Virus genome (UHGV): UHGV-0202386
Direction: 5' to 3' (one strand)
Length of the DNA: 15,272 nt
DNA from: a virus
Shown: in pieces, positions 1 to 15,272 of the stretch
Layout of the letters: every line of letters starts with the position of its first letter
How positions within the stretch are numbered: the first letter of the stretch is position 1
Program-made: the position numbers and the translations under genes
The notes under the pieces: generated by a model
What the model saw: only the letters and a program-made list of their open reading frames with translations
The model's database searches: none
What the model was told of the DNA's origin: nothing

Positions 1-125
1 TCACTGTTGAGGTACATATCAGTAAAGGTCTACCCGGCTTAACGATGGTGGGCTTACCAGAAACAACGGTAAAAGAAGCCCGCGATCGCGTGCGCAGCGC
101 CATTATCAATAGCGGATTTTTATAA
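1..125 (+). pseudogene. comM: comM/yifB 5' fragment, interrupted by the island; frame runs 3 codons into island DNA and stops at TAA 123-125
   Basis: In-frame translation from pos 3 reads [38 protein letters not shown] then FL-stop. This matches the conserved N-terminus of ComM/YifB Mg-chelatase-like ATPases as I recall it. The expected continuation [22 protein letters not shown] is found at the other end of the window. Confidence 0.85.
102..117. repeat. attL core: left copy of the 16-bp junction direct repeat (ATTATCAATAGCGGAT)
   Basis: Same 16-mer with one mismatch at 15134-15149. The left copy is the last stretch of native comM before divergence; the right copy is followed immediately by the comM continuation. 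Confidence 0.65.
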
Positions 126-130
126 ATTAG

Positions 131-240
131 TGTTCTTTGCTGTTTCATAATGTGCCACGTTGTTCGTTATGTTTTTGATTTTTAAACGCATTGCAATTTT
201 TCTTGTTCCAGCTTGTTCCACGTTGTACCCCCTTGTGCAA
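131..240 (+). repeat. Array of about 8 TGTTC/TTGTTC-like motifs with 10-bp periodicity between attL and int
   Basis: TGTTC/TGTTT/TGTGC/TGTTC begin at 131, 141, 151, 161; CTTGTTCCA at 202 and 212, CGTTGTACC at 221, CTTGTGCA at 232. Read directly from the sequence. Confidence 0.6.
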
Positions 241-245
241 TGATC

Positions 246-268
246 GGTGTAGTCACTGGTGTAGTCAT
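246..268 (+). repeat. Tandem decamer GGTGTAGTCA x2 (12-bp spacing), candidate integrase arm-type sites in attL
   Basis: GGTGTAGTCAC 246-256 and GGTGTAGTCAT 258-268. A near-identical tandem pair lies at 15045-15066. Together with TTGTTCCACGTTGT (214-227 / 15013-15026) these form an imperfect direct repeat of about 60 bp just inside both ends. Confidence 0.55.
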
Positions 269-303
269 TTTTTTGCAAAATTGGGGAGCGGGGGAGAATA
301 AAC

Positions 304-1533
304 GTGAGCAGAGCGCTTAACAAACTGAGCGATACATTGTTAAGAAAACTTTATGGTAAGCCAGCGGAGAAAAATACGTTCTATAGCGATGGCGGTAATC
401 TGAGCGTGAAATATTTAACATCAGGTAAATTGACCTGGTACTTCACCTACAGGGCTGGAACGGGAAGGGATACCACACCGGAACGCCTGAAGCTGGGAAA
501 CTATCCCGATCTGAGCCTTAAAGCAGCCAGGGAAAAAGCCGCAAAGTGTCGTGCATGGCTGGCAGAAGGGAAAAACCCACGTCATGAACTGAACTACACT
601 GTGCAGGAAGCGTTAAAACCCGTAACGGTTGGCGATGCGATCAGTTACTGGCTGGAAACGCACGTAAAGGAAAACCGTGTCGATTATGTATGCCTGAAAA
701 GTCGCCTGAATAATCACGTCATACAGCACATCGGTAACATGCCACTGGATAAATGCGAATTACGTCACTGGCTGGCCTGTTTTGACCGGATACGCAAAAA
801 ATCCCCCGTAACGTCTGGTCACATGATGCAGGCGTGTAAACAGGCGCTTAAGTTCTGCCGTAAACGTCGCTACGCAGTCAGTAACGTTCTGGATGATCTC
901 AACGTGGTGGACGTTGGCAAAAAGCCGGGCATAAGCGAACGCGTGCTTAGTAACAAAGAACTGGGCGAATTATTACAGGCGCTGGATAAAAAAATATTCC
1001 CGCCCTACTACAGCGCACTAATCCGCCTCCTGATTGTGTTTGGTTGCCGAACCGGAGAACTGAGGCTGTCGGAGATCAGGGAGTGGGATTTTAAGGAAAT
1101 GCTCTGGACAGTACCGAAGGAGCACAGCAAAACGAAGGTCGCCATATTCAGGCCAATACCGGAAAGCATTTTACCGTTTGTCACACGGCTGGTGGAGCAG
1201 AACCGACACACAGGGCTATTACTCGGGGAACTGAAACAGGAAGCCAGCGTGTCGCAATACGGCAGATTCACGCACAAAAAATTAAACCATCCGCACTGGT
1301 CACTACACGATATACGGCGCACGTTTACCACGATGCTGAATGATTTAGGCGTGGATCCGCATATTGTCGAACAACTCACCGCTCACCAGATGCCAGGGAT
1401 GCAGCGAGTCTATAACCACTCCCGTTATCTCGATGCGAAACGTAATGCGCTGGACATGTGGACAGAGCGGTTAGAGATACTGGCGGGTACTCACGAAAAC
1501 GTAACCACACTGCCAATAGCCAGAGAAATATAA
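304..1533 (+). CDS. int: Tyrosine recombinase / phage integrase (P4-type, with N-terminal arm-binding DUF4102-like region); GTG start
   Basis: 409-aa ORF. N-terminal pattern YSDGGNLSV..LTSGKLTWYFTYR...LKLGNYPDLSLKAAREKAAKCRAWLAEGKNP is typical of P4-family integrase arm domains. C-terminal catalytic signatures GCRTGELR, HWSLHDIRRTF, VYNHSRYLD. RBS-like GGGGGAG upstream of GTG 304. Sits next to attL. Confidence 0.9.
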   Translation: MSRALNKLSDTLLRKLYGKPAEKNTFYSDGGNLSVKYLTSGKLTWYFTYRAGTGRDTTPERLKLGNYPDLSLKAAREKAAKCRAWLAEGKNPRHELNYTVQEALKPVTVGDAISYWLETHVKENRVDYVCLKSRLNNHVIQHIGNMPLDKCELRHWLACFDRIRKKSPVTSGHMMQACKQALKFCRKRRYAVSNVLDDLNVVDVGKKPGISERVLSNKELGELLQALDKKIFPPYYSALIRLLIVFGCRTGELRLSEIREWDFKEMLWTVPKEHSKTKVAIFRPIPESILPFVTRLVEQNRHTGLLLGELKQEASVSQYGRFTHKKLNHPHWSLHDIRRTFTTMLNDLGVDPHIVEQLTAHQMPGMQRVYNHSRYLDAKRNALDMWTERLEILAGTHENVTTLPIAREI

Positions 1534-1554
1534 TTTTTTTCGTGATTTTTCAGA

Positions 1555-1620
1555 ACGGACACAACGTGGAACAACGAGACACAACGACGAACAACAAGGA
1601 ACAAAATGGGACAAGCGGAT
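1555..1620 (-). repeat. Six copies of GAACAACG-like motif exactly 10 bp apart (reverse complement of the TTGTTC motif) between int and alpA
   Basis: ACAACG at 1561, 1571, 1581; ACAACA at 1591; ACAAAA at 1601; ACAAGC at 1611. ACAACGTGGAACAA (1561-1574) is the exact reverse complement of TTGTTCCACGTTGT found at 214-227 and 15013-15026. Confidence 0.6.
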
Positions 1621-1699
1621 TAAAAATCAAACTCATTCATAACCATTTGATTTTTATATGTATACTGTTTTTTTATACACTGGCGAATCACTCTTAAAA

Positions 1700-1734
1700 A
1701 TATGTAAAAAAGGCGTAAAAGCAAAATTTTACGC
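1700..1734 (-). terminator. Candidate intrinsic terminator for leftward transcription (8-bp stem GCGTAAAA/TTTTACGC followed by a T-run on the minus strand)
   Basis: Perfect inverted repeat 1713-1720 / 1727-1734 with 6-nt loop. On the minus strand it is followed by TTTTTTACATATTTTT. The stem is AU-rich, so only moderate. Confidence 0.35.
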
Positions 1735-1871
1735 TACTACATCACAATGAATTAAAAGTATTTTTATTCTAATTACCCCATATCTGTAAAACGACCGTCA
1801 CCAATATTTGCCATTCATCACTCTAGCGGGAACAATACGACACAATAAGACACCAAATGACTCTTTGAGAA

Positions 1872-2075
1872 ATGACGGAGGCAATAGTGTTAAGCGCTGA
1901 TCGCTTTATACGTGAAAAAGAATGTCAGCAACTTACAGGCCTGAGCCGCTCATGTCGGTATCGCCTGGAGAAGACTGGACAATTCCCATCACGGCGTAAA
2001 CTCGGCGGTCGTTCCGTTGGCTGGTCTTTATCCGAAGTTCTGGCATGGAAGGACAGCCGCGAGGCAGTTCACTAA
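1872..2075 (+). CDS. alpA: AlpA-family phage transcriptional regulator / excisionase-like HTH protein
   Basis: Translation RFIREKECQQLTGLSRSCRYRLEKTGQFPSRRKLGGRSVGWSLSEVLAWK matches the AlpA/Phage_AlpA pattern (..GxSRSTIYRL...FP....LG.RSVGW..SEV..W). Alternative in-frame GTG start at 1887 is preceded by GGAGG at 1877-1881. Confidence 0.8.
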   Translation: MTEAIVLSADRFIREKECQQLTGLSRSCRYRLEKTGQFPSRRKLGGRSVGWSLSEVLAWKDSREAVH

Positions 2076-2081
2076 TCAGGC

Positions 2082-2100
2082 TGGCGGCGCACCGCCGCCA
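2082..2100 (+). other. GC-rich stem-loop (TGGCGGCG-CAC-CGCCGCCA) immediately 3' of alpA, with no U-tract
   Basis: Perfect 8-bp stem and 3-nt loop, seen directly. No T-run on either strand, so not a canonical intrinsic terminator. Confidence 0.5.
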
Positions 2101-2216
2101 CCCATCCACTAACACAGAGATCTAACCATGAATACTGGATATACGCCCGAACAGGGGCGGGGCTTCGTTCGTCCTGGTGAAACTAAAAAGCCATGTTATC
2201 GGGTATTTTCAGGCAT

Positions 2217-2287
2217 AAAAAAAGCGGCCCCGATAAGGAACCGCCTTTCTGAACAATTAACCTGCTGCGAAAAAAATGGATCAGTGC
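2217..2287 (-). ncRNA. Candidate small RNA of about 70 nt: extended -10 promoter to intrinsic terminator, in an ORF-free gap
   Basis: Minus-strand TGaTATAAT (plus 2294-2302) gives a predicted start near 2285-2287. Terminator hairpin at 2224-2248 (AAGGCGG..CCGCUU, about 11 bp with wobbles, 5-nt loop) is followed by U7 (plus A-run 2217-2223). No ORF of 60 aa or more on either strand here except the rejected long + frame. Confidence 0.3.
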
Positions 2288-2293
2288 AGGGGA

Positions 2294-2302
2294 ATTATAT
2301 CA
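2294..2302 (-). promoter_or_regulatory. Extended -10 promoter element TGaTATAAT (minus strand), no convincing -35
   Basis: Reverse complement of plus 2294-2302 reads TGATATAAT. Read directly. Confidence 0.35.
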
Positions 2303-2340
2303 ACCGTGTGGTGAAGCGCCACTATTGCCGGATAACAGGC

Positions 2341-2369
2341 AAAACAAAGGCGACCGCAAAAGGGTCGCC
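2341..2369 (-). terminator. Intrinsic terminator of the leftward RHH operon
   Basis: Perfect 7-bp stem GGCGACC/GGTCGCC (2349-2355 / 2363-2369) with 7-nt loop. On the minus strand it is followed by TTTGTTTTG (plus 2341-2348). Lies 66 nt downstream of the stop of ORF 2436-2609. Confidence 0.55.
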
Positions 2370-2435
2370 AGTGGGAACAAGGGAAAACAAAAGCATCACC
2401 AACAATGCCACATTTGCGGCTGGTGGGCAATGTGA

Positions 2436-2609
2436 TCAGTCAGATTTGGTTCGTTCCAAGGTTTGCAACGAGAGTTTTTTCCTGCGCTCTTTAAGGAATT
2501 TCTCAAGAGCAAACGAACAAGGTGCGAATCTTTCTGATTCATGCTCTATCTTTCTGCGCCGTCTTTTCCGTGTCGGTGATAATGTTTTGGTCAATTCTTT
2601 ATCGGTCAT
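2436..2609 (-). CDS. Hypothetical small basic protein (57 aa), second gene of the leftward operon
   Basis: ORF MTDKELTKTLSPTRKRRRRKIEHESERF..., AGGG 8 nt upstream of ATG 2609. An alternative ATG at 2624 has no RBS. A perfect 7-bp hairpin (2631-2637 / 2651-2657) separates it from the upstream gene. Supported mainly by the downstream terminator; no recognisable family. Confidence 0.35.
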   Translation of the reverse strand: MTDKELTKTLSPTRKRRRRKIEHESERFAPCSFALEKFLKERRKKLSLQTLERTKSD

Positions 2610-2666
2610 TGTGTTGCCCTGCATAGCAATGCGCCGTAATACCTTACACCACGGCGCTGGTGATGG

Positions 2667-2846
2667 TTACTCCTGCTCTTTGGCCTTGCGGCGCTGGCGG
2701 CGTTTGATCTCGCCTTGCATTGACGCAATGATGAATTGTGATGTGCTTTCGCCTGATTCTTTCACTGATTCCATGGCGTTTACTATTTCGTGTGGTACAC
2801 GAGCCTTTAGAGCTTGTGATTTTGCGTTTGTTGTACCCGTTGCCAT
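2667..2846 (-). CDS. Small ribbon-helix-helix (Arc/CopG-like) DNA-binding protein, candidate repressor of the divergent early promoter
   Basis: 59-aa ORF MATGTTNAKSQALKARVPHEIVNAMESVKESGESTSQFIIASMQGEIKRRQRRKAKEQE. By eye: beta strand (KARVP), helix, helix, basic tail. RBS AGAGGA upstream of ATG 2846. Faces a promoter overlapped by direct repeats. Confidence 0.65.
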   Translation of the reverse strand: MATGTTNAKSQALKARVPHEIVNAMESVKESGESTSQFIIASMQGEIKRRQRRKAKEQE

Positions 2847-2907
2847 TTCTATTCCTCTGTTGGATTGGTGGGGGACAGTATACACAGAAAAAGCACAAAT
2901 AAAACCC

Positions 2908-2948
2908 TTGACGTGGGCCACACCTAAAGCATATAGTGGGCCACACCT
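2908..2948 (+). promoter_or_regulatory. Rightward early promoter (-35 TTGACG 2908-2913, 18-bp spacer, -10 TATAGT 2932-2937) overlapped by two 13-bp direct-repeat operators GTGGGCCACACCT
   Basis: Repeat copies at 2913-2925 and 2936-2948 (perfect 13/13, 23-bp spacing), one over the -35/spacer and one over the -10/start. Sits in the divergent region between the RHH gene and the rightward ORF cluster. Confidence 0.5.
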
Positions 2949-2974
2949 TGAGATTGTCAAGGTGCATAAATGCA

Positions 2975-3009
2975 AAGCCCCGCAAGTGTCGTTACCACTC
3001 GCAGGGCTT
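2975..3009. other. Strong stem-loop in the 5' leader of the rightward operon; on the minus strand it reads as hairpin plus UUUGCAUUUAU
   Basis: AAGCCCCGCAAGTG (2975-2988) pairs with CACTCGCAGGGCTT (2996-3009) at 12 of 14 positions, 7-nt loop. No T-run on plus; T-rich tail on minus (plus 2961-2974). Confidence 0.5.
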
Positions 3010-3045
3010 CTAACCACCAACGATAGAAAGTGTATCGAGGTAGCT

Positions 3046-3252
3046 ATGAGAAATTATACCAGACACCCGCAAGGGCGGGACTCGTACAACCTGAATAAAT
3101 ACATCTGGCGTTTTATCGCCCTGAGCACGGCACAACCGCGCGTGATTACCATTGAGGCCACCAGCGAACAGGAAGCGCGTCAGCAATCTCCTGATGGCTG
3201 CGTGATGGTATTCGCTGCCCGTATTCGTCAGGGGGTACGCCATGTGCAATAA
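3046..3252 (+). CDS. Hypothetical protein (68 aa), first gene of the rightward early operon
   Basis: ATG 3046 preceded by GAGGT (3037-3041). Translation MRNYTRHPQGRDSYNLNKYIWRFIALSTAQPRVITIEATSEQEARQQSPDGCVMVFAARIRQGV. A vague resemblance to small Icd/Ash-like satellite proteins is my impression only. Confidence 0.6.
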   Translation: MRNYTRHPQGRDSYNLNKYIWRFIALSTAQPRVITIEATSEQEARQQSPDGCVMVFAARIRQGVRHVQ

Positions 3253-3481
3253 CACCCGTCCGGACGCAGCCGCCGAAGCCATCAAAACGCTGATGCACGC
3301 GCTGATTGATATTTCTGTTATCGCAGACAAGGCGCATAAGCGCGCCACCAGCGAAACAGAATATGCCGGGGCTTTCGTTCCTCACTCACTGGCTGTTATG
3401 CAACTTAGTGCGGATATGGCGCTGAATGAGGCTAAAGCCATCCTGATTGCTGATTGTGAAAATGGGGGGGGTTATGCGTGA
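3242..3481 (+). CDS. Hypothetical protein (79 aa)
   Basis: ATG 3242 overlaps the upstream stop; AGGGGG 9 nt upstream. No recognisable family. Confidence 0.55.
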   Translation: MCNNTRPDAAAEAIKTLMHALIDISVIADKAHKRATSETEYAGAFVPHSLAVMQLSADMALNEAKAILIADCENGGGYA

Positions 3482-3707
3482 TGATCGTTTTAATTCCCTG
3501 AAACAGGAATTTTCCGGCGTTCCTGATGATGCGGCTGATGCGCTTTCGTCAATGCCAGAGCTTATTAGAGCGGCTTTTTTCTTACTTTCCACGAGAGAAT
3601 ATAAATCAACGGGGCTTGATGTACTGAATATCGCCGCCGATTATGCGGAATATGTGGCAGAGGCGCGTTATAGAAGAAAATTTCCTGAGGATGTAAGCCA
3701 TGCGTGA
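3474..3707 (+). CDS. Hypothetical protein (77 aa from ATG 3474; alternative ATG 3462)
   Basis: G-rich RBS GGGGGGG upstream. Overlaps neighbours in the coupled ATGA/TGA style. Acidic protein, unknown. Confidence 0.5.
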   Translation: MRDDRFNSLKQEFSGVPDDAADALSSMPELIRAAFFLLSTREYKSTGLDVLNIAADYAEYVAEARYRRKFPEDVSHA

Positions 3708-3933
3708 TATTTACCACGAAACAATAGACCGCGCATTTCTTGCACTTTCTCACAGTGAAAACATGCTGGGAATATTGCGCATATGGCTTGAAACACTTGG
3801 CGACAATGAACGCGACAAACAAAAATCAAGAATTGCCACGGCATTAATAACGCTTCTTGAGCCTGTAATAATGGAACTGCAAGAAATAGATCTATTGCAC
3901 GACAGATATAAAGAACAGCACACCGGAGAATAA
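3700..3933 (+). CDS. Hypothetical protein (77 aa)
   Basis: ATG 3700 overlaps the upstream stop; GAGGA at 3686-3690. Unknown family. Confidence 0.5.
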   Translation: MRDIYHETIDRAFLALSHSENMLGILRIWLETLGDNERDKQKSRIATALITLLEPVIMELQEIDLLHDRYKEQHTGE

Positions 3934-3938
3934 AAATA

Positions 3939-4238
3939 ATGAAACTTAAATATTCTGGCTTAACTGCCAGTGGCAACACTCACCCTAAATTTACGCGCGG
4001 CGATATTTACCGCGACCAGTACGGCGGCACGGTAATGATTAAGGGCGTGGAAGAACGGCGCGTAACCTACCGCCGTGAAGGTTACGAATATGATTGCGTG
4101 ATGCCTGTTTATCAGTTCCGGCGTGATTTTTCTCTGGTACAGACCGCGCCGCATAACGTGTCCACCAGCAACGCCAGGGCACGGGCAAACATCCAGAAGC
4201 TGAAAACCATGATTAACGGATTCAGGGGTAAAAAATGA
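3939..4238 (+). CDS. Hypothetical protein (99 aa), possibly DUF4222-like
   Basis: Motif YRDQYGGTVMIKGVEERRVTYRREGYEYDCVMPVYQFRRDF reminds me of DUF4222 proteins of enterobacterial prophages (memory only). Stop overlaps the primase start. Confidence 0.5.
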   Translation: MKLKYSGLTASGNTHPKFTRGDIYRDQYGGTVMIKGVEERRVTYRREGYEYDCVMPVYQFRRDFSLVQTAPHNVSTSNARARANIQKLKTMINGFRGKK

Positions 4239-6049
4239 AACTGGCACCGAACGTAAAACAGCAGTCACGCGGCATAAAACACAAAGAAACAGAAGTCATT
4301 ATTTTTGCGGGTAGTGATGCCTGGTCACACGCAAAACAATGGCAGGAACATGACGCGCGTATGGCCGGAGATAATGAGCCTCCTGTGTGGCTTGGGGAGC
4401 AGCAGTTATCCGAACTGGATAAGCTGCAAATTGTGCCGGAAGGCAGAAAATCCGTGCGCATATTCAGGGCCGGATATCTTGCGCCAGTAATGATAAAGGC
4501 GATTGGTCAGAAGCTGGCGGCGGCAGGCGTACAGGATGCAAATTTTTATCCTGAGGGTATGCACGGTCAGGAGGTGCAGAACTGGCGCGAATATCTGGCC
4601 CGTGAGCGCCAGAATCTTTCTGATGGTCTGGTGATTCAGCTTCCTGTTAAGAAAAAAACAGAAGACAGCGCCGCACCACTGGCGCTTAACCAGATGGGAG
4701 CAAGCCAGCGCGGCGAAGTTCTCCTGGCACATTATGGCGGTGAACTGGCGATTCATGCCGACTCTGACACTGTTCACCATTACAACGGCGTTGTATGGGA
4801 GCCGATTCAGGATAAAGAGTTACAGCGTGCTATGGCGCAGATTTTCATTGATGCGGAGATCAGCTATTCGCAGAACGCCATTAAATCGGCGGTCGATACC
4901 ATGAAGTTAAGTTTGCCTGTAATGGGGAATACAGCCCGTAACCTGATTGGATTCAGTAACGGGGTATTTGATACCAGAACAGGTAATTTTCGGGAGCATA
5001 ACAAAAACGACTGGTTGTTAATTGCCAGTGAATTACCTTTCAGCCCACCAGCAGAGGGGGAAACGCTGGCAACACATGCGCCGAATTTCTGGAAGTGGTT
5101 ACGCTGCTCGGTGGCAGAGAATGACCGCAAGACGGATCGCGTGCTGGCTGCATTATTCATGGTGCTGGCGAACCGGTACGACTGGCAGTTATTCATTGAG
5201 GTAACAGGTCCAGGGGGAAGTGGTAAAAGCGTGATGGCGGAGATTTGCACTATGCTGGCGGGTAAGGCCAACACAGTATCGGCAAGCATGAAGGCGCTGG
5301 AAGATGCAAGGGAACGCGCGTTAGTGGTTGGCTTTTCGCTGATTATCATGCCGGATATGACCCGCTACGCTGGTGATGGCGCAGGAATTAAGGCCATTAC
5401 AGGCGGTGACAAGGTGGCAATCGACCCGAAGCATAAAGCCCCCTACTCAACACGCATTCAGGCGGTCGTGCTGGCGGTGAACAATAACGCCATGTCATTC
5501 AGTGACCGCAGCGGGGGGATCTCACGTCGTCGGGTGATATTCAATTTTTCGGAGGTTGTACCGGAGAACGAGCGCGACCCCATGCTGGCAGAAAAAATAG
5601 AAGGAGAGCTGGCGGTTGTGATTCGCCATCTGCTTACTCGTTTTTCTGACCAGGACGAAGCTAAACGCCTGCTGTATGAGCAGCAGAAATCAGAAGAAGC
5701 TCTGGTGATAAAACGCGAGGGCGATTCGCTGGTGGACTTCTGTGGCTATCTCATGTCGTCGGTAATGTGTGATGGTCTGTTAGTGGGTAATGCCGAAATT
5801 ATTCCGTTCAGTCCGCGCAGGTATCTTTATCACGCCTATCTGGCATATATGAGGGCACACGGATTCGGTAAACCTGTAACACTGACGCGCTTCGGTAAAG
5901 ATATGCCGGGGGCAATGGCGGAATATGGCAGGGAGTATATAAAACGGAAAACGAAGCACGGTTTGCGTTCAAATGTGACACTGACAGAGGATTCAGAAGA
6001 CTGGATGCCATCATGTGCATCGGTCACAAATGACGACAGCAAAAATTAA
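4235..6049 (+). CDS. Replication initiator: P4-alpha-like primase / SF3 helicase (Walker A GPGGSGKS)
   Basis: 604-aa ORF. Walker A in VTGPGGSGKSVMAE, Walker B-like LIIMPDM, sensor AVVLAVNNN. Followed directly by TGTTCACC iterons, as for P4 alpha and its ori. Confidence 0.8.
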   Translation: MKLAPNVKQQSRGIKHKETEVIIFAGSDAWSHAKQWQEHDARMAGDNEPPVWLGEQQLSELDKLQIVPEGRKSVRIFRAGYLAPVMIKAIGQKLAAAGVQDANFYPEGMHGQEVQNWREYLARERQNLSDGLVIQLPVKKKTEDSAAPLALNQMGASQRGEVLLAHYGGELAIHADSDTVHHYNGVVWEPIQDKELQRAMAQIFIDAEISYSQNAIKSAVDTMKLSLPVMGNTARNLIGFSNGVFDTRTGNFREHNKNDWLLIASELPFSPPAEGETLATHAPNFWKWLRCSVAENDRKTDRVLAALFMVLANRYDWQLFIEVTGPGGSGKSVMAEICTMLAGKANTVSASMKALEDARERALVVGFSLIIMPDMTRYAGDGAGIKAITGGDKVAIDPKHKAPYSTRIQAVVLAVNNNAMSFSDRSGGISRRRVIFNFSEVVPENERDPMLAEKIEGELAVVIRHLLTRFSDQDEAKRLLYEQQKSEEALVIKREGDSLVDFCGYLMSSVMCDGLLVGNAEIIPFSPRRYLYHAYLAYMRAHGFGKPVTLTRFGKDMPGAMAEYGREYIKRKTKHGLRSNVTLTEDSEDWMPSCASVTNDDSKN

Positions 6050-6062
6050 ACTTATGGAATAA

Positions 6063-6293
6063 CTGTTCACCACTGTTCACCCTGTTATAAATATCTTTTA
6101 TATCAGTACATTATAGGGTGAACAGTTATTTGTGAACTGTTCACCAAACTATTCACTGTTCACCTTTTTGATTATTTATTGAGCTTTAAGGGTGAACAGT
6201 GGTGAACAGTTGGTGAATAGTTTTTGTGAAACTGTTCACCCCTTAACGTTATGAATAAAAAGGGAAAATCTCAAAAGGTGAACAGGTGAAGGG
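6063..6293. repeat. Origin of replication: about 11 copies of the 9-mer CTGTTCACC (P4 type-I iteron TGTTCACC) in both orientations
   Basis: Plus-orientation copies at 6063, 6073, 6137, 6156, 6232; reverse-orientation GGTGAACAG at 6117, 6191, 6201, 6277, with variants at 6212 and 6285. AT-rich spacers. Lies immediately downstream of the primase. Confidence 0.8.
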
Positions 6294-6336
6294 TTAAAAT
6301 GCAAAAATTTTATTTTATTGCTGTGAGGTAAAGCCT

Positions 6337-6582
6337 GTGACAACGCAGCACGCAAAAAAACCACAATCTCACGCCCTTGATTTGACAGAACACTGGCTGA
6401 GGGTGGCGATAAAAATCATCGACCGCAACGCGGGAGAAGGGTACGCAAAAGCACATCCCGAACTGGTAAGCGCATTCATGACCACGGCAGCGGCAAACTT
6501 TGCCACACTGACAGAACGGGAGATTGCCGAAGCGGAACAGGTGACAACCATCAACGTTAAAACCGGAGAGCAGACAGCATGA
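6337..6582 (+). CDS. Hypothetical protein (81 aa), GTG start
   Basis: GAGG at 6325-6328, 8 nt before GTG 6337. Stop overlaps the ssb start (ATGA). Unknown family. Confidence 0.5.
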   Translation: MTTQHAKKPQSHALDLTEHWLRVAIKIIDRNAGEGYAKAHPELVSAFMTTAAANFATLTEREIAEAEQVTTINVKTGEQTA

Positions 6583-7004
6583 CAGCACAGATAGCGGCTT
6601 ACGGGCGGCTGGTGGCTGACCCGCAGTTAAAGACCACCAGCAAAGGGACACAAATGGCGATGGCGAGTATGGCGGTTCCCCTGCCGTGCAGCCAGGCAGA
6701 TGACGGAACGGCGACGATGTGGTTATCTGTCCTGGCGTTTGGCAGACAGGCCGACGCACTGGCAAAACACCACAAAGGCGAACTGGTGAGCGTGGCGGGT
6801 AACATGCAGGTGAGCCAGTGGACAGGCCAGAACGGGGAAACGCGGCAGGGCTGGCAGGTTATTGCAGACAGCGTAATCAGTGCGCGAACGGCGCGACCGG
6901 GCGGCAAAAAAGGTCAACAGGGCCAGGCCACTGACGCACTGAACAGGGCAAAACAACAGACAAGCCAGCACGATGACCCGTACGGGGATAACATACCGTT
7001 TTAA
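6579..7004 (+). CDS. ssb: Single-stranded DNA-binding protein (short SSB with conserved C-terminal ..D-N-IPF tip)
   Basis: OB-fold pattern (W..V.AFG..A..L.K...KG..V.V.G......W....G..R) and C-terminus DDPYGDNIPF resembling the SSB acidic tip DDDIPF. GGAGAG RBS. Confidence 0.8.
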   Translation: MTAQIAAYGRLVADPQLKTTSKGTQMAMASMAVPLPCSQADDGTATMWLSVLAFGRQADALAKHHKGELVSVAGNMQVSQWTGQNGETRQGWQVIADSVISARTARPGGKKGQQGQATDALNRAKQQTSQHDDPYGDNIPF

Positions 7005-7040
7005 TTCACAACAGCGAACAGAGTAATTACAGGGGAAGGC

Positions 7041-7571
7041 ATGACAACGCTGACCATTAACCGGAAGCCGAAAGGCATTTACGGCACGCCGCAGAAAACG
7101 ACGCAGGCGGCGCAAGAGCAGGATAAAACCACATCGGTGCATAAAGTGATACCCGGCAATCAGAACGCACAGCAGAAGCCCACAGGGGCGACACCGTGGC
7201 AGCATATGACCAAAAGGCAGCGCAAAAACCGCCGACGCGTTAACCGCCTCACTGAGATGTGGCCTGACTTATTCAGCCATAAAGCACCGAAGCCGCTTAA
7301 GGTGGGGATATTCGACGACCTGATGCAGGATATCGCCGTCAGGGGGCTGGCATTCGGGTCGGGGGTATTACGTGCGACGCTGGCATCCTATGCGCAGTCT
7401 CCGCGCTATTACCGCGCCCTGATAGCTGGTGGCGCACGTTACGACCTGAAGGGCCAGCCATGTGGGGAAGTGACACCACAGGAACAGCAGGAGGCAGAAA
7501 CACGGCTGATGGTGCTGAATGAGAAGCACAAGCGCCAGCGCCGGGCAGCAAAGGGGGATACATGCCAGTGA
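7041..7571 (+). CDS. ProQ/FinO-domain RNA-binding protein (FinO-like RNA chaperone)
   Basis: PKPLKVGIFDDLMQDIAVRG...LRATLASYAQSPRYYRALIAGGARYDLKGQPCGEVTPQEQQEA aligns by eye to the ProQ/FinO core (PLKIGIFQDL...[35 protein letters not shown]). Lys/Gln-rich N-terminal extension. RBS AGGGGAAGG. Confidence 0.8.
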   Translation: MTTLTINRKPKGIYGTPQKTTQAAQEQDKTTSVHKVIPGNQNAQQKPTGATPWQHMTKRQRKNRRRVNRLTEMWPDLFSHKAPKPLKVGIFDDLMQDIAVRGLAFGSGVLRATLASYAQSPRYYRALIAGGARYDLKGQPCGEVTPQEQQEAETRLMVLNEKHKRQRRAAKGDTCQ

Positions 7572-7810
7572 CATTTGAAGAAGTTCAGCAACATAAAAAG
7601 CTTCATGGTTTTGATGATCTGGAAACCACGACAGCAAAAAAATATCGTCGGTTGCTTTCTTCCGATGCGTTATTTTTTGTGGATCATCATGATTTTCTGC
7701 GTAGCTCACTGACCGGGGAAATTTTCGCAACCAACCGTGAGCAGGTGGAAGCGATGATCGAATATTTGTGGAAAATAAGACGCAGAATGCGGGAGCCAGT
7801 GAAACAATAA
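7562..7810 (+). CDS. Hypothetical protein (82 aa), last gene of the early/replication operon
   Basis: ATG 7562 overlaps the upstream stop; AGGGGGA RBS. Followed by a strong terminator. Confidence 0.5.
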   Translation: MPVTFEEVQQHKKLHGFDDLETTTAKKYRRLLSSDALFFVDHHDFLRSSLTGEIFATNREQVEAMIEYLWKIRRRMREPVKQ

Positions 7811-7820
7811 AGCGATAAAG

Positions 7821-7847
7821 GCCCGGATTTTTTCCGGGTCTTTTTTC
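7821..7847 (+). terminator. Rho-independent terminator ending the early/replication operon
   Basis: GCCCGGA-TTTTT-TCCGGGTC hairpin (7821-7840) followed by TTTTTT (7841-7847). Confidence 0.8.
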
Positions 7848-7864
7848 AGGTTTTGTAAATTATT

Positions 7865-7890
7865 TGTTCGTGGTTGTTCCAGGTTGTTCG
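7865..7890 (+). repeat. Three TTGTTC motifs exactly 10 bp apart, upstream of the capsid operon
   Basis: TTGTTC at 7865, 7875, 7885 (TTGTTCGTGG / TTGTTCCAGG / TTGTTCGGTG). Same motif family as the arrays at 131-240, 1555-1620 and 15001-15030. Confidence 0.6.
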
Positions 7891-7980
7891 GTGATTCTGG
7901 TTGATGTTTACATACTGATTTTTATGTATATGTTGGCGTGTGGCACTCAGACGTGAGCCGCCACAATGCCGCCTGATCCC

Positions 7981-8013
7981 CTGCGCGATGCCGGGTTGAT
8001 CTGCGAGATGCCG
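7981..8013 (+). promoter_or_regulatory. Pair of 13-bp direct repeats CTGCG(C/A)GATGCCG 20 bp apart, candidate activator sites of the late (capsid) promoter
   Basis: Copies at 7981-7993 and 8001-8013, 12 of 13 identical, 70-100 bp upstream of the capsid start. No good sigma-70 -35/-10 nearby, which fits an activator-dependent promoter. Confidence 0.35.
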
Positions 8014-8083
8014 AGAGTGTCGGGCGGCGCTCCCCCCGTGTTGGTTTCACGTCCTGAATCTTAACCAATGCGAGAAAACCTTC

Positions 8084-9229
8084 ATGAAGAAATTAATCGA
8101 ACTCCGCCAGCAAAAAACCGCCCTGAAAAACCAGATGCGATCCCTGCTGGAAAAAGCCGACAGTGAAAACCGCAGTCTAACCGATGACGAAGGCAAACAG
8201 TTTGATGAACTGCGTGCAAAAGCCGATTCCCTCGACACAGAAATTTCCCGCCTCGAGTCTGTGGCTGATGAAGAACGTAACCAGCCTGGTGTTCCCGTCG
8301 AAGATAAAATCACCAAAAATGAGCTACGCTCTTACATTCTGACCGGGGAAACCCGCAACCTGTCCGGCAGTGTTCCGGCTGATGGTGGTTATACGGTTAT
8401 CCCGGAACTGAACAGAGAAATTATGCGTCAGCTTTCTGATGAGTCGGTGATGCGTAAAATCTGTACTGTTAAAACCATTCACAGTAATGAATTTAAGCAA
8501 CTGGTTTCTGCCGGGGGTGCGGTCGTGGGACACGGCGAAGAAGGTGCGGCACGTAACCAGACGGCAACCCCAAAACTGAATGAAGTCAGTATCCGCCTGT
8601 ATCCGATCTACGCTTACCCGAAAACCACTCAGGAAATTATCGATTTTTCCGAAGTCGATATTATGGGCTGGTTATCTTCTGAAATTGGCGACACTTTCGT
8701 TGATACCGAAGAAACGGATCTGGTTTCCGGTGATGGCGAGAAAAAAGCCAAAGGTTTCCTGACTTTCCCGCGCGCTACGGATAATGACAAAACCCGTCCT
8801 TTCGGTACGCTCCAGACGAAAAAAGTGACTGGCAGTCTCAGCGCCGATATGCTGATTGACCTGAAATTTACGCTGCGCAATAAGTACCGCAAAAAAGCTG
8901 TATGGGTGATGAACTCAAATACAGCCGCCTCCGCACAAAAACTGAAAAATGCCACTGGTGATTACATCTGGCGCGATCGTTTACAGGCTGGTGATCCTGA
9001 TTCTCTGCTGGGGCTTCCGGTTGAATATCTGGAATTTATGCCGGACGGTGTGATTGCAGTCGGTGACTTTAAGCGCGGTTATTTCATCGTTGACCATAAA
9101 ACCGGTACGCGTACCCGTCCGGATTTCAGCGAGCCTGGATTCATTAACATCTATACCCAGAAATATCTGGGCGGTGGTGTGGTGGATTCGAACGCCATCA
9201 AGATTCTGGAAATTCAGGCTGGCAAGTAA
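8084..9229 (+). CDS. HK97-family major capsid protein with N-terminal coiled-coil delta/scaffold domain
   Basis: 381 aa. N-terminal about 70 aa is charged coiled-coil (ELRQQKTALKNQMRSLLEKADSENRSL..). C-terminal motifs LLGLPVEYLEFMP..GDFKRGYFIVDHKTG...YLGGGVVDSNAIKILE are typical of Phage_capsid (HK97 fold). Confidence 0.85.
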   Translation: MKKLIELRQQKTALKNQMRSLLEKADSENRSLTDDEGKQFDELRAKADSLDTEISRLESVADEERNQPGVPVEDKITKNELRSYILTGETRNLSGSVPADGGYTVIPELNREIMRQLSDESVMRKICTVKTIHSNEFKQLVSAGGAVVGHGEEGAARNQTATPKLNEVSIRLYPIYAYPKTTQEIIDFSEVDIMGWLSSEIGDTFVDTEETDLVSGDGEKKAKGFLTFPRATDNDKTRPFGTLQTKKVTGSLSADMLIDLKFTLRNKYRKKAVWVMNSNTAASAQKLKNATGDYIWRDRLQAGDPDSLLGLPVEYLEFMPDGVIAVGDFKRGYFIVDHKTGTRTRPDFSEPGFINIYTQKYLGGGVVDSNAIKILEIQAGK

Positions 9230-9278
9230 TGAGCAAAGGGGGCTTCGGCCTCCTTTTTCAGCTTTATGGAGTACACCG

Positions 9279-9839
9279 ATGAAAAACACCGATTTTGAAA
9301 TCCGTACATCTGAACTGACCGCCAGCGATAAAAAACTGGTGGGTTATGCCGTTCGCTGGAACAGCCTTTCAGAAATTATCTGGGACGAGTTTCGCGAACA
9401 GTTCACGCCGGGGGCTTTTGCTGACTATCTGGCGGCGGGTAATGATGTGCGCTGTCTGTATGAGCATGACTATACCCAACTGCTGGGGCGTACCAAATCC
9501 GGCTCACTGGTACTGACTGAGGATAACACCGGGCTACGTTTTGAACTGACACCGCCAAATACCCAGCTTGGAAAAGATGTGCTTACGCTGGTGGAACGTG
9601 GCGATATTACAGGAATGAGCTTTGGCTTTCGCGCATTATGCGAGGAGTGGAATATCGCGCAAAAACCGTATCTGCGTACTGTAACCGCCGCAGAACTCCG
9701 TGAAATCACGATAACATCGATGCCTGCTTATCCCGAATCCGGCGTGGAGATTGCCCACCGTTCGTTGTTTGCACAGTACCCTGAATTACGCCCGGCAGGA
9801 AATAATCGTCATCGCTGGGCTGAACTGGCGGGGTTGTGA
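9279..9839 (+). CDS. HK97-family prohead (maturation) protease
   Basis: MKNTDFEIR...LVGYAVRWN...FTPGAFADYL...VRCLYEHD..QLLGRTKSGSLVLTEDNTGLRFE...GKDVLTLVERGDITGMSFGF matches the Peptidase_S78/U35 prohead-protease pattern. GGAG RBS at 9268-9271. Confidence 0.85.
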   Translation: MKNTDFEIRTSELTASDKKLVGYAVRWNSLSEIIWDEFREQFTPGAFADYLAAGNDVRCLYEHDYTQLLGRTKSGSLVLTEDNTGLRFELTPPNTQLGKDVLTLVERGDITGMSFGFRALCEEWNIAQKPYLRTVTAAELREITITSMPAYPESGVEIAHRSLFAQYPELRPAGNNRHRWAELAGL

Positions 9840-9840
9840 T

Positions 9841-11055
9841 ATGTGGTGGCCTTTTAGTCGTAAAAAAAGCGATCTGCGTAACCTGTCCATTGATGATTTT
9901 CTGGCGTTGTCTGGTGTACCAAATACCGGATCCGGAGAATATGTTTCTGCCGGGACGGCTGAATCATTGCCTGCTGTGATGAACGCGGTTTCTGTCATCG
10001 CTGAGGCGGTGGCCACGATGCCGTGTTACCTGTATCTGGTACGCAATGATAAGGGCAGAGAGGCGCGGGAATGGCTGGACAGTCACCCGGTAGATATTCT
10101 GCTGAATGAGCAGCCTAATTCGTGCCTGACACCTTACCAGTTTAAACGCACAATGATGCGTCACTGCCTGCTGAACGGTAACGCCTATGCGGTTATTGAG
10201 TGGGGGCGGGACGGGCAGCCAAAATCACTTCATCCTTATGCGCCGGGGTGTGTTGTACCGGAACGCACAGGCACACACAAATACCGCTATACCATCACCG
10301 AACCCTGTACAGGAACGGTGCGCACGTATTTACAGGAAGAAGTTCTGCATCTCCGCTATGCCTCGGATGATGGCTTTCTGGGGCGTTCCCCCGTCACGAT
10401 TTGCCGTGAGGCGCTGGGGCTTGGCCTTGCTCAACAGCGCCACGGAGCCAGCATTATGAAAGATGGCATGATGGCGGCAGGGATTATCACGTCAGGTGAA
10501 TGGCTGGACGGCGTGAAAGGTAAACAGGCATTAGACGCACTGGAACGCTACAAGGGGGCGAAAAATGCCGGAAAAACGCCAATCCTTGAAGGGGGCATGG
10601 ATTACAGGCAGCTGGGGATGAGTAACCAGGATGCGGAATGGCTGGCCTCCCGTCGCTTCTCCATTGAAGACATCGCCAGGATGTTCAACGTGTCGCCGAT
10701 TTTTCTTCAGGAATACAGCAACAGCACCTACAGCAATTTCAGTGAGGCGAGCCGCGCATTTCTGACCATGACAATGCGCCCGTGGCTGGCGAACTTCGAA
10801 CAGCAAATCAAGGCCGCTTTGCTGGTGACTTCTCCCGTACCTGGTACCCGTTATCTGGTTGAGTTTGATTCAGCCGATTTACTGCGCGCCACACCCACCG
10901 AACGTTATGCCACGTATGAGAAAGGGATTAAGAGCGGGATCATGAATCCGAACGAAGCTCGCGAACGCGAGGGTATGCCGCCGCGTGAAGGTGGTGATGA
11001 GTTCAGCCAGGCATGGAAACAGACTGTGGAAATTAAAGGGAGAAAAGATGAGTGA
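9841..11055 (+). CDS. HK97-family portal protein
   Basis: 404 aa from ATG 9841, 1 nt after the protease stop. Long conserved portal-like core (NAYAVIEWGRDGQP..., SIMKDGMMAAGIITSGEWLDG..., FLTMTMRPWLANFEQQIKAALL). Position and size fit a portal. Confidence 0.8.
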   Translation: MWWPFSRKKSDLRNLSIDDFLALSGVPNTGSGEYVSAGTAESLPAVMNAVSVIAEAVATMPCYLYLVRNDKGREAREWLDSHPVDILLNEQPNSCLTPYQFKRTMMRHCLLNGNAYAVIEWGRDGQPKSLHPYAPGCVVPERTGTHKYRYTITEPCTGTVRTYLQEEVLHLRYASDDGFLGRSPVTICREALGLGLAQQRHGASIMKDGMMAAGIITSGEWLDGVKGKQALDALERYKGAKNAGKTPILEGGMDYRQLGMSNQDAEWLASRRFSIEDIARMFNVSPIFLQEYSNSTYSNFSEASRAFLTMTMRPWLANFEQQIKAALLVTSPVPGTRYLVEFDSADLLRATPTERYATYEKGIKSGIMNPNEAREREGMPPREGGDEFSQAWKQTVEIKGRKDE

Positions 11056-11350
11056 AGCCAGAATTACACCTGATGAAGTCAGGGCACATCTTCGACTTGA
11101 TGATGATTTATCCGGTGAAGGCGAACTTCTGAAAATGTATACCGATGCGGCGCTGGAAGCCTGCCAGAAGCATATCGGGAAACGTTTTGAAGACGGGCTG
11201 GAATTTACCCCGGCAATGCGTGTTGGTTGCCTGATGTACATCGCTTTCCTGTACGAGAACCGGGAAGCGGTTTCACCAGTGGAGCAGTCTGAACTGCCTA
11301 TGGCTATTTCTGCGCTCTGGTCAGTTTATCGTGATGTAGGGGTGTACTGA
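11048..11350 (+). CDS. gp6-like head-tail connector (head completion/adaptor) protein
   Basis: 100 aa. MSEARITPDEVRAHLRLDDDLSGEGELLKMYTDAALEACQKHIGKRF matches the Phage_connect_1 N-terminal pattern (..HLRID.D.D...I......AA). Start overlaps the portal stop. Confidence 0.7.
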   Translation: MSEARITPDEVRAHLRLDDDLSGEGELLKMYTDAALEACQKHIGKRFEDGLEFTPAMRVGCLMYIAFLYENREAVSPVEQSELPMAISALWSVYRDVGVY

Positions 11351-11790
11351 TGCCGTGGCAACCATTAAGGCGATGCACTGAGCCGGGCTGTAATAAGCGC
11401 GTGAAGTCCGGCAAGTGTGAAGAGCACAGGCGGGCTGTATGGCGTGCAGAGGATGCCAGACGGGGACACCGCCGCGCGCGCGGGTATTCCCGACAGTGGG
11501 ACAAATACCGCGCCCTGTACCTGAGCAAAAACCCGTTATGCGTGCGTTGTCTGGCTAAGGGGATTTATACGCCAGCTCTTGTGGTGGATCACATCATCCC
11601 CATCAATGGCGGCGGTGATGTTCTCTTCTGGCCTGAGTGGAACCACCAGGCATTGTGCCAGACGTGCCACAACCGTAAGACGACACGGGAAGATCCAGCC
11701 ACGAAAGCGAACCGTAAGGCGGGCATGTATCGCGAGCAGGAAGAACGGGCAGCACACCGTAACGACTGGATGTATGGCGATGATGACTGA
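11350..11790 (+). CDS. Phage HNH endonuclease (terminase-associated)
   Basis: Cys-rich zinc finger (CTEPGCNKRVKSGKCEEH ... CVRC ... CQTCHNRKT) with VVDHIIPINGGGD..WNHQALC HNH core. Located immediately upstream of terS/terL, as in HK97-like cos phages. ATG overlaps the upstream stop (TGATG). Confidence 0.8.
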   Translation: MPWQPLRRCTEPGCNKRVKSGKCEEHRRAVWRAEDARRGHRRARGYSRQWDKYRALYLSKNPLCVRCLAKGIYTPALVVDHIIPINGGGDVLFWPEWNHQALCQTCHNRKTTREDPATKANRKAGMYREQEERAAHRNDWMYGDDD

Positions 11791-11959
11791 ACAGGAGCAA
11801 ACCAGGCTGATACGTGGACTGATAAGGCAGCGTGACTTATGGAAGACACAGGAGACAGGGCACAAAGCCAACAGGACAGGGCGCACAAAACGCACCACAG
11901 CGAAGCGATTAACCGACCGTGACCGCGAGGCCATGGAATGTTTTCGCAATCGCTGGTGA
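11780..11959 (+). CDS. Doubtful small basic ORF (about 59 aa) overlapping the HNH stop; may instead be non-coding cos DNA
   Basis: ATG-ATG at 11780/11783, no clear RBS. Arg/Lys/Thr-rich low-complexity translation. Confidence 0.2.
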   Translation: MMTEQEQTRLIRGLIRQRDLWKTQETGHKANRTGRTKRTTAKRLTDRDREAMECFRNRW

Positions 11960-12078
11960 GGCCGTCAGAGGGGGTGGGGGTGGTTTTCAGGACGAAACCG
12001 TCCCTGCCGGACACCGACCGCCTCCTCAAATTTTTGTGCACGGGAATTTTTTTGAAAATAATTGGGCGAAAAAAGAAC
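11791..12078 (+). other. Candidate cos/packaging-recognition region between HNH and terS, containing a G-rich tract
   Basis: 288-bp gap without a convincing gene. GGGGGTGGGGGTGG at 11970-11983 followed by a CAGGACG-AAAC-CGTCCCTG hairpin. Location argument: in HK97-like phages cos lies between the HNH gene and terS. Confidence 0.3.
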
Positions 12079-12435
12079 ATGGCAAGACCACCAAAAGCCC
12101 CCGCTTACCTGGATGAAATCGCGGTCAGGCAGTGGAAGGAAAAATCGCGCCAGCTTTCCGGACGGGAAGACCTTACCCCCGCCGACTGGAGCAATCTGGA
12201 GCTGTATTGTGTTAACTACTCCATATACCGCAAAGCCGTCGAAGACCTTGCCACGCGCGGGTTCAGCATTGTTAACAGTCAGGGCAGCGAGAGCAGAAAC
12301 CCCGCCCTGAGCGCAAAGGCTGACGCTGAAAGAATAATGATCAAAATGGCTTCTTTGCTGGGTTTTGACCCGGTAAGTCGCCGCAGAAATCCACCGGAAA
12401 CAGAGGAAGAGGACGAGCTTGACCGCCTGGCATGA
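12079..12435 (+). CDS. terS: Terminase small subunit, P27 family
   Basis: MARPPKAPAYLDEIAVRQWKEK...LELYCVNYSIYRKAVEDL...GSESRNPALSAKADAERIMIKMASLLGFDPVSRRR matches the P27-family TerS pattern. The ORF-track N-terminal extension (from 11938) has no support. Confidence 0.75.
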   Translation: MARPPKAPAYLDEIAVRQWKEKSRQLSGREDLTPADWSNLELYCVNYSIYRKAVEDLATRGFSIVNSQGSESRNPALSAKADAERIMIKMASLLGFDPVSRRRNPPETEEEDELDRLA

Positions 12436-14080
12436 GTACGCAGAAGGCGTAAAAAACGGCAAAATTACGGCCTGTAAACGACTGAAACAGGCCGTTAAAC
12501 GGTATTTTTCTGACCTTGAAAACCCCCTTTACACGTTCGATCCGGAGGTCGTGGAGCGGTTTATTGCCTTTTCCAGGGTGTGTCCGCACGTAAAAGGCGC
12601 AATGCGCGGTAGCCCCATTGAGCTGGAGCCGTGGCAGCAGTTCGCCTTTGCGTGCATCCTGGGCTTTAAGGTTAAGGCCACCGGACGGCGCAAATACACC
12701 AGCGCATTCATTGAAGTGCCGCGAAAAAATGCCAAATCCACGGTCGCCGCTATCCTGGCTAACTGGTTTCTGGTTATGGAAAACGGGCAGCAGGATATTT
12801 ACACCGCCGCTGTGAGTCGTGATCAGGCGCGGATCGTGTTTGATGATGCGCGTCAGATGTGCCTTTTATCCCGACCGTTACGAAAGCGGGTAAATATTCA
12901 GGCACACAAGGTGATACACCCGAAAACCAACAGCCTGTTAAAGCCACTGGCAGCAAAAGCGGCAACCATTGAAGGTACAAACCCGAGTCTTGCCATTGTG
13001 GATGAATATCACCTGCACCCTGACAACGGGGTTTATTCCGCGCTTGAACTGGGAATGGGGGCGCGTCCGGAGGGGCTGTTATTTGCCATCACCACATCGG
13101 GGAGCAACGTTGTTTCAGCCTGTAAACAACACTATGACTATTGCTGCCAGATACTGGATGGTGAAGAGGTGAACGAATCCATGTTCGTGCTGATTTACGA
13201 GCTGGATGATGAAAGCGAGGTTGACGATCCGGCGATGTGGATAAAGGCGAATCCCAATATCGATGTTTCCGTCGATCGTGAAAAACTGGCCTCAACCATC
13301 CAGAAAGCGCGGGGTATTCCGTCGCAGTGGGTGGAAATGCTCACCAAGCGATTCAATATCTGGTGTCAGGGGGCTACGCCGTGGATGGGTAACGGTGCAT
13401 GGGCGGAGTGCGCCGGAACGTTCGCGGAGGCGGATTTATACGGTCAGGAGTGCTACGCGGGGCTGGACTTATCATCAACCAGCGATATTTCCAGCGTGTG
13501 CTATGCCTTTCCGGTCGGTAAAAAGATTATGCTGGTTTCCCGTCACTATCTGCCGGAATTTCAGCTACAGAACCCCGCCAATAAAAACCGCGCCATCTAT
13601 CGCCAGTGGGTAAAGGCGGGCTGGATACGCACAACACCGGGTGACTGCATTGATTATGACCGTATCCGTGATGACATCATGGCGGATGCAGAGAATTTCA
13701 ATATCAGGCTGGTGGGCTTCGATACATGGAACGCCACGCACCTGAGGACGCAGCTACAGGGGGCAGGATTTGAGGTGGAGCCGTTCCCGCAAACATACCT
13801 TCGTTTCAGTCCGGCGGCGAAATCGTTCGAAGTTTTTGTTAACCGGAAGGTGATTGTGCATCGTGGCGATCCGGTGCTGGCCTGGTCAATGAGTAATGTT
13901 GTGATGCAGAGTGACGCGAACGCCAATATCAAGCCGAACAAGAAAAAATCATCCAACAAGATAGACCCGAGCGTTGCGGCTCTGATGGCGTTTGGCACAT
14001 TCCAGGCAGAACATGAGGAATTTGCATTTGATATAAGCGACAGCCACAAAGAGCGGCTTGCGGCGTTTGATGGGGTATGA
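12419..14080 (+). CDS. terL: Terminase large subunit (Terminase_1-like ATPase/nuclease); apparent TTG start overlapping terS by 17 nt
   Basis: 553 aa. Size, position after terS and a conserved-looking N-terminal region (PWQQFAFACILGFKV..., DIYTAAVSRDQARIVFDDAR). No in-frame ATG until codon 62; GAGGA at 12408-12412 precedes TTG 12419. Confidence 0.85.
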   Translation: MTAWHEYAEGVKNGKITACKRLKQAVKRYFSDLENPLYTFDPEVVERFIAFSRVCPHVKGAMRGSPIELEPWQQFAFACILGFKVKATGRRKYTSAFIEVPRKNAKSTVAAILANWFLVMENGQQDIYTAAVSRDQARIVFDDARQMCLLSRPLRKRVNIQAHKVIHPKTNSLLKPLAAKAATIEGTNPSLAIVDEYHLHPDNGVYSALELGMGARPEGLLFAITTSGSNVVSACKQHYDYCCQILDGEEVNESMFVLIYELDDESEVDDPAMWIKANPNIDVSVDREKLASTIQKARGIPSQWVEMLTKRFNIWCQGATPWMGNGAWAECAGTFAEADLYGQECYAGLDLSSTSDISSVCYAFPVGKKIMLVSRHYLPEFQLQNPANKNRAIYRQWVKAGWIRTTPGDCIDYDRIRDDIMADAENFNIRLVGFDTWNATHLRTQLQGAGFEVEPFPQTYLRFSPAAKSFEVFVNRKVIVHRGDPVLAWSMSNVVMQSDANANIKPNKKKSSNKIDPSVAALMAFGTFQAEHEEFAFDISDSHKERLAAFDGV

Positions 14081-14370
14081 CGAGAATGAGCGAAACCGAA
14101 CTACTAAAAATAATCCGTCGCGTTACCGGAATCAGCCAGGAAGCAGGCAAACAGGAGGCCACGCAGCCGGACAGCGTGATAGCCGAAAATTACGCGCGTG
14201 TGGTGGCTGAGGTGATGCGCCGTGACGGTATCGAGCTTAACGGCGTGGATATACGCAATATACGCACCAGAGTTCTGGAGTTGTTGTCATATCGTCGCCG
14301 CGTGGAGATGTACCAGGAGAAAGAAAAAATTACTTACCACTGGAAGAAGCCGGAGCGGTTACGACGTTAA
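14077..14370 (+). CDS. Hypothetical protein (97 aa) translationally coupled to terL
   Basis: ATG 14077 overlaps the terL stop (ATGA). Alternative ATG at 14086. Unknown family. Confidence 0.5.
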   Translation: MTRMSETELLKIIRRVTGISQEAGKQEATQPDSVIAENYARVVAEVMRRDGIELNGVDIRNIRTRVLELLSYRRRVEMYQEKEKITYHWKKPERLRR

Positions 14371-14376
14371 CTTGTG

Positions 14377-14426
14377 GTGACATACCGTGACGGAGAGTGA
14401 CAACCAGTGACACACAGTGACAAAAA
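14377..14426 (+). repeat. Five GTGAC(A) motifs at exactly 10-bp spacing (one face of the helix)
   Basis: GTGAC starts at 14377, 14387, 14397, 14407, 14417 (GTGACATACC / GTGACGGAGA / GTGACAACCA / GTGACACACA / GTGACAAAAA). Begins 7 bp after the last stop codon. Confidence 0.7.
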
Positions 14427-14445
14427 GACGGTATTTAAATAGAGT

Positions 14446-14472
14446 GGGTGTTTAATACCCCCCGTTTTTTTT
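14446..14472 (+). terminator. Weak candidate terminator of the late operon (short stem then T8)
   Basis: GGGTG..TACCC stem (about 5 bp), then CCCG and TTTTTTTT at 14465-14472. A larger GGTATT/AATACC stem (14430-14435 / 14454-14459) encloses it. Stem is weak and separated from the T-run. Confidence 0.35.
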
Positions 14473-14483
14473 CGTGTGGTGCA

Positions 14484-14498
14484 TGGTCAAAATGACCA
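14484..14498. promoter_or_regulatory. Perfect 6-3-6 palindrome TGGTCA-AAA-TGACCA (operator-like)
   Basis: Read directly; typical geometry for a dimeric HTH-protein binding site. Confidence 0.45.
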
Positions 14499-14624
14499 CG
14501 GAGAAGATACGCACCGAAGCAGAACAATTACCGTAGGTTAAAGCGACAGTATTCACACCAGCAACCTGATTATCAATTTTCAGCCGTTCGGTGGCATCAC
14601 TGGCCCCATTTTCCTGATGGGGTT

Positions 14625-14676
14625 GCGGGTTATTTGGGGGGGATTTGCGGGTTATTTTGAATGTCTCGCGGGTTAC
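14625..14676 (+). repeat. Three direct copies of GCGGGTTA at 22-bp spacing
   Basis: Copies at 14625-14632, 14647-14654, 14669-14676, preceded by a CCCCAT/ATGGGG hairpin (14604-14622). Confidence 0.6.
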
Positions 14677-14752
14677 GCTTTGGCTAATATTCAAACGCAT
14701 CATTTTTTAACCCATTGATATTAAATAATAAAAAACACTTAGCAAGCGAAGA

Positions 14753-14777
14753 TAACCCGCTAACCCGCATAACCCGC
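14753..14777 (-). repeat. Three tandem copies of TAACCCGC (reverse complement of GCGGGTTA) at 8-9 bp spacing
   Basis: 14753-14760, 14761-14768, 14770-14777. Forms an inverted arrangement with the 14625-14676 array around a 76-bp AT-rich centre (14677-14752). Confidence 0.6.
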
Positions 14778-14785
14778 ACTGTTTT

Positions 14786-14799
14786 GTATATATATATAC
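14786..14799. repeat. 14-bp alternating palindrome GTATATATATATAC
   Basis: Read directly; immediately follows the TAACCCGC repeats. Confidence 0.6.
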
Positions 14800-15000
14800 G
14801 AAAAATTGCATTCAGGAGGTGGGATCGAAATCCCTACAACCCATTGCTTATGGGACTGCCCGCCCCGTCAAATTTTTACACCCGCGAAAAATACTTCAAG
14901 CTGGTGGGCATGATGCCGATATGGGGATCCCCATGTCGACATTAACGCCCCTCATGAATTGGCGTGCTTCCCCCTGGAAAGATGACCCGCCTGTATATTT

Positions 15001-15066
15001 CTTGTGTCTATTTGTTCCACGTTGTTTCATACAGTGCACCGAACGGTGTAGTTACTGGTGTAGTCA
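15001..15066 (+). repeat. Right-arm copy of the terminal repeat: 3 phased TTGT motifs, TTGTTCCACGTTGT, and tandem GGTGTAGTTA/GGTGTAGTCA
   Basis: TTGT at 15002, 15012, 15022. TTGTTCCACGTTGT 15013-15026 is identical to 214-227. GGTGTAGTTACTGGTGTAGTCAT 15045-15067 versus left GGTGTAGTCACTGGTGTAGTCAT 246-268. Confidence 0.6.
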
Positions 15067-15133
15067 TTTTGCGATTTTTAAAGTTATCTAAGATATTATT
15101 TGTCATTTAAATTCAATTGGTTATGAGTACTTG

Positions 15134-15149
15134 ATTATAAATAGCGGAT
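15134..15149. repeat. attR core: right copy of the 16-bp junction repeat (ATTATAAATAGCGGAT)
   Basis: 15 of 16 identical to 102-117. comM sequence resumes in frame from here. Confidence 0.65.
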
Positions 15150-15272
15150 ATGAATATCCGGCGAAAAAAATCACCATCAATCTGGCTCCAGCCGATCTGC
15201 CAAAAGAAGGGGGACGATATGATTTACCTATCGCCATTGCGTTGCTGGCGGCCTCAGAACAGCTTACAGCCA
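15140..15272 (+). pseudogene. comM: comM/yifB continuation (3' part, runs off the window), separated from its 5' end by the island
   Basis: In-frame translation [44 protein letters not shown] continues the ComM N-terminal domain begun at 1-116. The frame is closed upstream by TAA 15089-15091, with no ATG or RBS before the junction. Confidence 0.8.

Follow-up and report, generated by a model that had tools for sequence, protein, structure and literature searches.

The replicon of a capsid-forming Escherichia coli PICI pairs a predicted P4-like iteron origin with an annotated DNA primase that seems to have lost its primase

Introduction

How does a satellite replicate its genome if the protein annotated as its DNA primase carries no recognizable primase? 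This question is raised by a locus in UHGV virus genome UHGV-0202386, of which we analysed a stretch of 15,272 nucleotides (the window). The initial annotation, made from the sequence alone, had proposed a P4-alpha-like primase/helicase of 604 amino acids with its iteron origin directly downstream. Both parts are present, the open reading frame (ORF) at 4235–6049 and the iteron block at 6063–6285 (Table 1), and the helicase half of the proposed function stands, whereas the primase half is unsupported. Most likely, the window is a complete E. coli cf-PICI in which 4235–6293 is the replicon, the initiator is an origin-binding SF3 helicase and the primers most probably derive from the host.

Results

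The window is a complete cf-PICI

The window comprises an entire capsid-forming phage-inducible chromosomal island (cf-PICI) of E. coli, approximately 15 kb long and inserted in yifB/comM. Its genes encode an integrase, an AlpA-like regulator, SSB, ProQ, capsid, protease, portal, connector, HNH, TerS and TerL, and no tail gene is found among them. This content fits the definition of cf-PICIs as tail-less islands of ~15 kb that combine int, alpA and pri-rep with their own capsid-to-TerL set (10.1101/2022.09.08.507074). As in other PICIs, the initiator gene follows int and alpA and is read in the same direction. Primase, helicase and iterons are unmentioned in the founding cf-PICI preprint (10.1101/2022.09.08.507074), and likewise in the EcCIMP1 paper.

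The DUF4222 gene upstream of the initiator gene is paired with it in other islands as well and may belong to the replication module. In P4, the corresponding position just upstream of alpha is taken by cnr, which encodes a copy-number regulator, but the DUF4222 protein did not align with P4 Cnr and was rejected as a homologue. The SSB encoded downstream, which has a canonical C-terminal tip, is probably an accessory replication factor. A 374-amino-acid ORF at 2128–3252 was rejected as a candidate separate primase: only its last ~80 amino acids match anything (Icd-like), and PGAP places other small genes there. Scanning 3800–6700 for promoter and terminator consensus sequences returned nothing exceeding shuffles.

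Table 1 Features of the replication region, in positions of the window
Feature	Position	Strand	Basis or remark
DUF4222 gene	3939..4238	+	Stop overlaps initiator start (ATGA)
Replication initiator gene ('pri-rep' of PICIs)	4235..6049	+	ORF list; ATG start; 604 aa
N-terminal domain (aa 1-136)	4235..4642	+	Sits where P4 alpha carries its primase
Specificity cassette (helicase core, binding domain, origin)	4657..6371	.	blastn against EcCICFT073
Walker A GPGGSGKS (aa 325-332), SF3 ATPase	5207..5230	+	Identical to P4 alpha aa 501-508 (BLASTP)
C-terminal winged-helix origin-binding domain (aa 495-592)	5717..6010	+	PDB 1KA8
Replication origin (predicted)	6050..6293	.	11 iterons, both orientations, around three A+T-rich spacers
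Direct iteron pair, TGTTCACC at 6064 and 6074	6064..6081	+	10-bp phase
Spacer 1, candidate melting site	6082..6116	.	80% A+T; conserved TCAGTACATTA; IHF-like match 6101-6113
Iterons: inverted 6117-6124; direct 6138-6145, 6148-6155 (degenerate), 6157-6164	6117..6164	.	
Spacer 2	6165..6190	.	81% A+T
Second iteron set: inverted 6191, 6201, 6212 (degenerate); direct 6233-6240; inverted 6277-6284	6191..6284	.	
Spacer 3	6241..6276	.	72% A+T
Island SSB gene	6579..7004	+	Pfam SSB E=4e-16; canonical C-terminal ...NIPF tip

The initiator shares its helicase and origin-binding domains with P4 alpha

The initiator ATG is the first start codon past an in-frame stop, which makes an N-terminal extension impossible. 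From the N terminus, the protein consists of an N-domain, D5_N, an SF3 ATPase and, last, a winged-helix domain for origin binding. Pfam matches cover amino acids 161–290 (D5_N), 324–432 (DUF5906) and 495–590 (Pox_D5), and D5_N and the ATPase with its Walker A motif make up a helicase core. The solved origin-binding domain of P4 alpha (PDB 1KA8) matches amino acids 496–592 with an E value of 3.3e-24.

A comparison of domain boundaries, as the initial annotation had suggested, aligned amino acids 137–599 with amino acids 313–776 of P4 alpha (NC_001609) at 49% identity over 463 amino acids. This likeness runs through D5_N, the SF3 helicase and the C-terminal winged-helix domain, the last being 48.5% identical to its P4 counterpart. 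The initiator is also 55% identical over its full length to Pri-Rep of EcCICFT073, which has the same Pfam architecture. In staphylococci, SaPI Rep/PriRep1 (PDB 7OLA; PMC9371898) is likewise a satellite SF3-type self-loading initiator with its origin 3′ of the gene; 7OLA matches the ATPase core of the initiator (E=2.8e-10), but the two proteins are distant in sequence and their iterons are unrelated. The 604-amino-acid protein is predicted to act as a self-loading SF3 helicase that binds its origin, within the P4-alpha/PICI 'Pri-Rep' lineage. A pri-rep gene with an iteron origin behind it matches the replicon layout published for PICIs, and in this respect the locus is an ordinary replicon of a known kind.

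The primase domain of P4 alpha has no counterpart

As initially noted, the initiator is shorter than P4 alpha, by 173 amino acids (604 against 777). Amino acids 1–136 replace the primase part of P4 alpha, in which this N-domain is not present. Conversely, the Zn_Ribbon_Prim (PF08273, amino acids 30–66) and Toprim_3 (amino acids 210–299) domains of P4 alpha have no counterpart in the initiator, which also lacks the EGYATA Glu and the DxD of the P4 alpha-type Toprim domain.

No Pfam family matched residues 1–160 at E≤10 and no NCBIfam model matched residues 1–140 at E≤1; none of 23 N-domain homologues matched a Toprim family at E≤10. A zinc ribbon was not detected in the initiator at E≤10, and the N-domain family has no conserved Cys/His columns. 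Aligning the N-domain family with the P4 alpha Toprim domain by hhalign gave non-significant E values of 0.65 (single sequence) and 0.33 (12-sequence alignment), and a direct sequence link between N-domain and Toprim is therefore not established. A Foldseek search of the N-domain against the PDB found nothing significant (best E=0.078). Where canonical Toprim domains have Glu and DxD, the family shows no conserved acidic residues. In the register that we inferred, an invariant Ala precedes an invariant Gly after strand 1, where Toprim holds its catalytic Glu, and 'AG-x-I/L' occupies the expected place of DxD. The protein has neither the conserved Glu/DxD metal ligands nor the zinc-binding domain of a DnaG-type (Toprim) primase. 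Where, then, does the name come from? It traces to TIGR01613, which covers amino acids 238–543 only and scores 96 bits against its own cut-off of 108.7.

Could the N-domain nevertheless be small and strongly diverged yet still active as a primase, making the initiator a true bifunctional primase–helicase like P4 alpha? The domain occupies the primase slot of P4 alpha and related proteins and occurs in fusions with four helicase families. The best matches to its fold are primases of the DnaG type, a resemblance at the level of the fold only, and phrog_1139, labelled 'DNA primase', matches with an E value of 1.2e-4. E20 is the sole invariant acidic residue of the family, although acidic residues also predominate at D46 and at position 115. 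In addition, pri-rep and ori of EcCICFT073 replicate without further island genes. Against this stand the missing Cys/His cluster and zinc-binding domain, the lack of a Toprim signature by Pfam, NCBIfam or hhalign, the non-acidic residues at the inferred catalytic places and a Gln at position 115 of the window protein itself. We consider an active primase unlikely. The N-domain is better described as a weakly Toprim-like alpha/beta fold without zinc ribbon or catalytic acidic motif, and represents at best an inactive Toprim vestige.

The protein annotated as a DNA primase thus seems to have lost its primase, and the widely used label 'DNA primase family protein' is probably incorrect for its protein family. 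In another copy of the island, identical at 99%, PGAP annotates no further primase gene, and none was found among the window ORFs scanned. With no zinc ribbon and at most a dead Toprim remnant, the primers would most likely come from the host. Metazoan Twinkle likewise retains a DnaG/T7-like primase domain that has lost its zinc finger and catalytic residues. Twinkle is, however, a DnaB/T7 gp4-type (SF4) helicase without an origin-binding domain, and the resemblance is an analogy of domain decay rather than close kinship.

The iteron block resembles the P4 ori core

The whole window contains 11 exact copies of TGTTCACC against 0.56 expected, a number reached in 0 of 200 shuffles. All but two lie within 6064–6284, the exceptions being isolated intragenic copies at 4771 and 5476. 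Each of the nine exact origin copies carries an extra 5′ C (CTGTTCACC). Together with two degenerate CTGTTCACC copies, one with one mismatch (6212–6220, minus strand) and one with two (6147–6155, plus strand), they bring the count in 6063–6285 to 11, six forward and five reverse, in agreement with the 'about 11' copies in both orientations first noticed. The spacers are A+T-rich as described (Table 1); overall, A+T content is 66% in the origin versus 49% in the gene, and GC drops to 0.28–0.37 over 6020–6350. Across four diverged relatives, invariant columns make up 80% of iteron but 45% of spacer positions (Fisher p=1.6e-7). This type of origin was found in 671 of 5,426 complete E. coli genomes. 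DnaA boxes are absent from the origin, and a full-text literature search for TGTTCACC yielded nothing but primer sequences.

The supposed match to the P4 type-I iteron holds: in the P4 GenBank record, TGTTCACC is the 'ori type 1 repeat' annotated at ori as well as crr, the two regions that contain every one of its 11 exact copies in P4. The first six iterons of the origin share order and orientation with the P4 ori core and are spaced alike, with start-to-start distances of 10, 43, 21 and 19 (the last step spanning the degenerate copy) versus 10, 43, 22, 11 and 10 in P4. The pair at 6064/6074 and its spacing are common to the P4 and EcCICFT073 origins. Spacer 1 resembles the P4 ori spacer at the level of composition only, with a score reached by 1,021 of 2,000 shuffles, such that the likeness to P4 ori is limited to iteron layout. 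By contrast, its likeness to the EcCICFT073 spacer, which includes the conserved element TCAGTACATTA, was reached by 0 of 2,000 shuffles.

In P4, the iteron block directly 3′ of alpha is crr, and ori lies 4.5 kb apart. The block described here might accordingly be a crr-like cis enhancer or a copy-control (handcuffing or autoregulatory) region, with the true start of replication elsewhere. Its second half, about 6189–6285, is loosely similar to a P4 crr unit, and spacer 3 shows marginal likeness to two P4 crr spacers (scores reached by 39 and 60 of 2,000 shuffles). However, the first half follows the layout of P4 ori and not that of crr, and the cluster is contiguous and single, with no second iteron cluster in the 15-kb island; P4, by comparison, has separate ori and crr that are both required in cis. 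Furthermore, an EcCICFT073 rep–ori fragment of the same layout was enough to maintain a plasmid, and mutants of the ori site were made for comparison with it (PMC6092414). We regard a crr-like role as improbable and favour the block as the origin itself.

EcCICFT073 supports origin function and reveals an exchangeable cassette

EcCICFT073 is a classical PICI that forms no capsid of its own, and its replicon is an experimentally validated one from Gram-negative PICIs (Fillol-Salom et al. 2018, PMC6092414). At the restrictive temperature, its rep–ori fragment maintains a thermosensitive plasmid in DH5alpha, and a Delta-rep version gave zero colonies (PMC6092414); the ori-site mutants were statistically compared according to the figure legend (PMC6092414). 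Gram-negative PICI origins lie directly 3′ of rep and have an A+T-rich region between two iteron sets (PMC6092414), and the window shows this same arrangement. An origin directly behind the gene and able to drive autonomous replication, as initially proposed, would fit the published PICI replicon by analogy with EcCICFT073, for which such replication was shown (PMC6092414). The order DUF4222, pri-rep, ori, small ORF and SSB is common to both islands, and their iterons share a layout but differ in sequence (TGTCTACC in EcCICFT073).

One could argue from the missing length and catalytic motifs that the module has decayed, as a P4-type alpha gene minus its primase and incompetent for replication. 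This is very improbable, given the intact ORF, the conserved Walker A and other helicase motifs, the conserved iterons of this widespread origin type, an N-domain family that keeps its invariant residues down to ~30% identity, and a functional EcCICFT073 protein (PMC6092414) with a nearly identical N-domain.

Identity to EcCICFT073 Pri-Rep is distributed unevenly, at 97% for the N-domain, 46% for the helicase and 34.4% for the binding domain. At the nucleotide level, blastn identity is 93.6% over 3420–4656 and 82.8% over 6372–6907, with only two short patches in between (72 and 82 nt; 72–78% identity). Because the N-domain is near-identical whereas helicase, binding domain and origin diverge, these three form one swappable specificity cassette. 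Binding-domain identity tracks the iteron, being higher for P4, which has the same iteron, than for EcCICFT073, which has a different one. In a third allele, the same N-domain is joined to an AAA_25 helicase, and the iterons downstream are AAGTGAGG. These patterns indicate that helicase core, binding domain and origin are exchanged between islands as a block. A match in O157:H7 (H49), considered as EcCIEDL933, proved to be another PICI, which lies in a prophage terminase gene and carries the same cassette.

Discussion

In the mechanism that we propose, the winged-helix domain would recognize the TGTTCACC iterons, and hexamers would form at the sets of iterons and open the intervening spacers of 80% A+T. 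Following helper-phage induction, the helicase would unwind the excised island for copying by the host polymerase. Primers would most likely be host-made, either by DnaG, possibly recruited via the island SSB or the N-domain, or through loading of the restart primosome. Such a module would explain the amplification of the island after induction of a helper phage.

A more speculative extension, which we put forward tentatively and think less likely to be right than wrong, has two separate parts: that the N-domain is an undescribed, Toprim-derived, non-catalytic universal adaptor, and that P4 and cf-PICI origins engage in cross-talk. As an adaptor, the N-domain may recruit host primase, the replisome or another constant partner. 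It may serve at least four unrelated initiator helicase families (P4-alpha/D5-like, DUF927, AAA_25 and VapE-like) from enterobacterial and Pasteurellaceae satellites. As for cross-talk, the shared iteron and the 48.5%-identical binding domain suggest that each of the two initiators, P4 alpha and its cf-PICI relative, might fire the other's origin or compete for it. Their carriers differ, a P4-like satellite in one case and a cf-PICI in the other.

Three points go slightly past the literature consulted, namely the probable misannotation, the cassette and the predicted interference with P4. If the annotation is wrong, the source of primers for PICI replication becomes the question. The cassette behind a constant N-domain offers a clean natural system for studying initiator–origin co-evolution. 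Finally, the sharing of the P4 iteron predicts interference or cross-activation when P4-like satellites and cf-PICIs meet in one cell; if true, origin sharing would amount to replication-level cross-talk between two different satellite families.

Gene content and boundaries of the island

On the basis of its gene set, we identify the window as a whole mobile island, a capsid-forming PICI, that is, a satellite that builds small capsids of its own and borrows nothing but tails from its helper phage (10.1101/2022.09.08.507074). No tail genes were found in the gene content of the whole island. A 99%-identical copy, annotated alike, interrupts yifB/comM in an E. coli chromosome.

Features of the island and of its replication module (nucleotides of the window unless marked aa)
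Feature	Position	Strand	Remarks
76-nt end repeat, first copy	196-271
Tyrosine integrase gene	304-1533
IHF-like match	1640-1652		near island end
AlpA-type regulator gene	1872-2075		after integrase gene
Long ORF	2128-3252	+	374 aa
DUF4222 gene	3939-4238		with small ORFs, between AlpA-type regulator and initiator genes
Initiator gene	4235-6049	+	ATG start, 604 aa
D5_N	aa 161-290		Pfam
SF3 ATPase DUF5906	aa 324-432		Pfam
Pox_D5	aa 495-590		Pfam
Lone exact TGTTCACC	4771-4778	+	in initiator coding sequence
Lone exact TGTTCACC	5476-5483	-	in initiator coding sequence
Origin, first half			in gene direction: two direct iterons 10 bp apart, 35-bp spacer (80% A+T), one inverted, three direct
Spacer-1 element	6088-6113
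IHF-like match	6101-6113		origin A+T spacer
Weaker iteron CTATTCACT	6147-6155	+
Origin, second half			three inverted iterons, one direct, 36-bp spacer, one inverted
Weaker iteron CTATTCACC	6212-6220	-
SSB gene	6579-7004		3' of initiator gene, ahead of ProQ/FinO gene
ProQ/FinO-family RNA chaperone gene	7041-7571		next after SSB gene
HK97-type capsid, protease, portal, connector genes			beyond ProQ/FinO gene
HNH endonuclease, TerS, TerL			last genes
IHF-like match	14708-14720		near island end
76-nt end repeat, second copy	14995-15070

Just inside both ends lies a direct repeat, imperfect at 78% identity, that contains tandem motifs (CTTGTTCCA... and two copies of GGTGTAGTCA); these are probably arm-type binding sites of the integrase. 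The IHF-like pattern WATCARNNNNTTR has 3 matches in the window versus 1.2 expected (24 of 200 shuffles give as many), statistically weak matches that are suggestive of a role for IHF in replication and integration. The long ORF has a family match only in its last ~80 aa (Icd-like cell-division inhibitor/phrog_6196). For the same region of the 99%-identical genome, PGAP places only a short gene, icd-like, and on the minus strand two small genes of the YlcI/YnfO family; the long ORF is probably artefactual, owing to a frame left open upstream.

The initiator shares helicase, binding domain and iterons with P4

The initiator ATG is the first start codon past an in-frame stop, and a longer protein is therefore impossible. 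It overlaps the stop of the DUF4222 gene (ATGA), an arrangement that couples the two translationally; the pairing recurs in EcCICFT073, in an O157:H7 PICI and in an AAA_25-type island, regardless of helicase family. Similarity of the DUF4222 protein to P4 Cnr was not found. As initially annotated, the 604-aa product is shorter than P4 alpha (777 aa), and the difference of 173 aa roughly matches loss of alpha's first ~176 residues. When domain boundaries are compared, aa 137-599 align with alpha aa 313-776 (BLASTP, 49% identity, identical Walker A motif), whereas alpha's zinc ribbon (aa 30-66) and Toprim domain (aa 210-299) have no BLASTP counterpart. PDB 1KA8, the solved structure of the winged-helix domain with which P4 alpha binds its origin, matches aa 496-592 (E=3.3e-24). 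Because of these BLASTP and 1KA8 matches, the helicase and origin-recognition parts are, at the sequence level, P4-alpha-like; the initial label of a P4-alpha-like primase/helicase thus stands for the helicase and not for the primase.

The non-coding stretch 3' of the gene extends over 287 bp to the next gene (GTG at 6337), with GC dropping to 0.28-0.37 from a level of about 0.5. In the window of 15,272 bp we counted 11 copies of the octamer TGTTCACC, where 0.56 would be expected (0 of 200 shuffles reach 11). Nine of the 11 copies lie within 6064-6284, all nine with an extra 5' C, and with the degenerate CTATTCACC and CTATTCACT they account for the roughly 11 iterons in both orientations first reported (six forward, five reverse). 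The two lone copies within the initiator gene could be chance occurrences or weak autoregulatory sites. The A+T-rich spacers were likewise borne out, at 72-81% A+T between iteron groups versus 49% in the gene; no DnaA box was found in the origin. Four relatives diverge by as much as about 23% in the origin region; across them, iteron columns are invariant in 80% of cases and spacer columns in 45% (p=1.6e-7). The region is present in 671 of 5426 complete E. coli genomes.

That the iteron is the P4 type-1 repeat agrees with the GenBank record of P4, in which both ori and crr have TGTTCACC labelled as "ori type 1 repeat"; P4 has 11 exact copies, none of them outside these two blocks. Start-to-start distances in the first half of the window origin are 10, 43, 21 and 19, the last step spanning a degenerate copy, compared with 10, 43, 22, 11 and 10 in the P4 ori core; the spacer sequences here are no more similar than shuffled sequence. 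The second half loosely resembles a P4 crr unit, with marginal spacer similarity.

Helicase, binding domain and origin are exchanged together

EcCICFT073, an experimentally studied E. coli PICI, has the same gene order (DUF4222, pri-rep, non-coding region, small ORF, SSB) and downstream repeat layout, but its repeat is TGTCTACC. Its Pri-Rep is 97% identical to the window protein in the N-domain (aa 1-136), 46% in the helicase and 34% in the binding domain. At the DNA level, 3420-4656 is 93.6% identical, 4657-6371 retains two short patches only (72 and 82 nt, 72-78% identity) and 6372-6907 is 82.8% identical. Judged from this pattern of domain and DNA identity, helicase core, binding domain and origin are swapped between islands as one block, with the break at the linker behind the N-domain. 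The binding domain is closer to that of P4 alpha, with the same iteron (48.5%), than to that of EcCICFT073, with a different one (34.4%). Of the in-silico evidence for recognition of the repeats by the C-terminal domain, this co-variation is the strongest.

A plasmid-replication test akin to that initially proposed has already been done for the sister allele: the EcCICFT073 rep-ori segment maintains a thermosensitive plasmid in DH5alpha, its Delta-rep plasmid gave no colonies, and ori-site mutants were also made (Fillol-Salom et al., PMC6092414). Origins of GN PICIs lie immediately 3' of rep, with an A+T-rich region between two iteron sets (PMC6092414).

Spacer 1 of the origin shares a ~25-nt element (AAATA.C.TTTA..TCAGTACATTA) with EcCICFT073 (locus 9039-9063; 0 of 2000 shuffles), kept although the two islands cannot otherwise be aligned in iterons or initiator genes; it may mark a melting, priming or host-factor site. 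In a third island (GCA_040616045.1, contig ABTKXU010000011.1), the same N-domain is fused to an AAA_25 (RepA/DnaB-like) helicase, and the gene is followed by a 480-bp A+T-rich region (4400-4890), presumably the origin of that island, in which AAGTGAGG recurs at least 8 times, counting both orientations. The O157:H7 PICI (NZ_CP076237.1 1808862-1823161) has a different backbone and the same TGTTCACC replication cassette; it sits inside a prophage large-terminase gene, leaving two pseudogene halves.

The N-domain is probably not a primase

The N-domain occupies the place of P4 alpha's primase part. No Pfam family matched aa 1-160 at E<=10 and no NCBIfam model matched aa 1-140 at E<=1; the source of the "primase" label, TIGR01613, spans only aa 238-543 and scores under its own cut-off here. 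Among 1.84 billion representative proteins, only 79 clusters carry the N-domain. In 9/9 Pfam-scanned full-length carriers it begins no later than residue 8, followed among the nine by four helicase/NTPase families (D5_N/DUF5906/Pox_D5, DUF927, AAA_25 and VapE-like).

AlphaFold2 confidently predicted an alternating beta-alpha fold with four main strands (34-sequence alignment, pLDDT 87.8, pTM 0.82). Against a viral structure library, DnaG-Toprim proteins ranked 2, 5 and 8 (E 0.02-0.12), and phrog_1139 ("DNA primase") matched aa 43-126 (E=1.2e-4) through the same profile segment (169-278) that aligns with the Toprim region of P4 alpha (156-278). Foldseek returned nothing significant from the PDB, Pfam Toprim models matched 0/23 family members, and profile-profile alignment with P4-type Toprim sequences failed (E=0.33-0.65). 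We favour, with moderate confidence, a strongly diverged Toprim-like fold.

Toprim enzymes have a catalytic Glu just before the Gly that ends strand 1, and a DxD after strand 3. Nine residues are invariant across the N-domain family (E20, I23, A25, G26, A29, P50, L53, L58 and G80), only one of them acidic. In the register that we infer from predicted secondary structure, invariant Ala25 ahead of Gly26 would occupy the Glu position and A-G-x-I/L the DxD position. Primase activity is unlikely on these sequence grounds because both the zinc-binding module and the acidic triad are absent.

Model and implications

Helper-phage induction would turn on the rightward operon before the initiator acts. 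The winged-helix domain would then bind the iteron sets, and initiator hexamers would form, melt the A+T-rich spacers and unwind the excised circle. Primers probably come from the host, and the island encodes an SSB of its own. The island SSB ends in ...DDPYGDNIPF and so keeps the C-terminal ...NIPF tip, on which replisome proteins dock in E. coli SSB. Because the N-domain stays constant while helicase type and origin change, we infer that it contacts some equally constant partner, for example a host replisome component.

In the literature searched, we found no description of the likeness to P4 in iteron identity and layout, of the apparent lack of a primase in proteins universally labelled "primase", of N-domain sharing across four helicase families or of the exact cassette boundaries. 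Element and replicon both belong to kinds already published, and origins of this type are common among E. coli; these four points are modest refinements.

Follow-up and report, generated by a model that had tools for sequence, protein, structure and literature searches.

[quoted passage not shown] The protein is probably an accessory replication factor that adds to the host SSB and would bind the partner proteins which that SSB uses. The window analysed here is the whole 15,272-nt stretch of UHGV-0202386, in whose ORF listing the gene appears as a forward reading frame of 141 aa plus stop (Table 1).

The product matches the Pfam profile PF00436 over residues 5–99 (E 4e-16, 59.4 bits vs a cut-off of 26), the PHROG family phrog_44, single strand DNA binding protein (1.5e-39), and NCBIfam TIGR00621 (62.7 bits, cut-off 53.95). 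Searching the PDB by sequence gave 33 distinct matches at E ≤ 1, nearly all of them SSBs. Over 15 pairwise comparisons the dN/dS of the OB domain is 0.03–0.24; the gene evolves under purifying selection, and both this and the family assignment are far beyond chance. The profile of the enterobacterial housekeeping SSB, NF006533 (PRK09010), is not reached (25.4 bits vs a cut-off of 260; 26% identity), and the satellite SSB thus represents a distinct paralogous lineage and no recent copy of host ssb. RefSeq entry WP_000126639.1 ("single-stranded DNA-binding protein", 141 aa) is identical to the window protein. Since that entry is correctly named and the element family was described in 2022–2023, we class the gene as already known.

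The carrier has the cf-PICI hallmarks: a left arm of integrase, AlpA, primase and iteron origin, capsid genes of its own and a size of about 15 kb. All seven capsid and packaging genes of the cf-PICI kind are present by Pfam; related elements also have a head-closure gene, which the same profiles do not find in the window element. E. coli JP538 has a near-identical element, inserted between abgR and smrA, that encodes an identical SSB; neither the RefSeq annotation of this element nor the window ORFs include tail or lysis genes. The gene set matches that by which cf-PICIs were defined, among which EcCIEDL933 is induced by a helper phage and transferred in its own capsids with helper tails (10.1101/2022.09.08.507074).

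Table 1 Features of the SSB gene and of the satellite that carries it (positions in the 15,272-nt window).
Feature	Position	Strand or direction	Basis
SSB coding sequence	6579..7004	+	PF00436, TIGR00621, identity to WP_000126639.1
OB-fold ssDNA-binding domain (predicted), residues 1–103	6579..6887	+	AlphaFold, Foldseek, alignment, dN/dS
Linker, residues 104–130, probably disordered	6888..6968	+	Low pLDDT; indels among family members
SSB-Ct-type tip HDDPYGDNIPF, residues 131–141	6969..7001	+	Family tip motif
cf-PICI, approximate extent	118..15079	.	Elements at other chromosomal sites align over 118–15079
int, tyrosine integrase	304–1533	rightward	Pfam
alpA, AlpA regulator	1872–2075	rightward	Pfam
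DUF4222 protein	3939–4238	rightward	Pfam
D5-type/P4-family primase-helicase, replication initiator	4235..6049	+	PF08706, PF19263, PF03288; phrog_864 5e-193
Iteron-rich, AT-rich intergenic region, probable replication origin	6050..6336	.	Iterons; PICI layout
81-aa ORF, phrog_1231	6337..6582	+	Stop overlaps SSB start (ATGA)
ProQ/FinO-domain protein, directly 3′ of SSB gene	7041..7571	+	PF04352 E 4.8e-24
82-aa ORF	Between ProQ/FinO gene and capsid gene	rightward	
Major capsid, HK97-type	8084–9229	rightward	Pfam
Prohead protease	within 9054–9839	rightward	Pfam
Portal	9751–11055	rightward	Pfam
Head–tail connector	10985–11350	rightward	Pfam
HNH	11350–11790	rightward	Pfam
TerS	11938–12435	rightward	Pfam
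TerL	12419–14080	rightward	Pfam

The intergenic region between the primase-helicase gene and the 81-aa ORF contains eleven copies of an iteron, GTGAAYAG/CTRTTCAC (core GGTGAACAGT), in both orientations, flanking AT-rich DNA; the remainder of the 15.3-kb window has one further match to the loose pattern. PICI origins sit immediately downstream of pri-rep (PMC6092414), and layout and position in the window agree with this. By analogy, the region is probably the satellite replication origin. The SSB start codon (ATG, 6579–6581) shares the tetranucleotide ATGA with the stop codon of the preceding ORF (TGA, 6580–6582), GGAG lies 10 nt 5′ of the start and the two genes are probably translationally coupled. 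Scanning 5900–8200 for promoters and terminators gave counts equal to the shuffle background, so transcription-unit boundaries are not callable in this segment, and an Rfam scan of the whole window returned no family at its gathering score.

We modelled the satellite SSB with AlphaFold2, using a 41-sequence family alignment as input. Residues 1–100 are predicted with block-mean pLDDT of 81–91 and adopt an OB topology, with strands at 2–11, 16–19, 25–36 and 44–54, a helix at 55–62 and two further strands at 69–82 and 88–101. Residues 104–121 and 127–141 fall below a pLDDT of 50, and linker and tail are probably disordered, judging from the model; indels and cassette swaps in the linker occur among family members. 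Foldseek places only bacterial SSBs among its 50 best PDB matches, headed by S. aureus SsbA (7ym1_B, E 1.8e-9, TM 0.79 on target). The nearest solved structures to the predicted OB domain are S. aureus SsbA and SsbB and B. subtilis SsbA (7ym1, 5xgt, 5yyu and 6bhw; E about 1e-9, TM 0.7–0.8, 26–29% identity). These are Firmicutes housekeeping or competence proteins, and their resemblance to the satellite SSB is one of fold only.

Residue-level comparison used E. coli SSB (P0AGE0; PDB 1eqq and 1eyg), in a sequence that agrees with PDB 1eqq chain A at all 178 residues. Over the OB domain the two proteins share 26% identity in a pairwise alignment. E. coli Trp54, Phe60 and Trp88 have their aligned counterparts in satellite Trp48, Phe54 and Trp81; in the family alignment both tryptophans are invariant and Phe54 is at least 90% conserved. 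Three of the four aromatics that stack on ssDNA in E. coli SSB (Trp40, Trp54, Phe60 and Trp88) are therefore kept. The Trp40 position is Gln39 and the His55 position Leu49 in the satellite protein; because neither residue is conserved, binding mode and oligomer stability could differ. In the tetramer-stability mutant ssb-1 it is His55 that is changed. The common ground between the two proteins is the OB fold, the three aromatics and the disordered linker, and at the tip an aromatic at −7, Asp at −5 and an Ile-Pro-Phe end. E. coli SSB differs in its length, in a much longer linker and in having Trp40 and His55, whereas the satellite tip has Gly and Asn in place of two of the three E. coli tip aspartates. 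The lower length of the satellite protein (141 vs 178 aa) is accounted for by a linker of ~27 residues and by a gap of five residues in the loop that precedes Trp48. Every SSB property that sequence or model can address was found, namely scores above profile cut-offs, the OB fold, stacking aromatics and an SSB-Ct tail. An earlier note on this DNA had read 6579–7004 as a short, satellite-encoded SSB of 141 aa and had named the lack of an OB fold in structure prediction as one ground against it. The ORF, its PF00436, phrog_44 and TIGR00621 matches, its size relative to E. coli SSB, the cf-PICI gene content and order around it, and the AlphaFold model with its 50 SSB matches all bear the reading out.

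With a threshold of E ≤ 1e-5, a protein search with the satellite SSB recovered 759 relatives, and among the best 120 nearly all are E. coli proteins that already bear the name SSB. At the DNA level the lineage is present in 1,806 of 5,426 complete E. coli genomes, at up to six places per genome, and includes the prototype islands of CFT073 and O157:H7. Practically all E. coli places are chromosomal (2,347 of 2,349). A plasmid collection yielded 47 matching records, 41 typed non-mobilizable and 2 conjugative; the two records that we inspected contain PICI-type modules (int, AlpA or antirepressor, primase), in one case flanked by chromosomal genes. We rejected a conjugative-plasmid leading-region SSB on the strength of the chromosomal places and these modules. 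A phage origin was likewise rejected: in a tblastn search of 50,697 phage records the best match is 30% identical, and none of the matches lies in an enterobacterial phage. A single relative from outside the enterobacteria was retrieved, in a Fulvimarina MAG (44% identity); its surroundings resemble the early region of a prophage, contain integrase, KilA-N and RNase H genes and lack recognisable PICI genes.

Comparing 27 related loci (E. coli, E. albertii, Klebsiella, Leclercia, Buttiauxella, Pantoea and Rahnella) reveals a conserved setting. All but one (26/27) have a primase-helicase gene 0.2–2.7 kb upstream of the SSB gene, drawn from three families (D5/DUF5906, DUF927 and a zinc-binding primase-helicase). 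This order is common to cf-PICIs and classic PICIs, that is, to elements with and without a capsid module. Of the 26 loci with an upstream primase, 22 have a ProQ/FinO gene, a PerC gene or both 3′ of the SSB gene. Gene calls are available for 15 related loci; in 13 of these an upstream ORF likewise overlaps the SSB gene by 4 nt (ATGA). Phage SSB genes often adjoin recombinase genes, and such coupling would suit an annealing mediator pair made of the SSB and the small upstream protein, acting for example on concatemers before packaging. The upstream ORFs, however, have no detectable similarity to one another and no Pfam recombinase match, and their family varies between elements (phrog_1231, phrog_9576 or none). 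We consider a recombination module of this kind very improbable, and set aside the notion that the upstream ORF encodes a conserved partner of the SSB, given that the ORFs of different elements are unrelated and lack a Pfam match.

The C terminus of the satellite SSB reads ...QHDDPYGDNIPF, ending in HDDPYGDNIPF. The earlier note had described a retained protein-interaction tip (..DNIPF), and an SSB-Ct-type sequence on a disordered tail is indeed what the protein has. To place it in its family we took a census of the final twelve positions across 98 full-length cluster representatives from the lineage. Three positions are filled alike in all 98: Phe at −1, Asp at −5 and, at −7, one of the aromatics Phe, Trp and Tyr (Phe in E. 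coli MDFDDDIPF). Pro at −2 (95/98), Ile at −3 (93/98), Gly at −6 (80/98), Pro at −8 (88/98), Asp at −9 (87/98) and Asp at −10 (88/98) complete a family motif D-D-P-[YFW]-G-D-x-I-P-F. Position −4 is the most variable among the last ten, with Asn in 45 representatives, Asp in 21, Gly in 19, Glu in 11 and Ser in 2. By this census the "variant" Asn is the commonest state at the least constrained tip position.

Published work traces the binding of SSB tips to the side chain and carboxylate of the terminal Phe, seated in a hydrophobic pocket that has a basic residue, to the penultimate Pro (ssb113) and to the Asp residues, which contact a basic ridge electrostatically (PMC3159472). These published determinants (Phe, Pro and acidic residues) are all kept in the satellite tip, with one negative charge fewer (net charge over the last ten residues −3, vs −4 in E. 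coli SSB). On sequence grounds the tip would be expected to dock in the same mode as that of the host SSB, perhaps with somewhat weaker affinity. Conservation of its Phe, Pro, Ile and Asp residues, read with the work on tip binding (PMC3159472), suggests that chi, PriA, ExoI and RecQ may be among its partners.

The earlier note had gone further, proposing that a variant tip could change which partners are recruited. Taken further, a lineage-specific tip and short linker would favour other partners, such as the satellite primase-helicase or helper-phage proteins that dock on SSB tails; satellite DNA would then attract a different machinery, or helper functions would be depleted by titration. 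Both the altered preference and this outcome strike us as unlikely. Tips of the lineage are more variable than the canonical DDDIPF, both at −4 in E. coli and in other genera, where they drift to DDQIPF, DDEAPF, DDLPPF and DDSIPL, and the SSB has no close phage relative. Helper proteins that read SSB tips do exist, as shown by lambda Red-beta, which needs the terminal Phe of E. coli SSB to bind its tip (PMC6393309). Yet the variation falls where constraint is least and spares the known contact residues (PMC3159472), and relaxed constraint on a non-essential paralogue would explain it equally well. Nor do tip variants follow the primase family across the 27 loci, a sample too small to be decisive: DDEAPF is found alongside a Zn-primase as well as a DUF927 primase, DDIPF alongside D5 as well as DUF927. 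As formulated, a meaningful change of partner specificity through the tip is unsupported, Asn being commonest at the variable position and the contacts being kept; rewired partners are weakly suggested. It would be a long shot, but one of some consequence, if the PICI/cf-PICI SSB were a satellite-specific adaptor, with linker and tip tuned to the satellite's own primase-helicase or to Red-beta- or Orf-like helper proteins. Satellite DNA would then replicate preferentially, or recombination and replication of the helper would be sabotaged.

A segment of EcCICFT073 comprising only pri-rep and ori replicates a plasmid in DH5alpha without the island SSB (PMC6092414). The SSB is accordingly dispensable for initiation and basic replication, and helpful at most. 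This dispensability for plasmid replication from a PICI origin (PMC6092414), together with the common linker indels, is what a decaying, non-functional relic might show. The ORF, however, is intact in thousands of genomes, its dN/dS values are low, and the ssDNA-contact residues and tip core are invariant or nearly so, and we regard a passenger gene as extremely improbable.

That the SSB is dispensable for basic replication yet widely retained under purifying selection could also point away from the fork altogether. Roles in protection and counter-defence have been ascribed to SSBs from plasmid leading regions and to some from phages. The satellite protein might similarly shield replication intermediates from host nucleases, mask ssDNA or SSB signals to which anti-phage systems respond, or damp the SOS response. 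PADLOC defence models gave no match for the SSB or nine neighbouring proteins, nothing in the sequence links it to defence, and its constant association with primase and origin fits replication better; we judge a protective role quite unlikely.

We favour, as the probable explanation, an accessory replication protein. Family, fold, aromatics, tip core, selection, primase synteny and the adjacent iteron origin all speak for it; the identity to host SSB, only 26%, counts against it. A helper phage would induce the island and switch on a rightward operon that runs through primase-helicase, origin, small ORF and SSB. The primase-helicase would open the iteron origin and drive forks, and the SSB would coat the ssDNA exposed. 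Its IPF tip may then dock in the pockets used by host SSB on Pol III chi, PriA, RecQ, ExoI and others; through such docking, we propose, the satellite protein would supplement the host SSB pool. The pool would be topped up while satellite and helper genomes are amplified together, making the SSB helpful but non-essential. Within this scheme we infer that the SSB binds ssDNA and host partners, how it oligomerizes, when it is expressed and that it benefits fitness.

The gene itself is already catalogued under the correct name, and extra SSBs on mobile elements are commonplace. What the analysis adds is that, in enterobacterial PICIs and cf-PICIs, this lineage is a near-constant and hitherto undiscussed member of the replication arm; roughly one in three complete E. 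coli genomes carries it. As it has no close relative in sequenced phages, it could serve as a marker of enterobacterial PICIs that separates satellites from prophages. In the papers searched on PICIs and cf-PICIs we found neither mention of a PICI SSB nor an experiment on one.

The closest known systems belong to the same lineage: the SSB of the CFT073 island (WP_000126698.1), between roxA and phoQ, and that of the O157:H7 cf-PICI (WP_000126692.1) at the same site. Both genes share about 79–81% nucleotide identity with the window gene over the OB domain and are placed alike, after primase, origin and a small ORF. Their tips, GDDIPF and GDGIPF, follow the same D-x-I-P-F pattern, and RefSeq names both proteins SSB; the genes are annotated but apparently unstudied. 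They differ in length and linker (136 aa with the cassette GTQGNQPPAGG, where the window SSB has KKGQQGQATDALNRAKQQT) and in the gene 3′ of the SSB, which encodes PerC in these islands and ProQ/FinO in the window element. The O157:H7 element also uses a DUF927 primase, as against the D5-type enzyme of the window.

Among better-known SSBs of mobile DNA, F-plasmid Ssb and phage P1 Ssb are likewise extra copies with an SSB-Ct-type tip that can work with host replication proteins, and they are able to replace E. coli SSB. Lambdoid phages are not known to carry an SSB of their own. The F and P1 proteins are close relatives of host SSB, encoded in plasmid leading regions or phage genomes; the satellite SSB, in contrast, is distant from host SSB and is borne on chromosomal islands.

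Two cassettes make up the linker of the SSB. They are interchangeable, have the sequences KKGQQGQATDALNRAKQQT and GTQGNQPPAGG, and fall within columns 104–138 of the family alignment, A1. The former is found in the 141-aa forms, the latter in the 136-aa forms and both together in the 149-aa forms; KKGQQGQATDALNRAKQQT carries a weak helix prediction (residues 116–127) at low pLDDT. In islands of Klebsiella, Leclercia, Buttiauxella, Pantoea and Rahnella (loci L003 and L016–L025), the SSB tips depart from IPF, with the endings DDSIPL, DDQIPF, DDLPPF, DDEAPF, ADHESF and PPFDDDF. This variation is greater than would be expected for housekeeping SSBs, and some of the ends may be artefacts of ORF extension.

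In most related elements, the SSB gene and the ORF upstream of it share 4 nt at the stop–start junction. These upstream ORFs encode proteins of 81–257 aa from mutually unrelated families, none with a Pfam match. The slot 3′ of the SSB gene is occupied in related islands by ProQ, PerC or both (loci L009–L013, L015, L017, L018, L023 and L024). In the window, the next gene encodes a ProQ/FinO-domain protein, an RNA-chaperone-type protein carried by the satellite, with a Lys/Gln-rich N-terminal extension of ~60 aa. Immediately 3′ of the primase-helicase gene lie eleven iterons (core GGTGAACAGT) in both orientations surrounding AT-rich DNA, a region that is almost certainly the satellite replication origin.

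A 374-aa ORF of odd composition, extending into an Icd-like gene and overlapping an antisense YlcI/YnfO-family gene, is probably not a real gene. RefSeq annotates a pseudogene within the corresponding stretch of the near-identical JP538 element, and that element is 237 bp shorter than the window between int and the SSB gene. Imperfect direct repeats, candidates for attachment sites or integrase arm sites, lie close to both element ends; among them are tandem GGTGTAGTYA motifs and the sequence ACTGGTGTAGTCATTTT, repeated exactly over 17 nt.

Coordinates of features in the window and in related loci
Feature	Position	Strand
Imperfect direct repeats	141–271; 15012–15082	
17-nt exact repeat	255–271; 15054–15070	
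374-aa ORF	2128–3252	+
YlcI/YnfO-family gene	2667–3020	-
Iteron region	6050–6336	
Upstream overlapping ORFs	6337–6582; L003 7212–7592; L010 7231–8004	
SSB linker	6888–6968	
ProQ/FinO-domain protein gene	7041–7571	
IS21-family element	L005 10662–12631	

One related cf-PICI carries an IS21-family element (IstA/IstB) between its prohead-protease and portal genes. The head-closure gene (PF05521) is absent from the window element (9751–11350, versus 11960–12298 in L004 and 13315–13653 in L027), whereas in related cf-PICIs, the O157:H7 one included, it sits between the portal and head–tail connector genes.

Follow-up and report, generated by a model that had tools for sequence, protein, structure and literature searches.

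The window (UHGV virus genome UHGV-0202386, the whole stretch of 15,272 nt that was analysed) contains a phage satellite, bounded by a direct repeat at its attachment sites, and within it a gene for a FinO-domain protein, here called proQ (Table 1). The left end of the element is of the PICI type, with genes for a Phage_integrase protein with an Arm DNA-binding domain, a Phage_AlpA protein and a D5_N/DUF5906/Pox_D5 protein (Pfam matches and RefSeq annotation). The gene order is int, alpA and primase, followed by capsid-protease-portal-connector and then HNH-terS-terL, and tail and lysis genes are absent. Capsid-forming PICIs (cf-PICIs) are defined as elements of 10–15 kb that have their own capsid-protease-portal-connector genes and HNH-terS-terL, without tail and lysis genes (10.1101/2022.09.08.507074). 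By these published sequence criteria the element is a cf-PICI of E. coli. The published cf-PICI descriptions that we searched make no mention of a ProQ/FinO gene. The best sigma-70-like promoter match in the window, a match to the consensus only, is presumed to drive the icd-to-primase operon, and terminator scans found no convincing plus-strand terminator from this promoter region up to the terminator of the proQ cluster. The sole Rfam matches over the whole window, to plant miRNAs at positions 6090–6270, are artefacts of the inverted iterons of the presumed origin.

Table 1. Features of the satellite element, with positions in the window and the basis of each assignment
Feature	Position	Strand	Basis and remarks
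Attachment-site direct repeat	left 196..271, right 14995-15070	.	copies 14,799 bp apart, giving an element of ~14.8 kb
Leftward-operon terminators	2373-2337, 2248-2213	-	canonical hairpin and U-tail
Presumed icd-to-primase promoter	2908..2937	+	TTGACG-18-TATAGT, 10/12 consensus matches; would give a ~100-nt leader
Candidate ~78-nt cis-antisense RNA, RepX-like	2967..3046	-	fold, covariation, strand asymmetry, RepX similarity
Parts of the candidate RNA	stem-loop I 3046-3011; stem-loop II (terminator) 3010-2974; U-rich tail 2973-2967	-	fold
Extended -10, TGgTATAAT	3053..3061	-	6 nt upstream of the modelled RNA 5′ end; overlaps icd codons 3-6
icd-like gene	3046..3252	+	RefSeq 'host cell division inhibitor Icd-like protein'; first ORF of the icd-to-primase operon; predicted antisense target
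D5/P4-type primase-helicase (PICI pri-rep gene)	4235..6049	+	Pfam D5_N, DUF5906, Pox_D5; TIGR01613
Presumed replication origin	6058..6286	.	the 10-mer ACTGTTCACC / GGTGAACAGT occurs at least 9 times, in either orientation, in the interval from the primase gene to orf81
orf81 (phrog_1231)	6337..6582	+	stop overlaps ssb start by 4 nt
ssb, single-strand DNA-binding protein	6579..7004	+	Pfam SSB 59.4 bits, TIGR00621 62.7 bits; directly upstream of proQ
Optional proQ cassette, exact 548 bp	7004..7551	+	blastn of 6501-8100 against L137, L164, L133 and L154; element architectures
proQ, FinO-domain protein gene	7041..7571	+	176-aa ORF; Pfam PF04352; RefSeq 'ProQ/FINO family protein' at 99.6%-identical loci
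N-terminal 57 aa, Thr/Gln/Lys-rich, predicted disordered	7041..7211	+	pLDDT, composition, family alignment
FinO domain, aa 64-168	7230..7544	+	Pfam envelope; includes K87, G89, R111, Y123, R133
orf82 (phrog_1957), 82 aa	7562..7810	+	start overlaps proQ stop by 10 nt; translationally coupled
Intrinsic terminator of the cluster	7817..7849	+	11-bp stem, then U run; fold -19 kcal/mol

The profile matches, the predicted fold and the key residues of the proQ product agree with one another and support its identification as a FinO-domain RNA-binding protein. The ORF matched Pfam PF04352 (ProQ/FinO) with 84.9 bits (E 4.8e-24; the cut-off is 27), in an alignment that spans profile positions 5–108 of 109. 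The PDB sequences matched by phmmer at E<1e-5 were FinO-domain proteins only (the N-terminal domain of ProQ, FinO, NMB1681, Lpp1663 and RocC). In the AlphaFold2 model, pLDDT is 86–96 across residues 60–170 and <50 at residues 1–50, and the best 26 Foldseek matches of this model in the PDB were all FinO-domain structures (NMB1681, FinO, RocC and Lpp1663), with target-normalised TM values of 0.61–0.83, the next match having E>2. As modelled, the protein adopts the mostly α-helical FinO fold. The pocket for the 3′-terminal nucleotide, which is composed of a Tyr, an Arg and a β-turn Gly, is present: Y123 aligns with Y70 of ProQ and Y87 of RocC, R133 with R80 and R97, and G89 with G37 and G52, respectively. 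These three residues are nearly invariant across 23 family members of 52–91% identity, and the Arg of the N-cap helix, R111 (R58 in ProQ and R75 in RocC), is kept in 19 of the 23. The roles of the pocket residues and of the N-cap Arg have been described for RocC and ProQ (PMC9674577). In RocC a Y87F variant misfolded, and a Y123F variant of the satellite protein may do likewise. The residues that precede R111 are G-S-G-V in place of the S-K-S/T-K of the N-cap motif, so the phosphate-contacting Lys of RocC and ProQ is absent. The FinO core that had been recognised in the first-pass annotation is thus borne out by the sequence and structure matches and by the pocket residues, and the Pfam score lies far above the family cut-off. 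The 'Lys/Gln-rich tail' described there is roughly right, in that the N-terminal region is rich in Gln and Lys, but it is also rich in Thr (T11, Q8 and K6 among its 57 residues) and is followed by an Arg/Lys-rich helix, KRQRKNRRRVNRL, at residues 58–73. Both the motif LTINRKPKGIY and Trp53 are conserved within this N-terminal region in the family alignment. At the other end, the protein stops ∼8 residues past the C-terminal helix of the FinO domain.

The same protein scored 66.1 bits with the NCBIfam model of FinO proper (NF010317; the cut-off is 136) and 59.7 bits with the ProQ equivalog model (NF003434; the cut-off is 127), the latter over profile positions 5–117 of 205 only. Judged by these profiles, it is an orthologue of neither FinO nor ProQ. 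It is a member of a separate chromosomal clade that is almost confined to enterobacterial PICI satellites. A RefSeq name already exists for this ProQ/FINO family protein, and no functional study of it was found in the literature.

proQ lies in a tightly packed cluster, orf81-ssb-proQ-orf82, in which start and stop codons overlap and which follows the primase gene and the iteron origin. In cf-PICIs, orf82 always directly precedes the capsid gene. The cluster ends at an intrinsic terminator that was missed by one terminator scan, found by a second and confirmed by folding; our own terminator scan was too permissive, and only hairpins that recur at homologous positions were used. The comparison with sister elements showed that proQ is an optional cassette. 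In sister cf-PICIs the ssb stop is joined directly to the orf82 start, or a PerC gene occupies the slot of proQ, and no non-coding sequence gained along with the cassette was found in this comparison. Among related satellites selected by Icd, proQ is present in ∼30% (14–15 of 48). The first-pass annotation had placed the gene on a phage satellite, in its replication operon and between ssb and the operon terminator. The satellite is supported by the cf-PICI criteria, and the gene does sit directly after ssb in a packed cluster downstream of the primase gene, but orf82 intervenes before the terminator, and proQ is an optional cassette rather than a core replication gene. A terminator-like hairpin on the minus strand within proQ (7233–7208) was considered as the end of an antisense RNA and rejected, as it falls within the conserved KRQRKNRR codons and has no promoter-like site upstream.

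The presence of canonical hairpin-plus-U-tail terminators on the element raises the possibility that the targets of the protein are the terminator of its own operon or those of the leftward operon, and that its binding would shield the mRNAs from 3′ exonucleases without any antisense pairing. Such protection of mRNA 3′ ends is known for ProQ (PMC12086684). However, sister elements without proQ have the cluster terminator after orf82 too, so that nothing ties it specifically to the protein, and the hairpin of the cluster only modestly beats shuffled sequences (z −2.4). We consider this explanation improbable.

Homologous loci were collected from IMG/VR scans and exact-protein look-ups. The element itself is carried at 99% identity by E. 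coli strains such as E500002, JP538, FDAARGOS_1249 and ATCC 43886. proQ is found in ∼5% of complete E. coli genomes (279 of 5426), often in pathogenic lineages and next to PerC-type virulence regulators. In int-alpA-icd-DUF4222-primase elements, which include both capsid-forming and classical PICIs, its place is invariably after the primase gene and, if the element has them, after orf81/ssb; among cf-PICIs it is carried by some only. The gene is optional, and some family members are truncated or fragmentary, as would be expected if proQ were a decaying or functionless passenger. We give this explanation hardly any weight, as a full-length ORF is kept in at least 261 clusters at 90% identity from Escherichia, Shigella, Salmonella and Citrobacter, the functional residues stay invariant at the identities given above, and a single protein variant is indexed in 4005 assembly blocks. 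PerC is a regulator family known to act on host virulence genes. That the cassette slot elsewhere holds PerC suggests accessory cargo rather than core control, a point that is taken up below together with the RNA. In the sampled loci, proQ is nearly always linked to an icd-primase module that carries the candidate antisense RNA; one homologue lies in an unrelated island (L017 and L018), where the antisense RNA model has no match.

At the head of the icd-to-primase operon, the minus strand contains a conserved, previously undescribed sequence that is predicted to encode an antisense RNA, on the same element as the FinO-domain protein. The RNA would be complementary to the icd-like mRNA across the 5′ UTR and the RBS, up to and including the first base of its AUG. 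Its predicted minimum free energy is −41.6 kcal/mol (z −6.8), and the same structure was predicted independently by RNAalifold. The fold is specific to one strand: the mean for the minus strand is −36.6 kcal/mol versus −21.9 kcal/mol for the complement, and all 29 variants examined fold more stably as the minus strand, since invariant G·U pairs turn into A·C mismatches on the other strand. Compensatory changes are observed in six pairs of stem II, with a covariation that was reached by none of 500 shuffles, and slid controls collapse. The loop of stem I is hypervariable (15 variants) and flanked by invariant stems, which fits the expectation for a loop by which an antisense RNA recognises its target. 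The base of stem II extends into A-U pairs with the tail, i.e. it shows the pattern of ProQ ligands. The extended −10 upstream of the RNA is kept as TGgTAT(G/A)AT in 19 of the 23 distinct upstream sequences that 114 loci yielded; part of this conservation could reflect the protein, as the motif overlaps the icd coding sequence. Wherever the region is present, the RNA model (R1) finds a match, invariably on the strand of the candidate RNA, and in canonical loci the match ends at the icd start codon. A weak isrJ match (14.1 bits) is attributed to chance. No correlation was found between the antisense RNA variants and the presence of proQ. The RNA is core to the satellites and the protein is present in ∼30% of them, which suggests that the RNA would work without the protein, possibly via host ProQ.

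The candidate RNA resembles RepX, the countertranscript of the IncQ plasmid R1162/RSF1010. The Rfam RepX model (RF00043) aligned with the antisense site over its full length at sub-threshold scores, 24.6 bits in the window and 16.5 bits in a second locus (L042), against a gathering threshold of 55. In the reverse direction, the PICI-derived RNA model found RepX in pRSF1010 of strain ST4/74, which served as the RSF1010 comparison sequence, over its full length and at the right place and strand, with 25.4 bits (the next best match had 9.9). A pairwise alignment of the two RNAs contains 51 identical positions in 85 columns (z 4.9), and the 12-mer GUUGGUGGUUAG is common to both. The predicted layout is also that of RepX: two stem-loops and a 3′ tail in a countertranscript of ∼75 nt, which lies across the RBS and the initiation codon of a gene in a replication operon. 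For RepX this gene is repA, with its RBS and AUG, and FinO binds the RNA with an effect on copy number (PMC8136791).

Taken together, the ∼78-nt antisense RNA is, on sequence grounds, the most plausible concrete candidate for a partner of the FinO-domain protein. We propose that this clade-specific chaperone, whose gene sits at the distal end of the replication gene cluster, acts on the antisense RNA of its own satellite and thereby tightens repression of the replication operon, a reading that we consider plausible but short of probable. Against it count the presence of the protein in only ∼30% of the Icd-selected satellites, to which the RNA is core, the lack of correlation between RNA variants and proQ, the PerC genes found elsewhere in the slot, the A-U base of stem II, the sub-threshold RepX scores and the overlap of the extended −10 with coding sequence. 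Like other FinO domains, the protein would clamp the base of an intrinsic-terminator hairpin, with the Tyr/Arg pocket burying the 3′-OH end of the pyrimidine tail and the basic N-terminal helix and tail aiding RNA-RNA pairing. Its likeliest ligand would be the antisense RNA, which is complementary to the icd-to-primase operon from the leader through the RBS to the start codon. We infer that this RNA is expressed and bound by the protein, which would stabilise it and speed its pairing, with tighter repression of the replication operon as the outcome. Should the long transcript of this operon also give rise to the protein, a negative feedback loop would result that restrains satellite replication, comparable to FinO/FinP, FinO/RepX and FopA/Inc on plasmids.

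As cargo, the protein would instead act mainly on transcripts of the host or the helper phage, either as a ProQ-like global hairpin binder or as a competitor of host ProQ, and would alter host physiology or helper expression. The optional cassette in a variable slot common to PerC-family regulators, the lack of accompanying non-coding sequence in the cassette and the homologue in an unrelated island without an RNA model match all favour this possibility. FinO domains, moreover, read structure and not sequence, and minimal FinO-domain proteins can bind globally, as described in PMC7272453 and PMC9674577. Nevertheless, according to the FinO/ProQ review, those FinO-domain proteins of mobile elements that have been studied so far have mobile-element antisense RNAs as their main targets (FinP and RepX for FinO, and Inc for FopA), and the near-constant linkage of proQ to the icd-primase module with its antisense RNA also points away from cargo, which we regard as possible but rather unlikely.

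FinO-domain proteins constitute one of the three major bacterial RNA chaperone families. To our knowledge, those from mobile elements studied so far are plasmid-borne, and we know of descriptions of Gram-negative PICI regulation only at the level of transcription (AlpA). Control of the satellite would gain a post-transcriptional layer from a FinO-domain protein of its own together with a RepX-like countertranscript over the leader of the replication operon. If the proposed action of the protein on the antisense RNA is correct, a FinO/FinP-style antisense circuit would operate inside a phage satellite and set its induction threshold or copy number, and the hypervariable loop of stem I might set the specificity of cross-immunity between co-resident satellites. 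A RepX-like RNA on satellites would also link the replication control of satellites and IncQ plasmids evolutionarily, and a compact natural pair of 176 aa and ∼78 nt would serve the study of ligand choice by FinO domains. It is conceivable, if doubtful, that enterobacterial satellites in general, both classical and capsid-forming PICIs, control the icd-to-primase operon by a RepX-related countertranscript, and that about a third of them add their own FinO-domain chaperone for that RNA.

When the predicted pair is compared with known systems, several features are shared with FinO and FinP. As in FinO, which is likewise encoded by a mobile element, the FinO domain is preceded by a basic, flexible N-terminal region, and the identity to plasmid FinO is ∼35% over residues 74–168; however, the two proteins are non-orthologous, and the satellite is a chromosomally integrated element whereas FinO resides on a conjugative plasmid. 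In both systems the chaperone gene lies far from the antisense RNA, which in FinP is ∼79 nt long, has two stem-loops and spans the RBS of the gene that heads a key operon (traJ mRNA). Below the terminator stem the candidate RNA has paired A-U, in contrast to FinP, which has a purine-purine mismatch, as does RepX (PMC12001967). With RepX (75 nt) the candidate RNA shares its size, the two-stem-loop-plus-tail layout and the position at the head of replication genes. It differs in that its predicted target is the icd-like ORF that heads the primase operon, whereas RepX targets repA inside an operon, and in that the chaperone gene is found on the same satellite element, whereas RepX is bound by FinO from a co-resident plasmid.

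FopA (YafB of pCol1B9), which acts with Inc RNA, and PcnR (IncI2) are similar to the satellite protein in being small FinO-domain proteins with basic N-terminal regions of their own. Each is encoded by the element whose replication it restrains through an antisense RNA, a function that is predicted for the satellite. A tblastn search at E≤1e-9 returned only 122 plasmid records, 15 of them from Escherichia; given how common IncI1 plasmids are, these few matches suggest that FopA is probably no closer to the satellite protein than FinO. With chromosomal ProQ of E. coli and Salmonella the protein shares the domain and the conserved binding residues, and the terminator of the candidate RNA follows the ligand pattern of ProQ; unlike ProQ, it is a single domain of 176 aa without a linker and C-terminal Tudor-like domain, and its gene is mobile and optional. 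Satellite P4 and phage P1 use small RNAs (CI in P4; c4, located upstream of icd, in P1) for repression at an operon leader, and the operon in each case begins with a kil/icd-type gene and continues into replication functions. Rfam searches gave no match to the C4 family. CI and c4 arise by processing of the sense transcript and work through short complementary boxes, whereas the candidate RNA of the satellite is a predicted cis-antisense transcript.

The FinO domain that the first-pass annotation had recognised in the product of the FinO-domain gene was borne out by the search proposed there against the Pfam ProQ/FinO family (PF04352), which gave 84.9 bits (E = 4.8e-24) over aa 64-168, nearly the full profile. 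In agreement with this, phmmer against all PDB chains returned FinO-domain proteins exclusively at E < 1e-5 (best matches ProQ NTD, 7.9e-12, and FinO, 7e-11; also NMB1681, Lpp1663 and RocC). An AlphaFold2 model built from a 23-member family alignment had pLDDT values of 86-96 over aa 60-170, with aa 1-50 disordered, and when it was compared with the PDB by Foldseek, the top 26 matches were FinO-domain structures, the 27th having E > 2. In the RocC-RNA structure, the 3′-nucleotide pocket and N-cap residues are Y87, R97, G52 and R75, corresponding to Y70, R80, G37 and R58 of ProQ (PMC9674577). All four are present in the satellite protein, where they align with Y123, R133, G89 and R111; Y123, R133 and G89 are near-invariant in the family (members 52-91% identity), and R111 is found in 19 of 23 members. 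Beside this conservation, loss of function of the FinO-domain gene is a lesser alternative to the mechanism proposed below. By every defining feature that can be assessed from sequence, the satellite protein belongs to the ProQ/FinO domain family. It is an orthologue of neither FinO nor ProQ, since its scores with the respective NCBIfam models (66 and 60 bits) fall far below the family cut-offs (136 and 127) and it lacks a Tudor-like C-terminal domain; it stands for a PICI-specific clade.

The N-terminal 57 aa, earlier described as a Lys/Gln-rich tail, are Thr/Gln/Lys-rich (T11, Q8, K6): Gln and Lys are indeed abundant and a strongly basic helix follows (KRQRKNRRRVNRL), but Thr outnumbers both. 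The extreme N-terminus, M-T-x-LTINRKPKGIY (window 7041-7085, aa 1-15), is conserved family-wide, as is a Trp at aa 53, directly ahead of the basic helix, while the remaining tail is variable and disordered. The N-terminal Trp36 of FinO is important in strand exchange, and Trp53 may be its functional equivalent. RefSeq already names the gene 'ProQ/FINO family protein'. No ProQ/FinO gene is mentioned in the cf-PICI literature examined, and our literature search found no functional study of the RefSeq-annotated, PICI-specific clade; a 2026 survey of Enterobacter satellites includes a ProQ/FinO-like chaperone, not studied further, among the accessory genes of one PICI (PMC13612085).

By its sequence, the element in the window fits the published definition of a capsid-forming phage-inducible chromosomal island (cf-PICI; 10.1101/2022.09.08.507074).

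Features of the cf-PICI and of its icd leader region, with window coordinates
Feature	Position (nt)	Strand	Remarks
Direct repeats	196-271 and 14995-15070		76 nt, 78% identical, 14,799 bp apart
Integrase gene	304-1533
alpA	1872-2075
Short leftward unit			between alpA and icd-like gene
Promoter-like site TTGACG-18-TATAGT	2908-2937		best in window
Candidate antisense RNA	2967-3061	minus	range includes promoter element; RNA starts 6 nt downstream of extended -10
Extended -10 element TGgTATAAT	3061-3053	minus	perfect match
icd-like gene	3046-3252		followed by small ORFs, DUF4222
D5/P4-type primase gene	4235-6049
Iteron field	6058-6286	both	at least 9 copies of the 10-mer ACTGTTCACC / GGTGAACAGT; between primase gene and orf81
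orf81, ssb, FinO-domain gene, orf82			in this order, 3′ of iteron field
FinO-domain gene	7041-7571	+	ORF, 176 aa
orf82 (phrog_1957, 82 aa)	7562-7810		start overlaps FinO-domain gene stop by 10 nt
Intrinsic terminator	7817-7849		3′ of orf82
Capsid, protease, portal, connector, HNH, terS, terL			in this order after terminator

The direct repeats, with a near-exact 3′ core of GGTGTAGT(C/T)ACTGGTGTAGTCATTTT, are likely attL and attR and delimit the element at about 14.8 kb; the element is also found in E. coli E500002, where it interrupts yifB, adjoining ilvG. The first-pass placement of the FinO-domain gene between ssb and the operon terminator holds on the ssb side, but the gene does not adjoin the terminator, as orf82 intervenes. 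The iteron field is presumably the satellite replication origin; Rfam plant-miRNA matches within it were spurious, produced by the iteron repeats. The leftward unit consists of a YlcI/YnfO-family gene and a small ORF, is convergent with alpA and is closed by two successive intrinsic terminators on the minus strand (2213-2248 and 2337-2373), the former of which (AAAGGCGG...CCGCTTTTTTT) has a flanking A-tract and could act in both directions. A 374-aa ORF (2128-3252, +) that covers the entire divergent regulatory region is most likely spurious; RefSeq labels the counterpart in one genome a partial pseudogene, and consistent annotation is limited to the last 68 codons of the ORF, which are the icd-like gene.

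The FinO-domain gene was found in 279 of 5426 complete E. coli genomes (≥80% nucleotide identity), chromosomal in all and in up to five copies per genome, and its homologues form at least 261 clusters from Escherichia, Shigella, Salmonella and Citrobacter. Across ~100 loci, the gene order is nearly constant (int, alpA, icd-like gene, DUF4222, primase, orf81, ssb, ProQ), with a primase of the D5 or DUF927 type and with orf81 and ssb each optional; cf-PICIs have orf82 directly 3′ of ProQ, and classical PICIs have PerC there. Close relatives outside the PICI context are essentially absent; phage genomes gave matches in only 15 of 50,697 records, all at ≤41% identity, and plasmid matches were FinO at ~35% identity and a few small-plasmid proteins at 38-43%. 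One homologue (P0056, 67% identity; loci L017 and L018) lies in another island type with AlpA, YagK/YfjJ-like, DUF3987 and DUF1187 genes, which is without the primase-ssb module and in which the antisense RNA model described below finds no match. The ProQ gene is optional, being present in 14-15 of 48 satellites chosen solely by their icd-like gene, with sufficient sequence. Comparison with sister cf-PICIs placed the ProQ cassette at 7004-7551, with boundaries exact to within a few bases, and revealed no extra non-coding sequence gained with it. Of these sisters, L137 and L164 have nothing in the ssb-orf82 slot, and L133 and L154 have PerC. The slot is a site of variable cargo: apart from being empty, it can contain PerC, ProQ or, among classical PICIs, both genes.

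The RNA ligands of FinO domains are terminator hairpins that carry a 3′ tail, and one lesser rival explanation is that the satellite protein protects the 3′ ends of the element's own mRNAs. The members from mobile elements studied so far pair with cis-antisense RNAs, and the element was therefore searched for such an RNA. The candidate, with a predicted length of 78-81 nt, is complementary to the 5′UTR and Shine-Dalgarno sequence of the icd-like gene and to the A of its AUG, and it folds into two stem-loops, the second a 15-bp GC-rich hairpin, followed by a U-rich tail (UUUGCAUUU). Its MFE is -41.6 kcal/mol (z -6.8 versus shuffles), and the minus strand outfolds its complement in 29/29 distinct variants (mean -36.6 versus -21.9 kcal/mol), because invariant G.U pairs turn into A.C mismatches on the complement. 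Compensatory changes occur at six pairs of stem II, e.g. A-U to C-G (11 sequences) and G-C to C-G (8); 96.8% of alignment cells are paired, compared with 35-53% in slid controls, and the observed covariation was reached by none of 500 shuffles. RNAalifold independently yielded the same structure. Stem I is invariant and its 7-nt loop occurs in 15 variants, a hypervariability that would be expected of an antisense recognition loop. Of 23 distinct upstream sequences, 19 retain the extended -10. The covariance model built for the RNA matches all loci having the region, on the same strand each time and, in canonical loci, ending at the icd start codon; all related PICIs examined have the candidate RNA. 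Fold, covariation, strand asymmetry and conservation thus support it as a candidate for a real, strand-specific RNA. The icd leader is presumed to start from the promoter-like site, directly downstream of which lies an inverted repeat (CACCTTGAgattgTCAAGGTG, 2945-2965), possibly an operator to which AlpA or a different regulator would bind where the icd-to-primase transcript begins; more CACCT/AGGTG motifs surround the -10, and equivalent repeats recur at other loci.

No Rfam family matched the candidate RNA at its own threshold. When the leader alone was scanned, the best match was RF00043 (R1162-like plasmid antisense RNA), full-length and sub-threshold (24.6 bits in the window and, for another variant, 16.5 bits; gathering score 55). 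The RF00043 consensus contains AAAGGAGG-N7-AUGGCUAC, a Shine-Dalgarno sequence and then AUGGCUAC, so it is written in the repA sense; in pRSF1010 of Salmonella ST4/74, its reverse complement is antisense across the repA start. The model appears to sit on the strand opposite RepX, and the strand of any match should be read accordingly, so the '+' match in the window is the sense leader and the equivalent of RepX is the minus-strand candidate RNA. Reciprocally, a search of pRSF1010 with the PICI-derived model recovers RepX over its full length, in the correct place and strand, with 25.4 bits (runner-up in the same 3-kb stretch, 9.9 bits). In a rough empirical control on 2.35 Mb of satellite loci, one listed match lay away from the expected icd-leader position (locus L117, 3181-3229, minus strand, 49 nt, 24.4 bits), which could represent either another hairpin RNA of related type or a remnant. 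The candidate RNA and RepX have 51 identical positions in 85 columns (z 4.9 versus shuffles) and the 12-mer GUUGGUGGUUAG in common at the junction of stems I and II. RepX, a countertranscript of 75 nt, covers the RBS and AUG of repA-repC and, with FinP, is one of two high-affinity in vivo ligands of FinO, whose loss raises the pRSF1010 copy number (PMC8136791). The candidate RNA, which scores below the threshold for Rfam membership, is likened to RepX and FinP in its putative mode of action; 'RepX-like countertranscript' is the most suitable description, and the RNA may be distantly homologous to the RepX of IncQ plasmids.

We propose that the FinO-domain protein would bind stem-loop II and the tail of the RepX-like RNA, protecting it and speeding its pairing with the icd leader, and that faster pairing would tighten post-transcriptional repression of the icd-to-primase operon. 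Start and stop codons overlap within the orf81-ssb-proQ-orf82 cluster and no convincing terminator was found between it and the primase operon, so the protein may come from the transcript that it helps repress, which would place satellite replication under negative feedback. The candidate RNA makes the question of the protein's partner directly testable. Counting against this mechanism, the RNA is core and the protein optional, no correlation was found between RNA variants and presence of the protein, and the cassette slot is shared with PerC; the main rival explanation takes the protein for cargo whose targets are host or helper RNAs. Also counting against the proposed pairing of protein and RepX-like RNA, the base of stem II extends into A-U pairs with the tail, which is the pattern of ProQ ligands, whereas FinP and RepX have a purine-purine mismatch there (PMC12001967), so host ProQ could serve the candidate RNA.

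The ProQ variant of a very common classical-PICI-like element (loci L006-L011, about 11,560-18,900) is indexed in 4005 assembly blocks. Downstream of its ProQ gene lie orf138, a PerC-like gene and then three large ORFs (~840, 600-690 and 820-920 aa), which have no Pfam matches save an SLT lytic transglycosylase domain in one of L010 and are reminiscent of podovirus internal/ejection proteins.

Follow-up and report, generated by a model that had tools for sequence, protein, structure and literature searches.

Organization of the island and of its capsid operon

The window analysed here, a 15,272-nt stretch of viral DNA (UHGV-0202386), is an E. coli capsid-forming PICI (cf-PICI) inserted in yifB/comM. 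Its Pfam domains comprise an integrase, AlpA, DUF4222, SSB and ProQ, and the RefSeq annotation of a 99% identical island (L001) adds a DNA primase, capsid, protease, portal, HNH, TerS and TerL. The gene for the major capsid protein, of HK97 type, lies on the plus strand at 8084-9229 (list of open reading frames and L001 annotation) and is the first gene of a packaging operon that, according to the same list, extends to 14370 on that strand. EcCIEDL933, a prototype island, shares this gene order, a control module before the capsid gene and an AlpA that is 87% identical, and carries a PerC-family gene upstream where the window has ProQ/FinO (Alqurainy et al.; 10.1101/2022.09.08.507074). In general, cf-PICIs build their own capsids and borrow only tails, and tail-less particles form even without a helper. 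The cf-PICI literature searched contained no description of how capsid production is controlled; in the preprints among it, the word 'promoter' had no matches and no leader was described.

The region before the capsid gene, 7811-8083, is on balance probably a control region for the capsid/packaging operon in three layers, namely a terminator, a sigma-70 promoter with an upstream module, and a two-state leader RNA. Since the single-sequence promoter match and the z-score of the leader fold are both weak, the case for this region rests on comparative data, which come from related, non-independent islands. A scan of genome contigs with the capsid protein returned only one useful locus, in Rosenbergiella, and the leader was absent from Pasteurella phage Pmp8, where it was looked for. 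The region offers a concrete, conserved control point with three separable parts (upstream repeat module, core promoter and two-state leader RNA) at which the timing of the satellite's own capsid building can be tested with single-nucleotide predictions.

An 82-aa open reading frame (7562-7810) is conserved upstream of the control region. As a candidate regulator it was rejected: it has no Pfam domain, and several islands that lack it keep a perfect triplet of the repeats described below, so that it is not required.

The capsid promoter and its upstream repeats

The first layer is an intrinsic terminator of the upstream (early) operon at 7817-7846 on the plus strand, with a stem GGCCCGGA/TCCGGGTC (7820-7840), a T5 loop and a T6 tail. 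Its fold (-22.6 kcal/mol, z = -4.8) was equalled in 0 of 200 shuffles, and the weak Rfam matches at this position cover only the terminator parts of leader and sRNA families. The terminator would end the early operon, and the first-pass annotation had rightly placed the region just behind it.

The same annotation saw no good sigma-70 promoter before the capsid gene, a view contradicted by TTTACA (-35, 7907-7912) and TATGTT (-10, 7929-7934) on the plus strand. Identified by a promoter scan and by conservation of position, the two hexamers match 9 of 12 consensus positions and are separated by 16 bp, within the 16-18 bp range applied. A match of that quality in a single sequence occurs at the chance rate per kilobase; the position of this one is unchanged across 94 distinct relatives. 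All 43 class-A sequences have TTTACA or TTTACT in the place of the -35 hexamer. The -10 hexamer reads TA...T in nearly all relatives; in 85 relatives of capW type it is TATCTT (49), TATGTT (20), TATATT (7) or some closely similar sequence, and is invariably separated from P1, the first leader helix, by 5 nt. The EDL933 family has TTTACC-16-TATTCT, and two islands with opposite-strand genes upstream (L011 and L012) nevertheless have the same module. The element is a predicted sigma-70 promoter of the capsid operon, conserved in position. Promoter geometry alone places the transcription start at 7940-7942, from near which this self-contained promoter would drive the capsid/packaging operon.

Upstream of the promoter, the three TTGTTC motifs reported at 10-bp phase are present on the plus strand at 7864-7869, 7874-7879 and 7884-7889; the pattern described for 7865-8013 is real, and its start had been set one base late. 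Two elements of the activator-dependent late promoter that had been proposed also stand, in that the region is the probable control region of the capsid/packaging operon and the triplet lies where an upstream activator would bind. This putative protein-binding array (7864-7889) spans about -77 to -52 relative to the predicted start. A search for TTGTTC-N4-TTGTTC-N4-TTGTTC with at most 2 mismatches gave 6 overlapping matches in the window, compared with 0 in 200 shuffles. They sit in three places, namely the attL arm (203-238), just downstream of int on the minus strand (1569-1614), and before the capsid gene, where 7864-7889 is the only perfect match in the window. Among 43 distinct class-A relatives, the units stand at -76, -66 and -56 with the consensus TTGTTC / nnnTTC / yTGTTy; class-B islands have xTAC units and an inserted hairpin instead.

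The triplet is preceded by an invariant element, TTGTAAAT (7853-7860, plus strand), at a fixed distance from P1. In 84 of the 94 distinct relatives the distance from this element down to the P1 start is exactly 87 or 88 bp, and the remainder have G/ATGTAAAT or a TTGTAAAT shifted to 99 bp. The 87/88-bp spacing of this TGTAAAT element is kept whatever sequence intervenes. Outside cf-PICIs, matches to TTGTAAATTATTYGT were those expected by chance in AT-rich phage DNA. The upstream module would then consist of TGTAAAT at about -85 followed by the three TTGTTC units on one helix face, and would most likely bind a filament-forming winged-helix protein.

Strong TTGTTC arrays occur elsewhere only at the att arms and in the int-alpA spacer. 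The attL-arm array, TTGTTC-cagc-TTGTTC-cacg-TTGTAC-cccc-TTGTGC (203-238, plus strand), adjoins two GGTGTAGTCAC repeats (246-268), which are likely integrase arm sites. On the other side, the attR-arm array TTGTGT-ctat-TTGTTC-cacg-TTGTTT (15002-15027, plus strand) adjoins GGTGTAGTTAC/GGTGTAGTCAT (15045-15067), so that both arrays border two copies of GGTGTAGTYAC. Six or seven TTGTNC units, also at 10-bp phase, lie on the minus strand at 1556-1615, just downstream of int and upstream of alpA. The suggested tie between the pre-capsid triplet and the att-proximal arrays is supported to this extent, that the same kind of phased unit is found at both. While the tandem repeats of the att arms covary with integrase type, TTGTTC-like phased units occur with all integrase types examined. 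The arrangement is that of an RDF (excisionase) array, with direct repeats one helical turn apart and the same units at the att arms beside integrase arm-type sites.

The dual-function RDFs Apl of phage 186, Cox of P2 and Vis of P4 likewise have direct repeats one helical turn apart at both att and a promoter, and there, as here, one small winged-helix protein would link excision to transcription. P2 Cox also activates the late promoter PLL of the satellite P4. RDF sites are described as direct repeats one helical turn apart (PMC7498355), and P4 Vis as an AlpA homologue (PMC7498355, PMC6092414). In contrast to these systems, the unit in the window is TTGTTC rather than a cox-box or an Apl site, with binding predicted from sequence; there is an extra invariant TGTAAAT at a fixed distance; and what would be controlled is the satellite's own capsid operon.

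The recurrence of this phased unit at both att arms and in the int-alpA spacer makes an AlpA-type excisionase/activator the best candidate for the putative TTGTTC binder; the island encodes one at 1872-2075, a PF05930 protein of 67 aa. In PICIs, AlpA works as an activator, autoactivates PalpA and is required for excision (PMC6092414). An alpA mutation is reported to abolish cf-PICI induction and transfer, and EcCIEDL933 reproduction was driven by overexpressing alpA (10.1101/2025.02.11.637232). Binding of AlpA to the triplet, if it occurs, would let a single protein couple excision to capsid synthesis.

Some limited credence is due to the possibility that the TTGTTC/TGTAAAT module is not an AlpA site and either serves another protein or acts as a UP-like or curved element. 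The binder might then be, for instance, a host factor such as Fis, a response regulator of OmpR/CpxR type, recognising direct repeats of 10 bp, or some other product of the island. The invariance of TGTAAAT, fixed in position whatever the AlpA type, speaks for this possibility and suggests a factor common to all islands. The perfect triplet itself occurs with at least three AlpA types, 47-100% identical, and is retained in L001, whose att arm has only a degenerate array; the xTAC units and inserted hairpin of class B count against AlpA as well. In a listing of AlpA recognition helices, AlpA subtypes correlate loosely with array subtypes, and recombinants exist, L001 being one. A longest-shared-substring matrix of att-arm against pre-capsid arrays gave no island-specific match and no diagonal signal, and the protein table and helix listing revealed no clean covariation of AlpA or Int type with the pre-capsid repeat sequence. 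Nor is the geometry at PalpA parallel to that of the capsid promoter, since the alpA-proximal repeats overlap the sole candidate PalpA -10 rather than lying upstream of it. GTAAATTATTTGTTC fits what we take to be the Fis consensus, GNNYRNNWNNYRNNC, at 6 of 7 positions, and the class-B units, read on the minus strand as GTAAT-N5-GTAAA, resemble what is presumably the CpxR box. Against a binder other than AlpA, the strong arrays are confined to the places expected of an excisionase/activator (att arms, int-alpA spacer and late promoter), the difference between class-A and class-B units argues against a single host factor, and published work shows that the entire cycle depends on AlpA. For the EDL933 island, the literature searched yielded neither AlpA binding sites nor start sites, and for CP-933C it yielded no useful information on start sites.

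A proposed leader RNA with alternative pairings

The predicted leader, of about 145 nt, consists of three helices. P1, GUGGC-A-CUCA-GACG-UGAG-CC-GCCAC (7940-7964, plus strand), forms the 5' end of the predicted transcript; it is 100% paired, with both-side changes across families in three pairs (1-25, 4-22 and 10-15), and takes the form CCAG-GACG-CUGG in the EDL933 family. P2 (7968-8028, plus strand) is a long variable domain closed by an outer stem, GCCGCCUGAU/GUCGGGCGGC, with two G.U pairs. RNAalifold found compensatory changes in 7 of the 8 pairs of this stem, and 97.4% of cells are paired, compared with 30-56% when the partners are slid; more than 10 unrelated but complementary stems occur here among the relatives. 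A C-rich single-stranded linker, CUCCCCCC (8030-8037, plus strand), lies where all capW-type leaders have a pyrimidine-rich tract. It is followed by P3, UUGGUUUC(A)CGU ... GCG(A)GAAAACC (8041-8080, plus strand), whose 3' strand covers the ribosome-binding region and ends 3 nt before the AUG (0-5 nt across leaders). P3 is paired in 92-96% of cells, with several U-A to U.G changes. Its counterpart in the EDL933 family, GUCCUGG...CCAGGAC, is followed by U7-8 directly before the AUG.

The fold of the window leader as a single sequence has a z-score of only -1.4. For P2, the plus strand folds better than the minus strand in 47 of 54 sequences (p = 1e-8). The predicted helices are supported by comparison of the relatives, with compensatory changes in P1 and in P2, including its interior. 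Rfam returned no matches in the whole window at the gathering threshold and, at E <= 10, only terminator-like partial matches upstream of 7872 and one 12-bit match. A ProQ/FinO protein was considered as the leader's partner and rejected, being present in only a few of the islands that have the same leader.

Within P2 lie the two copies of CTGCG(C/A)GATGCCG, 20 bp apart, that had been reported from the window, CTGCGCGATGCCG at 7981-7993 and CTGCGAGATGCCG at 8001-8013. In a relaxed 2-mismatch search, 0.88 matches were expected and 49 of 200 shuffles reached two, which is within chance; the pair is judged real because the distant leader family L500 has the same twin motif at the same 20-nt spacing, and not from match statistics. 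The repeats had been proposed as control sites of the late promoter. Such DNA operator or activator sites are improbable, although two copies two helical turns apart, with the spacing kept in L500, would suit them. The repeats occupy +41 to +73, past the conserved promoter and within the predicted transcript, in a hairpin with a covarying outer stem. In other lineages the homologous units form hairpins in which compensatory and G.U changes occur, and their spacing differs, at about 14-17 nt; whole lineages have an unrelated U-rich insert instead. The repeats are best read as predicted twin RNA mini-hairpins inside P2 rather than as promoter DNA sites. The first, P2a (CUGCGCGAUGCCG, 7981-7993, plus strand), would pair as C-G, UxC, G-C, C-G and G.U around a CGA loop, and is homologous to GCUGC-GCGAA-GUAGC and GCUGUA-GCGAG-UACAGC in other leaders. 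The second, P2b (CUGCGAGAUGCCG, 8001-8013, plus strand), would be a compensated helix; in alignment A2 its homologue is 98.7% paired, with CG (7), UG (7) or AU (5) as the closing pair.

The leader could exist in two states, since P3 has a 5' strand with which both the loop and the 3' strand of P1 can pair. The heptamer UCACGUC (8047-8053, plus strand) pairs with GACGUGA in P1 (7950-7956) and would seed the alternative long-range helix of an open conformer. In shuffle tests, P1:P3 complementarity was reached in 58 (window), 20 (L002) and 3 (L009) of 2000 cases. The long-range helix is always paired, and its pair 15-137 is U-A in 12 sequences but has switched to G-C in 7, in family 3; the EDL933 family has an independent long-range pairing, CCAGGACGC:GCGUCCUGG. 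As judged from these alignments, nucleotide 15 is dually covarying: in three leader families, the covariation of P1 is internal as well as shared with the 5' strand of P3, which suggests a switch between two states. About two independent evolutionary events underlie the P1:P3 covariation. Forcing the open conformer costs only 1.9 kcal/mol relative to the minimum free energy structure in the window and 1.9-4.7 kcal/mol in capW leaders; in the EDL933 family this conformer is less stable by 8.3 kcal/mol.

In the closed state, P1 and P3 would form and hide the ribosome site, with P3 serving as a terminator in the EDL933 family. In the open state, the P1:P3 helix would enclose P2 and leave the ribosome site free. 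We infer from this arrangement that the switch may control capsid translation. It is not universal, since some cf-PICIs keep the promoter module and have a short and unstructured leader.

The same logic of four segments with mutually exclusive 1:2/3:4 and 2:3 pairings is found in trp-type leaders, RNA thermometers and riboswitch platforms. As in attenuators, the last hairpin of the window leader hides the ribosome site, the EDL933 family adds a terminator-like U-run, and there are two conformers, both supported by covariation. Unlike attenuators and riboswitches, the cf-PICI leader has no leader peptide, known ligand or aptamer, or Rfam match, and it carries a large swappable P2 between segments 2 and 3. 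EcCIEDL933 shares the upstream module (ttttgtaaattatTTGTTCgtggTTGTTCcacgTTGTTC) and the leader logic with the window, while its leader belongs to a different sequence family, with the P1 and U-tailed P3 given above.

Taken jointly, and only tentatively, the leader may be an undescribed enterobacterial cf-PICI RNA switch that gates capsid translation, with an AlpA filament triggering both excision and capsid synthesis. One such filament would read the TTGTTC arrays at att and at the late promoter; sensing would fall to the swappable P2 module and its twin G-N-G-A-loop hairpins; as signals, a protein of the island or the helper, an RNA or an assembly state are conceivable; and in the EDL933 family the switch would gate termination. 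If real, the switch would provide a new RNA family, a post-transcriptional checkpoint in satellite biology and a handle for engineering cf-PICI-based delivery particles.

Read-through, helper activation and packaging

There is little probability that the capsid operon lacks a promoter of its own and depends, by read-through or antitermination, on transcription of the AlpA-driven early operon. What speaks for it is that the genes in the window share one orientation. A promoter and short leader before late or structural genes are also found at the lambdoid PR'-tR' leader (6S RNA, Q) and with Pseudomonas AlpA, a known antiterminator; the terminator-like hairpin right before the first gene in the EDL933 family is a further likeness to PR'-tR'. 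Against read-through stand the strong terminator at 7817-7846, the -35 and -10 hexamers conserved at fixed spacing, and the retention of the module in islands with opposite-strand genes directly upstream. Unlike the PR'-tR' and Pseudomonas systems, the window family has no U-run after P3, and the window has no site of the Q-binding-element or AlpA-binding-element type between -35 and -10. Pseudomonas AlpA recognises GGGACG, which a reading of the sequence by eye did not find in 7907-7945, and no antitermination site of the Q or Pseudomonas AlpA type, as defined by a binding element between -35 and -10, a -10-like pause element at about +1 to +6 and a Q-like or long AlpA protein, was found at the promoter. 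Its DNA-contact residues are numbered R128 to H142, so that it must be much longer than the island protein; judged from this numbering and length, the two are taken to be unrelated proteins sharing a name. The Pseudomonas antitermination model was rejected on these grounds: its protein is much longer, and neither site nor geometry matches.

A late activator of the helper acting on the satellite follows the logic of the P2/P4 satellites, in which the late promoters controlled by P2 Ogr and P4 Delta carry a TGT-N12-ACA dyad centred near -55. Of the two occurrences of this dyad in the window, at 11654 and 13111, neither is close to 7880-7900. The first-pass annotation had raised a helper-phage activator for the capsid operon, and we regard it as highly unlikely: packaged tail-less capsids are reported to form from related cf-PICIs in cells that are not lysogenic, and overexpressing alpA is the means used there to drive reproduction of EcCIEDL933 (10.1101/2025.02.11.637232).

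The least likely reading makes the GC-rich segment 7940-8040 a DNA packaging site, with P1, palindromic and invariant, as a cosN-like palindrome and the direct repeats, typical of cosB, as sites of the terminase small subunit; the stems, however, contain G.U pairs and give better folds for the sense strand, and the features of a cos site (ends of packaged DNA, a position next to terS, symmetric DNA sites) were not found there. The leader does not track the terminase genes either, since EDL933-type islands, with TerL 93%, TerS 88% and HNH 84% identical to the window, have a different P1/P3 family, whereas L189-type islands keep a window-type P1 with a less close TerL (83%). LR881103.1, the deposited sequence of an induced cf-PICI, has been opened into linear form between a small HNH-adjacent open reading frame and terS, and its end, ...GGGGTGGGGGAGGTTTTCAGGAC, matches the window at 11965-11992.

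Setting and promoter of the capsid operon

The window encodes a P4-type integrase (304-1533), a 67-aa AlpA (1872-2075) and a ProQ/FinO-domain protein (7041-7571), all recognized by Pfam, which also returned DUF4222 and SSB domains. Positions 4225-14372 are 99% identical to an E. coli island located between gcd and hpt, in which a DNA primase is annotated ahead of capsid, protease, portal, connector, HNH, TerS and TerL. The element is inserted within yifB/comM, and the core AATAGCGGAT is present at each end. Together, the gene content, the annotated island and the insertion site identify it as a capsid-forming PICI (cf-PICI), one of the family that Alqurainy et al. reported (10.1101/2022.09.08.507074).

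A 273-bp gap, most of it filled by the control region, separates a small ORF (7562-7810) from the capsid start at 8084. This control region comprises a conserved sigma-70 late promoter, a module of phased repeats upstream of it and, downstream, a structured, apparently bistable leader RNA; all three are directly testable. No description of such capsid-operon control was found in the searched cf-PICI literature. The first-pass annotation had correctly placed a control region here and was plausibly right about its TTGTTC triplet, but it erred in reporting no good sigma-70 promoter and in its use of two 13-bp repeats as late-promoter elements.

A promoter scan of the window returned TTTACA-16-TATGTT at 7907-7934. 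Because chance alone predicts one match of this quality per kilobase, conservation was checked across 94 distinct versions of the region, drawn from E. coli genomes, one Rosenbergiella genome, GenBank phage records and IMG/VR contigs. The -35 element is TTTACA or TTTACT in all 43 class-A versions (those with TTGTTC-like units). In the 85 versions with a window-type (capW) leader, TATCTT, TATGTT or a near variant serves as the -10 element, always separated by 16 bp from the -35 element and always ending 5 nt before an invariant hairpin. Islands of the EDL933 family, named for the prototype EcCIEDL933, carry TTTACC-16-TATTCT in the same arrangement. Transcription is predicted to start at 7940-7942. 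Expression by read-through alone is unlikely, given the strong terminator preceding the region and the conserved promoter; moreover, several islands (L011, L012 and others) retain the module with an opposite-strand gene immediately upstream, so that the capsid operon needs, and has, its own promoter.

Two neighboring genes vary among islands. The 82-aa product of the small ORF lacks a Pfam domain; its homologs (26-100% identical) occur in most cf-PICIs examined, mostly directly upstream of the capsid promoter, and are missing from several islands that retain a perfect triplet. The ProQ/FinO-domain RNA-binding protein gene lies two genes upstream of the structured leader, is found in just a minority of islands sharing that leader, and is replaced by a PerC-family regulator in EDL933-type islands.

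Upstream repeats and their candidate binder

The three TTGTTC units start at 7864, 7874 and 7884, the first of them one base earlier than the annotated region start of 7865. With up to two mismatches allowed, the phased triple pattern has six matches in the window; none arose in 200 shuffles. The matches fall in the attL arm, downstream of int and ahead of the capsid gene, and the attR arm holds a weaker copy. Class-A units are TTGTTC at -76, nnnTTC at -66 and yTGTTy at -56, and are perfect in both the window and the EDL933 prototype. Class-B relatives carry xGTAC, GTTTAC and GATTAC, the remainder being a GC hairpin with a T-run, at the same overall length. TGTAAAT (7854-7860) lies 87 or 88 bp upstream of the hairpin in 84 of the 94 versions, regardless of the intervening sequence. 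Constant phasing on the helix across -85 to -52 is the arrangement expected of an upstream activator or a protein filament. The invariant TGTAAA (7854-7859) is also an inverted copy of the -35 TTTACA (7907-7912), 53 bp or five helical turns away center to center, and TGTAAAT resembles the TGTATAT around the -10 element.

Beside int, the att arm of every integrase type has a pair of tandem repeats that vary with that type and are likely integrase arm-type sites; in the window, tandem 11-bp repeats of this kind (GGTGTAGTCAC / GGTGTAGTCAT) are present in both att arms (246-268 and 15045-15067), with equivalents GGTGTATCAC, GTGCAGTCAG, TGTATAAACA and GTGTATTGC in other islands. The TTGTTC-like units just past them are unchanged across integrase types, and in full-length islands strong arrays are confined to the att arms, the int-alpA spacer and the stretch preceding the capsid gene. 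Excisionase (RDF) sites typically consist of direct repeats spaced by one turn of the helix, and Apl of phage 186 acts at att and also at promoters (PMC7498355). PICI AlpA is required for excision, activates its own promoter (PMC6092414) and drives the whole PICI cycle (PMC6092414; 10.1101/2022.09.08.507074). On these locations, geometry and published roles, AlpA is tentatively the best candidate binder, and the suggestion that one factor serves the att-proximal and capsid arrays is plausible. The case for AlpA is indirect: perfect triplets co-occur with AlpA types just 47-70% identical to that of the window, one island (L001) has the perfect triplet but lacks a strong array in its att arm, no island-specific signal emerged from a shared-substring test, and the invariant TGTAAAT suggests something common to all islands. 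A different factor, or a structural role, is somewhat less likely. The proposed helper-phage activator is unlikely, as non-lysogenic cells carrying related cf-PICIs release tail-less packaged capsids, EcCIEDL933 reproduction is driven experimentally by overexpressing alpA (10.1101/2025.02.11.637232), and no Ogr/Delta-type dyad was found at the capsid promoter.

A third phased set, GAACAA-tacg-ACACAA-taag-ACACCA (1829-1858; TTGTTC-like on the minus strand), lies 14-43 bp upstream of the alpA start codon, overlaps the sole sigma-70-like -10 element found there (1831-1836) and is conserved in EDL933-type islands. It could be an autoregulatory site.

A structured, apparently two-state leader

Downstream of the predicted start, three hairpins, P1 (7940-7964), P2 (7968-8028) and P3 (8041-8080), fold in every version, their helices being shown by sequence comparison. 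The P2 outer stem occurs as more than 10 unrelated sequences, all self-complementary, with double changes in seven of eight pairs and 97% of cells paired, versus 30-56% after sliding partners. Of 54 distinct versions, 47 fold better as the sense than as the antisense strand (p = 1e-8), a bias that reflects G.U pairs, two of which lie in the window's P2 stem.

The 13-bp direct repeats are present (7981-7993 and 8001-8013), within P2 and thus past the predicted start. In the commonest types, the P2 interior forms two small hairpins, first GCUGC-GAGAA-GUAGC or GCUGUA-GCGAG-UACAGC and then CUGC-GAGAU-GCAG, CUGA-GAGAG-UCAG or CUGCG-AGA-CGCAG, this second hairpin having C-G, U.G and A-U closing-pair variants. 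The window's repeats, each an imperfect hairpin CUGCG-NGA-UGCCG, occupy these two positions, which in the related version L002 hold CUGCGCGAAGUAGC and CUGUGAGAUGCAG. A distant family member (L500) carries CUGCGCGAUGCCG-N7-CUGCGAGACGCUG within a different outer stem, and other lineages have a U-rich insert instead. These comparisons argue that the repeats form an RNA module, conserved yet exchangeable, rather than an operator of the promoter.

In P3, UUGGUUUC(A)CGU is paired to GCG(A)GAAAACC, and the hairpin stops 3 nt short of the AUG. In the EDL933 family P3 is GUCCUGG...CCAGGAC, followed by U7-8 and the AUG, and the sole Shine-Dalgarno-like AGGA lies within its stem. The P3 5' strand is also complementary to the loop and 3' strand of P1: the window has GACGUGA:UCACGUC, most capW leaders have AGACGUGA:UCACGUCU and the EDL933 family has CCAGGACGC:GCGUCCUGG, lengths reached by 58, 20-32 and 3 of 2000 shuffles, respectively. 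In a third leader family (at least nine distinct members; P1 GUGACACUCCGACGGGAGCCGUCAC, P3 5' strand UGGUUUCCCGUCU), nucleotide 15 changes from U to G relative to capW, and its P1 partner, nucleotide 10, from A to C; C likewise replaces the bulged A in the 5' strand of P3. In alignment A4, pairing in P1 reaches 100%, and three of its pairs are compensated. The long-range helix is always paired there, and its pair 15-137 switches between U-A in 12 sequences and G-C in 7, a covariation amounting to about two independent events. As nucleotide 15 cannot form both pairs simultaneously, both conformers appear to be under selection. In a closed state, P1 and P3 would form and hide the ribosome site; in an open state, the P1:P3 helix would free it. 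By RNAfold, the open state lies above the minimum by 1.9 kcal/mol in the window, up to 4.7 kcal/mol in capW leaders and 8.3 kcal/mol in the EDL933 family. Such two-state pairing would explain the invariance of P1 and GGUUUCACGUC across capsid proteins only ~65% identical; the switch may control capsid translation in response to some trigger.

No Rfam family matched, and no leader was found in Pasteurella Pmp8. In certain other cf-PICIs the leader differs, and the Shine-Dalgarno strand of its last hairpin is repeated in a 5' element. Some keep the promoter module with a short, unstructured leader: six distant islands (L344, L349, L350, L358, L365 and L366) retain TTTTGTAAAT, a GC hairpin with a T-run and TTTTTCATG..GTTAAAT in the capsid-upstream 300 bp, with an AT-rich leader of only ~40 nt. 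The promoter module thus either predates the structured leader or is more widely distributed.

A probable cos site and the right end

The control region is unlikely to be a cos site. Its leader helices are strand-asymmetric, EDL933-type islands have a different leader family though their terminases are nearer the window's, and islands keeping the window-type P1 have more distant terminase genes. In addition, a deposited induced cf-PICI genome (LR881103.1, GenBank) is linearized elsewhere, in the HNH-terS gap (11960-12078 in the window); it ends exactly at the homologous sequence of the gap's G-rich tract GAGGGGGTGGGGGTGGTTTTCAGGAC, matching 11965-11992 of the window, which makes this the probable cos site.

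Right after the last packaging-operon ORF, five (A)GTGACA units lie at 10-bp phase (14377-14424); EDL933-type islands carry the same array at this place (cgtgacggagagtgacaaccagtgacacaccgtgacaaa). Part of the arm repeat GGTGTAGTCAC, when reverse-complemented, reads GTGAC, and the array could comprise distal integrase arm sites or be another protein array. Further on, at 14620-14790, GCGGGTTAT-type repeats, direct at 14623-14690 and with inverted copies (ATAACCCGC) at ~14752-14780, flank an AT-rich stretch near the island's right end and look like iterons or an origin.

Follow-up and report, generated by a model that had tools for sequence, protein, structure and literature searches.

EcCIEDL933 of Escherichia coli O157:H7 EDL933 is the prototype capsid-forming phage-inducible chromosomal island, or cf-PICI (10.1101/2022.09.08.507074; 10.1101/2025.02.11.637232). 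This 15.4-kb element makes small capsids (T=4, 47.5 nm) and takes only tails from its helper phage; each gene of its module is required for transfer, and none is required for replication. Helper induction, small island-encoded capsids, and dependence on the helper for tails only have been demonstrated only for EcCIEDL933 and a few others. In the published descriptions, the proteobacterial cf-PICI layout "capsid-protease-portal-head connectors ... hnh-terS-terL" is stated to be conserved. The classical E. coli PICI EcCICFT073 depends on helper capsid proteins.

Here, we describe a 15,272-nt stretch of viral DNA (UHGV virus genome UHGV-0202386; the window), which holds a 15.0-kb island inserted inside E. 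coli yifB. Positions 8084-14370 of its + strand encode an HK97-type capsid protein, an S78 protease, a portal, a gp6-like connector, an HNH protein, a P27-type TerS, TerL, and a small unknown protein. We read this region, with a probability of about 0.9, as the capsid-building and DNA-packaging late operon of a cf-PICI, including the prototype-based working model given below. The operon, its gene order, and the TTG start of TerL are already known, as they are conserved traits of a published satellite family.

Composition of the island and its relatives

Gene families were called with Pfam, PHROG, and NCBIfam, and coordinates were checked against the PGAP annotation of a 99.4%-identical RefSeq copy, which has the same coordinates (Table 1). 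Membership was judged with the SatelliteFinder cf-PICI model, which has 11 core components, and with the criteria of He et al. 2025 (10.1101/2025.02.11.637232). The 23-nt imperfect direct repeats that split yifB are 83% identical and lie 15,032 bp apart, within the att-bounded size of ~10-18 kb given for cf-PICIs. The integrase, AlpA regulator, and primase/replicase of the class are all present. Pfam, PHROG, and NCBIfam agree on the island's own major capsid protein, prohead protease, and portal, as well as its own HNH, TerS, and TerL, and the gp6-like head-tail connector is also encoded. Capsid, protease, portal, and connector precede hnh-terS-terL, as in proteobacterial cf-PICIs. No tail, holin, or lysis gene is listed in the PGAP table of the RefSeq copy, and the ORFs scanned gave no tail or lysis match with Pfam or PHROG, in line with the definition of the class. 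The component that was not found is the head-tail adaptor, i.e., the head-completion protein (PF05521). Since SatelliteFinder accepts elements with 10 of the 11 components as "Type B", membership holds under this quorum rule and not under the full list of He et al.

Table 1. Features of the window (positions refer to its 15,272 nt).
Feature	Position	Strand	Details
attL-side copy of 23-nt imperfect direct repeat	102-124		yifB fragment ends here (PGAP table)
P4-type integrase	304-1533		PF00589 + PF13356
AlpA-type regulator	1872-2075		PF05930, 3e-18
D5/P4 primase	4235-6049		D5_N, Pox_D5, DUF5906; PGAP "DNA primase family protein"
Terminator-like hairpin with U-run	7814-7847	+	-19 kcal/mol, z = -4.0; closes upstream replication/regulation block, capsid operon begins after it
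HK97-fold major capsid protein, 381 aa	8084-9229	+	PF05065, 7e-61; N-terminal delta/scaffold domain
Hairpin with UUCG loop and U-run, directly 3' of capsid gene	9230-9260	+	-16.7 kcal/mol, z = -3.2
HK97-family prohead serine protease (S78), 186 aa	9279-9839	+	PF04586, 4.5e-45; PGAP coordinates
Portal protein, 404 aa	9841-11055	+	PF04860, 1.6e-91
gp6-like head-tail connector (Ad1 type), 100 aa	11048-11350	+	PF05135; phrog_40 Ad1, 1.8e-28
HNH endonuclease, packaging accessory of HK97-type cos terminases, 146 aa	11350-11790	+	PF01844; phrog_144, 7e-45
Small basic ORF between HNH and TerS, 61 aa (orf61)	11774-11959	+	PGAP call
Conserved non-coding element upstream of terS, candidate cos site (cosN/cosB)	11970-12061		GGGGGTGGGGG ... 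CACCGACCGCCTCCTCAAATTTTTGTGCACGGGAATTTTTTTGAAAATAA
TerS, P27 family, 118 aa	12079-12435	+	PF05119; TIGR01558
GAGGA Shine-Dalgarno of TerL	12409-12413	+	5-nt spacer; inside terS 3' end
TTG start codon of TerL (predicted)	12419-12421	+	Inside terS 3' end
TerL, 553 aa (ATPase + nuclease), TTG-initiated (predicted)	12419-14080	+	PF03354 + PF20441; phrog_9, 6e-181
Small conserved hypothetical protein, 94 aa (97 aa from ATG 14077)	14086-14370	+	phrog_1561, 9e-50
attR-side copy of 23-nt imperfect direct repeat	15134-15156		yifB resumes here (PGAP table)

An earlier note, made from the sequence alone, had hinted at a satellite with its own capsid, and this is now supported; its family calls and gene order were likewise borne out by the profile searches and by PGAP. 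A 165-aa mechanical ORF for TerS from 11938 was replaced by the 118-aa ORF. The junctions capsid/protease (+49), protease/portal (+1), portal/connector (-8), connector/HNH (-1), HNH/orf61 (-17), orf61/TerS (+119), and TerS/TerL (-17) include four certain overlaps, in the range of 1-17 nt that had been proposed. The TerL/last ORF junction is -4 with ATG 14077 and +5 with ATG 14086, so that a fifth overlap is doubtful.

The capsid protein has its best PDB match in 9GYI (a 385-aa "Major head protein"; E 1e-184, residues 1-377 aligned), and its mature N-terminus is predicted from homology near S94. Neither of the two hairpins was equalled by shuffled sequence (0/200 in each case), and the one behind the capsid gene is a candidate partial terminator that may set a high ratio of capsid to downstream proteins. 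A sigma-70 scan for an operon promoter gave no more sites than shuffled sequence.

The island resembles EcCIEDL933 in its ~15-kb size, in its backbone (int, alpA, Icd-like, DUF4222, primase, SSB), and in its module (capsid-protease-portal-connector-HNH-small ORF-TerS-TerL-small ORF), down to the TTG start of TerL, the 17-nt overlap with terS, and identical -1 and -17 overlaps. Protein identities range from 56 to 94% (TerL 94%, TerS 88%, HNH 84%, portal 80%, last ORF 77%, orf61 75%, capsid 73.5%, protease 59%, connector 56%). The two elements differ in attachment site (the roxA/phoQ region in EcCIEDL933, yifB here) and in the head-completion gene (PF05521), which EcCIEDL933 carries between portal and connector. 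The island also contains a ProQ/FinO-domain gene (Pfam/PGAP), in the place where EcCIEDL933 has PerC.

The same module order and TTG/17-nt design occur in KpCIDSM30104 of K. pneumoniae ATCC 13883 (locus L014) and in "Escherichia phage vB_KppS-Ant" (LR881103.1), with TerL 83% identical; both differ from the island in having the head-completion gene and other accessory genes after terL. We take ATCC 13883 to be DSM 30104, which is supported by computed identities of 31-35% and 60% against published values of 35% and 63%. EcCICFT073 shares the left half (alpA, Icd-like, DUF4222, P4-type primase, SSB) and the last small gene, an orf94 homolog (79% nucleotide identity), whereas portal, protease, connector, HNH, TerS, and TerL of the island's type are absent from it.

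The working model is taken from the tested prototype EcCIEDL933 and applied to the island by homology. A helper phage would trigger AlpA-dependent excision and primase-driven replication of the island, and the late operon would then be transcribed from upstream of the capsid gene. The HK97-fold capsid protein, protease, and portal would assemble small (T=4) procapsids; TerS would recognise a cos element that the island itself carries immediately before terS; cutting and packaging of one 15-kb genome would fall to TerL and the HNH protein; and the gp6-like connector would dock a tail stolen from the helper. The genes may be arranged by decreasing abundance of their products, with the capsid gene and its hairpin first and TerL last.

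The junction without a head-completion gene

Portal and connector genes overlap by 8 nt, leaving no ORF between them. A six-frame search of the window with a PF05521 head-completion HMM built from 45 homologs found no match (best E 0.55), while the EcCIEDL933 control scored 1e-42. As this gene is individually essential in EcCIEDL933, autonomous capsid completion by the island is not assured.

The absence of head-completion, tail, and lysis genes, together with the phage homologs of every module protein, would also suit an HK97-like prophage in decay, which is missing its tail and lysis genes and one neck gene and is no longer a functional mobile element. Such decay is, however, very improbable. 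The tail-less layout with its int-alpA-primase backbone recurs in ~60 loci from several bacterial families, all ORFs are intact, and purifying selection on TerL as a whole is strong (dN/dS about 0.06). TerL identity to true phages does not exceed 37%; the closer "phage" records are only satellite-like entries of 10-16.5 kb and one 106-kb record listed as a Klebsiella phage. Moreover, the prototype of the same layout is experimentally mobile. The portal-to-connector junction itself, without the head-completion gene, was found in 143 of 5,426 complete E. coli genomes (90-100% identity), compared with 534 that carry a portal of the island's family, and in 9 further species dispersed across the connector tree, which argues for a maintained lineage and not a recent decay product. 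An intact HK97-like temperate prophage was rejected, as tail, lysis, and immunity modules and the order terS-terL-portal-protease-capsid were not found.

Within the cf-PICI reading, we tentatively suggest that the island may represent a widespread sub-lineage without the head-completion (stopper) gene that the prototype cannot do without. If such elements are functional, they could take the helper's head-completion protein along with its tail, which would change the rule that cf-PICIs steal only tails and would narrow the choice of helper. Alternatively, the Ad1 connector alone could seal the filled capsid and dock tails. Both options are relevant to the published proposal that cf-PICI capsids filled with DNA but lacking tails persist extracellularly.

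Gene order and the start of TerL

The island shares with HK97 an HK97-fold capsid with a delta domain, an S78 protease, a portal, a gp6-like Ad1 protein, and an HNH-dependent cos terminase; HK97 also has an annotated putative terminator after gp5, matching the position of the hairpin behind the capsid gene. It differs in lacking tail, lysis, and lysogeny-control genes, in its P27-type TerS, and in its low sequence similarity (at E 1e-3, phmmer with the island capsid does not retrieve that of HK97). The HK97 capsid is T=7, against T=4 in EcCIEDL933.

According to the earlier note, a standard HK97 head module had been circularly permuted by the position of att, and the TTG codon held TerL low. 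In its favour, HNH lies last before cos and terS-terL just after it, as in HK97; TerL is needed in few copies, and TTG is in general a weaker start codon than ATG. Even so, we consider this account slightly less credible still than prophage decay. HK97 reads terS-terL-portal-protease-capsid-Ad1-Hc1 ... HNH, cos, and the window rotated to begin at terS reads terS-terL-...-capsid-protease-portal-connector-HNH. With capsid and portal exchanged on the same strand, portal, protease, and capsid follow one another in the opposite cyclic order, and thus no rotation of HK97 can yield this arrangement; the Hc1/Ad1 pair is also reversed in EcCIEDL933. The permutation claim is already refuted by the gene orders of HK97 and EcCIEDL933. 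Likeness in arrangement is limited to the hnh/cos/terS-terL junction, which follows from the packaged linear genome expected under the model (cos-terS-terL-...-int-...-capsid-protease-portal-connector-HNH-orf61-cos); LR881103.1 is recorded as terS-terL ... capsid-protease-portal-gp9-connector-HNH-small ORF. Nor does the terminase lie next to att, as the end of TerL is ~1 kb from attR.

The morphogenetic gene order is a cf-PICI-specific rearrangement. What had been taken for a non-canonical oddity is the published proteobacterial layout, kept in every one of ~60 loci with enough flank (Enterobacterales, Pasteurellaceae, Orbaceae, Aeromonas).

The predicted TerL start at TTG 12419 is well supported. 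The frame has a stop at 12374, this TTG is its only ATG, GTG, or TTG before codon 45, and the first in-frame ATG, as the earlier note had observed, is codon 62. The Shine-Dalgarno sequence is formed by codons of the acidic TerS C-terminus (EEEDE). Relatives start at the same residue with ATG (44), TTG (33), or GTG (1), and the peptide expected from initiation at 12419 begins MTAWHEYAEGVK. Initiation at ATG 12602 (codon 62), GTG 12551, or GTG 12578, with the upstream 44-61 codons untranslated, would in the first case use the commonest start codon and keep both domains (the Pfam ATPase domain begins at residue 71), but it is the least probable of the alternatives. The match to the PHROG profile begins at residue 2, and every homolog of 70-93% identity can be aligned from residue 1, precisely where it has a start codon. 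Purifying selection acts on codons 7-61 (dN/dS 0.16). Most homologs lack an ATG at codon 62, and several have no start codon from codon 2 to codon 100-113; in loci L010, L011, L020, L072, and L074, the next in-frame start comes no earlier than codon 100, near or past Walker A (~residue 104). PGAP, too, calls the TTG both here and in EcCIEDL933.

Low TerL output from the TTG start also finds little support among the relatives, over half of which have ATG at that residue. In TTG-start relatives, the Shine-Dalgarno sequence is always well spaced and the stronger of the two kinds (duplex dG -5.8 to -12.3 kcal/mol), whereas ATG-start relatives have a weak one (-5.6 to +1.6 kcal/mol) and rely on an ATGA stop-start overlap; the two designs may therefore give similar TerL output. 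No mRNA structure masking the start was found around it (z -0.6 to +1.3).

A candidate cos element and two small genes

The non-coding element upstream of terS, a conserved feature overlooked in the earlier note, has near-invariant blocks in 56 distinct sequences from Enterobacterales, Orbaceae, and some Pasteurellaceae. In ~40 loci, TC[AG]AATTTTT keeps a fixed distance to the TerL start (-379 to -432), and exactly 69 nt of the element are missing between the two ends of the linear record LR881103.1. This conservation, together with the ends of that one database record, makes it a candidate cos site.

The gene list drawn up earlier had missed orf61. This gene matches EDL933_RS34035, a small hypothetical gene that EcCIEDL933 likewise has between hnh and terS, and tblastn places homologs at the equivalent position in ~25 loci. 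Counting from the capsid gene as 1786 in the nine-gene module, its homolog is probably EcCIEDL933 gene 1792, whose mutation severely reduced transfer.

The last gene, previously proposed as a 97-aa unknown, is present and ends at 14370 as described, although PGAP, the PHROG profile, and 944 homologs, all "hypothetical", favour ATG 14086 and hence 94 aa. It gave no Pfam match and no PDB sequence match, and its structure is predicted as three helices with a pLDDT of 66, which is too low to support a fold search. Homologs occur in over 1000 E. coli genomes. Since it is the final gene before attR both in cf-PICIs and in EcCICFT073, we assign it to the backbone or accessory genes of PICIs and not to the HK97-like module.

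The island as a capsid-forming PICI

From its sequence, the window can be firmly identified as a capsid-forming PICI (cf-PICI), and this identity explains every feature that the earlier note had flagged. cf-PICIs are phage satellites that form their own small capsids, encode their own packaging machinery and depend on a helper phage for tails only (Alqurainy et al., bioRxiv 10.1101/2022.09.08.507074). The island is 15.0 kb long, is bounded by 23-nt imperfect direct repeats (102-124 and 15134-15156) and splits yifB. Its left half encodes a P4-type integrase, AlpA, an Icd-like gene, DUF4222, a D5/P4-type primase, SSB and a ProQ/FinO-domain protein. The PGAP table of a RefSeq Escherichia coli chromosome that is 99.4% identical across the whole window lists no genes for tails or lysis. 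The island is syntenic with EcCIEDL933, the prototype cf-PICI located in the chromosome of E. coli O157:H7 EDL933 (Alqurainy et al.; He et al., bioRxiv 10.1101/2025.02.11.637232). Protein identities to this prototype are 94% for TerL, 88% for TerS, 84% for HNH, 80% for the portal, 77% for the last ORF, 75% for orf61 (a 61-aa ORF between HNH and TerS), 73.5% for the capsid, 59% for the protease and 56% for the connector. The capsid protein matches PDB 9GYI (a 385-aa 'Major head protein') over its full length (E 1e-184), and the next-best PDB matches are Rhodobacter gene transfer agent capsids.

The family calls and the gene order that had been read from the sequence are correct according to profile searches and to PGAP, whose coordinates are identical in the RefSeq copy. 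A ninth gene, orf61, had been overlooked; it overlaps the end of the HNH gene by 17 nt.

Genes of the packaging region (8084-14370) and the basis of each assignment
Gene product	Coordinates	Strand	Basis
HK97-type major capsid protein	8084-9229	+	profile searches
S78 prohead protease	9279-9839	+	profile searches
Portal	9841-11055	+	profile searches
gp6-like (Ad1) head-tail connector	11048-11350	+	profile searches
HNH endonuclease	11350-11790	+	profile searches
orf61, 61 aa	11774-11959	+	PGAP gene in the 99.4%-identical RefSeq E. coli chromosome
Small terminase (TerS), P27-family	12079-12435	+	profile searches
Large terminase (TerL), ATPase and nuclease domains	12419-14080	+	profile searches
Small protein, no assigned function	ends 14370	+	profile searches

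In gene order, the junction gaps are +49, +1, -8, -1, -17, +119, -17 and -4 nt. The last of these overlaps is doubtful, because a PHROG profile, PGAP and the N-termini of 944 homologs all favor ATG 14086 as the start of the final ORF, giving 94 rather than 97 aa. Two strong hairpins followed by U-runs (7814-7847 and 9230-9260) flank the capsid gene. The second lies where HK97 has a putative terminator after gp5, and it would favor the capsid over downstream products. Both hairpins were found by direct folding and were missed by a pattern scan for sigma-70 promoters and terminators, whose sites were no commoner than in shuffled sequence.

Just upstream of the capsid operon (7041-7571), the window carries the ProQ/FinO-domain protein where EcCIEDL933 and the classical PICI EcCICFT073 have a PerC-family regulator; the protein may serve as an alternative regulator of late genes or as an RNA chaperone. 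A 374-aa open frame at 2128-3252, with no PADLOC match, is probably not real over its full length. Its sole recognizable part is a C-terminal Icd-like domain (residues 325-368), the near-identical RefSeq copy is annotated there with a short Icd-like gene and two minus-strand genes, and the AT skew flips within the frame, in 2501-3000.

Gene order and the head-completion gene

The whole arrangement is an already published and conserved layout, and the gene order is a described hallmark of proteobacterial cf-PICIs. The observation as first stated therefore adds little, since the TTG start of TerL is also present in the RefSeq annotation and in the prototype. What is gained is the firm cf-PICI identification, comparative proof of the TerL start, the recognition of two terS-terL designs within the family, and a candidate cos site that stands out by its deep conservation in non-coding DNA.

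A scan with TerL, one genome per species, yielded 80 loci with TerL 70-93% identical. The capsid-protease-portal-connector and hnh-terS-terL order was found in every locus with enough flank, in Escherichia, Shigella, Klebsiella, Enterobacter, Serratia, Pantoea, Erwinia, Yersinia, Proteus, Xenorhabdus, Photorhabdus, Gilliamella, Pasteurellaceae and Aeromonas, so on this comparison the order is a family trait and no peculiarity of the window. Its description as a circularly permuted HK97 module does not hold: portal and capsid are swapped, which no rotation can produce. HK97 reads terS-terL-portal-protease-capsid-Ad1-Hc1, and no gene separates its HNH from the right cos end, whereas the window rotated to begin at terS reads terS-terL-...-capsid-protease-portal-connector-HNH. 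The PF05521/PF05135 pair of EcCIEDL933 likewise stands in the opposite order to HK97 gp6/gp7. The HK97-like part of the arrangement is the hnh | cos | terS-terL junction.

'Escherichia phage vB_KppS-Ant' (LR881103.1), a 16.5-kb genome from an induced lysate with TerL 83% identical, shows the expected packaged order, with terS and terL at the left end and capsid ... HNH and a small ORF at the right end. It was deposited as a phage, yet it has the gene content and order of a cf-PICI. 'Pasteurella phage Pmp7' and 'Pmp8' (OR544138.1 and OR544139.1; 10.7 and 15.3 kb; TerL 70% identical) are also of satellite-like size. Single Xenorhabdus genomes carry at least five separate TerL loci of the family (L021, L034, L047, L058 and L064 of the scan in X. 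kozodoii; L007, L026, L040, L057 and L065 in X. khoisanae), and the capsid-protease pair is duplicated in L064.

EcCIEDL933 and most relatives have, between portal and connector, a PF05521 head-completion gene, which PGAP names 'head closure' and which, judging from identity values that match the published ones, seems to be what He et al. call the 'adaptor'. In the window, an HMM built from 45 homologs detected no such gene in any frame (best E 0.55; EcCIEDL933, as control, 1e-42), and the portal gene runs 8 nt into the connector gene. This uninterrupted portal-connector junction is shared by 143 of the 534 complete E. coli genomes with a portal of the window's family and by nine further species, which are dispersed over the connector tree. 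The gene is relocated in just one of these nine, Symbiopectobacterium, where it lies between HNH and terS, within an enlarged gap (locus L056, about 9105-9540). SatelliteFinder would assign the elements without it to cfPICI 'Type B', with 10/11 core components. In EcCIEDL933, every module gene except 1792 was essential; elements lacking the head-completion gene may borrow the helper's head-completion protein, do without it or be defective. This common sub-lineage is the lead worth following and offers a testable route to the virion parts that satellites need from their helpers. A 2-residue connector indel that looked promising as a signature of presence or absence does not track the trait. An IMG/VR scan for the junction returned 24 contigs, mostly prophage calls in isolate genomes, and these are uninformative on packaging.

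The TerL start and the terS-terL junction

Initiation of TerL at TTG 12419, as the earlier note proposed, is well supported. After an upstream stop at 12374, this is the sole ATG, GTG or TTG in frame before codon 45; the first in-frame ATG is codon 62, and a GAGGA (12409-12413) lies 5 nt upstream of the TTG. PGAP calls the same start in the RefSeq copy and in the tested prototype EcCIEDL933, whose junction sequence and 17-nt overlap are the same as in the window. The N-terminal peptide expected from this start would be MTAWHEYAEGVK. Of the 80 loci, 33 have TTG, 44 have ATG and one has GTG as the codon that aligns with residue 1; thus, where the ATG of a relative is unambiguous, its TerL starts precisely at the homologous residue (M[TN]AW..YA).

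A downstream start is very unlikely in view of these residue-1 codons. Moreover, codons 7-61, outside the terS overlap, have a median dN/dS of 0.16 against the window and the remainder of the gene 0.064, values that indicate purifying selection on a translated sequence in both parts. The ATG at codon 62 is not conserved, and in five TTG-type relatives (L010, L011, L020, L072 and L074) the next in-frame start does not come until codon 100-113, close to or beyond the Walker A motif (near residue 104).

The terS-terL junctions of the family (loci L003-L082) fall into two discrete designs. In the first, TTG lies inside terS with a 17-nt (rarely 14-nt) overlap, and the acidic TerS tail supplies a well-placed Shine-Dalgarno sequence (anti-SD duplex -5.8 to -12.3 kcal/mol). 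In the second, ATG follows a weak Shine-Dalgarno sequence (-5.6 to +1.6 kcal/mol), mostly with a 4-nt ATGA stop-start overlap and otherwise with a short gap. TTG starts are always paired with the overlap and the well-placed Shine-Dalgarno. The designs follow host clades: TTG in Enterobacteriaceae, Erwiniaceae, Yersiniaceae and Gilliamella, ATG in Morganellaceae and Pasteurellaceae. They look more like alternative modes of coupling than like a special throttle, and this comparative picture weakens the unproven suggestion that TTG keeps TerL levels low. Coupling through a masking mRNA hairpin was also considered and rejected, as folding at the TerL start revealed no structure that would mask it.

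Candidate cos region, last ORF and island ends

The 119-nt gap between orf61 and terS contains a non-coding element conserved nearly base for base across genera (GGGGTGGGGG ... ACC.CC.CC.CCTCAAATTTTTACGCACGG..TTTTTTTGAAAAT). Exactly 69 nt of the element are missing between the ends of the linear vB_KppS-Ant record when it is compared with an integrated K. pneumoniae copy, as would be expected if the physical DNA ends lie within the element. Because of this omission and the deep conservation, we propose 11970-12061 as a candidate cos region. Looking for phage genomes with termini that define the motif yielded a single unannotated record of 1.6 kb. The motif CCGCC.C.TCAAATTTTT.C.C.CG has a second copy at 14855-14888 (74% identical); this copy is confined to the window's element type, is missing from other family members, and may be fortuitous or a pseudo-cos. 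From its position, and from a gene count that starts at capsid = 1786 in the nine-gene module, we infer that orf61 is the counterpart of EcCIEDL933 'hypothetical gene 1792'. Mutation of 1792 left transfer severely reduced, whereas mutation of any other module gene abolished it.

Homologs of the last small ORF are the last gene before attR in both EcCIEDL933 and EcCICFT073, and it therefore belongs to the PICI backbone or accessory region, outside the HK97-like module. Readings of the ORF as an Rpp-like packaging redirector or a displaced neck protein were considered and rejected. Searches of Pfam, NCBIfam, PADLOC and PDB sequences gave no match, the head-completion HMM scores only E 0.82 on it, and EcCIEDL933 has both this ORF and the head-completion gene; the ORF is no substitute for that gene. 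AlphaFold2 gives three helices with low confidence (pLDDT 66, pTM 0.43) from a shallow alignment of 19 sequences, 81-93% identical to the query.

Right after the stop of this ORF, in the gene-free right arm before attR, five GTGAC motifs stand exactly 10 bp apart (14377-14421). Neither EcCIEDL933 nor EcCICFT073, whose integrase and att site differ, has them; they may be arm-type sites for the integrase or binding sites for AlpA/excisionase. A 76-nt imperfect direct repeat (196-271 and 14995-15070, 78% identical; also 136-164, 199-227 and 14998-15026) lies immediately within each end of the island and contains repeated TTGTTCCACGTTGT and GGTGTAGTCA units; the repeats probably represent arm sites for the integrase within attP, or else a remnant of tandem integration. 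Direct and inverted CACTGTTCACC / GGTGAACAG repeats cluster at 6061-6240, directly after the primase gene, where a PICI replication origin would be expected.

Follow-up and report, generated by a model that had tools for sequence, protein, structure and literature searches.

The Burkholderia phages phi644-2, phiE125 and phi1026b carry the described packaging site that comes closest to the locus studied here: their cos lies between a gene for an HNH protein and terS, which encodes a small terminase subunit (TerS) of the P27 family. The ends of phi644-2 have been published as 10-base 3' extensions, with 5'-CGCCCGCTTC-3' at the right end, and phiE125 has the same cos. Phage HK97 shows the same order of HNH gene, cos and terS, with terS starting about 50 nt after the cut. 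Its cos cleavage is stimulated by the HNH protein gp74, and its minimal TerS site spans positions +15..+29 from the cut, where a G is followed by an A/T-tract. The cos of phage lambda (cosQ-cosN-cosB) has a 12-nt 5' overhang, requires no HNH protein and depends on IHF, and it has R sites and a TerS named gpNu1.

Satellites have solved the same problem in different ways. P4, phage-inducible chromosomal islands of Staphylococcus of the SaPIbov5 type (SaPIs) and E. coli PICIs with Rpp need a cos for packaging into small capsids, as does the satellite analysed here, and they either carry a copy of the helper cos or retarget the helper TerS. Capsid-forming PICIs (cf-PICIs), by contrast, are recently described and widespread satellites that build capsids of their own and package nothing but themselves. 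They are recognized as islands of 10-18 kb that combine an integrase and a replication module with a full set of capsid and packaging genes, HNH, terS and terL among them, but lack genes for tails and lysis. Their DNA is packaged by their own terminase together with the HNH protein and has been reported to form concatemers through cohesive ends, and for EcCIEDL933 induction and transfer were found to be helper-dependent, using helper tails. In the cf-PICI literature that we searched, the cos site is mentioned but not mapped. A cos site in one of these islands is a feature of a known kind and will not surprise specialists because it is expected exactly where we place it, but mapping it to within a few bases appears to be new for these satellites.

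An integrated cf-PICI of E. coli

The window, by which we mean the whole stretch of 15.3 kb that was analysed, is an integrated cf-PICI of E. coli. A copy with 99.7% identity is located between allE and allC of strain AST240, and similar DNA is carried by 515 of 5,426 complete E. coli genomes; islands of O157:H7 strains in this genome search are ~85% identical to the HNH-terS stretch of the window. Pfam and PGAP identify an integrase gene (304-1533) as well as genes for a primase, an HK97-type major capsid protein, a prohead protease, a portal and a head-tail connector, and neither source places any tail or lysis gene in the window. Two imperfect direct repeats of 76 nt (196-271 and 14995-15070; 78% identical and 14,799 nt apart) share the identical core GGTGTAGT.ACTGGTGTAGTCATTTT and are probably attL and attR, which would give an island of ~14.8 kb. 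Both in gene content and in the spacing of these att repeats, the element agrees with the definition of cf-PICIs given above. As a separate observation, the AT skew switches strongly, to -0.46, at 2400-2900 inside an ORF of 374 aa (2128-3252), and the region matching this part in the near-identical genome is annotated by PGAP as a truncated pseudogene together with a minus-strand YlcI/YnfO gene.

The packaging genes all lie on the plus strand. The HNH endonuclease gene (11350-11790; Pfam PF01844, E = 9e-10; phrog_144, E = 7e-45; also annotated by PGAP in the 99.7% identical genome) encodes the accessory nuclease of HNH-dependent cos packaging. It is followed by terS of the P27/Terminase_4 family (12079-12435; PF05119, E = 1.6e-23, and PGAP) and by terL for the large terminase with its ATPase and nuclease domains (12419-14080; PF03354 and PF20441). 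TerS is 34-35% identical to its counterparts in phi644-2 and Salmonella phage ST64B (34% for phi644-2). The start codon of terS is at 12079, one base before the position given in the original prediction. In this lineage only, the terS frame is open for 47 codons upstream of this ATG (11938-12435) and thus runs across the putative cos site. We rejected a start at 11938 (165-aa ORF), given that an in-frame TAA precedes the ATG by two codons in most of the other lineages, that 1-nt indels occur and that the Pfam domain begins at residue 17 of the 118-aa form.

A conserved small gene narrows the non-coding gap

The first part of the interval between the HNH gene and terS is occupied by an ORF that had initially been described as a doubtful 59-aa reading frame. 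It turned out to be a real, conserved gene covering the first 170 nt of the interval (11783-11959 on the plus strand, 58 aa, or 61 aa from the PGAP start at 11774), with ATG codons at 11774, 11780 and 11783 and a stop codon at 11957-11959. Its product matches phrog_3173 over the full length (E = 6e-27) and is listed in RefSeq as hypothetical protein WP_001251186. The frame is open in all lineages examined, in which it differs by an in-frame indel of 21 nt, and a median dN/dS of 0.2-0.57 among 122 unique alleles indicates purifying selection. The encoded protein is basic with a conserved C-terminal motif, RDRExxECFRNR(W), and its AlphaFold2 model shows two helices and a disordered basic linker (pLDDT 77, pTM 0.35). 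With this ORF counted as a gene, no more than 119 nt of non-coding DNA are left (11960-12078).

The start of the small gene, ATGACTGA, overlaps the stop codon of the HNH gene, to which it is translationally coupled, and its coding sequence ends 10 nt before a G-tract that is described below. It is present in every cf-PICI lineage that we have seen, whereas the corresponding spacers of phi644-2 and ST64B have no room for it. The HK97 record contains an unannotated ORF of 67 aa (39394-39597) between the HNH gene and cos, whose ATG overlaps the stop codon of gp74 (TAATG). Its position equals that of the cf-PICI small gene, but by eye the two proteins are unlike each other.

Three conserved blocks in the spacer

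We collected relatives through their TerS protein, so that the spacer itself had no part in their selection, and condensed them into 37 lineages with less than 95% identity to one another. Across these lineages, positions 11960-12078 resolve into three conserved blocks separated by variable DNA. Block A (11970-11993; conservation 0.92) is composed of the G-tract GGGGGTGGGGGTGG at 11970-11983 followed by TTTTCAGGAC. After a variable stretch (11994-12010; 0.70), Block B (12011-12035; 0.93) reads ACACCGACCGCCTCCTCAAATTTTT and combines a C-rich part with the motif CTCAAATTTTT; it is the putative cosN-like cleavage region, divided by the predicted cut into ACACCGACCGCCTC/CTCAAATTTTT (here and below, a slash marks the cut). 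Block C (12045-12063; AATTTTTTTGAAAATAATT), a run of seven T followed by GAAAATAA, is the most conserved non-coding block of all (0.96). For comparison, conservation is 0.62 for the small ORF (11783-11959) and 0.91 for the beginning of the terS coding sequence (12079-12228), which means that all three blocks are conserved as much as this coding sequence or more.

The G-tract, a hairpin and an AT-rich tract before terS, which had been pointed out in this interval from the DNA letters alone, are all present at the positions given for them. By composition, the G-tract is unremarkable, given that a relaxed version of its pattern has 7 matches in the window versus 3.7 expected. It nevertheless proved to be a conserved element in a way that goes beyond composition, but it is found ~42-55 bp upstream of the cut and not at the cut. 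The AT-rich tract extends from ~12028 to 12078 and contains Block C. Together with its approach, this block (12036-12063; GTGCACGGGAATTTTTTTGAAAATAATT, with the seven T at 12047-12053) occupies +12..+39 from the cut on the side that would be packaged first and is our leading candidate for the site bound by TerS, by analogy to the defined sites discussed below.

Homology to the cos of phi644-2 predicts the cut

For comparison, we took phages in which an HNH gene adjoins terS and examined their genome junctions, using an nhmmer profile built from 105 unique cf-PICI spacers with the search space set to 0.3 Mb. The profile matched the cos junction of phi644-2 (E = 7.3e-5) and the corresponding place in ST64B (E = 1.1e-3). 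In the former match, Block B is aligned to the junction CCGCCCGCTTC/GTCAAATTTT, with the phi644-2 bases CGCCCGCTTC/G placed over the cf-PICI columns cgcccgcccc/c, and CGCCCGCTTC indeed forms the last ten bases of the phi644-2 GenBank record. This alignment predicts that the first base after the cut (+1) is 12025 and that the overhang comprises 12015-12024, a prediction that was recorded before the whole of the contig described in the next section had been fetched.

The likeness to phi644-2 extends along the site: the cut regions can be aligned as CCGCCCGCTTC/GTCAAATTTTCACGC versus CCGACCGCCTC/CTCAAATTTTTGTGC in our element, the overhangs are of equal length (10 nt) if the gap in the contig is read as an overhang, the G-tract is found at -57..-44 as compared to -55..-42 here, and a block with an A/T-tract follows downstream of the cut in both. 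The differences are that several bases of the overhang are not the same, that the downstream block reads GAAAAATGAAATTTAA in phi644-2 but ATTTTTTTGAAAATAA here, and that phi644-2, a phage and not a tail-less satellite, has no small gene between HNH gene and cos.

The analogy to HK97 from which the site had originally been predicted held for the architecture but not for the sequence. Against the circularised HK97 genome, the profile of 105 unique spacers gave no match at cos (best E anywhere, 1.3); a pairwise local alignment with the HK97 cos was marginal, its score being equalled in 4 of 1000 shuffles and surpassed elsewhere in the window. HK97 gp1 has no match to Pfam PF05119 and no BLASTP similarity to the TerS of this island. 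We therefore rejected sequence homology to the HK97 cos, so that homology to an experimentally defined cos was found for phi644-2 and not for HK97 itself, and retained HK97 as an architectural analogy only. As such, it is close: the HK97 overhang is a 10-nt 3' extension that is C-rich and ends in AAA like the one predicted here, a G-run occupies -56..-43 (-55..-42 here), the distance of about 50 nt from the cut to terS is shared, and GATTTTTTT at +22..+30 inside the mapped TerS site has a counterpart, displaced by no more than 1 nt, in the G/A-T7 at +21..+29 of our element. The likeness of the putative TerS sites is a matter of analogy, given that no relationship between the two TerS proteins could be detected.

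Physical ends of related elements fall at or around the predicted cut

Further evidence came from the metagenomic contig IMGVR_UViG_3300022664_000095, a cf-PICI of 15,518 nt that was first noticed because it ends 21 nt after Block A. Its genes are ordered as terS, terL, int, replication genes, capsid, protease, portal, connector, HNH and small ORF, which is the order of an excised island that has been cut at cos. The contig starts with CTCAAATTTTTACGCACGGTGATTTTTTTGAAAATAAAAC at the CTCAAATTTTT motif, a position equivalent to 12025 and thus exactly the predicted +1, and it ends with ...CAGGACAAAACCCAAGCCGCAAGGCAC (...GGCAC), equivalent to 12014 and 10 nt before the predicted cut in the top strand. 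The intervening 10 nt are absent from this contig, whereas among 105 other unique spacers in the alignment, 104 carry them and one lineage has 9. In end repair, a 3' overhang is removed, while the filling-in of a 5' overhang would have left its bases duplicated. Judging from this standard behaviour and from the precedent of phi644-2 and HK97, the gap of 10 nt would represent a 3' overhang that was lost in end repair. Fixed unit-length termini at the site, with both ends in the spacer, were thus seen in this relative and not in the island of the window; the exact ends come from this one contig, and 3 of the 10 bases of the overhang are different in the window. Our island presumably cuts at the bases equivalent to the ends of its relative, in which case 12015-12024 on the plus strand would form a 10-nt 3' cohesive end, 5'-CGACCGCCTC-3', as predicted both by the contig ends and by the columns to which the phi644-2 overhang aligns.

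Independently, a second physical break around this position is found in vB_KppS-Ant (LR881103.1), whose DNA was taken from particles and sequenced from a Nextera XT library, and which matches a region of K. pneumoniae DSM 30104 at >99% identity. Its paper presents it as a filamentous ssDNA prophage, but it is a cf-PICI of Klebsiella that carries genes for capsid and portal as well as HNH, terS and terL. The record ends with ...GGTTTTCAGGAC and starts with ACGAAAAGG, and comparison to integrated relatives shows that 31 nt are missing on the left of the same cut and 38 nt on its right, consistent with terminal bases being lost from tagmentation libraries. We also noted that a gene of 766 aa directly after terL of vB_KppS-Ant is annotated as encoding a tape measure protein.

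Additional searches for such ends added little. Another contig in the excised form (L445) extends to 12 nt beyond the cut, has its start within terS and is therefore uninformative. In a pattern scan of metagenomes, 79 contigs matched but none of them starts at the cut, and a scan of IMG/VR with the Block A pattern gave only the entry L152. A contig of 15.5 kb from E. fergusonii is a permutation in the integrated order. Two odd occurrences of cf-PICI packaging genes were encountered along the way. The first is an unannotated fragment (90644-90967) of Klebsiella phage P12620-1 (PQ569648.1, 106 kb) that corresponds to residues 1-108 of a cf-PICI-type TerS with 82% identity but has no cos spacer upstream, and that may have been left behind by recombination or result from a chimeric assembly. 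The second is a 21-kb contig (IMGVR_UViG_3300016725_000266) with two copies of the cf-PICI HNH gene ~4 kb apart, which could be tandem elements or a misassembly.

The spacer as a probable HNH-dependent cos site

Taken together, the homology to the cos of phi644-2 and phiE125, the linear contig with its ends 10 nt apart and the particle-derived record that breaks around the same place support the proposal that the packaging site lies between the HNH gene and terS. The HNH gene on one side and terS and terL on the other provide the genomic context of the HNH-dependent cos class, and we regard it as very probable that the spacer of 119 bp at 11960-12078 is the cos site of this cf-PICI, of the HK97/phiE125 type and HNH-dependent.

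Packaging could then proceed as follows. After excision and replication of the island, its TerS would bind to the A/T-tract block just downstream of the cut (~12036-12063) and recruit TerL, and TerL together with the HNH protein would nick the top strand between 12024 and 12025 and the bottom strand between 12014 and 12015. These staggered nicks would generate the 10-nt 3' cohesive end. DNA would be packaged from the terS-proximal end via terL, att and int and round to the HNH gene and the small gene until the next cos is reached, and consequently the G-tract block (11970-11993) would be part of the last ~55 bp that enter the capsid. In this scheme, we infer the direction of packaging as well as which protein binds which block. 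Like that of lambda, such a site would be tripartite in its logic, with one element upstream of the nick site on the last-packaged side, the nick site itself and, on the first-packaged side beside the terminase genes, a region to which TerS binds, but there is no sequence similarity, and gpNu1 and its R sites are unrelated to their counterparts in our element. Compared to P4, SaPIbov5-type SaPIs or the E. coli PICIs with Rpp, which exploit the cos or TerS of their helper, this island combines its own cos with its own TerS, TerL and HNH protein, which fits the reported mutual exclusivity of satellite and helper packaging.

A rival reading would also place cos in this spacer but take the hairpin at 11988-12006 as the centre of cleavage or recognition, perhaps as an extruded or protein-bound stem-loop adjoining the G-tract. 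The hairpin does exist in the sequence, with CAGGACG (11988-11994), a loop AAAC and CGTCCCTG (11999-12006) forming 5 bp (GGACG/CGTCC) and another 2 bp across a bulge. Short palindromes between G-tract and cut are also found in phi644-2 and ST64B, and the record of vB_KppS-Ant ends inside the hairpin, at ...CAGGAC. However, this last point is explained by the loss of terminal bases in a tagmentation library, which is matched by the loss of 38 nt at the other end, and the exact contig ends are at 12014 and 12025 and not in the hairpin. Furthermore, the structure is no more stable than those of shuffled sequences (minimum free energy -7.2 kcal/mol, z = -1.35), its 3' arm falls into the variable stretch that is the least conserved part of the spacer, and in close relatives the stem is broken by G11994A without any compensating change. 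We therefore rejected the hairpin as a conserved structure: it is present as described, but it is a lineage-specific feature within the range of chance, and the cut is found 8-18 nt downstream of it. A role as the centre of the site is accordingly very improbable.

We consider it still more improbable that the conserved blocks are expression signals of terS (a promoter, translational coupling or mRNA structure) and that the island is packaged from a site elsewhere. Their position directly upstream of terS would suit this reading, and the G-tract and C-tract can pair into a strong RNA fold (-35 kcal/mol, z = -4), yet the complementarity of these two tracts does not exceed that of composition-matched shuffles in 4 of 5 systems. 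An imperfect inverted repeat of 18 nt in this lineage (11930-11947 and 12066-12083; 78% complementary) could similarly pair the 3' end of the small ORF with the ribosome-binding site region and start codon of terS, but it may be due to chance because no counterpart is seen by eye in the aligned other lineages. No promoter-like site was found on the plus strand of the spacer, terminator-like sites are at chance level, and there is no Rfam match; above all, expression signals would leave both the homology to a defined cos and the contig ends unexplained. Finally, headful packaging from a pac site in the spacer, with ends that are not fixed, hardly merits consideration, even though pac sites adjoining terS are common in phages and SaPIs, in view of the HNH gene next to terS/terL that marks the HNH-dependent cos class, the reported concatemers of cf-PICI DNA through cohesive ends and the unit length of the linear contig with its ends 10 nt apart.

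The G-tract keeps its distance to the cut

With an HNH-dependent cos as the preferred reading, the position of the G-tract can be compared between systems. The G-richest 14-mer is located at -55..-42 in our element, -57..-44 in phi644-2, -56..-43 in HK97 and -56..-43 in ST64B, where the ends of phi644-2 and HK97 are experimentally defined and the cut of ST64B is predicted. These matching distances indicate that the G-tract is a positionally conserved part of this class of cos sites on the last-packaged side, and it may be a general element of HK97-type cos sites. We hypothesize that it serves as a cosQ-like signal for termination or pausing, which the translocating motor would encounter about five helical turns before the nick site. 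The idea that it is an inverted copy of the overhang, forming a dyad or cruciform, was rejected since in 4 of 5 systems more than half of the shuffled sequences equalled the best complementarity over 12 nt; the two arms are almost invariant among the cf-PICI lineages and hence leave hardly any covariation to examine.

A more far-reaching and rather doubtful reading takes the two conserved features upstream of the cut together, with the G-tract at ~-56..-43 as an undescribed functional element of HNH-dependent cos sites and the phrog_3173 protein as a satellite-specific cos accessory factor that would help to keep the packaging of satellite and helper mutually exclusive.

The cut at base level, the cohesive end and the likely TerS site define a minimal packaging signal of ~100 bp that can be tested. 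Such a mapped cos would allow the design of cosmids or delivery particles based on cf-PICIs and would make it possible to test directly what renders satellite and helper packaging mutually exclusive.

Follow-up and report, generated by a model that had tools for sequence, protein, structure and literature searches.

What protein, if any, is served by five GTGAC motifs spaced exactly 10 bp apart beyond the last gene of a phage satellite? The window, by which we mean the whole stretch of 15,272 nucleotides analysed here (UHGV virus genome UHGV-0202386), is a capsid-forming satellite of the cf-PICI type inserted in comM. On its integration and replication side it encodes a P4-type integrase, AlpA, a D5-type primase-helicase, an SSB and a ProQ/FinO-domain protein, and on its capsid and packaging side an HK97-fold capsid protein, prohead protease, portal, connector, HNH endonuclease, P27-family small terminase and large terminase. 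Both gene set and gene order are those of the capsid-forming PICIs of Alqurainy et al. (bioRxiv 10.1101/2022.09.08.507074). At its right end the window passes into comM/yifB coding sequence, and a copy of positions 14000-14800 that is 99.8 % identical is present in E. coli E700025. The coordinates of the features discussed are collected in Table 1.

Table 1 Features of the window referred to in the text
Feature	Position	Strand	Description
P4-type origin repeats	about 6064-6284		TGTTCACC, direct and inverted, downstream of the D5-type primase gene; the element's own
Second cos-like copy	11990-12022		In the canonical hnh-terS spacer
p97 gene	14077-14370	+	97 aa, phrog_1561, function unassigned; neighbour and usual landmark of the array
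GTGAC(R) x5 array	14377-14426	+	Exact 10-bp spacing; units GGTGACATAC, CGTGACGGAG, AGTGACAACC, AGTGACACAC and AGTGACAAAA; proposed orphan iterons
A-run and AT-rich tail	14422-14445	+	AAAAAGACGGTATTTAAATAGAG; always with the array; possible short DNA-unwinding tract
Hairpin and T-run	14446-14473	+	GGGTGTTTAATACCC, then CCC and a T8 run; terminator-like, closing the late operon
HK97-type cos-like site	14821-14864		GGGATCGAAATCCC...GGGACTGCCCGCC; downstream of the array

A phased motif array at the end of the late operon

All five GTGAC motifs of the original prediction were confirmed on the + strand, with starts at 14377, 14387, 14397, 14407 and 14417, as was their location right after the last gene: the first unit lies 6 bp past the TAA (14368-14370) of the 97-aa ORF that ends the late operon, referred to here as p97. 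That such phasing would hardly arise by chance was also borne out, since the base composition of the window predicts 3.7e-11 occurrences of five exactly phased GTGAC per window and the longest phased run in 2000 Markov-1 simulated windows was 2. In total GTGAC occurs 33 times on both strands of the window against 25 +/- 5 expected from shuffled sequence, and there is no second cluster on either strand. Tandem Repeats Finder reports a period-10 array of 4.8 copies at 14377-14424. The spacers that separate the motifs (ATACC, GGAGA, AACCA, ACACA and AAAAA) are unrelated to each other, which marks the feature as an array of phased motifs rather than a product of simple tandem duplication, and the base following GTGAC is a purine in 5/5 units (4 A, 1 G).

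The AT-rich tract 3′ of the array measures only about 25-35 bp, and within the array region stability is lowest in the 25-mer 14432-14456, which falls at the 98.5th percentile of the window. Because the terminator-like hairpin is located downstream of the array, the latter lies within a transcribed 3′ untranslated stretch. A hairpin and T-run (TGACGTGGCCAACGTCATTTTTT) are likewise found downstream of the type-B arrays of three related elements (L003, L004 and L006), in which the array is displaced from p97. It is quite unlikely, given the considerations below, that the array acts as RNA, be it a 3′UTR-derived small RNA or a sponge presenting five single-stranded GUGAC motifs. In both types of arrangement the array does lie between a stop codon and a terminator-like hairpin with T-run, and the array stretch is predicted to be unstructured (z=-0.38), its fold being no better than that of shuffled sequences on either strand. 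An AU-rich stretch followed by a terminator is the usual anatomy of Hfq- or ProQ-bound RNAs, the same succession follows the array, and the satellite encodes a ProQ/FinO-domain protein. However, the gene for this protein does not track the array, an RNA motif array has no need for exact 10-nt spacing over five units with unrelated spacers, and the same motif and phase recur within the initiator genes of phages, for which a role as DNA is the obvious one. The array stretch has no Rfam match.

Conservation of cores and spacing

Scanning viral and metagenome contigs with a family-specific pattern gave 93 instances representing 19 distinct arrays, from IMG/VR sets that are redundant and were in part chosen by the GTGAC pattern itself. 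Across the 19 distinct arrays 2/25 core columns are polymorphic vs 14/25 spacer columns (Fisher p=6e-4), one of the two variable core columns being a deletion junction, and the base after GTGAC is a purine throughout. The satellite arrays contain 3, 4 or 5 units, the losses removing entire 10-bp units that are not always the same ones. The tail AAAA(A)GACGG after the last unit is kept in all variants of the family, with the length of the A-run as the sole other length change. Changes by whole units are a weak argument for a constraint on spacing because repeat slippage alone would produce them; the stronger argument is that five units with unrelated spacers are still exactly 10 bp apart. Motif and phasing are thus conserved among relatives, with near-invariant cores, preserved 10-bp units and free spacers, a pattern which indicates that the array is under selection. 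The same combination agrees with the original proposal of a phased multi-site target for one protein, and we regard the array as a predicted target of this kind.

Two further readings are extremely improbable: that the array is a host-factor site occupied by MatP on matS half-sites, or that it is a neutral minisatellite generated by slippage. The matS site is a 13-bp palindrome, GTGAC(A/G)N(T/C)GTCAC (PMC3116907), and every unit of the array has the GTGAC plus purine of its half-site, yet none forms the palindrome, the half-sites being direct and 10 bp apart with no inverted partner. Gains and losses of whole units are what slippage between repeats is expected to yield, but conserved cores with diverging spacers are not seen in neutral repeats, and the module has been retained across different satellites and flanks.

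The array is an optional module of several satellite types

Several different types of E. coli satellite carry the array at their right end, as a separable and optional module. Together with p97 the array adjoins yejO in L001, an element with capsid and decoration genes, and smrA in L002, an element of the RepA-helicase type, and it is also found next to phoQ (L003 and L006) and clpS (L004), giving with comM five integration sites. In L003, L004 and L006, 88-401 bp of other sequence separate p97 from the array and the flanks differ on both sides, while the units and the tail AAAA(A)GACGG are retained. Using p97 to recover loci from IMG/VR we obtained 80, of which 53 had enough downstream sequence to be judged; 15 of these carry the array and 38 do not. 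Among complete E. coli genomes it is present in 281/5426 (about 5 %).

All 311 copies in these genomes are chromosomal, and no direct similarity match to the array was obtained in sequenced phages or plasmids. The suggestion of a partition-like array finds no footing in these data: there is no plasmid match, and no partition genes (ParR, or an NTPase of the ParM/ParA type) were recognised by Pfam among 20 of the 91 listed ORFs of the window, which included the main genes.

Neither vB_KppS-Ant, a cf-PICI whose sequence was obtained from particles, nor the functional cf-PICI of O157:H7 (the experimentally mobilised EcCIEDL933 type) carries the array, though a p97 homolog is present in the O157:H7 element. 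cf-PICIs with 88-100 % identical TerS/TerL occur both with and without it. In an association test run at three clustering levels on a small sample of 63 non-identical elements, of which 35 carry the array and 28 lack it, none of the satellite proteins of these elements, TerS, Rpp, integrase, AlpA, primase and the ProQ-like protein included, tracked the array; the only items to score were pseudo-ORFs in alternative non-coding modules and other reading frames of the linked p97 gene. Array-positive satellites retain their own primases, which together with the absence of the array from the functional O157:H7 cf-PICI fits an accessory role, as do its optional, exchangeable distribution and its place in the right-end region, which is variable. 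We also considered the array as P4-type ori/crr iterons and rejected this, there being no TGTTCACC in the array and no link to the type of primase. The P4-type origin iterons share with the array the use of short phased repeats in a satellite but have another motif, an adjacently encoded cognate primase-helicase and the function of core origin of the element.

It is unlikely that the array is bound by a different DNA-binding protein of satellite or host, such as p97 or a filament of the AlpA/excisionase type, with its likeness to the phage repeats described below a coincidence in the core. In the commonest arrangement the array directly follows the p97 gene, and its presence correlates with the p97 DNA allele (31/35 vs 11/28), a correlation which may reflect linkage. 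Against this, the p97 gene is without the array in 38 of the 53 informative loci, and elsewhere lies 88-401 bp from it, with different flanks around the array. The AlphaFold2 model of p97 is a three-helix bundle of low confidence (pLDDT 65); the protein has no sequence match to solved structures and belongs to no recognisable DNA-binding family. Comparison also showed no resemblance to Rpp, and the idea of p97 as an Rpp-like protein was rejected. As to AlpA, a protein of this family is encoded by the satellite, and excisionases of the broad AlpA-like class bind phased direct repeats, as does Xis of pSAM2 on GTCACGCAG repeats. However, neither AlpA, the integrase nor any other satellite protein co-varies with the array, and elements integrated at a single attachment site, clpS, occur both with and without it.

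The TTGTTC repeats of the right end had been described as unrelated to the array, and in relatives they do behave differently: they adjoin att with GGTGTAGT repeats in the manner of integrase arm sites. These arm sites lie 360-565 bp from the array with variable inserts between the two, and an array for an excisionase or AlpA (RDF) was rejected given no fixed distance to att or the arm sites and no co-variation with integrase or RDF. A scan of right-end regions found no phased arrays beyond GTGAC and the att-proximal TTGTTC.

The array is poorly explained as a packaging signal

The proximity of a cos-like site raises the question of whether the array assists packaging, as a cosB-like or cosQ-side accessory site for the small terminase of the satellite or its helper, in combination with the HK97-type cos-like site downstream. 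The physical right end of HK97 reads ...GGGGGGGGATCAAATC...AAATGACCGCCGCCAAA, the corresponding satellite site, shared by the window, L001 and L002, GGGGGGATCGAAATCCC...TGGGACCGCCCGCC, and the HK97 cos junction is present in HK106, a verified cf-PICI helper. In L001 and L002 only about 80 bp separate this site from the array, and a lambda-type cos is found in the same right-end region of some relatives (L304). The distance from array to cos-like site is not conserved, however, being about 430 bp in the window, which has an insertion between the two, and in the phoQ-type cf-PICIs (L003 and L006) no cos-like site follows the array. The array moreover precedes the cut, whereas the one 15-bp site recognised by HK97 TerS follows it, at +15 to +29 (PMC11331095), and the second cos-like copy of the window, in the hnh-terS spacer, has no GTGAC repeats. 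The type of TerS is not linked to presence of the array among the 63 elements, and vB_KppS-Ant and the O157:H7 type of cf-PICI do without it. The record of vB_KppS-Ant ends in the hnh-terS spacer; as it lacks about 75 bp, it is weak evidence for the position of cos. The earlier suggestion of a terminase recognition array is therefore not upheld, given no co-variation with TerS, a cos distance varying from about 80 to >400 bp and absence from a functional cf-PICI, and we consider a packaging role highly unlikely.

cosB sites, namely R1-R3 of lambda, the cosB of EcCICFT073 cos1 (Rpp-TerS) and the HK97 TerS site, resemble the array as non-coding, cis-acting protein-binding sites near a satellite end through which helper machinery is hijacked, but they differ in sequence, in their fixed position relative to the cut site and in their dependence on TerS/Rpp. 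The cosB of EcCICFT073 (Rpp/TerS) was compared directly and rejected as a counterpart: its cos1 has a lambda-type cosN upstream of rppA, and the cosB sequence differs from the array.

Also in the right-end region are a second origin-like module, with TAACCCGC repeats, and cos sites that belong to two types of packaging. With several cis-modules gathered there, the region may be a general reserve of cis-sites by which several phages are exploited. Palindromes of neighbouring modules (CCTCAATTTGAGG and TCCCCCATTGGGGGA) were rejected as lambda-type iterons, clustered copies being found at one viral-contig locus only.

Phased GTGAC repeats in a family of lambdoid initiator genes

A search of IMG/VR and of species-representative genomes in which the sole requirement was four GTGAC spaced 10 bp apart, and which is blind to context and conditioned on GTGAC, retrieved at least 120 viral loci. 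Besides trivial tandem repeats and the satellites themselves, the matches form one dominant class, lambdoid initiator genes. Among the 120 viral matches listed, 53 encode a protein homologous to the initiator N-domain, the array lying within or beside its gene in constant orientation, and 16 of these 53 are at only 29-45 % protein identity. The initiator belongs to PHROG phrog_3729/phrog_1408, is annotated as ‘replication initiation protein’, ‘replisome organizer’ or ‘primosomal protein I’ and has a DnaT-like C-terminal part in some members; no solved structure was found for it. In E. albertii a phased GTGAC array lies inside a lambdoid O-type initiator gene, downstream of which comes a lambda P-like gene.

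The same initiator is encoded by phages Evi (LR597642) and vB_EcoS-640R1 (ON470612), where the gene contains two clusters of sense-strand GTCAC at 2635/2645/2655/2666 and 2895/2905/2915/2926/2936 (coordinates of the L474/L475 loci). The second cluster is directly followed by an A/T-rich stretch (GACAGATAAAGATACAG / GACAGATAAAGATACAGATAAAG) and sits just before the low-complexity linker of the initiator, a position corresponding to that of ori inside lambda O. This layout is kept in the Aeromonas phage pAEv1818 (OL964755) at 53 % protein identity. Over 465 phage units from the listed matches of the GTGAC-conditioned scan the consensus is yGkC-GTGAC-A, with the core at 100 % and A at +1 in 54 %, and the spacing is 10 bp in 282 cases and 11 bp in 100. 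In HK106 the initiator is of another type and its gene holds two clusters of three TTGTCCAACGG at 11-bp phase, suggesting that short phased direct repeats within the initiator gene are a general design of lambdoid origins.

From their position, their conservation across divergent proteins and the analogy with lambda we infer that the GTGAC repeats of phrog_3729/1408 genes are the iterons of that initiator, a family for which no iterons are described in the searchable literature. As a by-product of this analysis, a widespread and uncharacterised lambdoid replication module thereby gains a likely origin, comprising two GTGAC clusters inside the gene. GTGACC repeats also occur without a detectable phrog_3729/1408 homolog in at least one other type of replicon (L033); they do so in a Scandinavium element, a 14-kb high-coverage contig whose origin-like region has GTGACC x5 followed by A9 and GTATATAAAT. 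This contig shares with the satellite array the layout of GTGAC-type repeats followed by an A-run.

Candidate orphan iterons for a phage initiator

The satellite array matches the phage repeats in motif, phasing and copy number, a likeness limited to the core, these two properties and the +1 base. Shared are the GTGAC core, the A favoured after it, phasing at 10-11 bp and clusters of 4-5 units; an A/T-rich tract adjoins a cluster in the phages, and the short tract of low stability after the satellite array may be its counterpart. The phages differ in carrying the repeats in their own initiator gene, in two clusters, with mixed 10/11 spacing and C favoured before the core, in contrast to the single intergenic cluster of the satellite with its strict 10-bp spacing and no initiator gene. 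The preference for C is only partly shared by the satellite array, whose motif, seen from the A-rich tract, runs in the opposite direction from that of phage cluster 2. No extended homology links the array to the phage clusters (best match 17 nt, E=0.15), and the possibility of a captured fragment of an initiator gene was rejected for this reason. By tblastn no homolog of the phrog_3729/1408 initiator is present in the window or any satellite locus. Given its intergenic position and the lack of an initiator gene, we class the array as an orphan or mimic array and not as a phage origin.

We put at about an even chance that the array consists of orphan iterons which bind the initiator of a helper or co-resident lambdoid phage and serve as a decoy or an auxiliary origin; if so, the satellite probably captures or titrates a phage initiator that it does not itself encode. 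The original prediction had offered a helper-protein target beside terminase and partition sites, and of these the first is the best fit while the other two were not supported. It had also been unable to assign the motif to any known site: the phasing of GTGAC is as it described, but the match to the origin repeats of lambdoid initiators lay outside its view.

The binding partner would be the N-terminal DNA-binding domain of the phrog_3729/1408 initiator. During replication of such a phage in a satellite-bearing host, the phage initiator would be expected to load cooperatively at the five sites, which lie on one face of the helix. Two outcomes can be envisaged. In the first the induced and amplified satellite would act as a decoy, titrating the initiator and damping theta replication of the phage. 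In the second the A-run and AT-rich tract would open, allowing the satellite to be copied by the phage initiator and helicase loader. Both the binding of the initiator to the satellite array and any effect on replication are extrapolated from the resemblance of the repeats. The initiator N-terminal coding region is present in 1821/5426 complete E. coli genomes (34 %), making encounters between satellite and initiator likely. The verified helpers of the prototype cf-PICI are HK106 and HK446, and a link through HK106 was rejected as its initiator is of another type.

Iterons at a lambda-type origin offer the closest comparison. In lambda four O-binding iterons and an AT-rich region lie inside gene O, and the order of repeats followed by an A-rich, easily melted tract (ACAAAAGACACTATTACAAAAG in lambda) is common to lambda ori and the array, but the lambda iterons are 18-bp palindromes about 20-24 bp apart as opposed to 5-bp cores at 10 bp. 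Lambda ori iterons cloned together with oop act in trans to stop lambda-type phages with the matching replication module from initiating replication, the ‘inhibition phenotype’ (PMC3349717), and this provides a precedent for a decoy, with the difference that trans inhibition in lambda also needs oop RNA. No natural, satellite-borne copy of these inhibitory iterons is described in the searchable literature. In plasmids, control iterons outside the origin (P1 incA, F incC) act through titration or handcuffing of the initiator. These lie on the same replicon as the initiator gene and control its own copy number, whereas the satellite array would act on the initiator of another element.

Satellites are known to hijack the capsids, tails, terminases and regulators of their helpers by means of proteins and cos/pac sites. 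Iterons as such are well known; a putative orphan set in a satellite, matching the initiator of another element, is undescribed in the searchable literature. Tentatively, satellites may hold an exchangeable mimic of the origin repeats of another phage, through which they either sequester its initiator, as a DNA-decoy form of defence or interference at the step of replication initiation, or are themselves replicated by it. This predicts iteron-specific inhibition of, or co-replication with, lambdoid phages of the Evi type only, which can be tested. With the array in about 5 % of complete E. coli genomes and the initiator region in 34 %, such an interaction could be common. If true, it would add to the conflict between satellites and phages a purely cis-acting, non-coding layer aimed at the replication initiator.

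Origin-like repeats in the window

The repeats of P4 type at window ~6064-6284, which occur in both orientations directly downstream of a D5-type primase-helicase gene, presumably form the satellite's own origin of replication. A further set of repeats was identified towards the right end of the window, where three inverted and three direct copies of the 7-mer TAACCCGC flank ~78 bp of AT-rich DNA (14625-14777), an arrangement that constitutes a second origin-like module. The ~200-bp unit containing these repeats was kept entire in 52 IMG/VR stretches. In L502, L506 and L510 it is located mid-element, directly after an ORF of ~712-730 aa resembling a primase, and in further satellites it directly follows terL. 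Within the window the module is contained in an insertion (~14466-14818) that is absent from the array-bearing E. coli satellites L001 and L002. In addition, the 7-mer agrees with the core of the TerS site of HK97, CTAACCCGATTTTTT.

Features mapped in the window
Feature	Position	Remark
P4-type origin repeat TGTTCACC, direct	6064, 6074, 6138, 6157, 6233	
P4-type origin repeat GGTGAACA, inverted	6117, 6191, 6201, 6277	
SSB gene	6579-7004	between presumed origin and capsid genes
ProQ/FinO-domain protein gene	7041-7571	between presumed origin and capsid genes
cos-like site, canonical hnh-terS spacer	11990-12022	homologous to HK97/HK106 cos junction
Palindrome ATGGTCAAAATGACCAC	14483-14499	
GCGGGTTA, inverted copies of TAACCCGC	14625, 14647, 14668	
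TAACCCGC, direct copies	14753, 14761, 14770	
cos-like site, right-end copy	14821-14864	homologous to HK97/HK106 cos junction
Chi site GCTGGTGG	14900-14907	~35 bp downstream of right-end cos-like site

Repeat arrays in other elements

The helper phage HK106 (L527, NC_019768) carries TTGTCCAACGG in two clusters of three with exact 11-bp spacing (32680-32778) inside a replication gene similar to Sf6 gp43, and the clusters are probably its origin iterons. Their likeness to the TTGTTC repeats of the window is superficial, and the motifs are not identical. In a Scandinavium hiltneri contig (L033, NZ_JALIGE010000061; 13,974 bp, coverage 1167x) three repeat families, CAGTCAC, GCCACT/AGTGGC and GTGACC/GGTCAC, crowd a non-coding region (1200-1900) around a long AT-rich stretch and adjoining a Toprim primase gene. 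The region has the appearance of a replication origin, belonging either to a small replicon of high copy number or to a satellite that has been induced. High-GC prophage contigs (L129, L140, L161, L163, L219, L223, L241 and L244) contain a near-perfect tandem of GTGACAAACG/GTGACATTCA in 4 to at least 7 copies, one contig ending within the repeat. This tandem lies ~50 bp upstream of the start of a portal gene, a context different from that of the arrays in initiator genes.

Modules and packaging signals at the right end

Satellites lacking the GTGAC array (among loci L248-L327, e.g. L253, L303 and L326, and L528 at 4441-4900) display a mosaic of short modules downstream of the 97-aa gene p97. 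Every module starts with approximately GGCG(C)GGTAACTnnnTGATATT, a motif overlapping the p97 stop codon that has the appearance of a cassette-like junction repeat, and includes a small palindrome (CCTCAATTTGAGG, TCCCCCATTGGGGGA, GCGCAAAATTGCGC). These palindromes were suspected to be relatives of the lambda iterons, which a scan of viral contigs for clustered copies did not support. A separate palindrome, ATGGTCAAAATGACCAC, recurs together with variants such as ATGGTCATAATGACCAC in the right-end regions of many related satellites, often directly 3′ of the terminator.

Both cos-like sites of the window share the order small hairpin, GGAC..GCC.GCC, TCAAATTTTT, and the right-end copy is also common to satellites without the terminase large subunit. 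The Chi site beside it keeps the same relative position in L001, L002, L004 and L007. Certain p97-bearing satellites have a lambda-type cos (GGGTCCTTTCCGG...ACGGGGCGGCAGACGCGCAG...) in their right-end region (L304, ~330 bp after p97), and some array-positive satellites encode an Rpp-like protein (QQEIADQFGVDRTTVRAWTKRG...; L410 7458-7955). The right-end region therefore gathers packaging signals for different helper types.

What the first reader, a model, noticed from the sequence alone, without database searches (positions are those of the whole stretch)
14430..15000. ORF-free, repeat-dense block of about 570 bp before attR with inverted GCGGGTTA arrays around an AT-rich centre
No credible ORF on either strand; the only one in the track is low-complexity and lacks an RBS. 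The block holds a T8 terminator-like site, a perfect TGGTCA-N3-TGACCA palindrome, three GCGGGTTA at 22-bp phase, a 76-bp AT-rich stretch, three tandem TAACCCGC in inverted orientation, and a GTATATATATATAC palindrome. This layout resembles a second origin or a tightly regulated promoter or non-coding RNA locus. It sits where satellites often carry accessory cargo, but here the cargo appears to be non-coding.
Basis: seen in the sequence. Interest (0 to 1): 0.7.

Follow-up and report, generated by a model that had tools for sequence, protein, structure and literature searches.

The report
Orphan replication-origin unit beside satellite cos site
The gene-free block at the right end of this phage satellite is a string of DNA signals: a terminator, a spare replication-origin unit built for an initiator protein this element no longer encodes, and a phage-type packaging (cos) site; all are known kinds, but the mismatched, displaced origin unit is a mildly new twist.

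Summary
All six GCGGGTTA copies in the 15.3-kb window lie in 14625-14777 (0.56 expected by chance), around a 30%-GC centre.

The window is a capsid-forming PICI (cf-PICI), a phage satellite, inserted in yifB/comM. The block is neither cargo nor an RNA locus. It is the satellite's cis-acting right end:
- a terminator at 14446-14472;
- an origin-type unit at 14625-14799;
- integrase arm sites, starting at about 15010.

The iteron unit is 76-85% identical to the second half of the origin that directly follows the DUF927 rep gene in EcCIEDL933-type and classical E. coli PICIs. In 11 related elements its iterons match those next to that element's own rep. Two iteron types (GCGGGTTA and TGTCCCA) track a swapped Rep C-terminal domain.

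Here the resident initiator is P4 alpha-like, with its own origin of TGTTCACC iterons at 6064-6284. A recent exchange of the rep module therefore left this unit orphaned. Older mismatched elements show a decaying unit.

"Second origin" is right by homology. It is probably not right for this element's own replication. Novelty is modest.

The parts
14377..14426 (+). Five GTGAC repeats at exact 10-bp phase, directly after the stop codon of orf97 (14077-14370). Function unknown. Lies just outside the finding.
   Evidence: family D1. Four copies are conserved in the same position in the classical PICI L018.
14446..14472 (+). Terminator-like hairpin (GGGTGT-TTA-ATACCC) followed by CCCG and T8. Probable end of the packaging operon.
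   Evidence: The hairpin is conserved in L018, but there it lacks the T-run.
14484..14498 (.). Perfect palindrome TGGTCA-AAA-TGACCA. Function unknown.
   Evidence: A TGGTCA-TAA-TGACCA version occurs in the right end of the EcCIEDL933-type element L004.
14579..14934 (+). A cassette holding the origin unit plus cos. It is shared as one block with the right ends of other E. coli PICIs at other integration sites.
   Evidence: The blastn boundaries are the same against L006 and L007. 160 of 5426 complete E. coli genomes cover at least 80% of 14600-14900.
14625..14675 (+). Three direct GCGGGTTA iterons spaced 22 and 21 bp (two helical turns).
   Evidence: They are 98-100% conserved in diverged terminal units, where the spacers are only 73-89% conserved.
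14676..14752 (.). AT-rich centre (30% GC), a candidate unwinding element. It contains an IHF-consensus match, TATCAATGGGTTA, at 14708-14720 on the minus strand.
   Evidence: In alignment A1 the sequence varies but the composition and the IHF-like site are kept.
14753..14777 (-). Three tightly tandem inverted iterons (TAACCCGC, spaced 8 and 9 bp).
14786..14799 (.). GTATATATATATAC palindrome that closes the origin unit. Homology to the rep-proximal origin of other PICIs ends just after it, at GAAAAATTG.
14817..14893 (+). Phage-type (phiP27/ST64B) cos site. TGCCCGCCCC at 14857-14866 aligns with the 10-nt cos-site annotated in phiP27. It is followed by the widely conserved GTCAAATTTTTACACCCGCGAAA.
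   Evidence: The 20-mer occurs in 41 IMG/VR contigs; in the phage-sized ones it lies just upstream of terS.
14913..14942 (.). Palindrome ATGCCGATATGGGGA/TCCCCATGTCGACAT at the start of the right-end segment shared with EcCIEDL933-type elements. Function unknown.
   Evidence: (I6).
15010..15070 (+). Integrase arm-type repeats: TTGTTCCACGTTGT, and GGTGTAGTTACTGGTGTAGTCATTTT at 15044-15070. The latter is mirrored at the left end, 245-271.
15141..15150 (+). attR core AATAGCGGAT. The attL copy is at 109-118. The yifB coding sequence resumes here.
6064..6284 (.). The element's own origin: nine TGTTCACC iterons (the P4 'ori type 1 repeat') in both orientations around AT-rich DNA, directly 3' of the P4 alpha-like rep gene (4235-6049).
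11960..12060 (+). Internal cos-like site in the canonical hnh-cos-terS position (...CCGGACACCGACCGCCTCCTCAAATTTTTGTGCACGGGAATTT...). Probably the cf-PICI's own packaging site.
   Evidence: It is conserved in L004 and L008. The linear record of the cf-PICI-like 'phage' vB_KppS-Ant ends inside this spacer.

Best explanation
The block is the non-coding, cis-acting right end of a capsid-forming PICI (cf-PICI), a phage satellite. Read left to right it contains:
1. a terminator that closes the capsid/packaging operon;
2. an origin-type unit: three spaced direct GCGGGTTA iterons, a 77-bp AT-rich centre with an IHF-like site, three tight inverted iterons and a (TA)n palindrome;
3. a phage phiP27/ST64B-type cos site;
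4. integrase arm sites and attR.

Shown. The iteron unit is homologous to the distal half of the replication origin used by the DUF927-family PICI initiators whose variable C-terminal ~105 residues go with GCGGGTTA iterons. In sister elements that keep this Rep, the origin is split. One unit sits next to rep. This unit sits 2-8 kb away, next to cos.

Shown. The window is a recombinant. Its rep-origin module is the one found in an L017-like cf-PICI, whereas sister L003, 99.5% identical from 6546 onward, carries a DUF927 rep there. The module here encodes a P4 alpha-like helicase/initiator with TGTTCACC iterons at 6064-6284.

Inferred. In matched elements Rep pairs the two units, as phage P4 alpha protein does with crr and ori. 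In this window no cognate Rep is made, so the unit is an orphan. It should be silent for the element's own replication. It could bind Rep or fire only if a co-resident PICI supplies the GCGGGTTA-specific Rep in trans.

Inferred. The terminal cos is a helper-phage-type site inherited with the same cassette. The cf-PICI's own terminase most likely uses the internal cos at about 12.0 kb.
For: Element identity. Integrase, P4 alpha-like Rep, SSB, ProQ/FinO-domain protein, capsid, protease, portal, adaptor, HNH, P27-family TerS and TerL are all present. This is the published Proteobacterial cf-PICI gene order, morphogenesis genes first and then hnh-terS-terL.

Homology to an origin.
- Window 14644-14808 matches the intergenic block directly after the DUF927 rep gene: 76% identity to L004 9001-9153 (an EcCIEDL933-like element of O157:H7) and 85% to L005 9001-9165.

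Co-variation.
- The terminal unit carries the same iteron as the rep-proximal unit in L003, L006, L007/L020, L008/L019, L032, L037, L038, L045 and L050 (GCGGGTTA), and in L009 and L011 (TGTCCCA).
- The Reps of L003 and L009 are about 97% identical over residues 1-600 and unrelated over the last ~105 residues.

Selection. Among terminal units the iterons are 98-100% conserved, the AT centre 66-86%.

Mismatch and decay.
- The resident Rep is 49% identical to P4 alpha residues 313-776. Its nine TGTTCACC iterons are the repeat that the P4 record annotates as 'ori type 1 repeat'.
- The window is 98.7% identical to L017 over 3928-14375 and 99.5% identical to L003 over 6546-15272.
- L043 has a different D5-like Rep with TCTACC iterons; one of its six terminal iterons is mutated.
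- L026 has a RepA-type helicase with AGTGGGGA iterons; two of its three direct copies are mutated and two of its three inverted copies are lost.

cos.
- 89% identity to the region around the annotated phiP27 cos-site, and 92% to the end of the ST64B record.
- The core 20-mer is conserved in phage contigs just upstream of terS.
Against: - No experiment shows that the distal unit binds Rep or fires in any element.
- Co-variation rests on only two iteron classes, so in effect on one switch event.
- Three independent lineages keep the unit without the cognate Rep. That could mean it has a Rep-independent role, for example DNA bending or accessory function beside cos.
- The unit in this window is fully intact (6 of 6 iterons). 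This is equally compatible with a recent swap and with continued use.
- I could not determine whether strains carrying this element also carry a PICI with the matching Rep.
- Which of the two cos-like sites is actually cut is inferred from position and similarity only.
Confidence: 0.75

Rival explanations
1. Trans-acting use. The unit is not a relic but is kept because it exploits other satellites. When a co-resident PICI makes the GCGGGTTA-specific Rep, this element is replicated from the unit as well (piracy of another satellite's initiator). Alternatively the six iterons titrate that Rep and so handicap the competitor, acting as an incompatibility locus.
For: - The unit is intact: 6 of 6 iterons, the AT-rich centre and the IHF-like site.
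- The same unit is retained next to three unrelated Rep types.
- The GCGGGTTA-type rep plus proximal unit is present in 252 of 5426 complete E. coli genomes, and many strains hold several PICI-like loci.
Against: - The unit decays in the older mismatched elements L026 and L043, which argues against sustained selection without the cognate Rep.
- The window-type swap is so recent (98.7-99.5% identity to both parents) that intactness carries no information.
- Co-residence was not demonstrated.
Confidence: 0.12
2. The iteron arrays belong to the packaging signal. They would be cosB- or cosQ-like binding sites for the small terminase or HNH protein beside cosN, with IHF bending the AT-rich centre as at lambda cosB.
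For: - The unit directly abuts the cos site.
- The ACCCGC core of the iteron also occurs in the conserved cos-right motif ACACCCGCGAAA.
- An IHF consensus lies between inverted repeats, as in lambda cosB (the lambda layout is summarised in PMC6739421).
Against: - The homologous unit lies next to rep and far from any cos in L004 and L005.
- Its iterons change with the Rep C-terminal domain while the adjacent cos stays about 85% identical (window against L009).
- L009 encodes no terminase at all.
- The same cos occurs without any unit in L010 and L018, and in all the phage contigs examined.
- In L008 the terminal cos has decayed to 69% identity while the iterons are 48/48 intact.
Confidence: 0.05
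3. A working second origin of this element, fired by its own P4 alpha-like Rep or by host factors alone.
For: It has full origin architecture and a very unstable AT-rich centre, comparable to the element's main origin.
Against: - The resident Rep's C-terminal half is homologous to P4 alpha, and its cognate TGTTCACC iteron is absent from the block.
- L017, the cf-PICI with the same Rep, has no such unit.
Confidence: 0.05
4. A regulated promoter or a structured non-coding RNA locus.
For: - Tight iterons next to a TA-rich palindrome resemble Rep-autoregulated promoters of iteron plasmids.
- In the rep-proximal context the unit lies just upstream of the next gene's ribosome-binding site.
Against: - No Rfam family matches.
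- 0 of 42 predicted pairs show compensatory change; the pairs are simply the inverted iterons.
- No + strand promoter-like site is called there.
- Downstream of the unit in this window there is no gene, only cos and att.
Confidence: 0.03

Closest known systems
E. coli PICI replication origins (EcCICFT073 / EcCIEDL933 type; Fillol-Salom et al. 2018, PMC6092414)
   Same: - Two opposed sets of iterons flank an AT-rich region.
- There is direct sequence homology (76-85%) to the second half of the origin that follows the DUF927 rep gene, including the terminal (TA)n palindrome.
   Different: - The unit is not next to a rep gene. It lies 8.3 kb downstream of the resident rep, beside cos and attR.
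- Its iterons are not those of the resident Rep.
- In the described origins the units lie together, immediately 3' of rep.
Satellite phage P4 bipartite origin (crr next to the alpha gene, plus ori 4.7 kb away)
   Same: - In a satellite, one initiator-specific iteron occurs in two separated clusters, one of them directly after the initiator gene.
- Sister elements of this window (L003, L006, L009) have exactly that layout.
- The window's own Rep is a P4 alpha homologue that uses the P4 iteron TGTTCACC.
   Different: - In this window the distal cluster carries a different iteron from the resident Rep's cluster, so the P4-like pairing cannot occur in cis.
- The DUF927 Rep is a different protein family from alpha.
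- That crr is required in cis for P4 replication is my recollection of the P4 literature plus the record's annotation. It was not tested here.
cos sites of phiP27 / ST64B / HK97-like HNH-dependent phages, and helper-type cos sites carried by classical PICIs
   Same: - 89-92% identity to phiP27 and ST64B over the core.
- Window TGCCCGCCCC aligns with the annotated 10-nt phiP27 cos-site (CGCCCGCCCC).
- The flanking GTCAAATTTTTACACCCGCG is the same.
- The same cassette ends classical PICIs that have no terminase (L006, L009, L010).
   Different: - In phages the site lies between hnh and terS. Here it lies after terL-orf97, and a second, diverged cos-like site occupies the canonical place.
- Two cos sites in one PICI have a precedent in EcCICFT073 cos1/cos2 (PMC6092414).
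Auxiliary iteron loci of plasmids (P1 incA; R6K alpha/beta origins that depend on gamma)
   Same: A second iteron cluster lies at a distance from the main origin and is bound by the same initiator. In those systems it acts through initiator-mediated pairing. This comparison rests on my own knowledge, not on a test here.
   Different: - This unit has its own AT-rich centre and IHF-like site, unlike a pure titration locus such as incA.
- There is no sequence relationship.
- It sits in a phage satellite, not a plasmid.

Membership tests
[quoted passage not shown] | Two opposed sets of short iterons flank an AT-rich, easily melted region | tested here: met
   3 direct and 3 inverted GCGGGTTA around a 77-bp, 30%-GC centre. 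The centre is the fifth least stable 70-bp stretch of the window.
[quoted passage not shown] | Sequence homology to a recognised PICI origin region | tested here: met
   76-85% identity to the block directly after the DUF927 rep gene in L004 (EcCIEDL933-like) and L005.
[quoted passage not shown] | Located immediately 3' of the element's rep gene | tested here: not met
   rep ends at 6049 and is followed by its own origin at 6064-6284. The block lies at 14625-14799, after terL-orf97.
[quoted passage not shown] | Iterons are those recognised by the element's own initiator | tested here: not met
   The resident Rep is P4 alpha-like, with nine TGTTCACC directly after its gene and none in the block. 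GCGGGTTA occurs nowhere else in the window. Binding itself was not assayed.
[quoted passage not shown] | Supports Rep-dependent replication | not testable with these tools
   Needs a plasmid-maintenance or copy-number assay with the DUF927 Rep and with the resident Rep.
P4-type bipartite origin (crr + ori) | Two separated clusters of the same initiator-specific iteron in one element | tested here: not met
   Not met in this window, where the two clusters carry different iterons. Met in sister elements L003, L006, L009 and L011 and in five IMG/VR loci.
P4-type bipartite origin (crr + ori) | Both clusters are required in cis for replication | not testable with these tools
   Needs deletion of the distal unit in a matched element.
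phiP27/HK97-type cohesive-end (cos) site | Sequence match to a cos site annotated or mapped in a phage | tested here: met
   14828-14889 is 89% identical to phiP27 21777-21838, which holds the annotated cos-site. 14853-14892 is 92% identical to the end of the ST64B record.
phiP27/HK97-type cohesive-end (cos) site | Lies between hnh and terS, just upstream of terS | tested here: not met
   The terminal site follows terL-orf97. A diverged cos-like site at 11960-12060 holds the canonical position. In phage contigs the motif lies just upstream of the terS ATG.
phiP27/HK97-type cohesive-end (cos) site | Cleaved by terminase/HNH to give cohesive ends | not testable with these tools
   Needs end-mapping of packaged DNA.
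Terminase-binding repeats (lambda cosB R-site type) | Repeats travel and co-vary with the terminase/cos specificity | tested here: not met
   The repeats co-vary with the Rep C-terminus, occur away from cos in L004 and L005, and are absent from phages and PICIs that have the same cos.
Structured non-coding RNA | Match to a curated family, or base pairs supported by compensatory change | tested here: not met
   No Rfam match in the block at E <= 1. 0 of 42 predicted pairs have double changes in a 6-sequence alignment.

The most novel reading that the evidence does not exclude
DUF927-Rep PICIs use a split origin. Its distal unit is deliberately placed beside cos, so the accessory and packaging genes sit between the two origin halves. 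Because that unit travels with the cos/packaging cassette during module shuffling, recombinant satellites like this one carry a landing pad for another satellite's initiator. That would allow one satellite to be replicated by, or to titrate the Rep of, a co-resident satellite: competition or piracy between satellites at the level of replication.
Probability: 0.15. Interest if true: 0.65.

Novelty: new variant of a known kind. Interest (0 to 1): 0.4.

Why it matters
- Annotation. The long gene-free right ends of E. coli PICIs can be read as defined modules: terminator, distal origin unit, helper-type cos, att arms. They need not be taken for cargo or hypothetical genes. One RefSeq 'hypothetical protein' here is just translated iterons.
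- Biology. A lineage of PICIs appears to have a split, P4-like origin whose distal half lies next to the packaging site and co-varies with the initiator's C-terminal domain.
- Evolution. Module exchange produces satellites with mismatched origin units and two cos sites. This gives natural material for asking how satellite replication specificity evolves. It also raises the question of whether co-resident satellites cross-activate or interfere with each other.
- Engineering. For PICI-based delivery vehicles, it flags cis elements that should be kept or removed on purpose.

Tried and rejected
- Rfam scan of the whole window at E <= 1. The only hits were spurious miRNA-model matches to the long hairpin of the main origin at 6090-6270. 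No tRNA or tmRNA was found.
- Consensus RNA folding of six homologous units. The predicted pairs are just the inverted iterons, with no compensatory change. The ncRNA reading was rejected.
- The 83-aa minus-strand ORF (annotated in RefSeq in a sister element) and two + strand ORFs. They are not conserved, and the ORF's N-terminus is translated iterons. Rejected as genes.
- Terminase-binding (cosB-like) reading of the iterons. Rejected on context and co-variation; see the rival explanations.
- Whether orf97, just upstream, is an Rpp-type packaging redirector that might bind the GTGAC repeats. It has no significant relative among solved structures (best E = 0.13). Its PHROG family has unknown function. 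Left open.
- Exact 19-mer scan of one genome per species. This gave only one relevant locus (E. albertii, L011) and five chance hits, so diversity outside Escherichia could not be sampled that way.
- Search for a third iteron class with a matching terminal unit, by two IMG/VR scans. None was found. The scans yielded more GCGGGTTA units, two further mismatched elements, and phage cos sites without units.
- Plasmid hits to 14916-15080. One was traced (H39) and is the att-arm segment of an EcCIEDL933-type cf-PICI in a 'plasmid' record that also holds chromosomal genes. H37 and H38 were not inspected. Not relevant to the finding.
- Co-residence of a GCGGGTTA-type Rep in the five complete genomes that carry the window-type element. 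This could not be read from the capped hit lists.

Full report
**Context**

The window is one mobile element inserted in yifB/comM.
- The att core AATAGCGGAT lies at 109-118 and 15141-15150. YifB coding sequence flanks both ends.
- The genes are: integrase 304-1533, primase/helicase-type Rep 4235-6049, SSB, a ProQ/FinO-domain protein, major capsid, prohead protease, portal, head-tail adaptor, HNH 11350-11790, P27-family TerS, TerL 12419-14080, and a 97-aa protein of unknown function at 14077-14370.
- This is the published gene content and order of the Proteobacterial capsid-forming PICIs (cf-PICIs): capsid-protease-portal-connectors, then hnh-terS-terL (bioRxiv 10.1101/2022.09.08.507074).
- The finding covers most of the roughly 775 bp between the last gene and attR.

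**Observation**

- The six GCGGGTTA copies are the only ones in the window, against 0.56 expected; 0 of 200 shuffles reached six.
- The centre between the arrays is 30% GC. It is the fifth least stable 70-bp stretch of the window, on a par with the flanks of the element's main origin.
- The only ORF of note, 83 aa on the minus strand, is annotated as a hypothetical protein in a sister genome. It starts with translated iterons and is not conserved.

**What the iteron unit is**

Searches of complete E. coli genomes split the block into separable pieces.
- Window 14644-14808 is 76% identical to the intergenic DNA directly after the DUF927 rep gene of an EcCIEDL933-like cf-PICI of O157:H7. It is 85% identical to the same position in a classical PICI. 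That position is where E. coli PICI origins lie.
[quoted passage not shown] Function of the rep-ori segment was shown for EcCICFT073 (PMC6092414).
- In those elements the origin has two such units in tandem, and the window's unit corresponds to the second. Homology ends exactly after GTATATATATATACGAAAAATTG.

**Split origins and co-variation**

In other elements only the first unit follows rep. The second sits at the right end, fused to the same cos sequence, 2.3 to 8.2 kb away.

Wherever both could be seen, the terminal unit carried the same iteron as the rep-proximal unit:
- GCGGGTTA in L003, L006, L007/L020, L008/L019 and five IMG/VR contigs;
- TGTCCCA in an ETEC strain (L009) and in E. albertii (L011).

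The Reps of the two classes are about 97% identical for 600 residues and unrelated in the last ~105 residues. That region is the likely iteron-reading domain.

The adjacent cos stays about 85% identical across the iteron switch. Among terminal units the iterons are 98-100% conserved while the AT centre is 66-86% conserved. An IHF-consensus site in the centre is kept.

Together this ties the unit to the initiator, not to the terminase.

**Why it is an orphan here**

- The window's Rep is 49% identical to residues 313-776 of phage P4 alpha protein.
- It is followed by nine TGTTCACC iterons at 6064-6284. This is the repeat annotated as 'ori type 1 repeat' in the P4 record, where it forms two clusters: crr right after alpha, and ori 4.7 kb away.
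- The window is a mosaic. It is 98.7% identical to a cf-PICI with this Rep (L017) over 3928-14375. It is 99.5% identical to a yifB cf-PICI with the DUF927 Rep (L003) over 6546-15272.
- L017 has neither the unit nor the terminal cos.
- So the window combines the L017-type rep-origin module with the L003-type right end. That leaves a GCGGGTTA unit without its Rep.
- The same recombinant occurs in five complete genomes and two IMG/VR contigs.
- Two other, older mismatches exist, and their units are decaying. L043 has a TCTACC-type Rep and one mutated iteron. L026 has a RepA helicase with AGTGGGGA iterons; two of its three direct copies are mutated and two inverted copies are lost.
- That pattern fits maintenance by the cognate Rep and drift without it.

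**The cos site**

- Window 14828-14889 is 89% identical to phiP27 DNA around its annotated 10-nt cos-site (CGCCCGCCCC). The window has TGCCCGCCCC at 14857-14866. It is also 92% identical to the end of the ST64B record.
- The core GTCAAATTTTTACRCCCGCG recurs in 41 IMG/VR contigs. Most are phage-sized. There it lies just upstream of the terS start and has no iteron unit before it.
- The same cassette ends classical PICIs that encode no terminase, as expected for a helper-type cos.
- The cf-PICI also has a diverged cos-like site in the canonical hnh-terS spacer at 11960-12060. It is conserved in EcCIEDL933-type elements that lack the terminal site.
- The linear record of a 16.5-kb cf-PICI-like 'phage' ends within that spacer. 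This is weak support that it is the site actually cut.
- In a cf-PICI embedded in a prophage terL gene (L008/L019), the terminal cos has drifted to 69% identity while the iterons are all intact. This again separates the two functions and suggests the terminal cos is dispensable for a cf-PICI.

**Mechanism**

Shown: the homology, the position, the co-variation, the mismatch and the mosaic origin of the window.

Inferred:
- In matched elements the DUF927 Rep binds both units and pairs them, as P4 alpha does with crr and ori.
- In this element the unit is inactive unless a co-resident PICI supplies the matching Rep.
- The element's own terminase uses the internal cos.

**Rivals**

The rivals are a cosB-like terminase array, a self-used second origin, a promoter or ncRNA, and an actively exploited trans-acting site. 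They are weighed in the rival-explanations section. Only the trans-acting reading retains appreciable probability.

**Verdict**

The 'second origin' reading is right by homology but not for this element's own Rep. The promoter, ncRNA and cargo readings are not supported.

The parts are known kinds: a PICI origin unit, a phage-type cos and att arms. What is new is the displaced, cos-adjacent origin half that co-varies with Rep, and its orphaned state in this recombinant. I found no description of this in the PICI papers I read. I rate it a new variant of a known kind, of moderate interest.

Noticed in passing
window 6064-6284 (and rep 4235-6049): The element's main origin has nine TGTTCACC iterons, the same octamer annotated as 'ori type 1 repeat' in phage P4. 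The Rep aligns to P4 alpha residues 313-776 (49% identity) but lacks alpha's N-terminal part. So this cf-PICI carries a P4-type initiator/origin module.
   Followed up: partly
window 11960-12060: A second cos-like site lies in the hnh-terS spacer (...CCGACCGCCTCCTCAAATTTTTGTGCACGGGAATTT...). It is conserved in EcCIEDL933-type elements, so the element has two cos-like sites 2.8 kb apart.
   Followed up: partly
window 14377-14426: Five GTGAC repeats at exact 10-bp phase lie between the orf97 stop codon and the terminator hairpin. Four copies occur at the same place in a classical PICI (L018 16868-16905). The binding partner is unknown.
   Followed up: partly
window 14484-14498; L004 17843-17857: The perfect palindrome TGGTCA-N3-TGACCA is conserved in the otherwise different right end of an EcCIEDL933-type element. 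It may be a protein-binding site.
   Followed up: no
L019 1208-3631 and L008 8001-9174: A cf-PICI is inserted inside the terL gene of an HK97-like prophage: the TerL N-terminal part lies to its left and the C-terminal part to its right. This is a helper-embedded arrangement. Its terminal cos has decayed, but its origin unit is intact.
   Followed up: partly
L022 (LR881103.1, 'Escherichia phage vB_KppS-Ant', 16,548 bp): This deposited 'phage' has cf-PICI gene content (integrase, primase with TGTTCACC iterons after it, capsid, protease, portal, HNH, TerS, TerL). It also has a 2.3-kb gene annotated as tape measure protein. The linear record begins and ends in the hnh-terS spacer.
   Followed up: partly
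L057 (CP088587.1, 32.5-kb 'plasmid'): This record is labelled a plasmid but holds an EcCIEDL933-type cf-PICI next to chromosomal genes (mdtJI, mlc). It is probably a misassembled or excised chromosomal segment.
   Followed up: partly
window 14452-14703 (minus strand); L003 15573-15824: The RefSeq hypothetical protein WP_028120178.1 (83 aa) overlaps the iterons. Its N-terminus (..VTRETFKITRK..) is the iterons read in frame, so the gene call is probably spurious.
   Followed up: yes
window 245-271 and 15044-15070; also 211-239 and 15010-15030: Direct repeats GGTGTAGTYACTGGTGTAGTCATTTT and TTGTTCCACGTTGT lie at both ends of the element. These are probably integrase arm-type sites, and they explain why 14916-15156 is shared with PICIs at other integration sites.
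   Followed up: partly
L026 12580-12740; L043 11230-11372: These are terminal origin units in elements with unrelated initiators (a RepA helicase with AGTGGGGA iterons; a D5-like Rep with TCTACC iterons). They show stepwise loss of GCGGGTTA copies.
   Followed up: partly
window 7041-7571: A ProQ/FinO-domain protein is encoded next to SSB in this and several related PICIs. An RNA chaperone-type protein in a satellite was not examined further.
   Followed up: no
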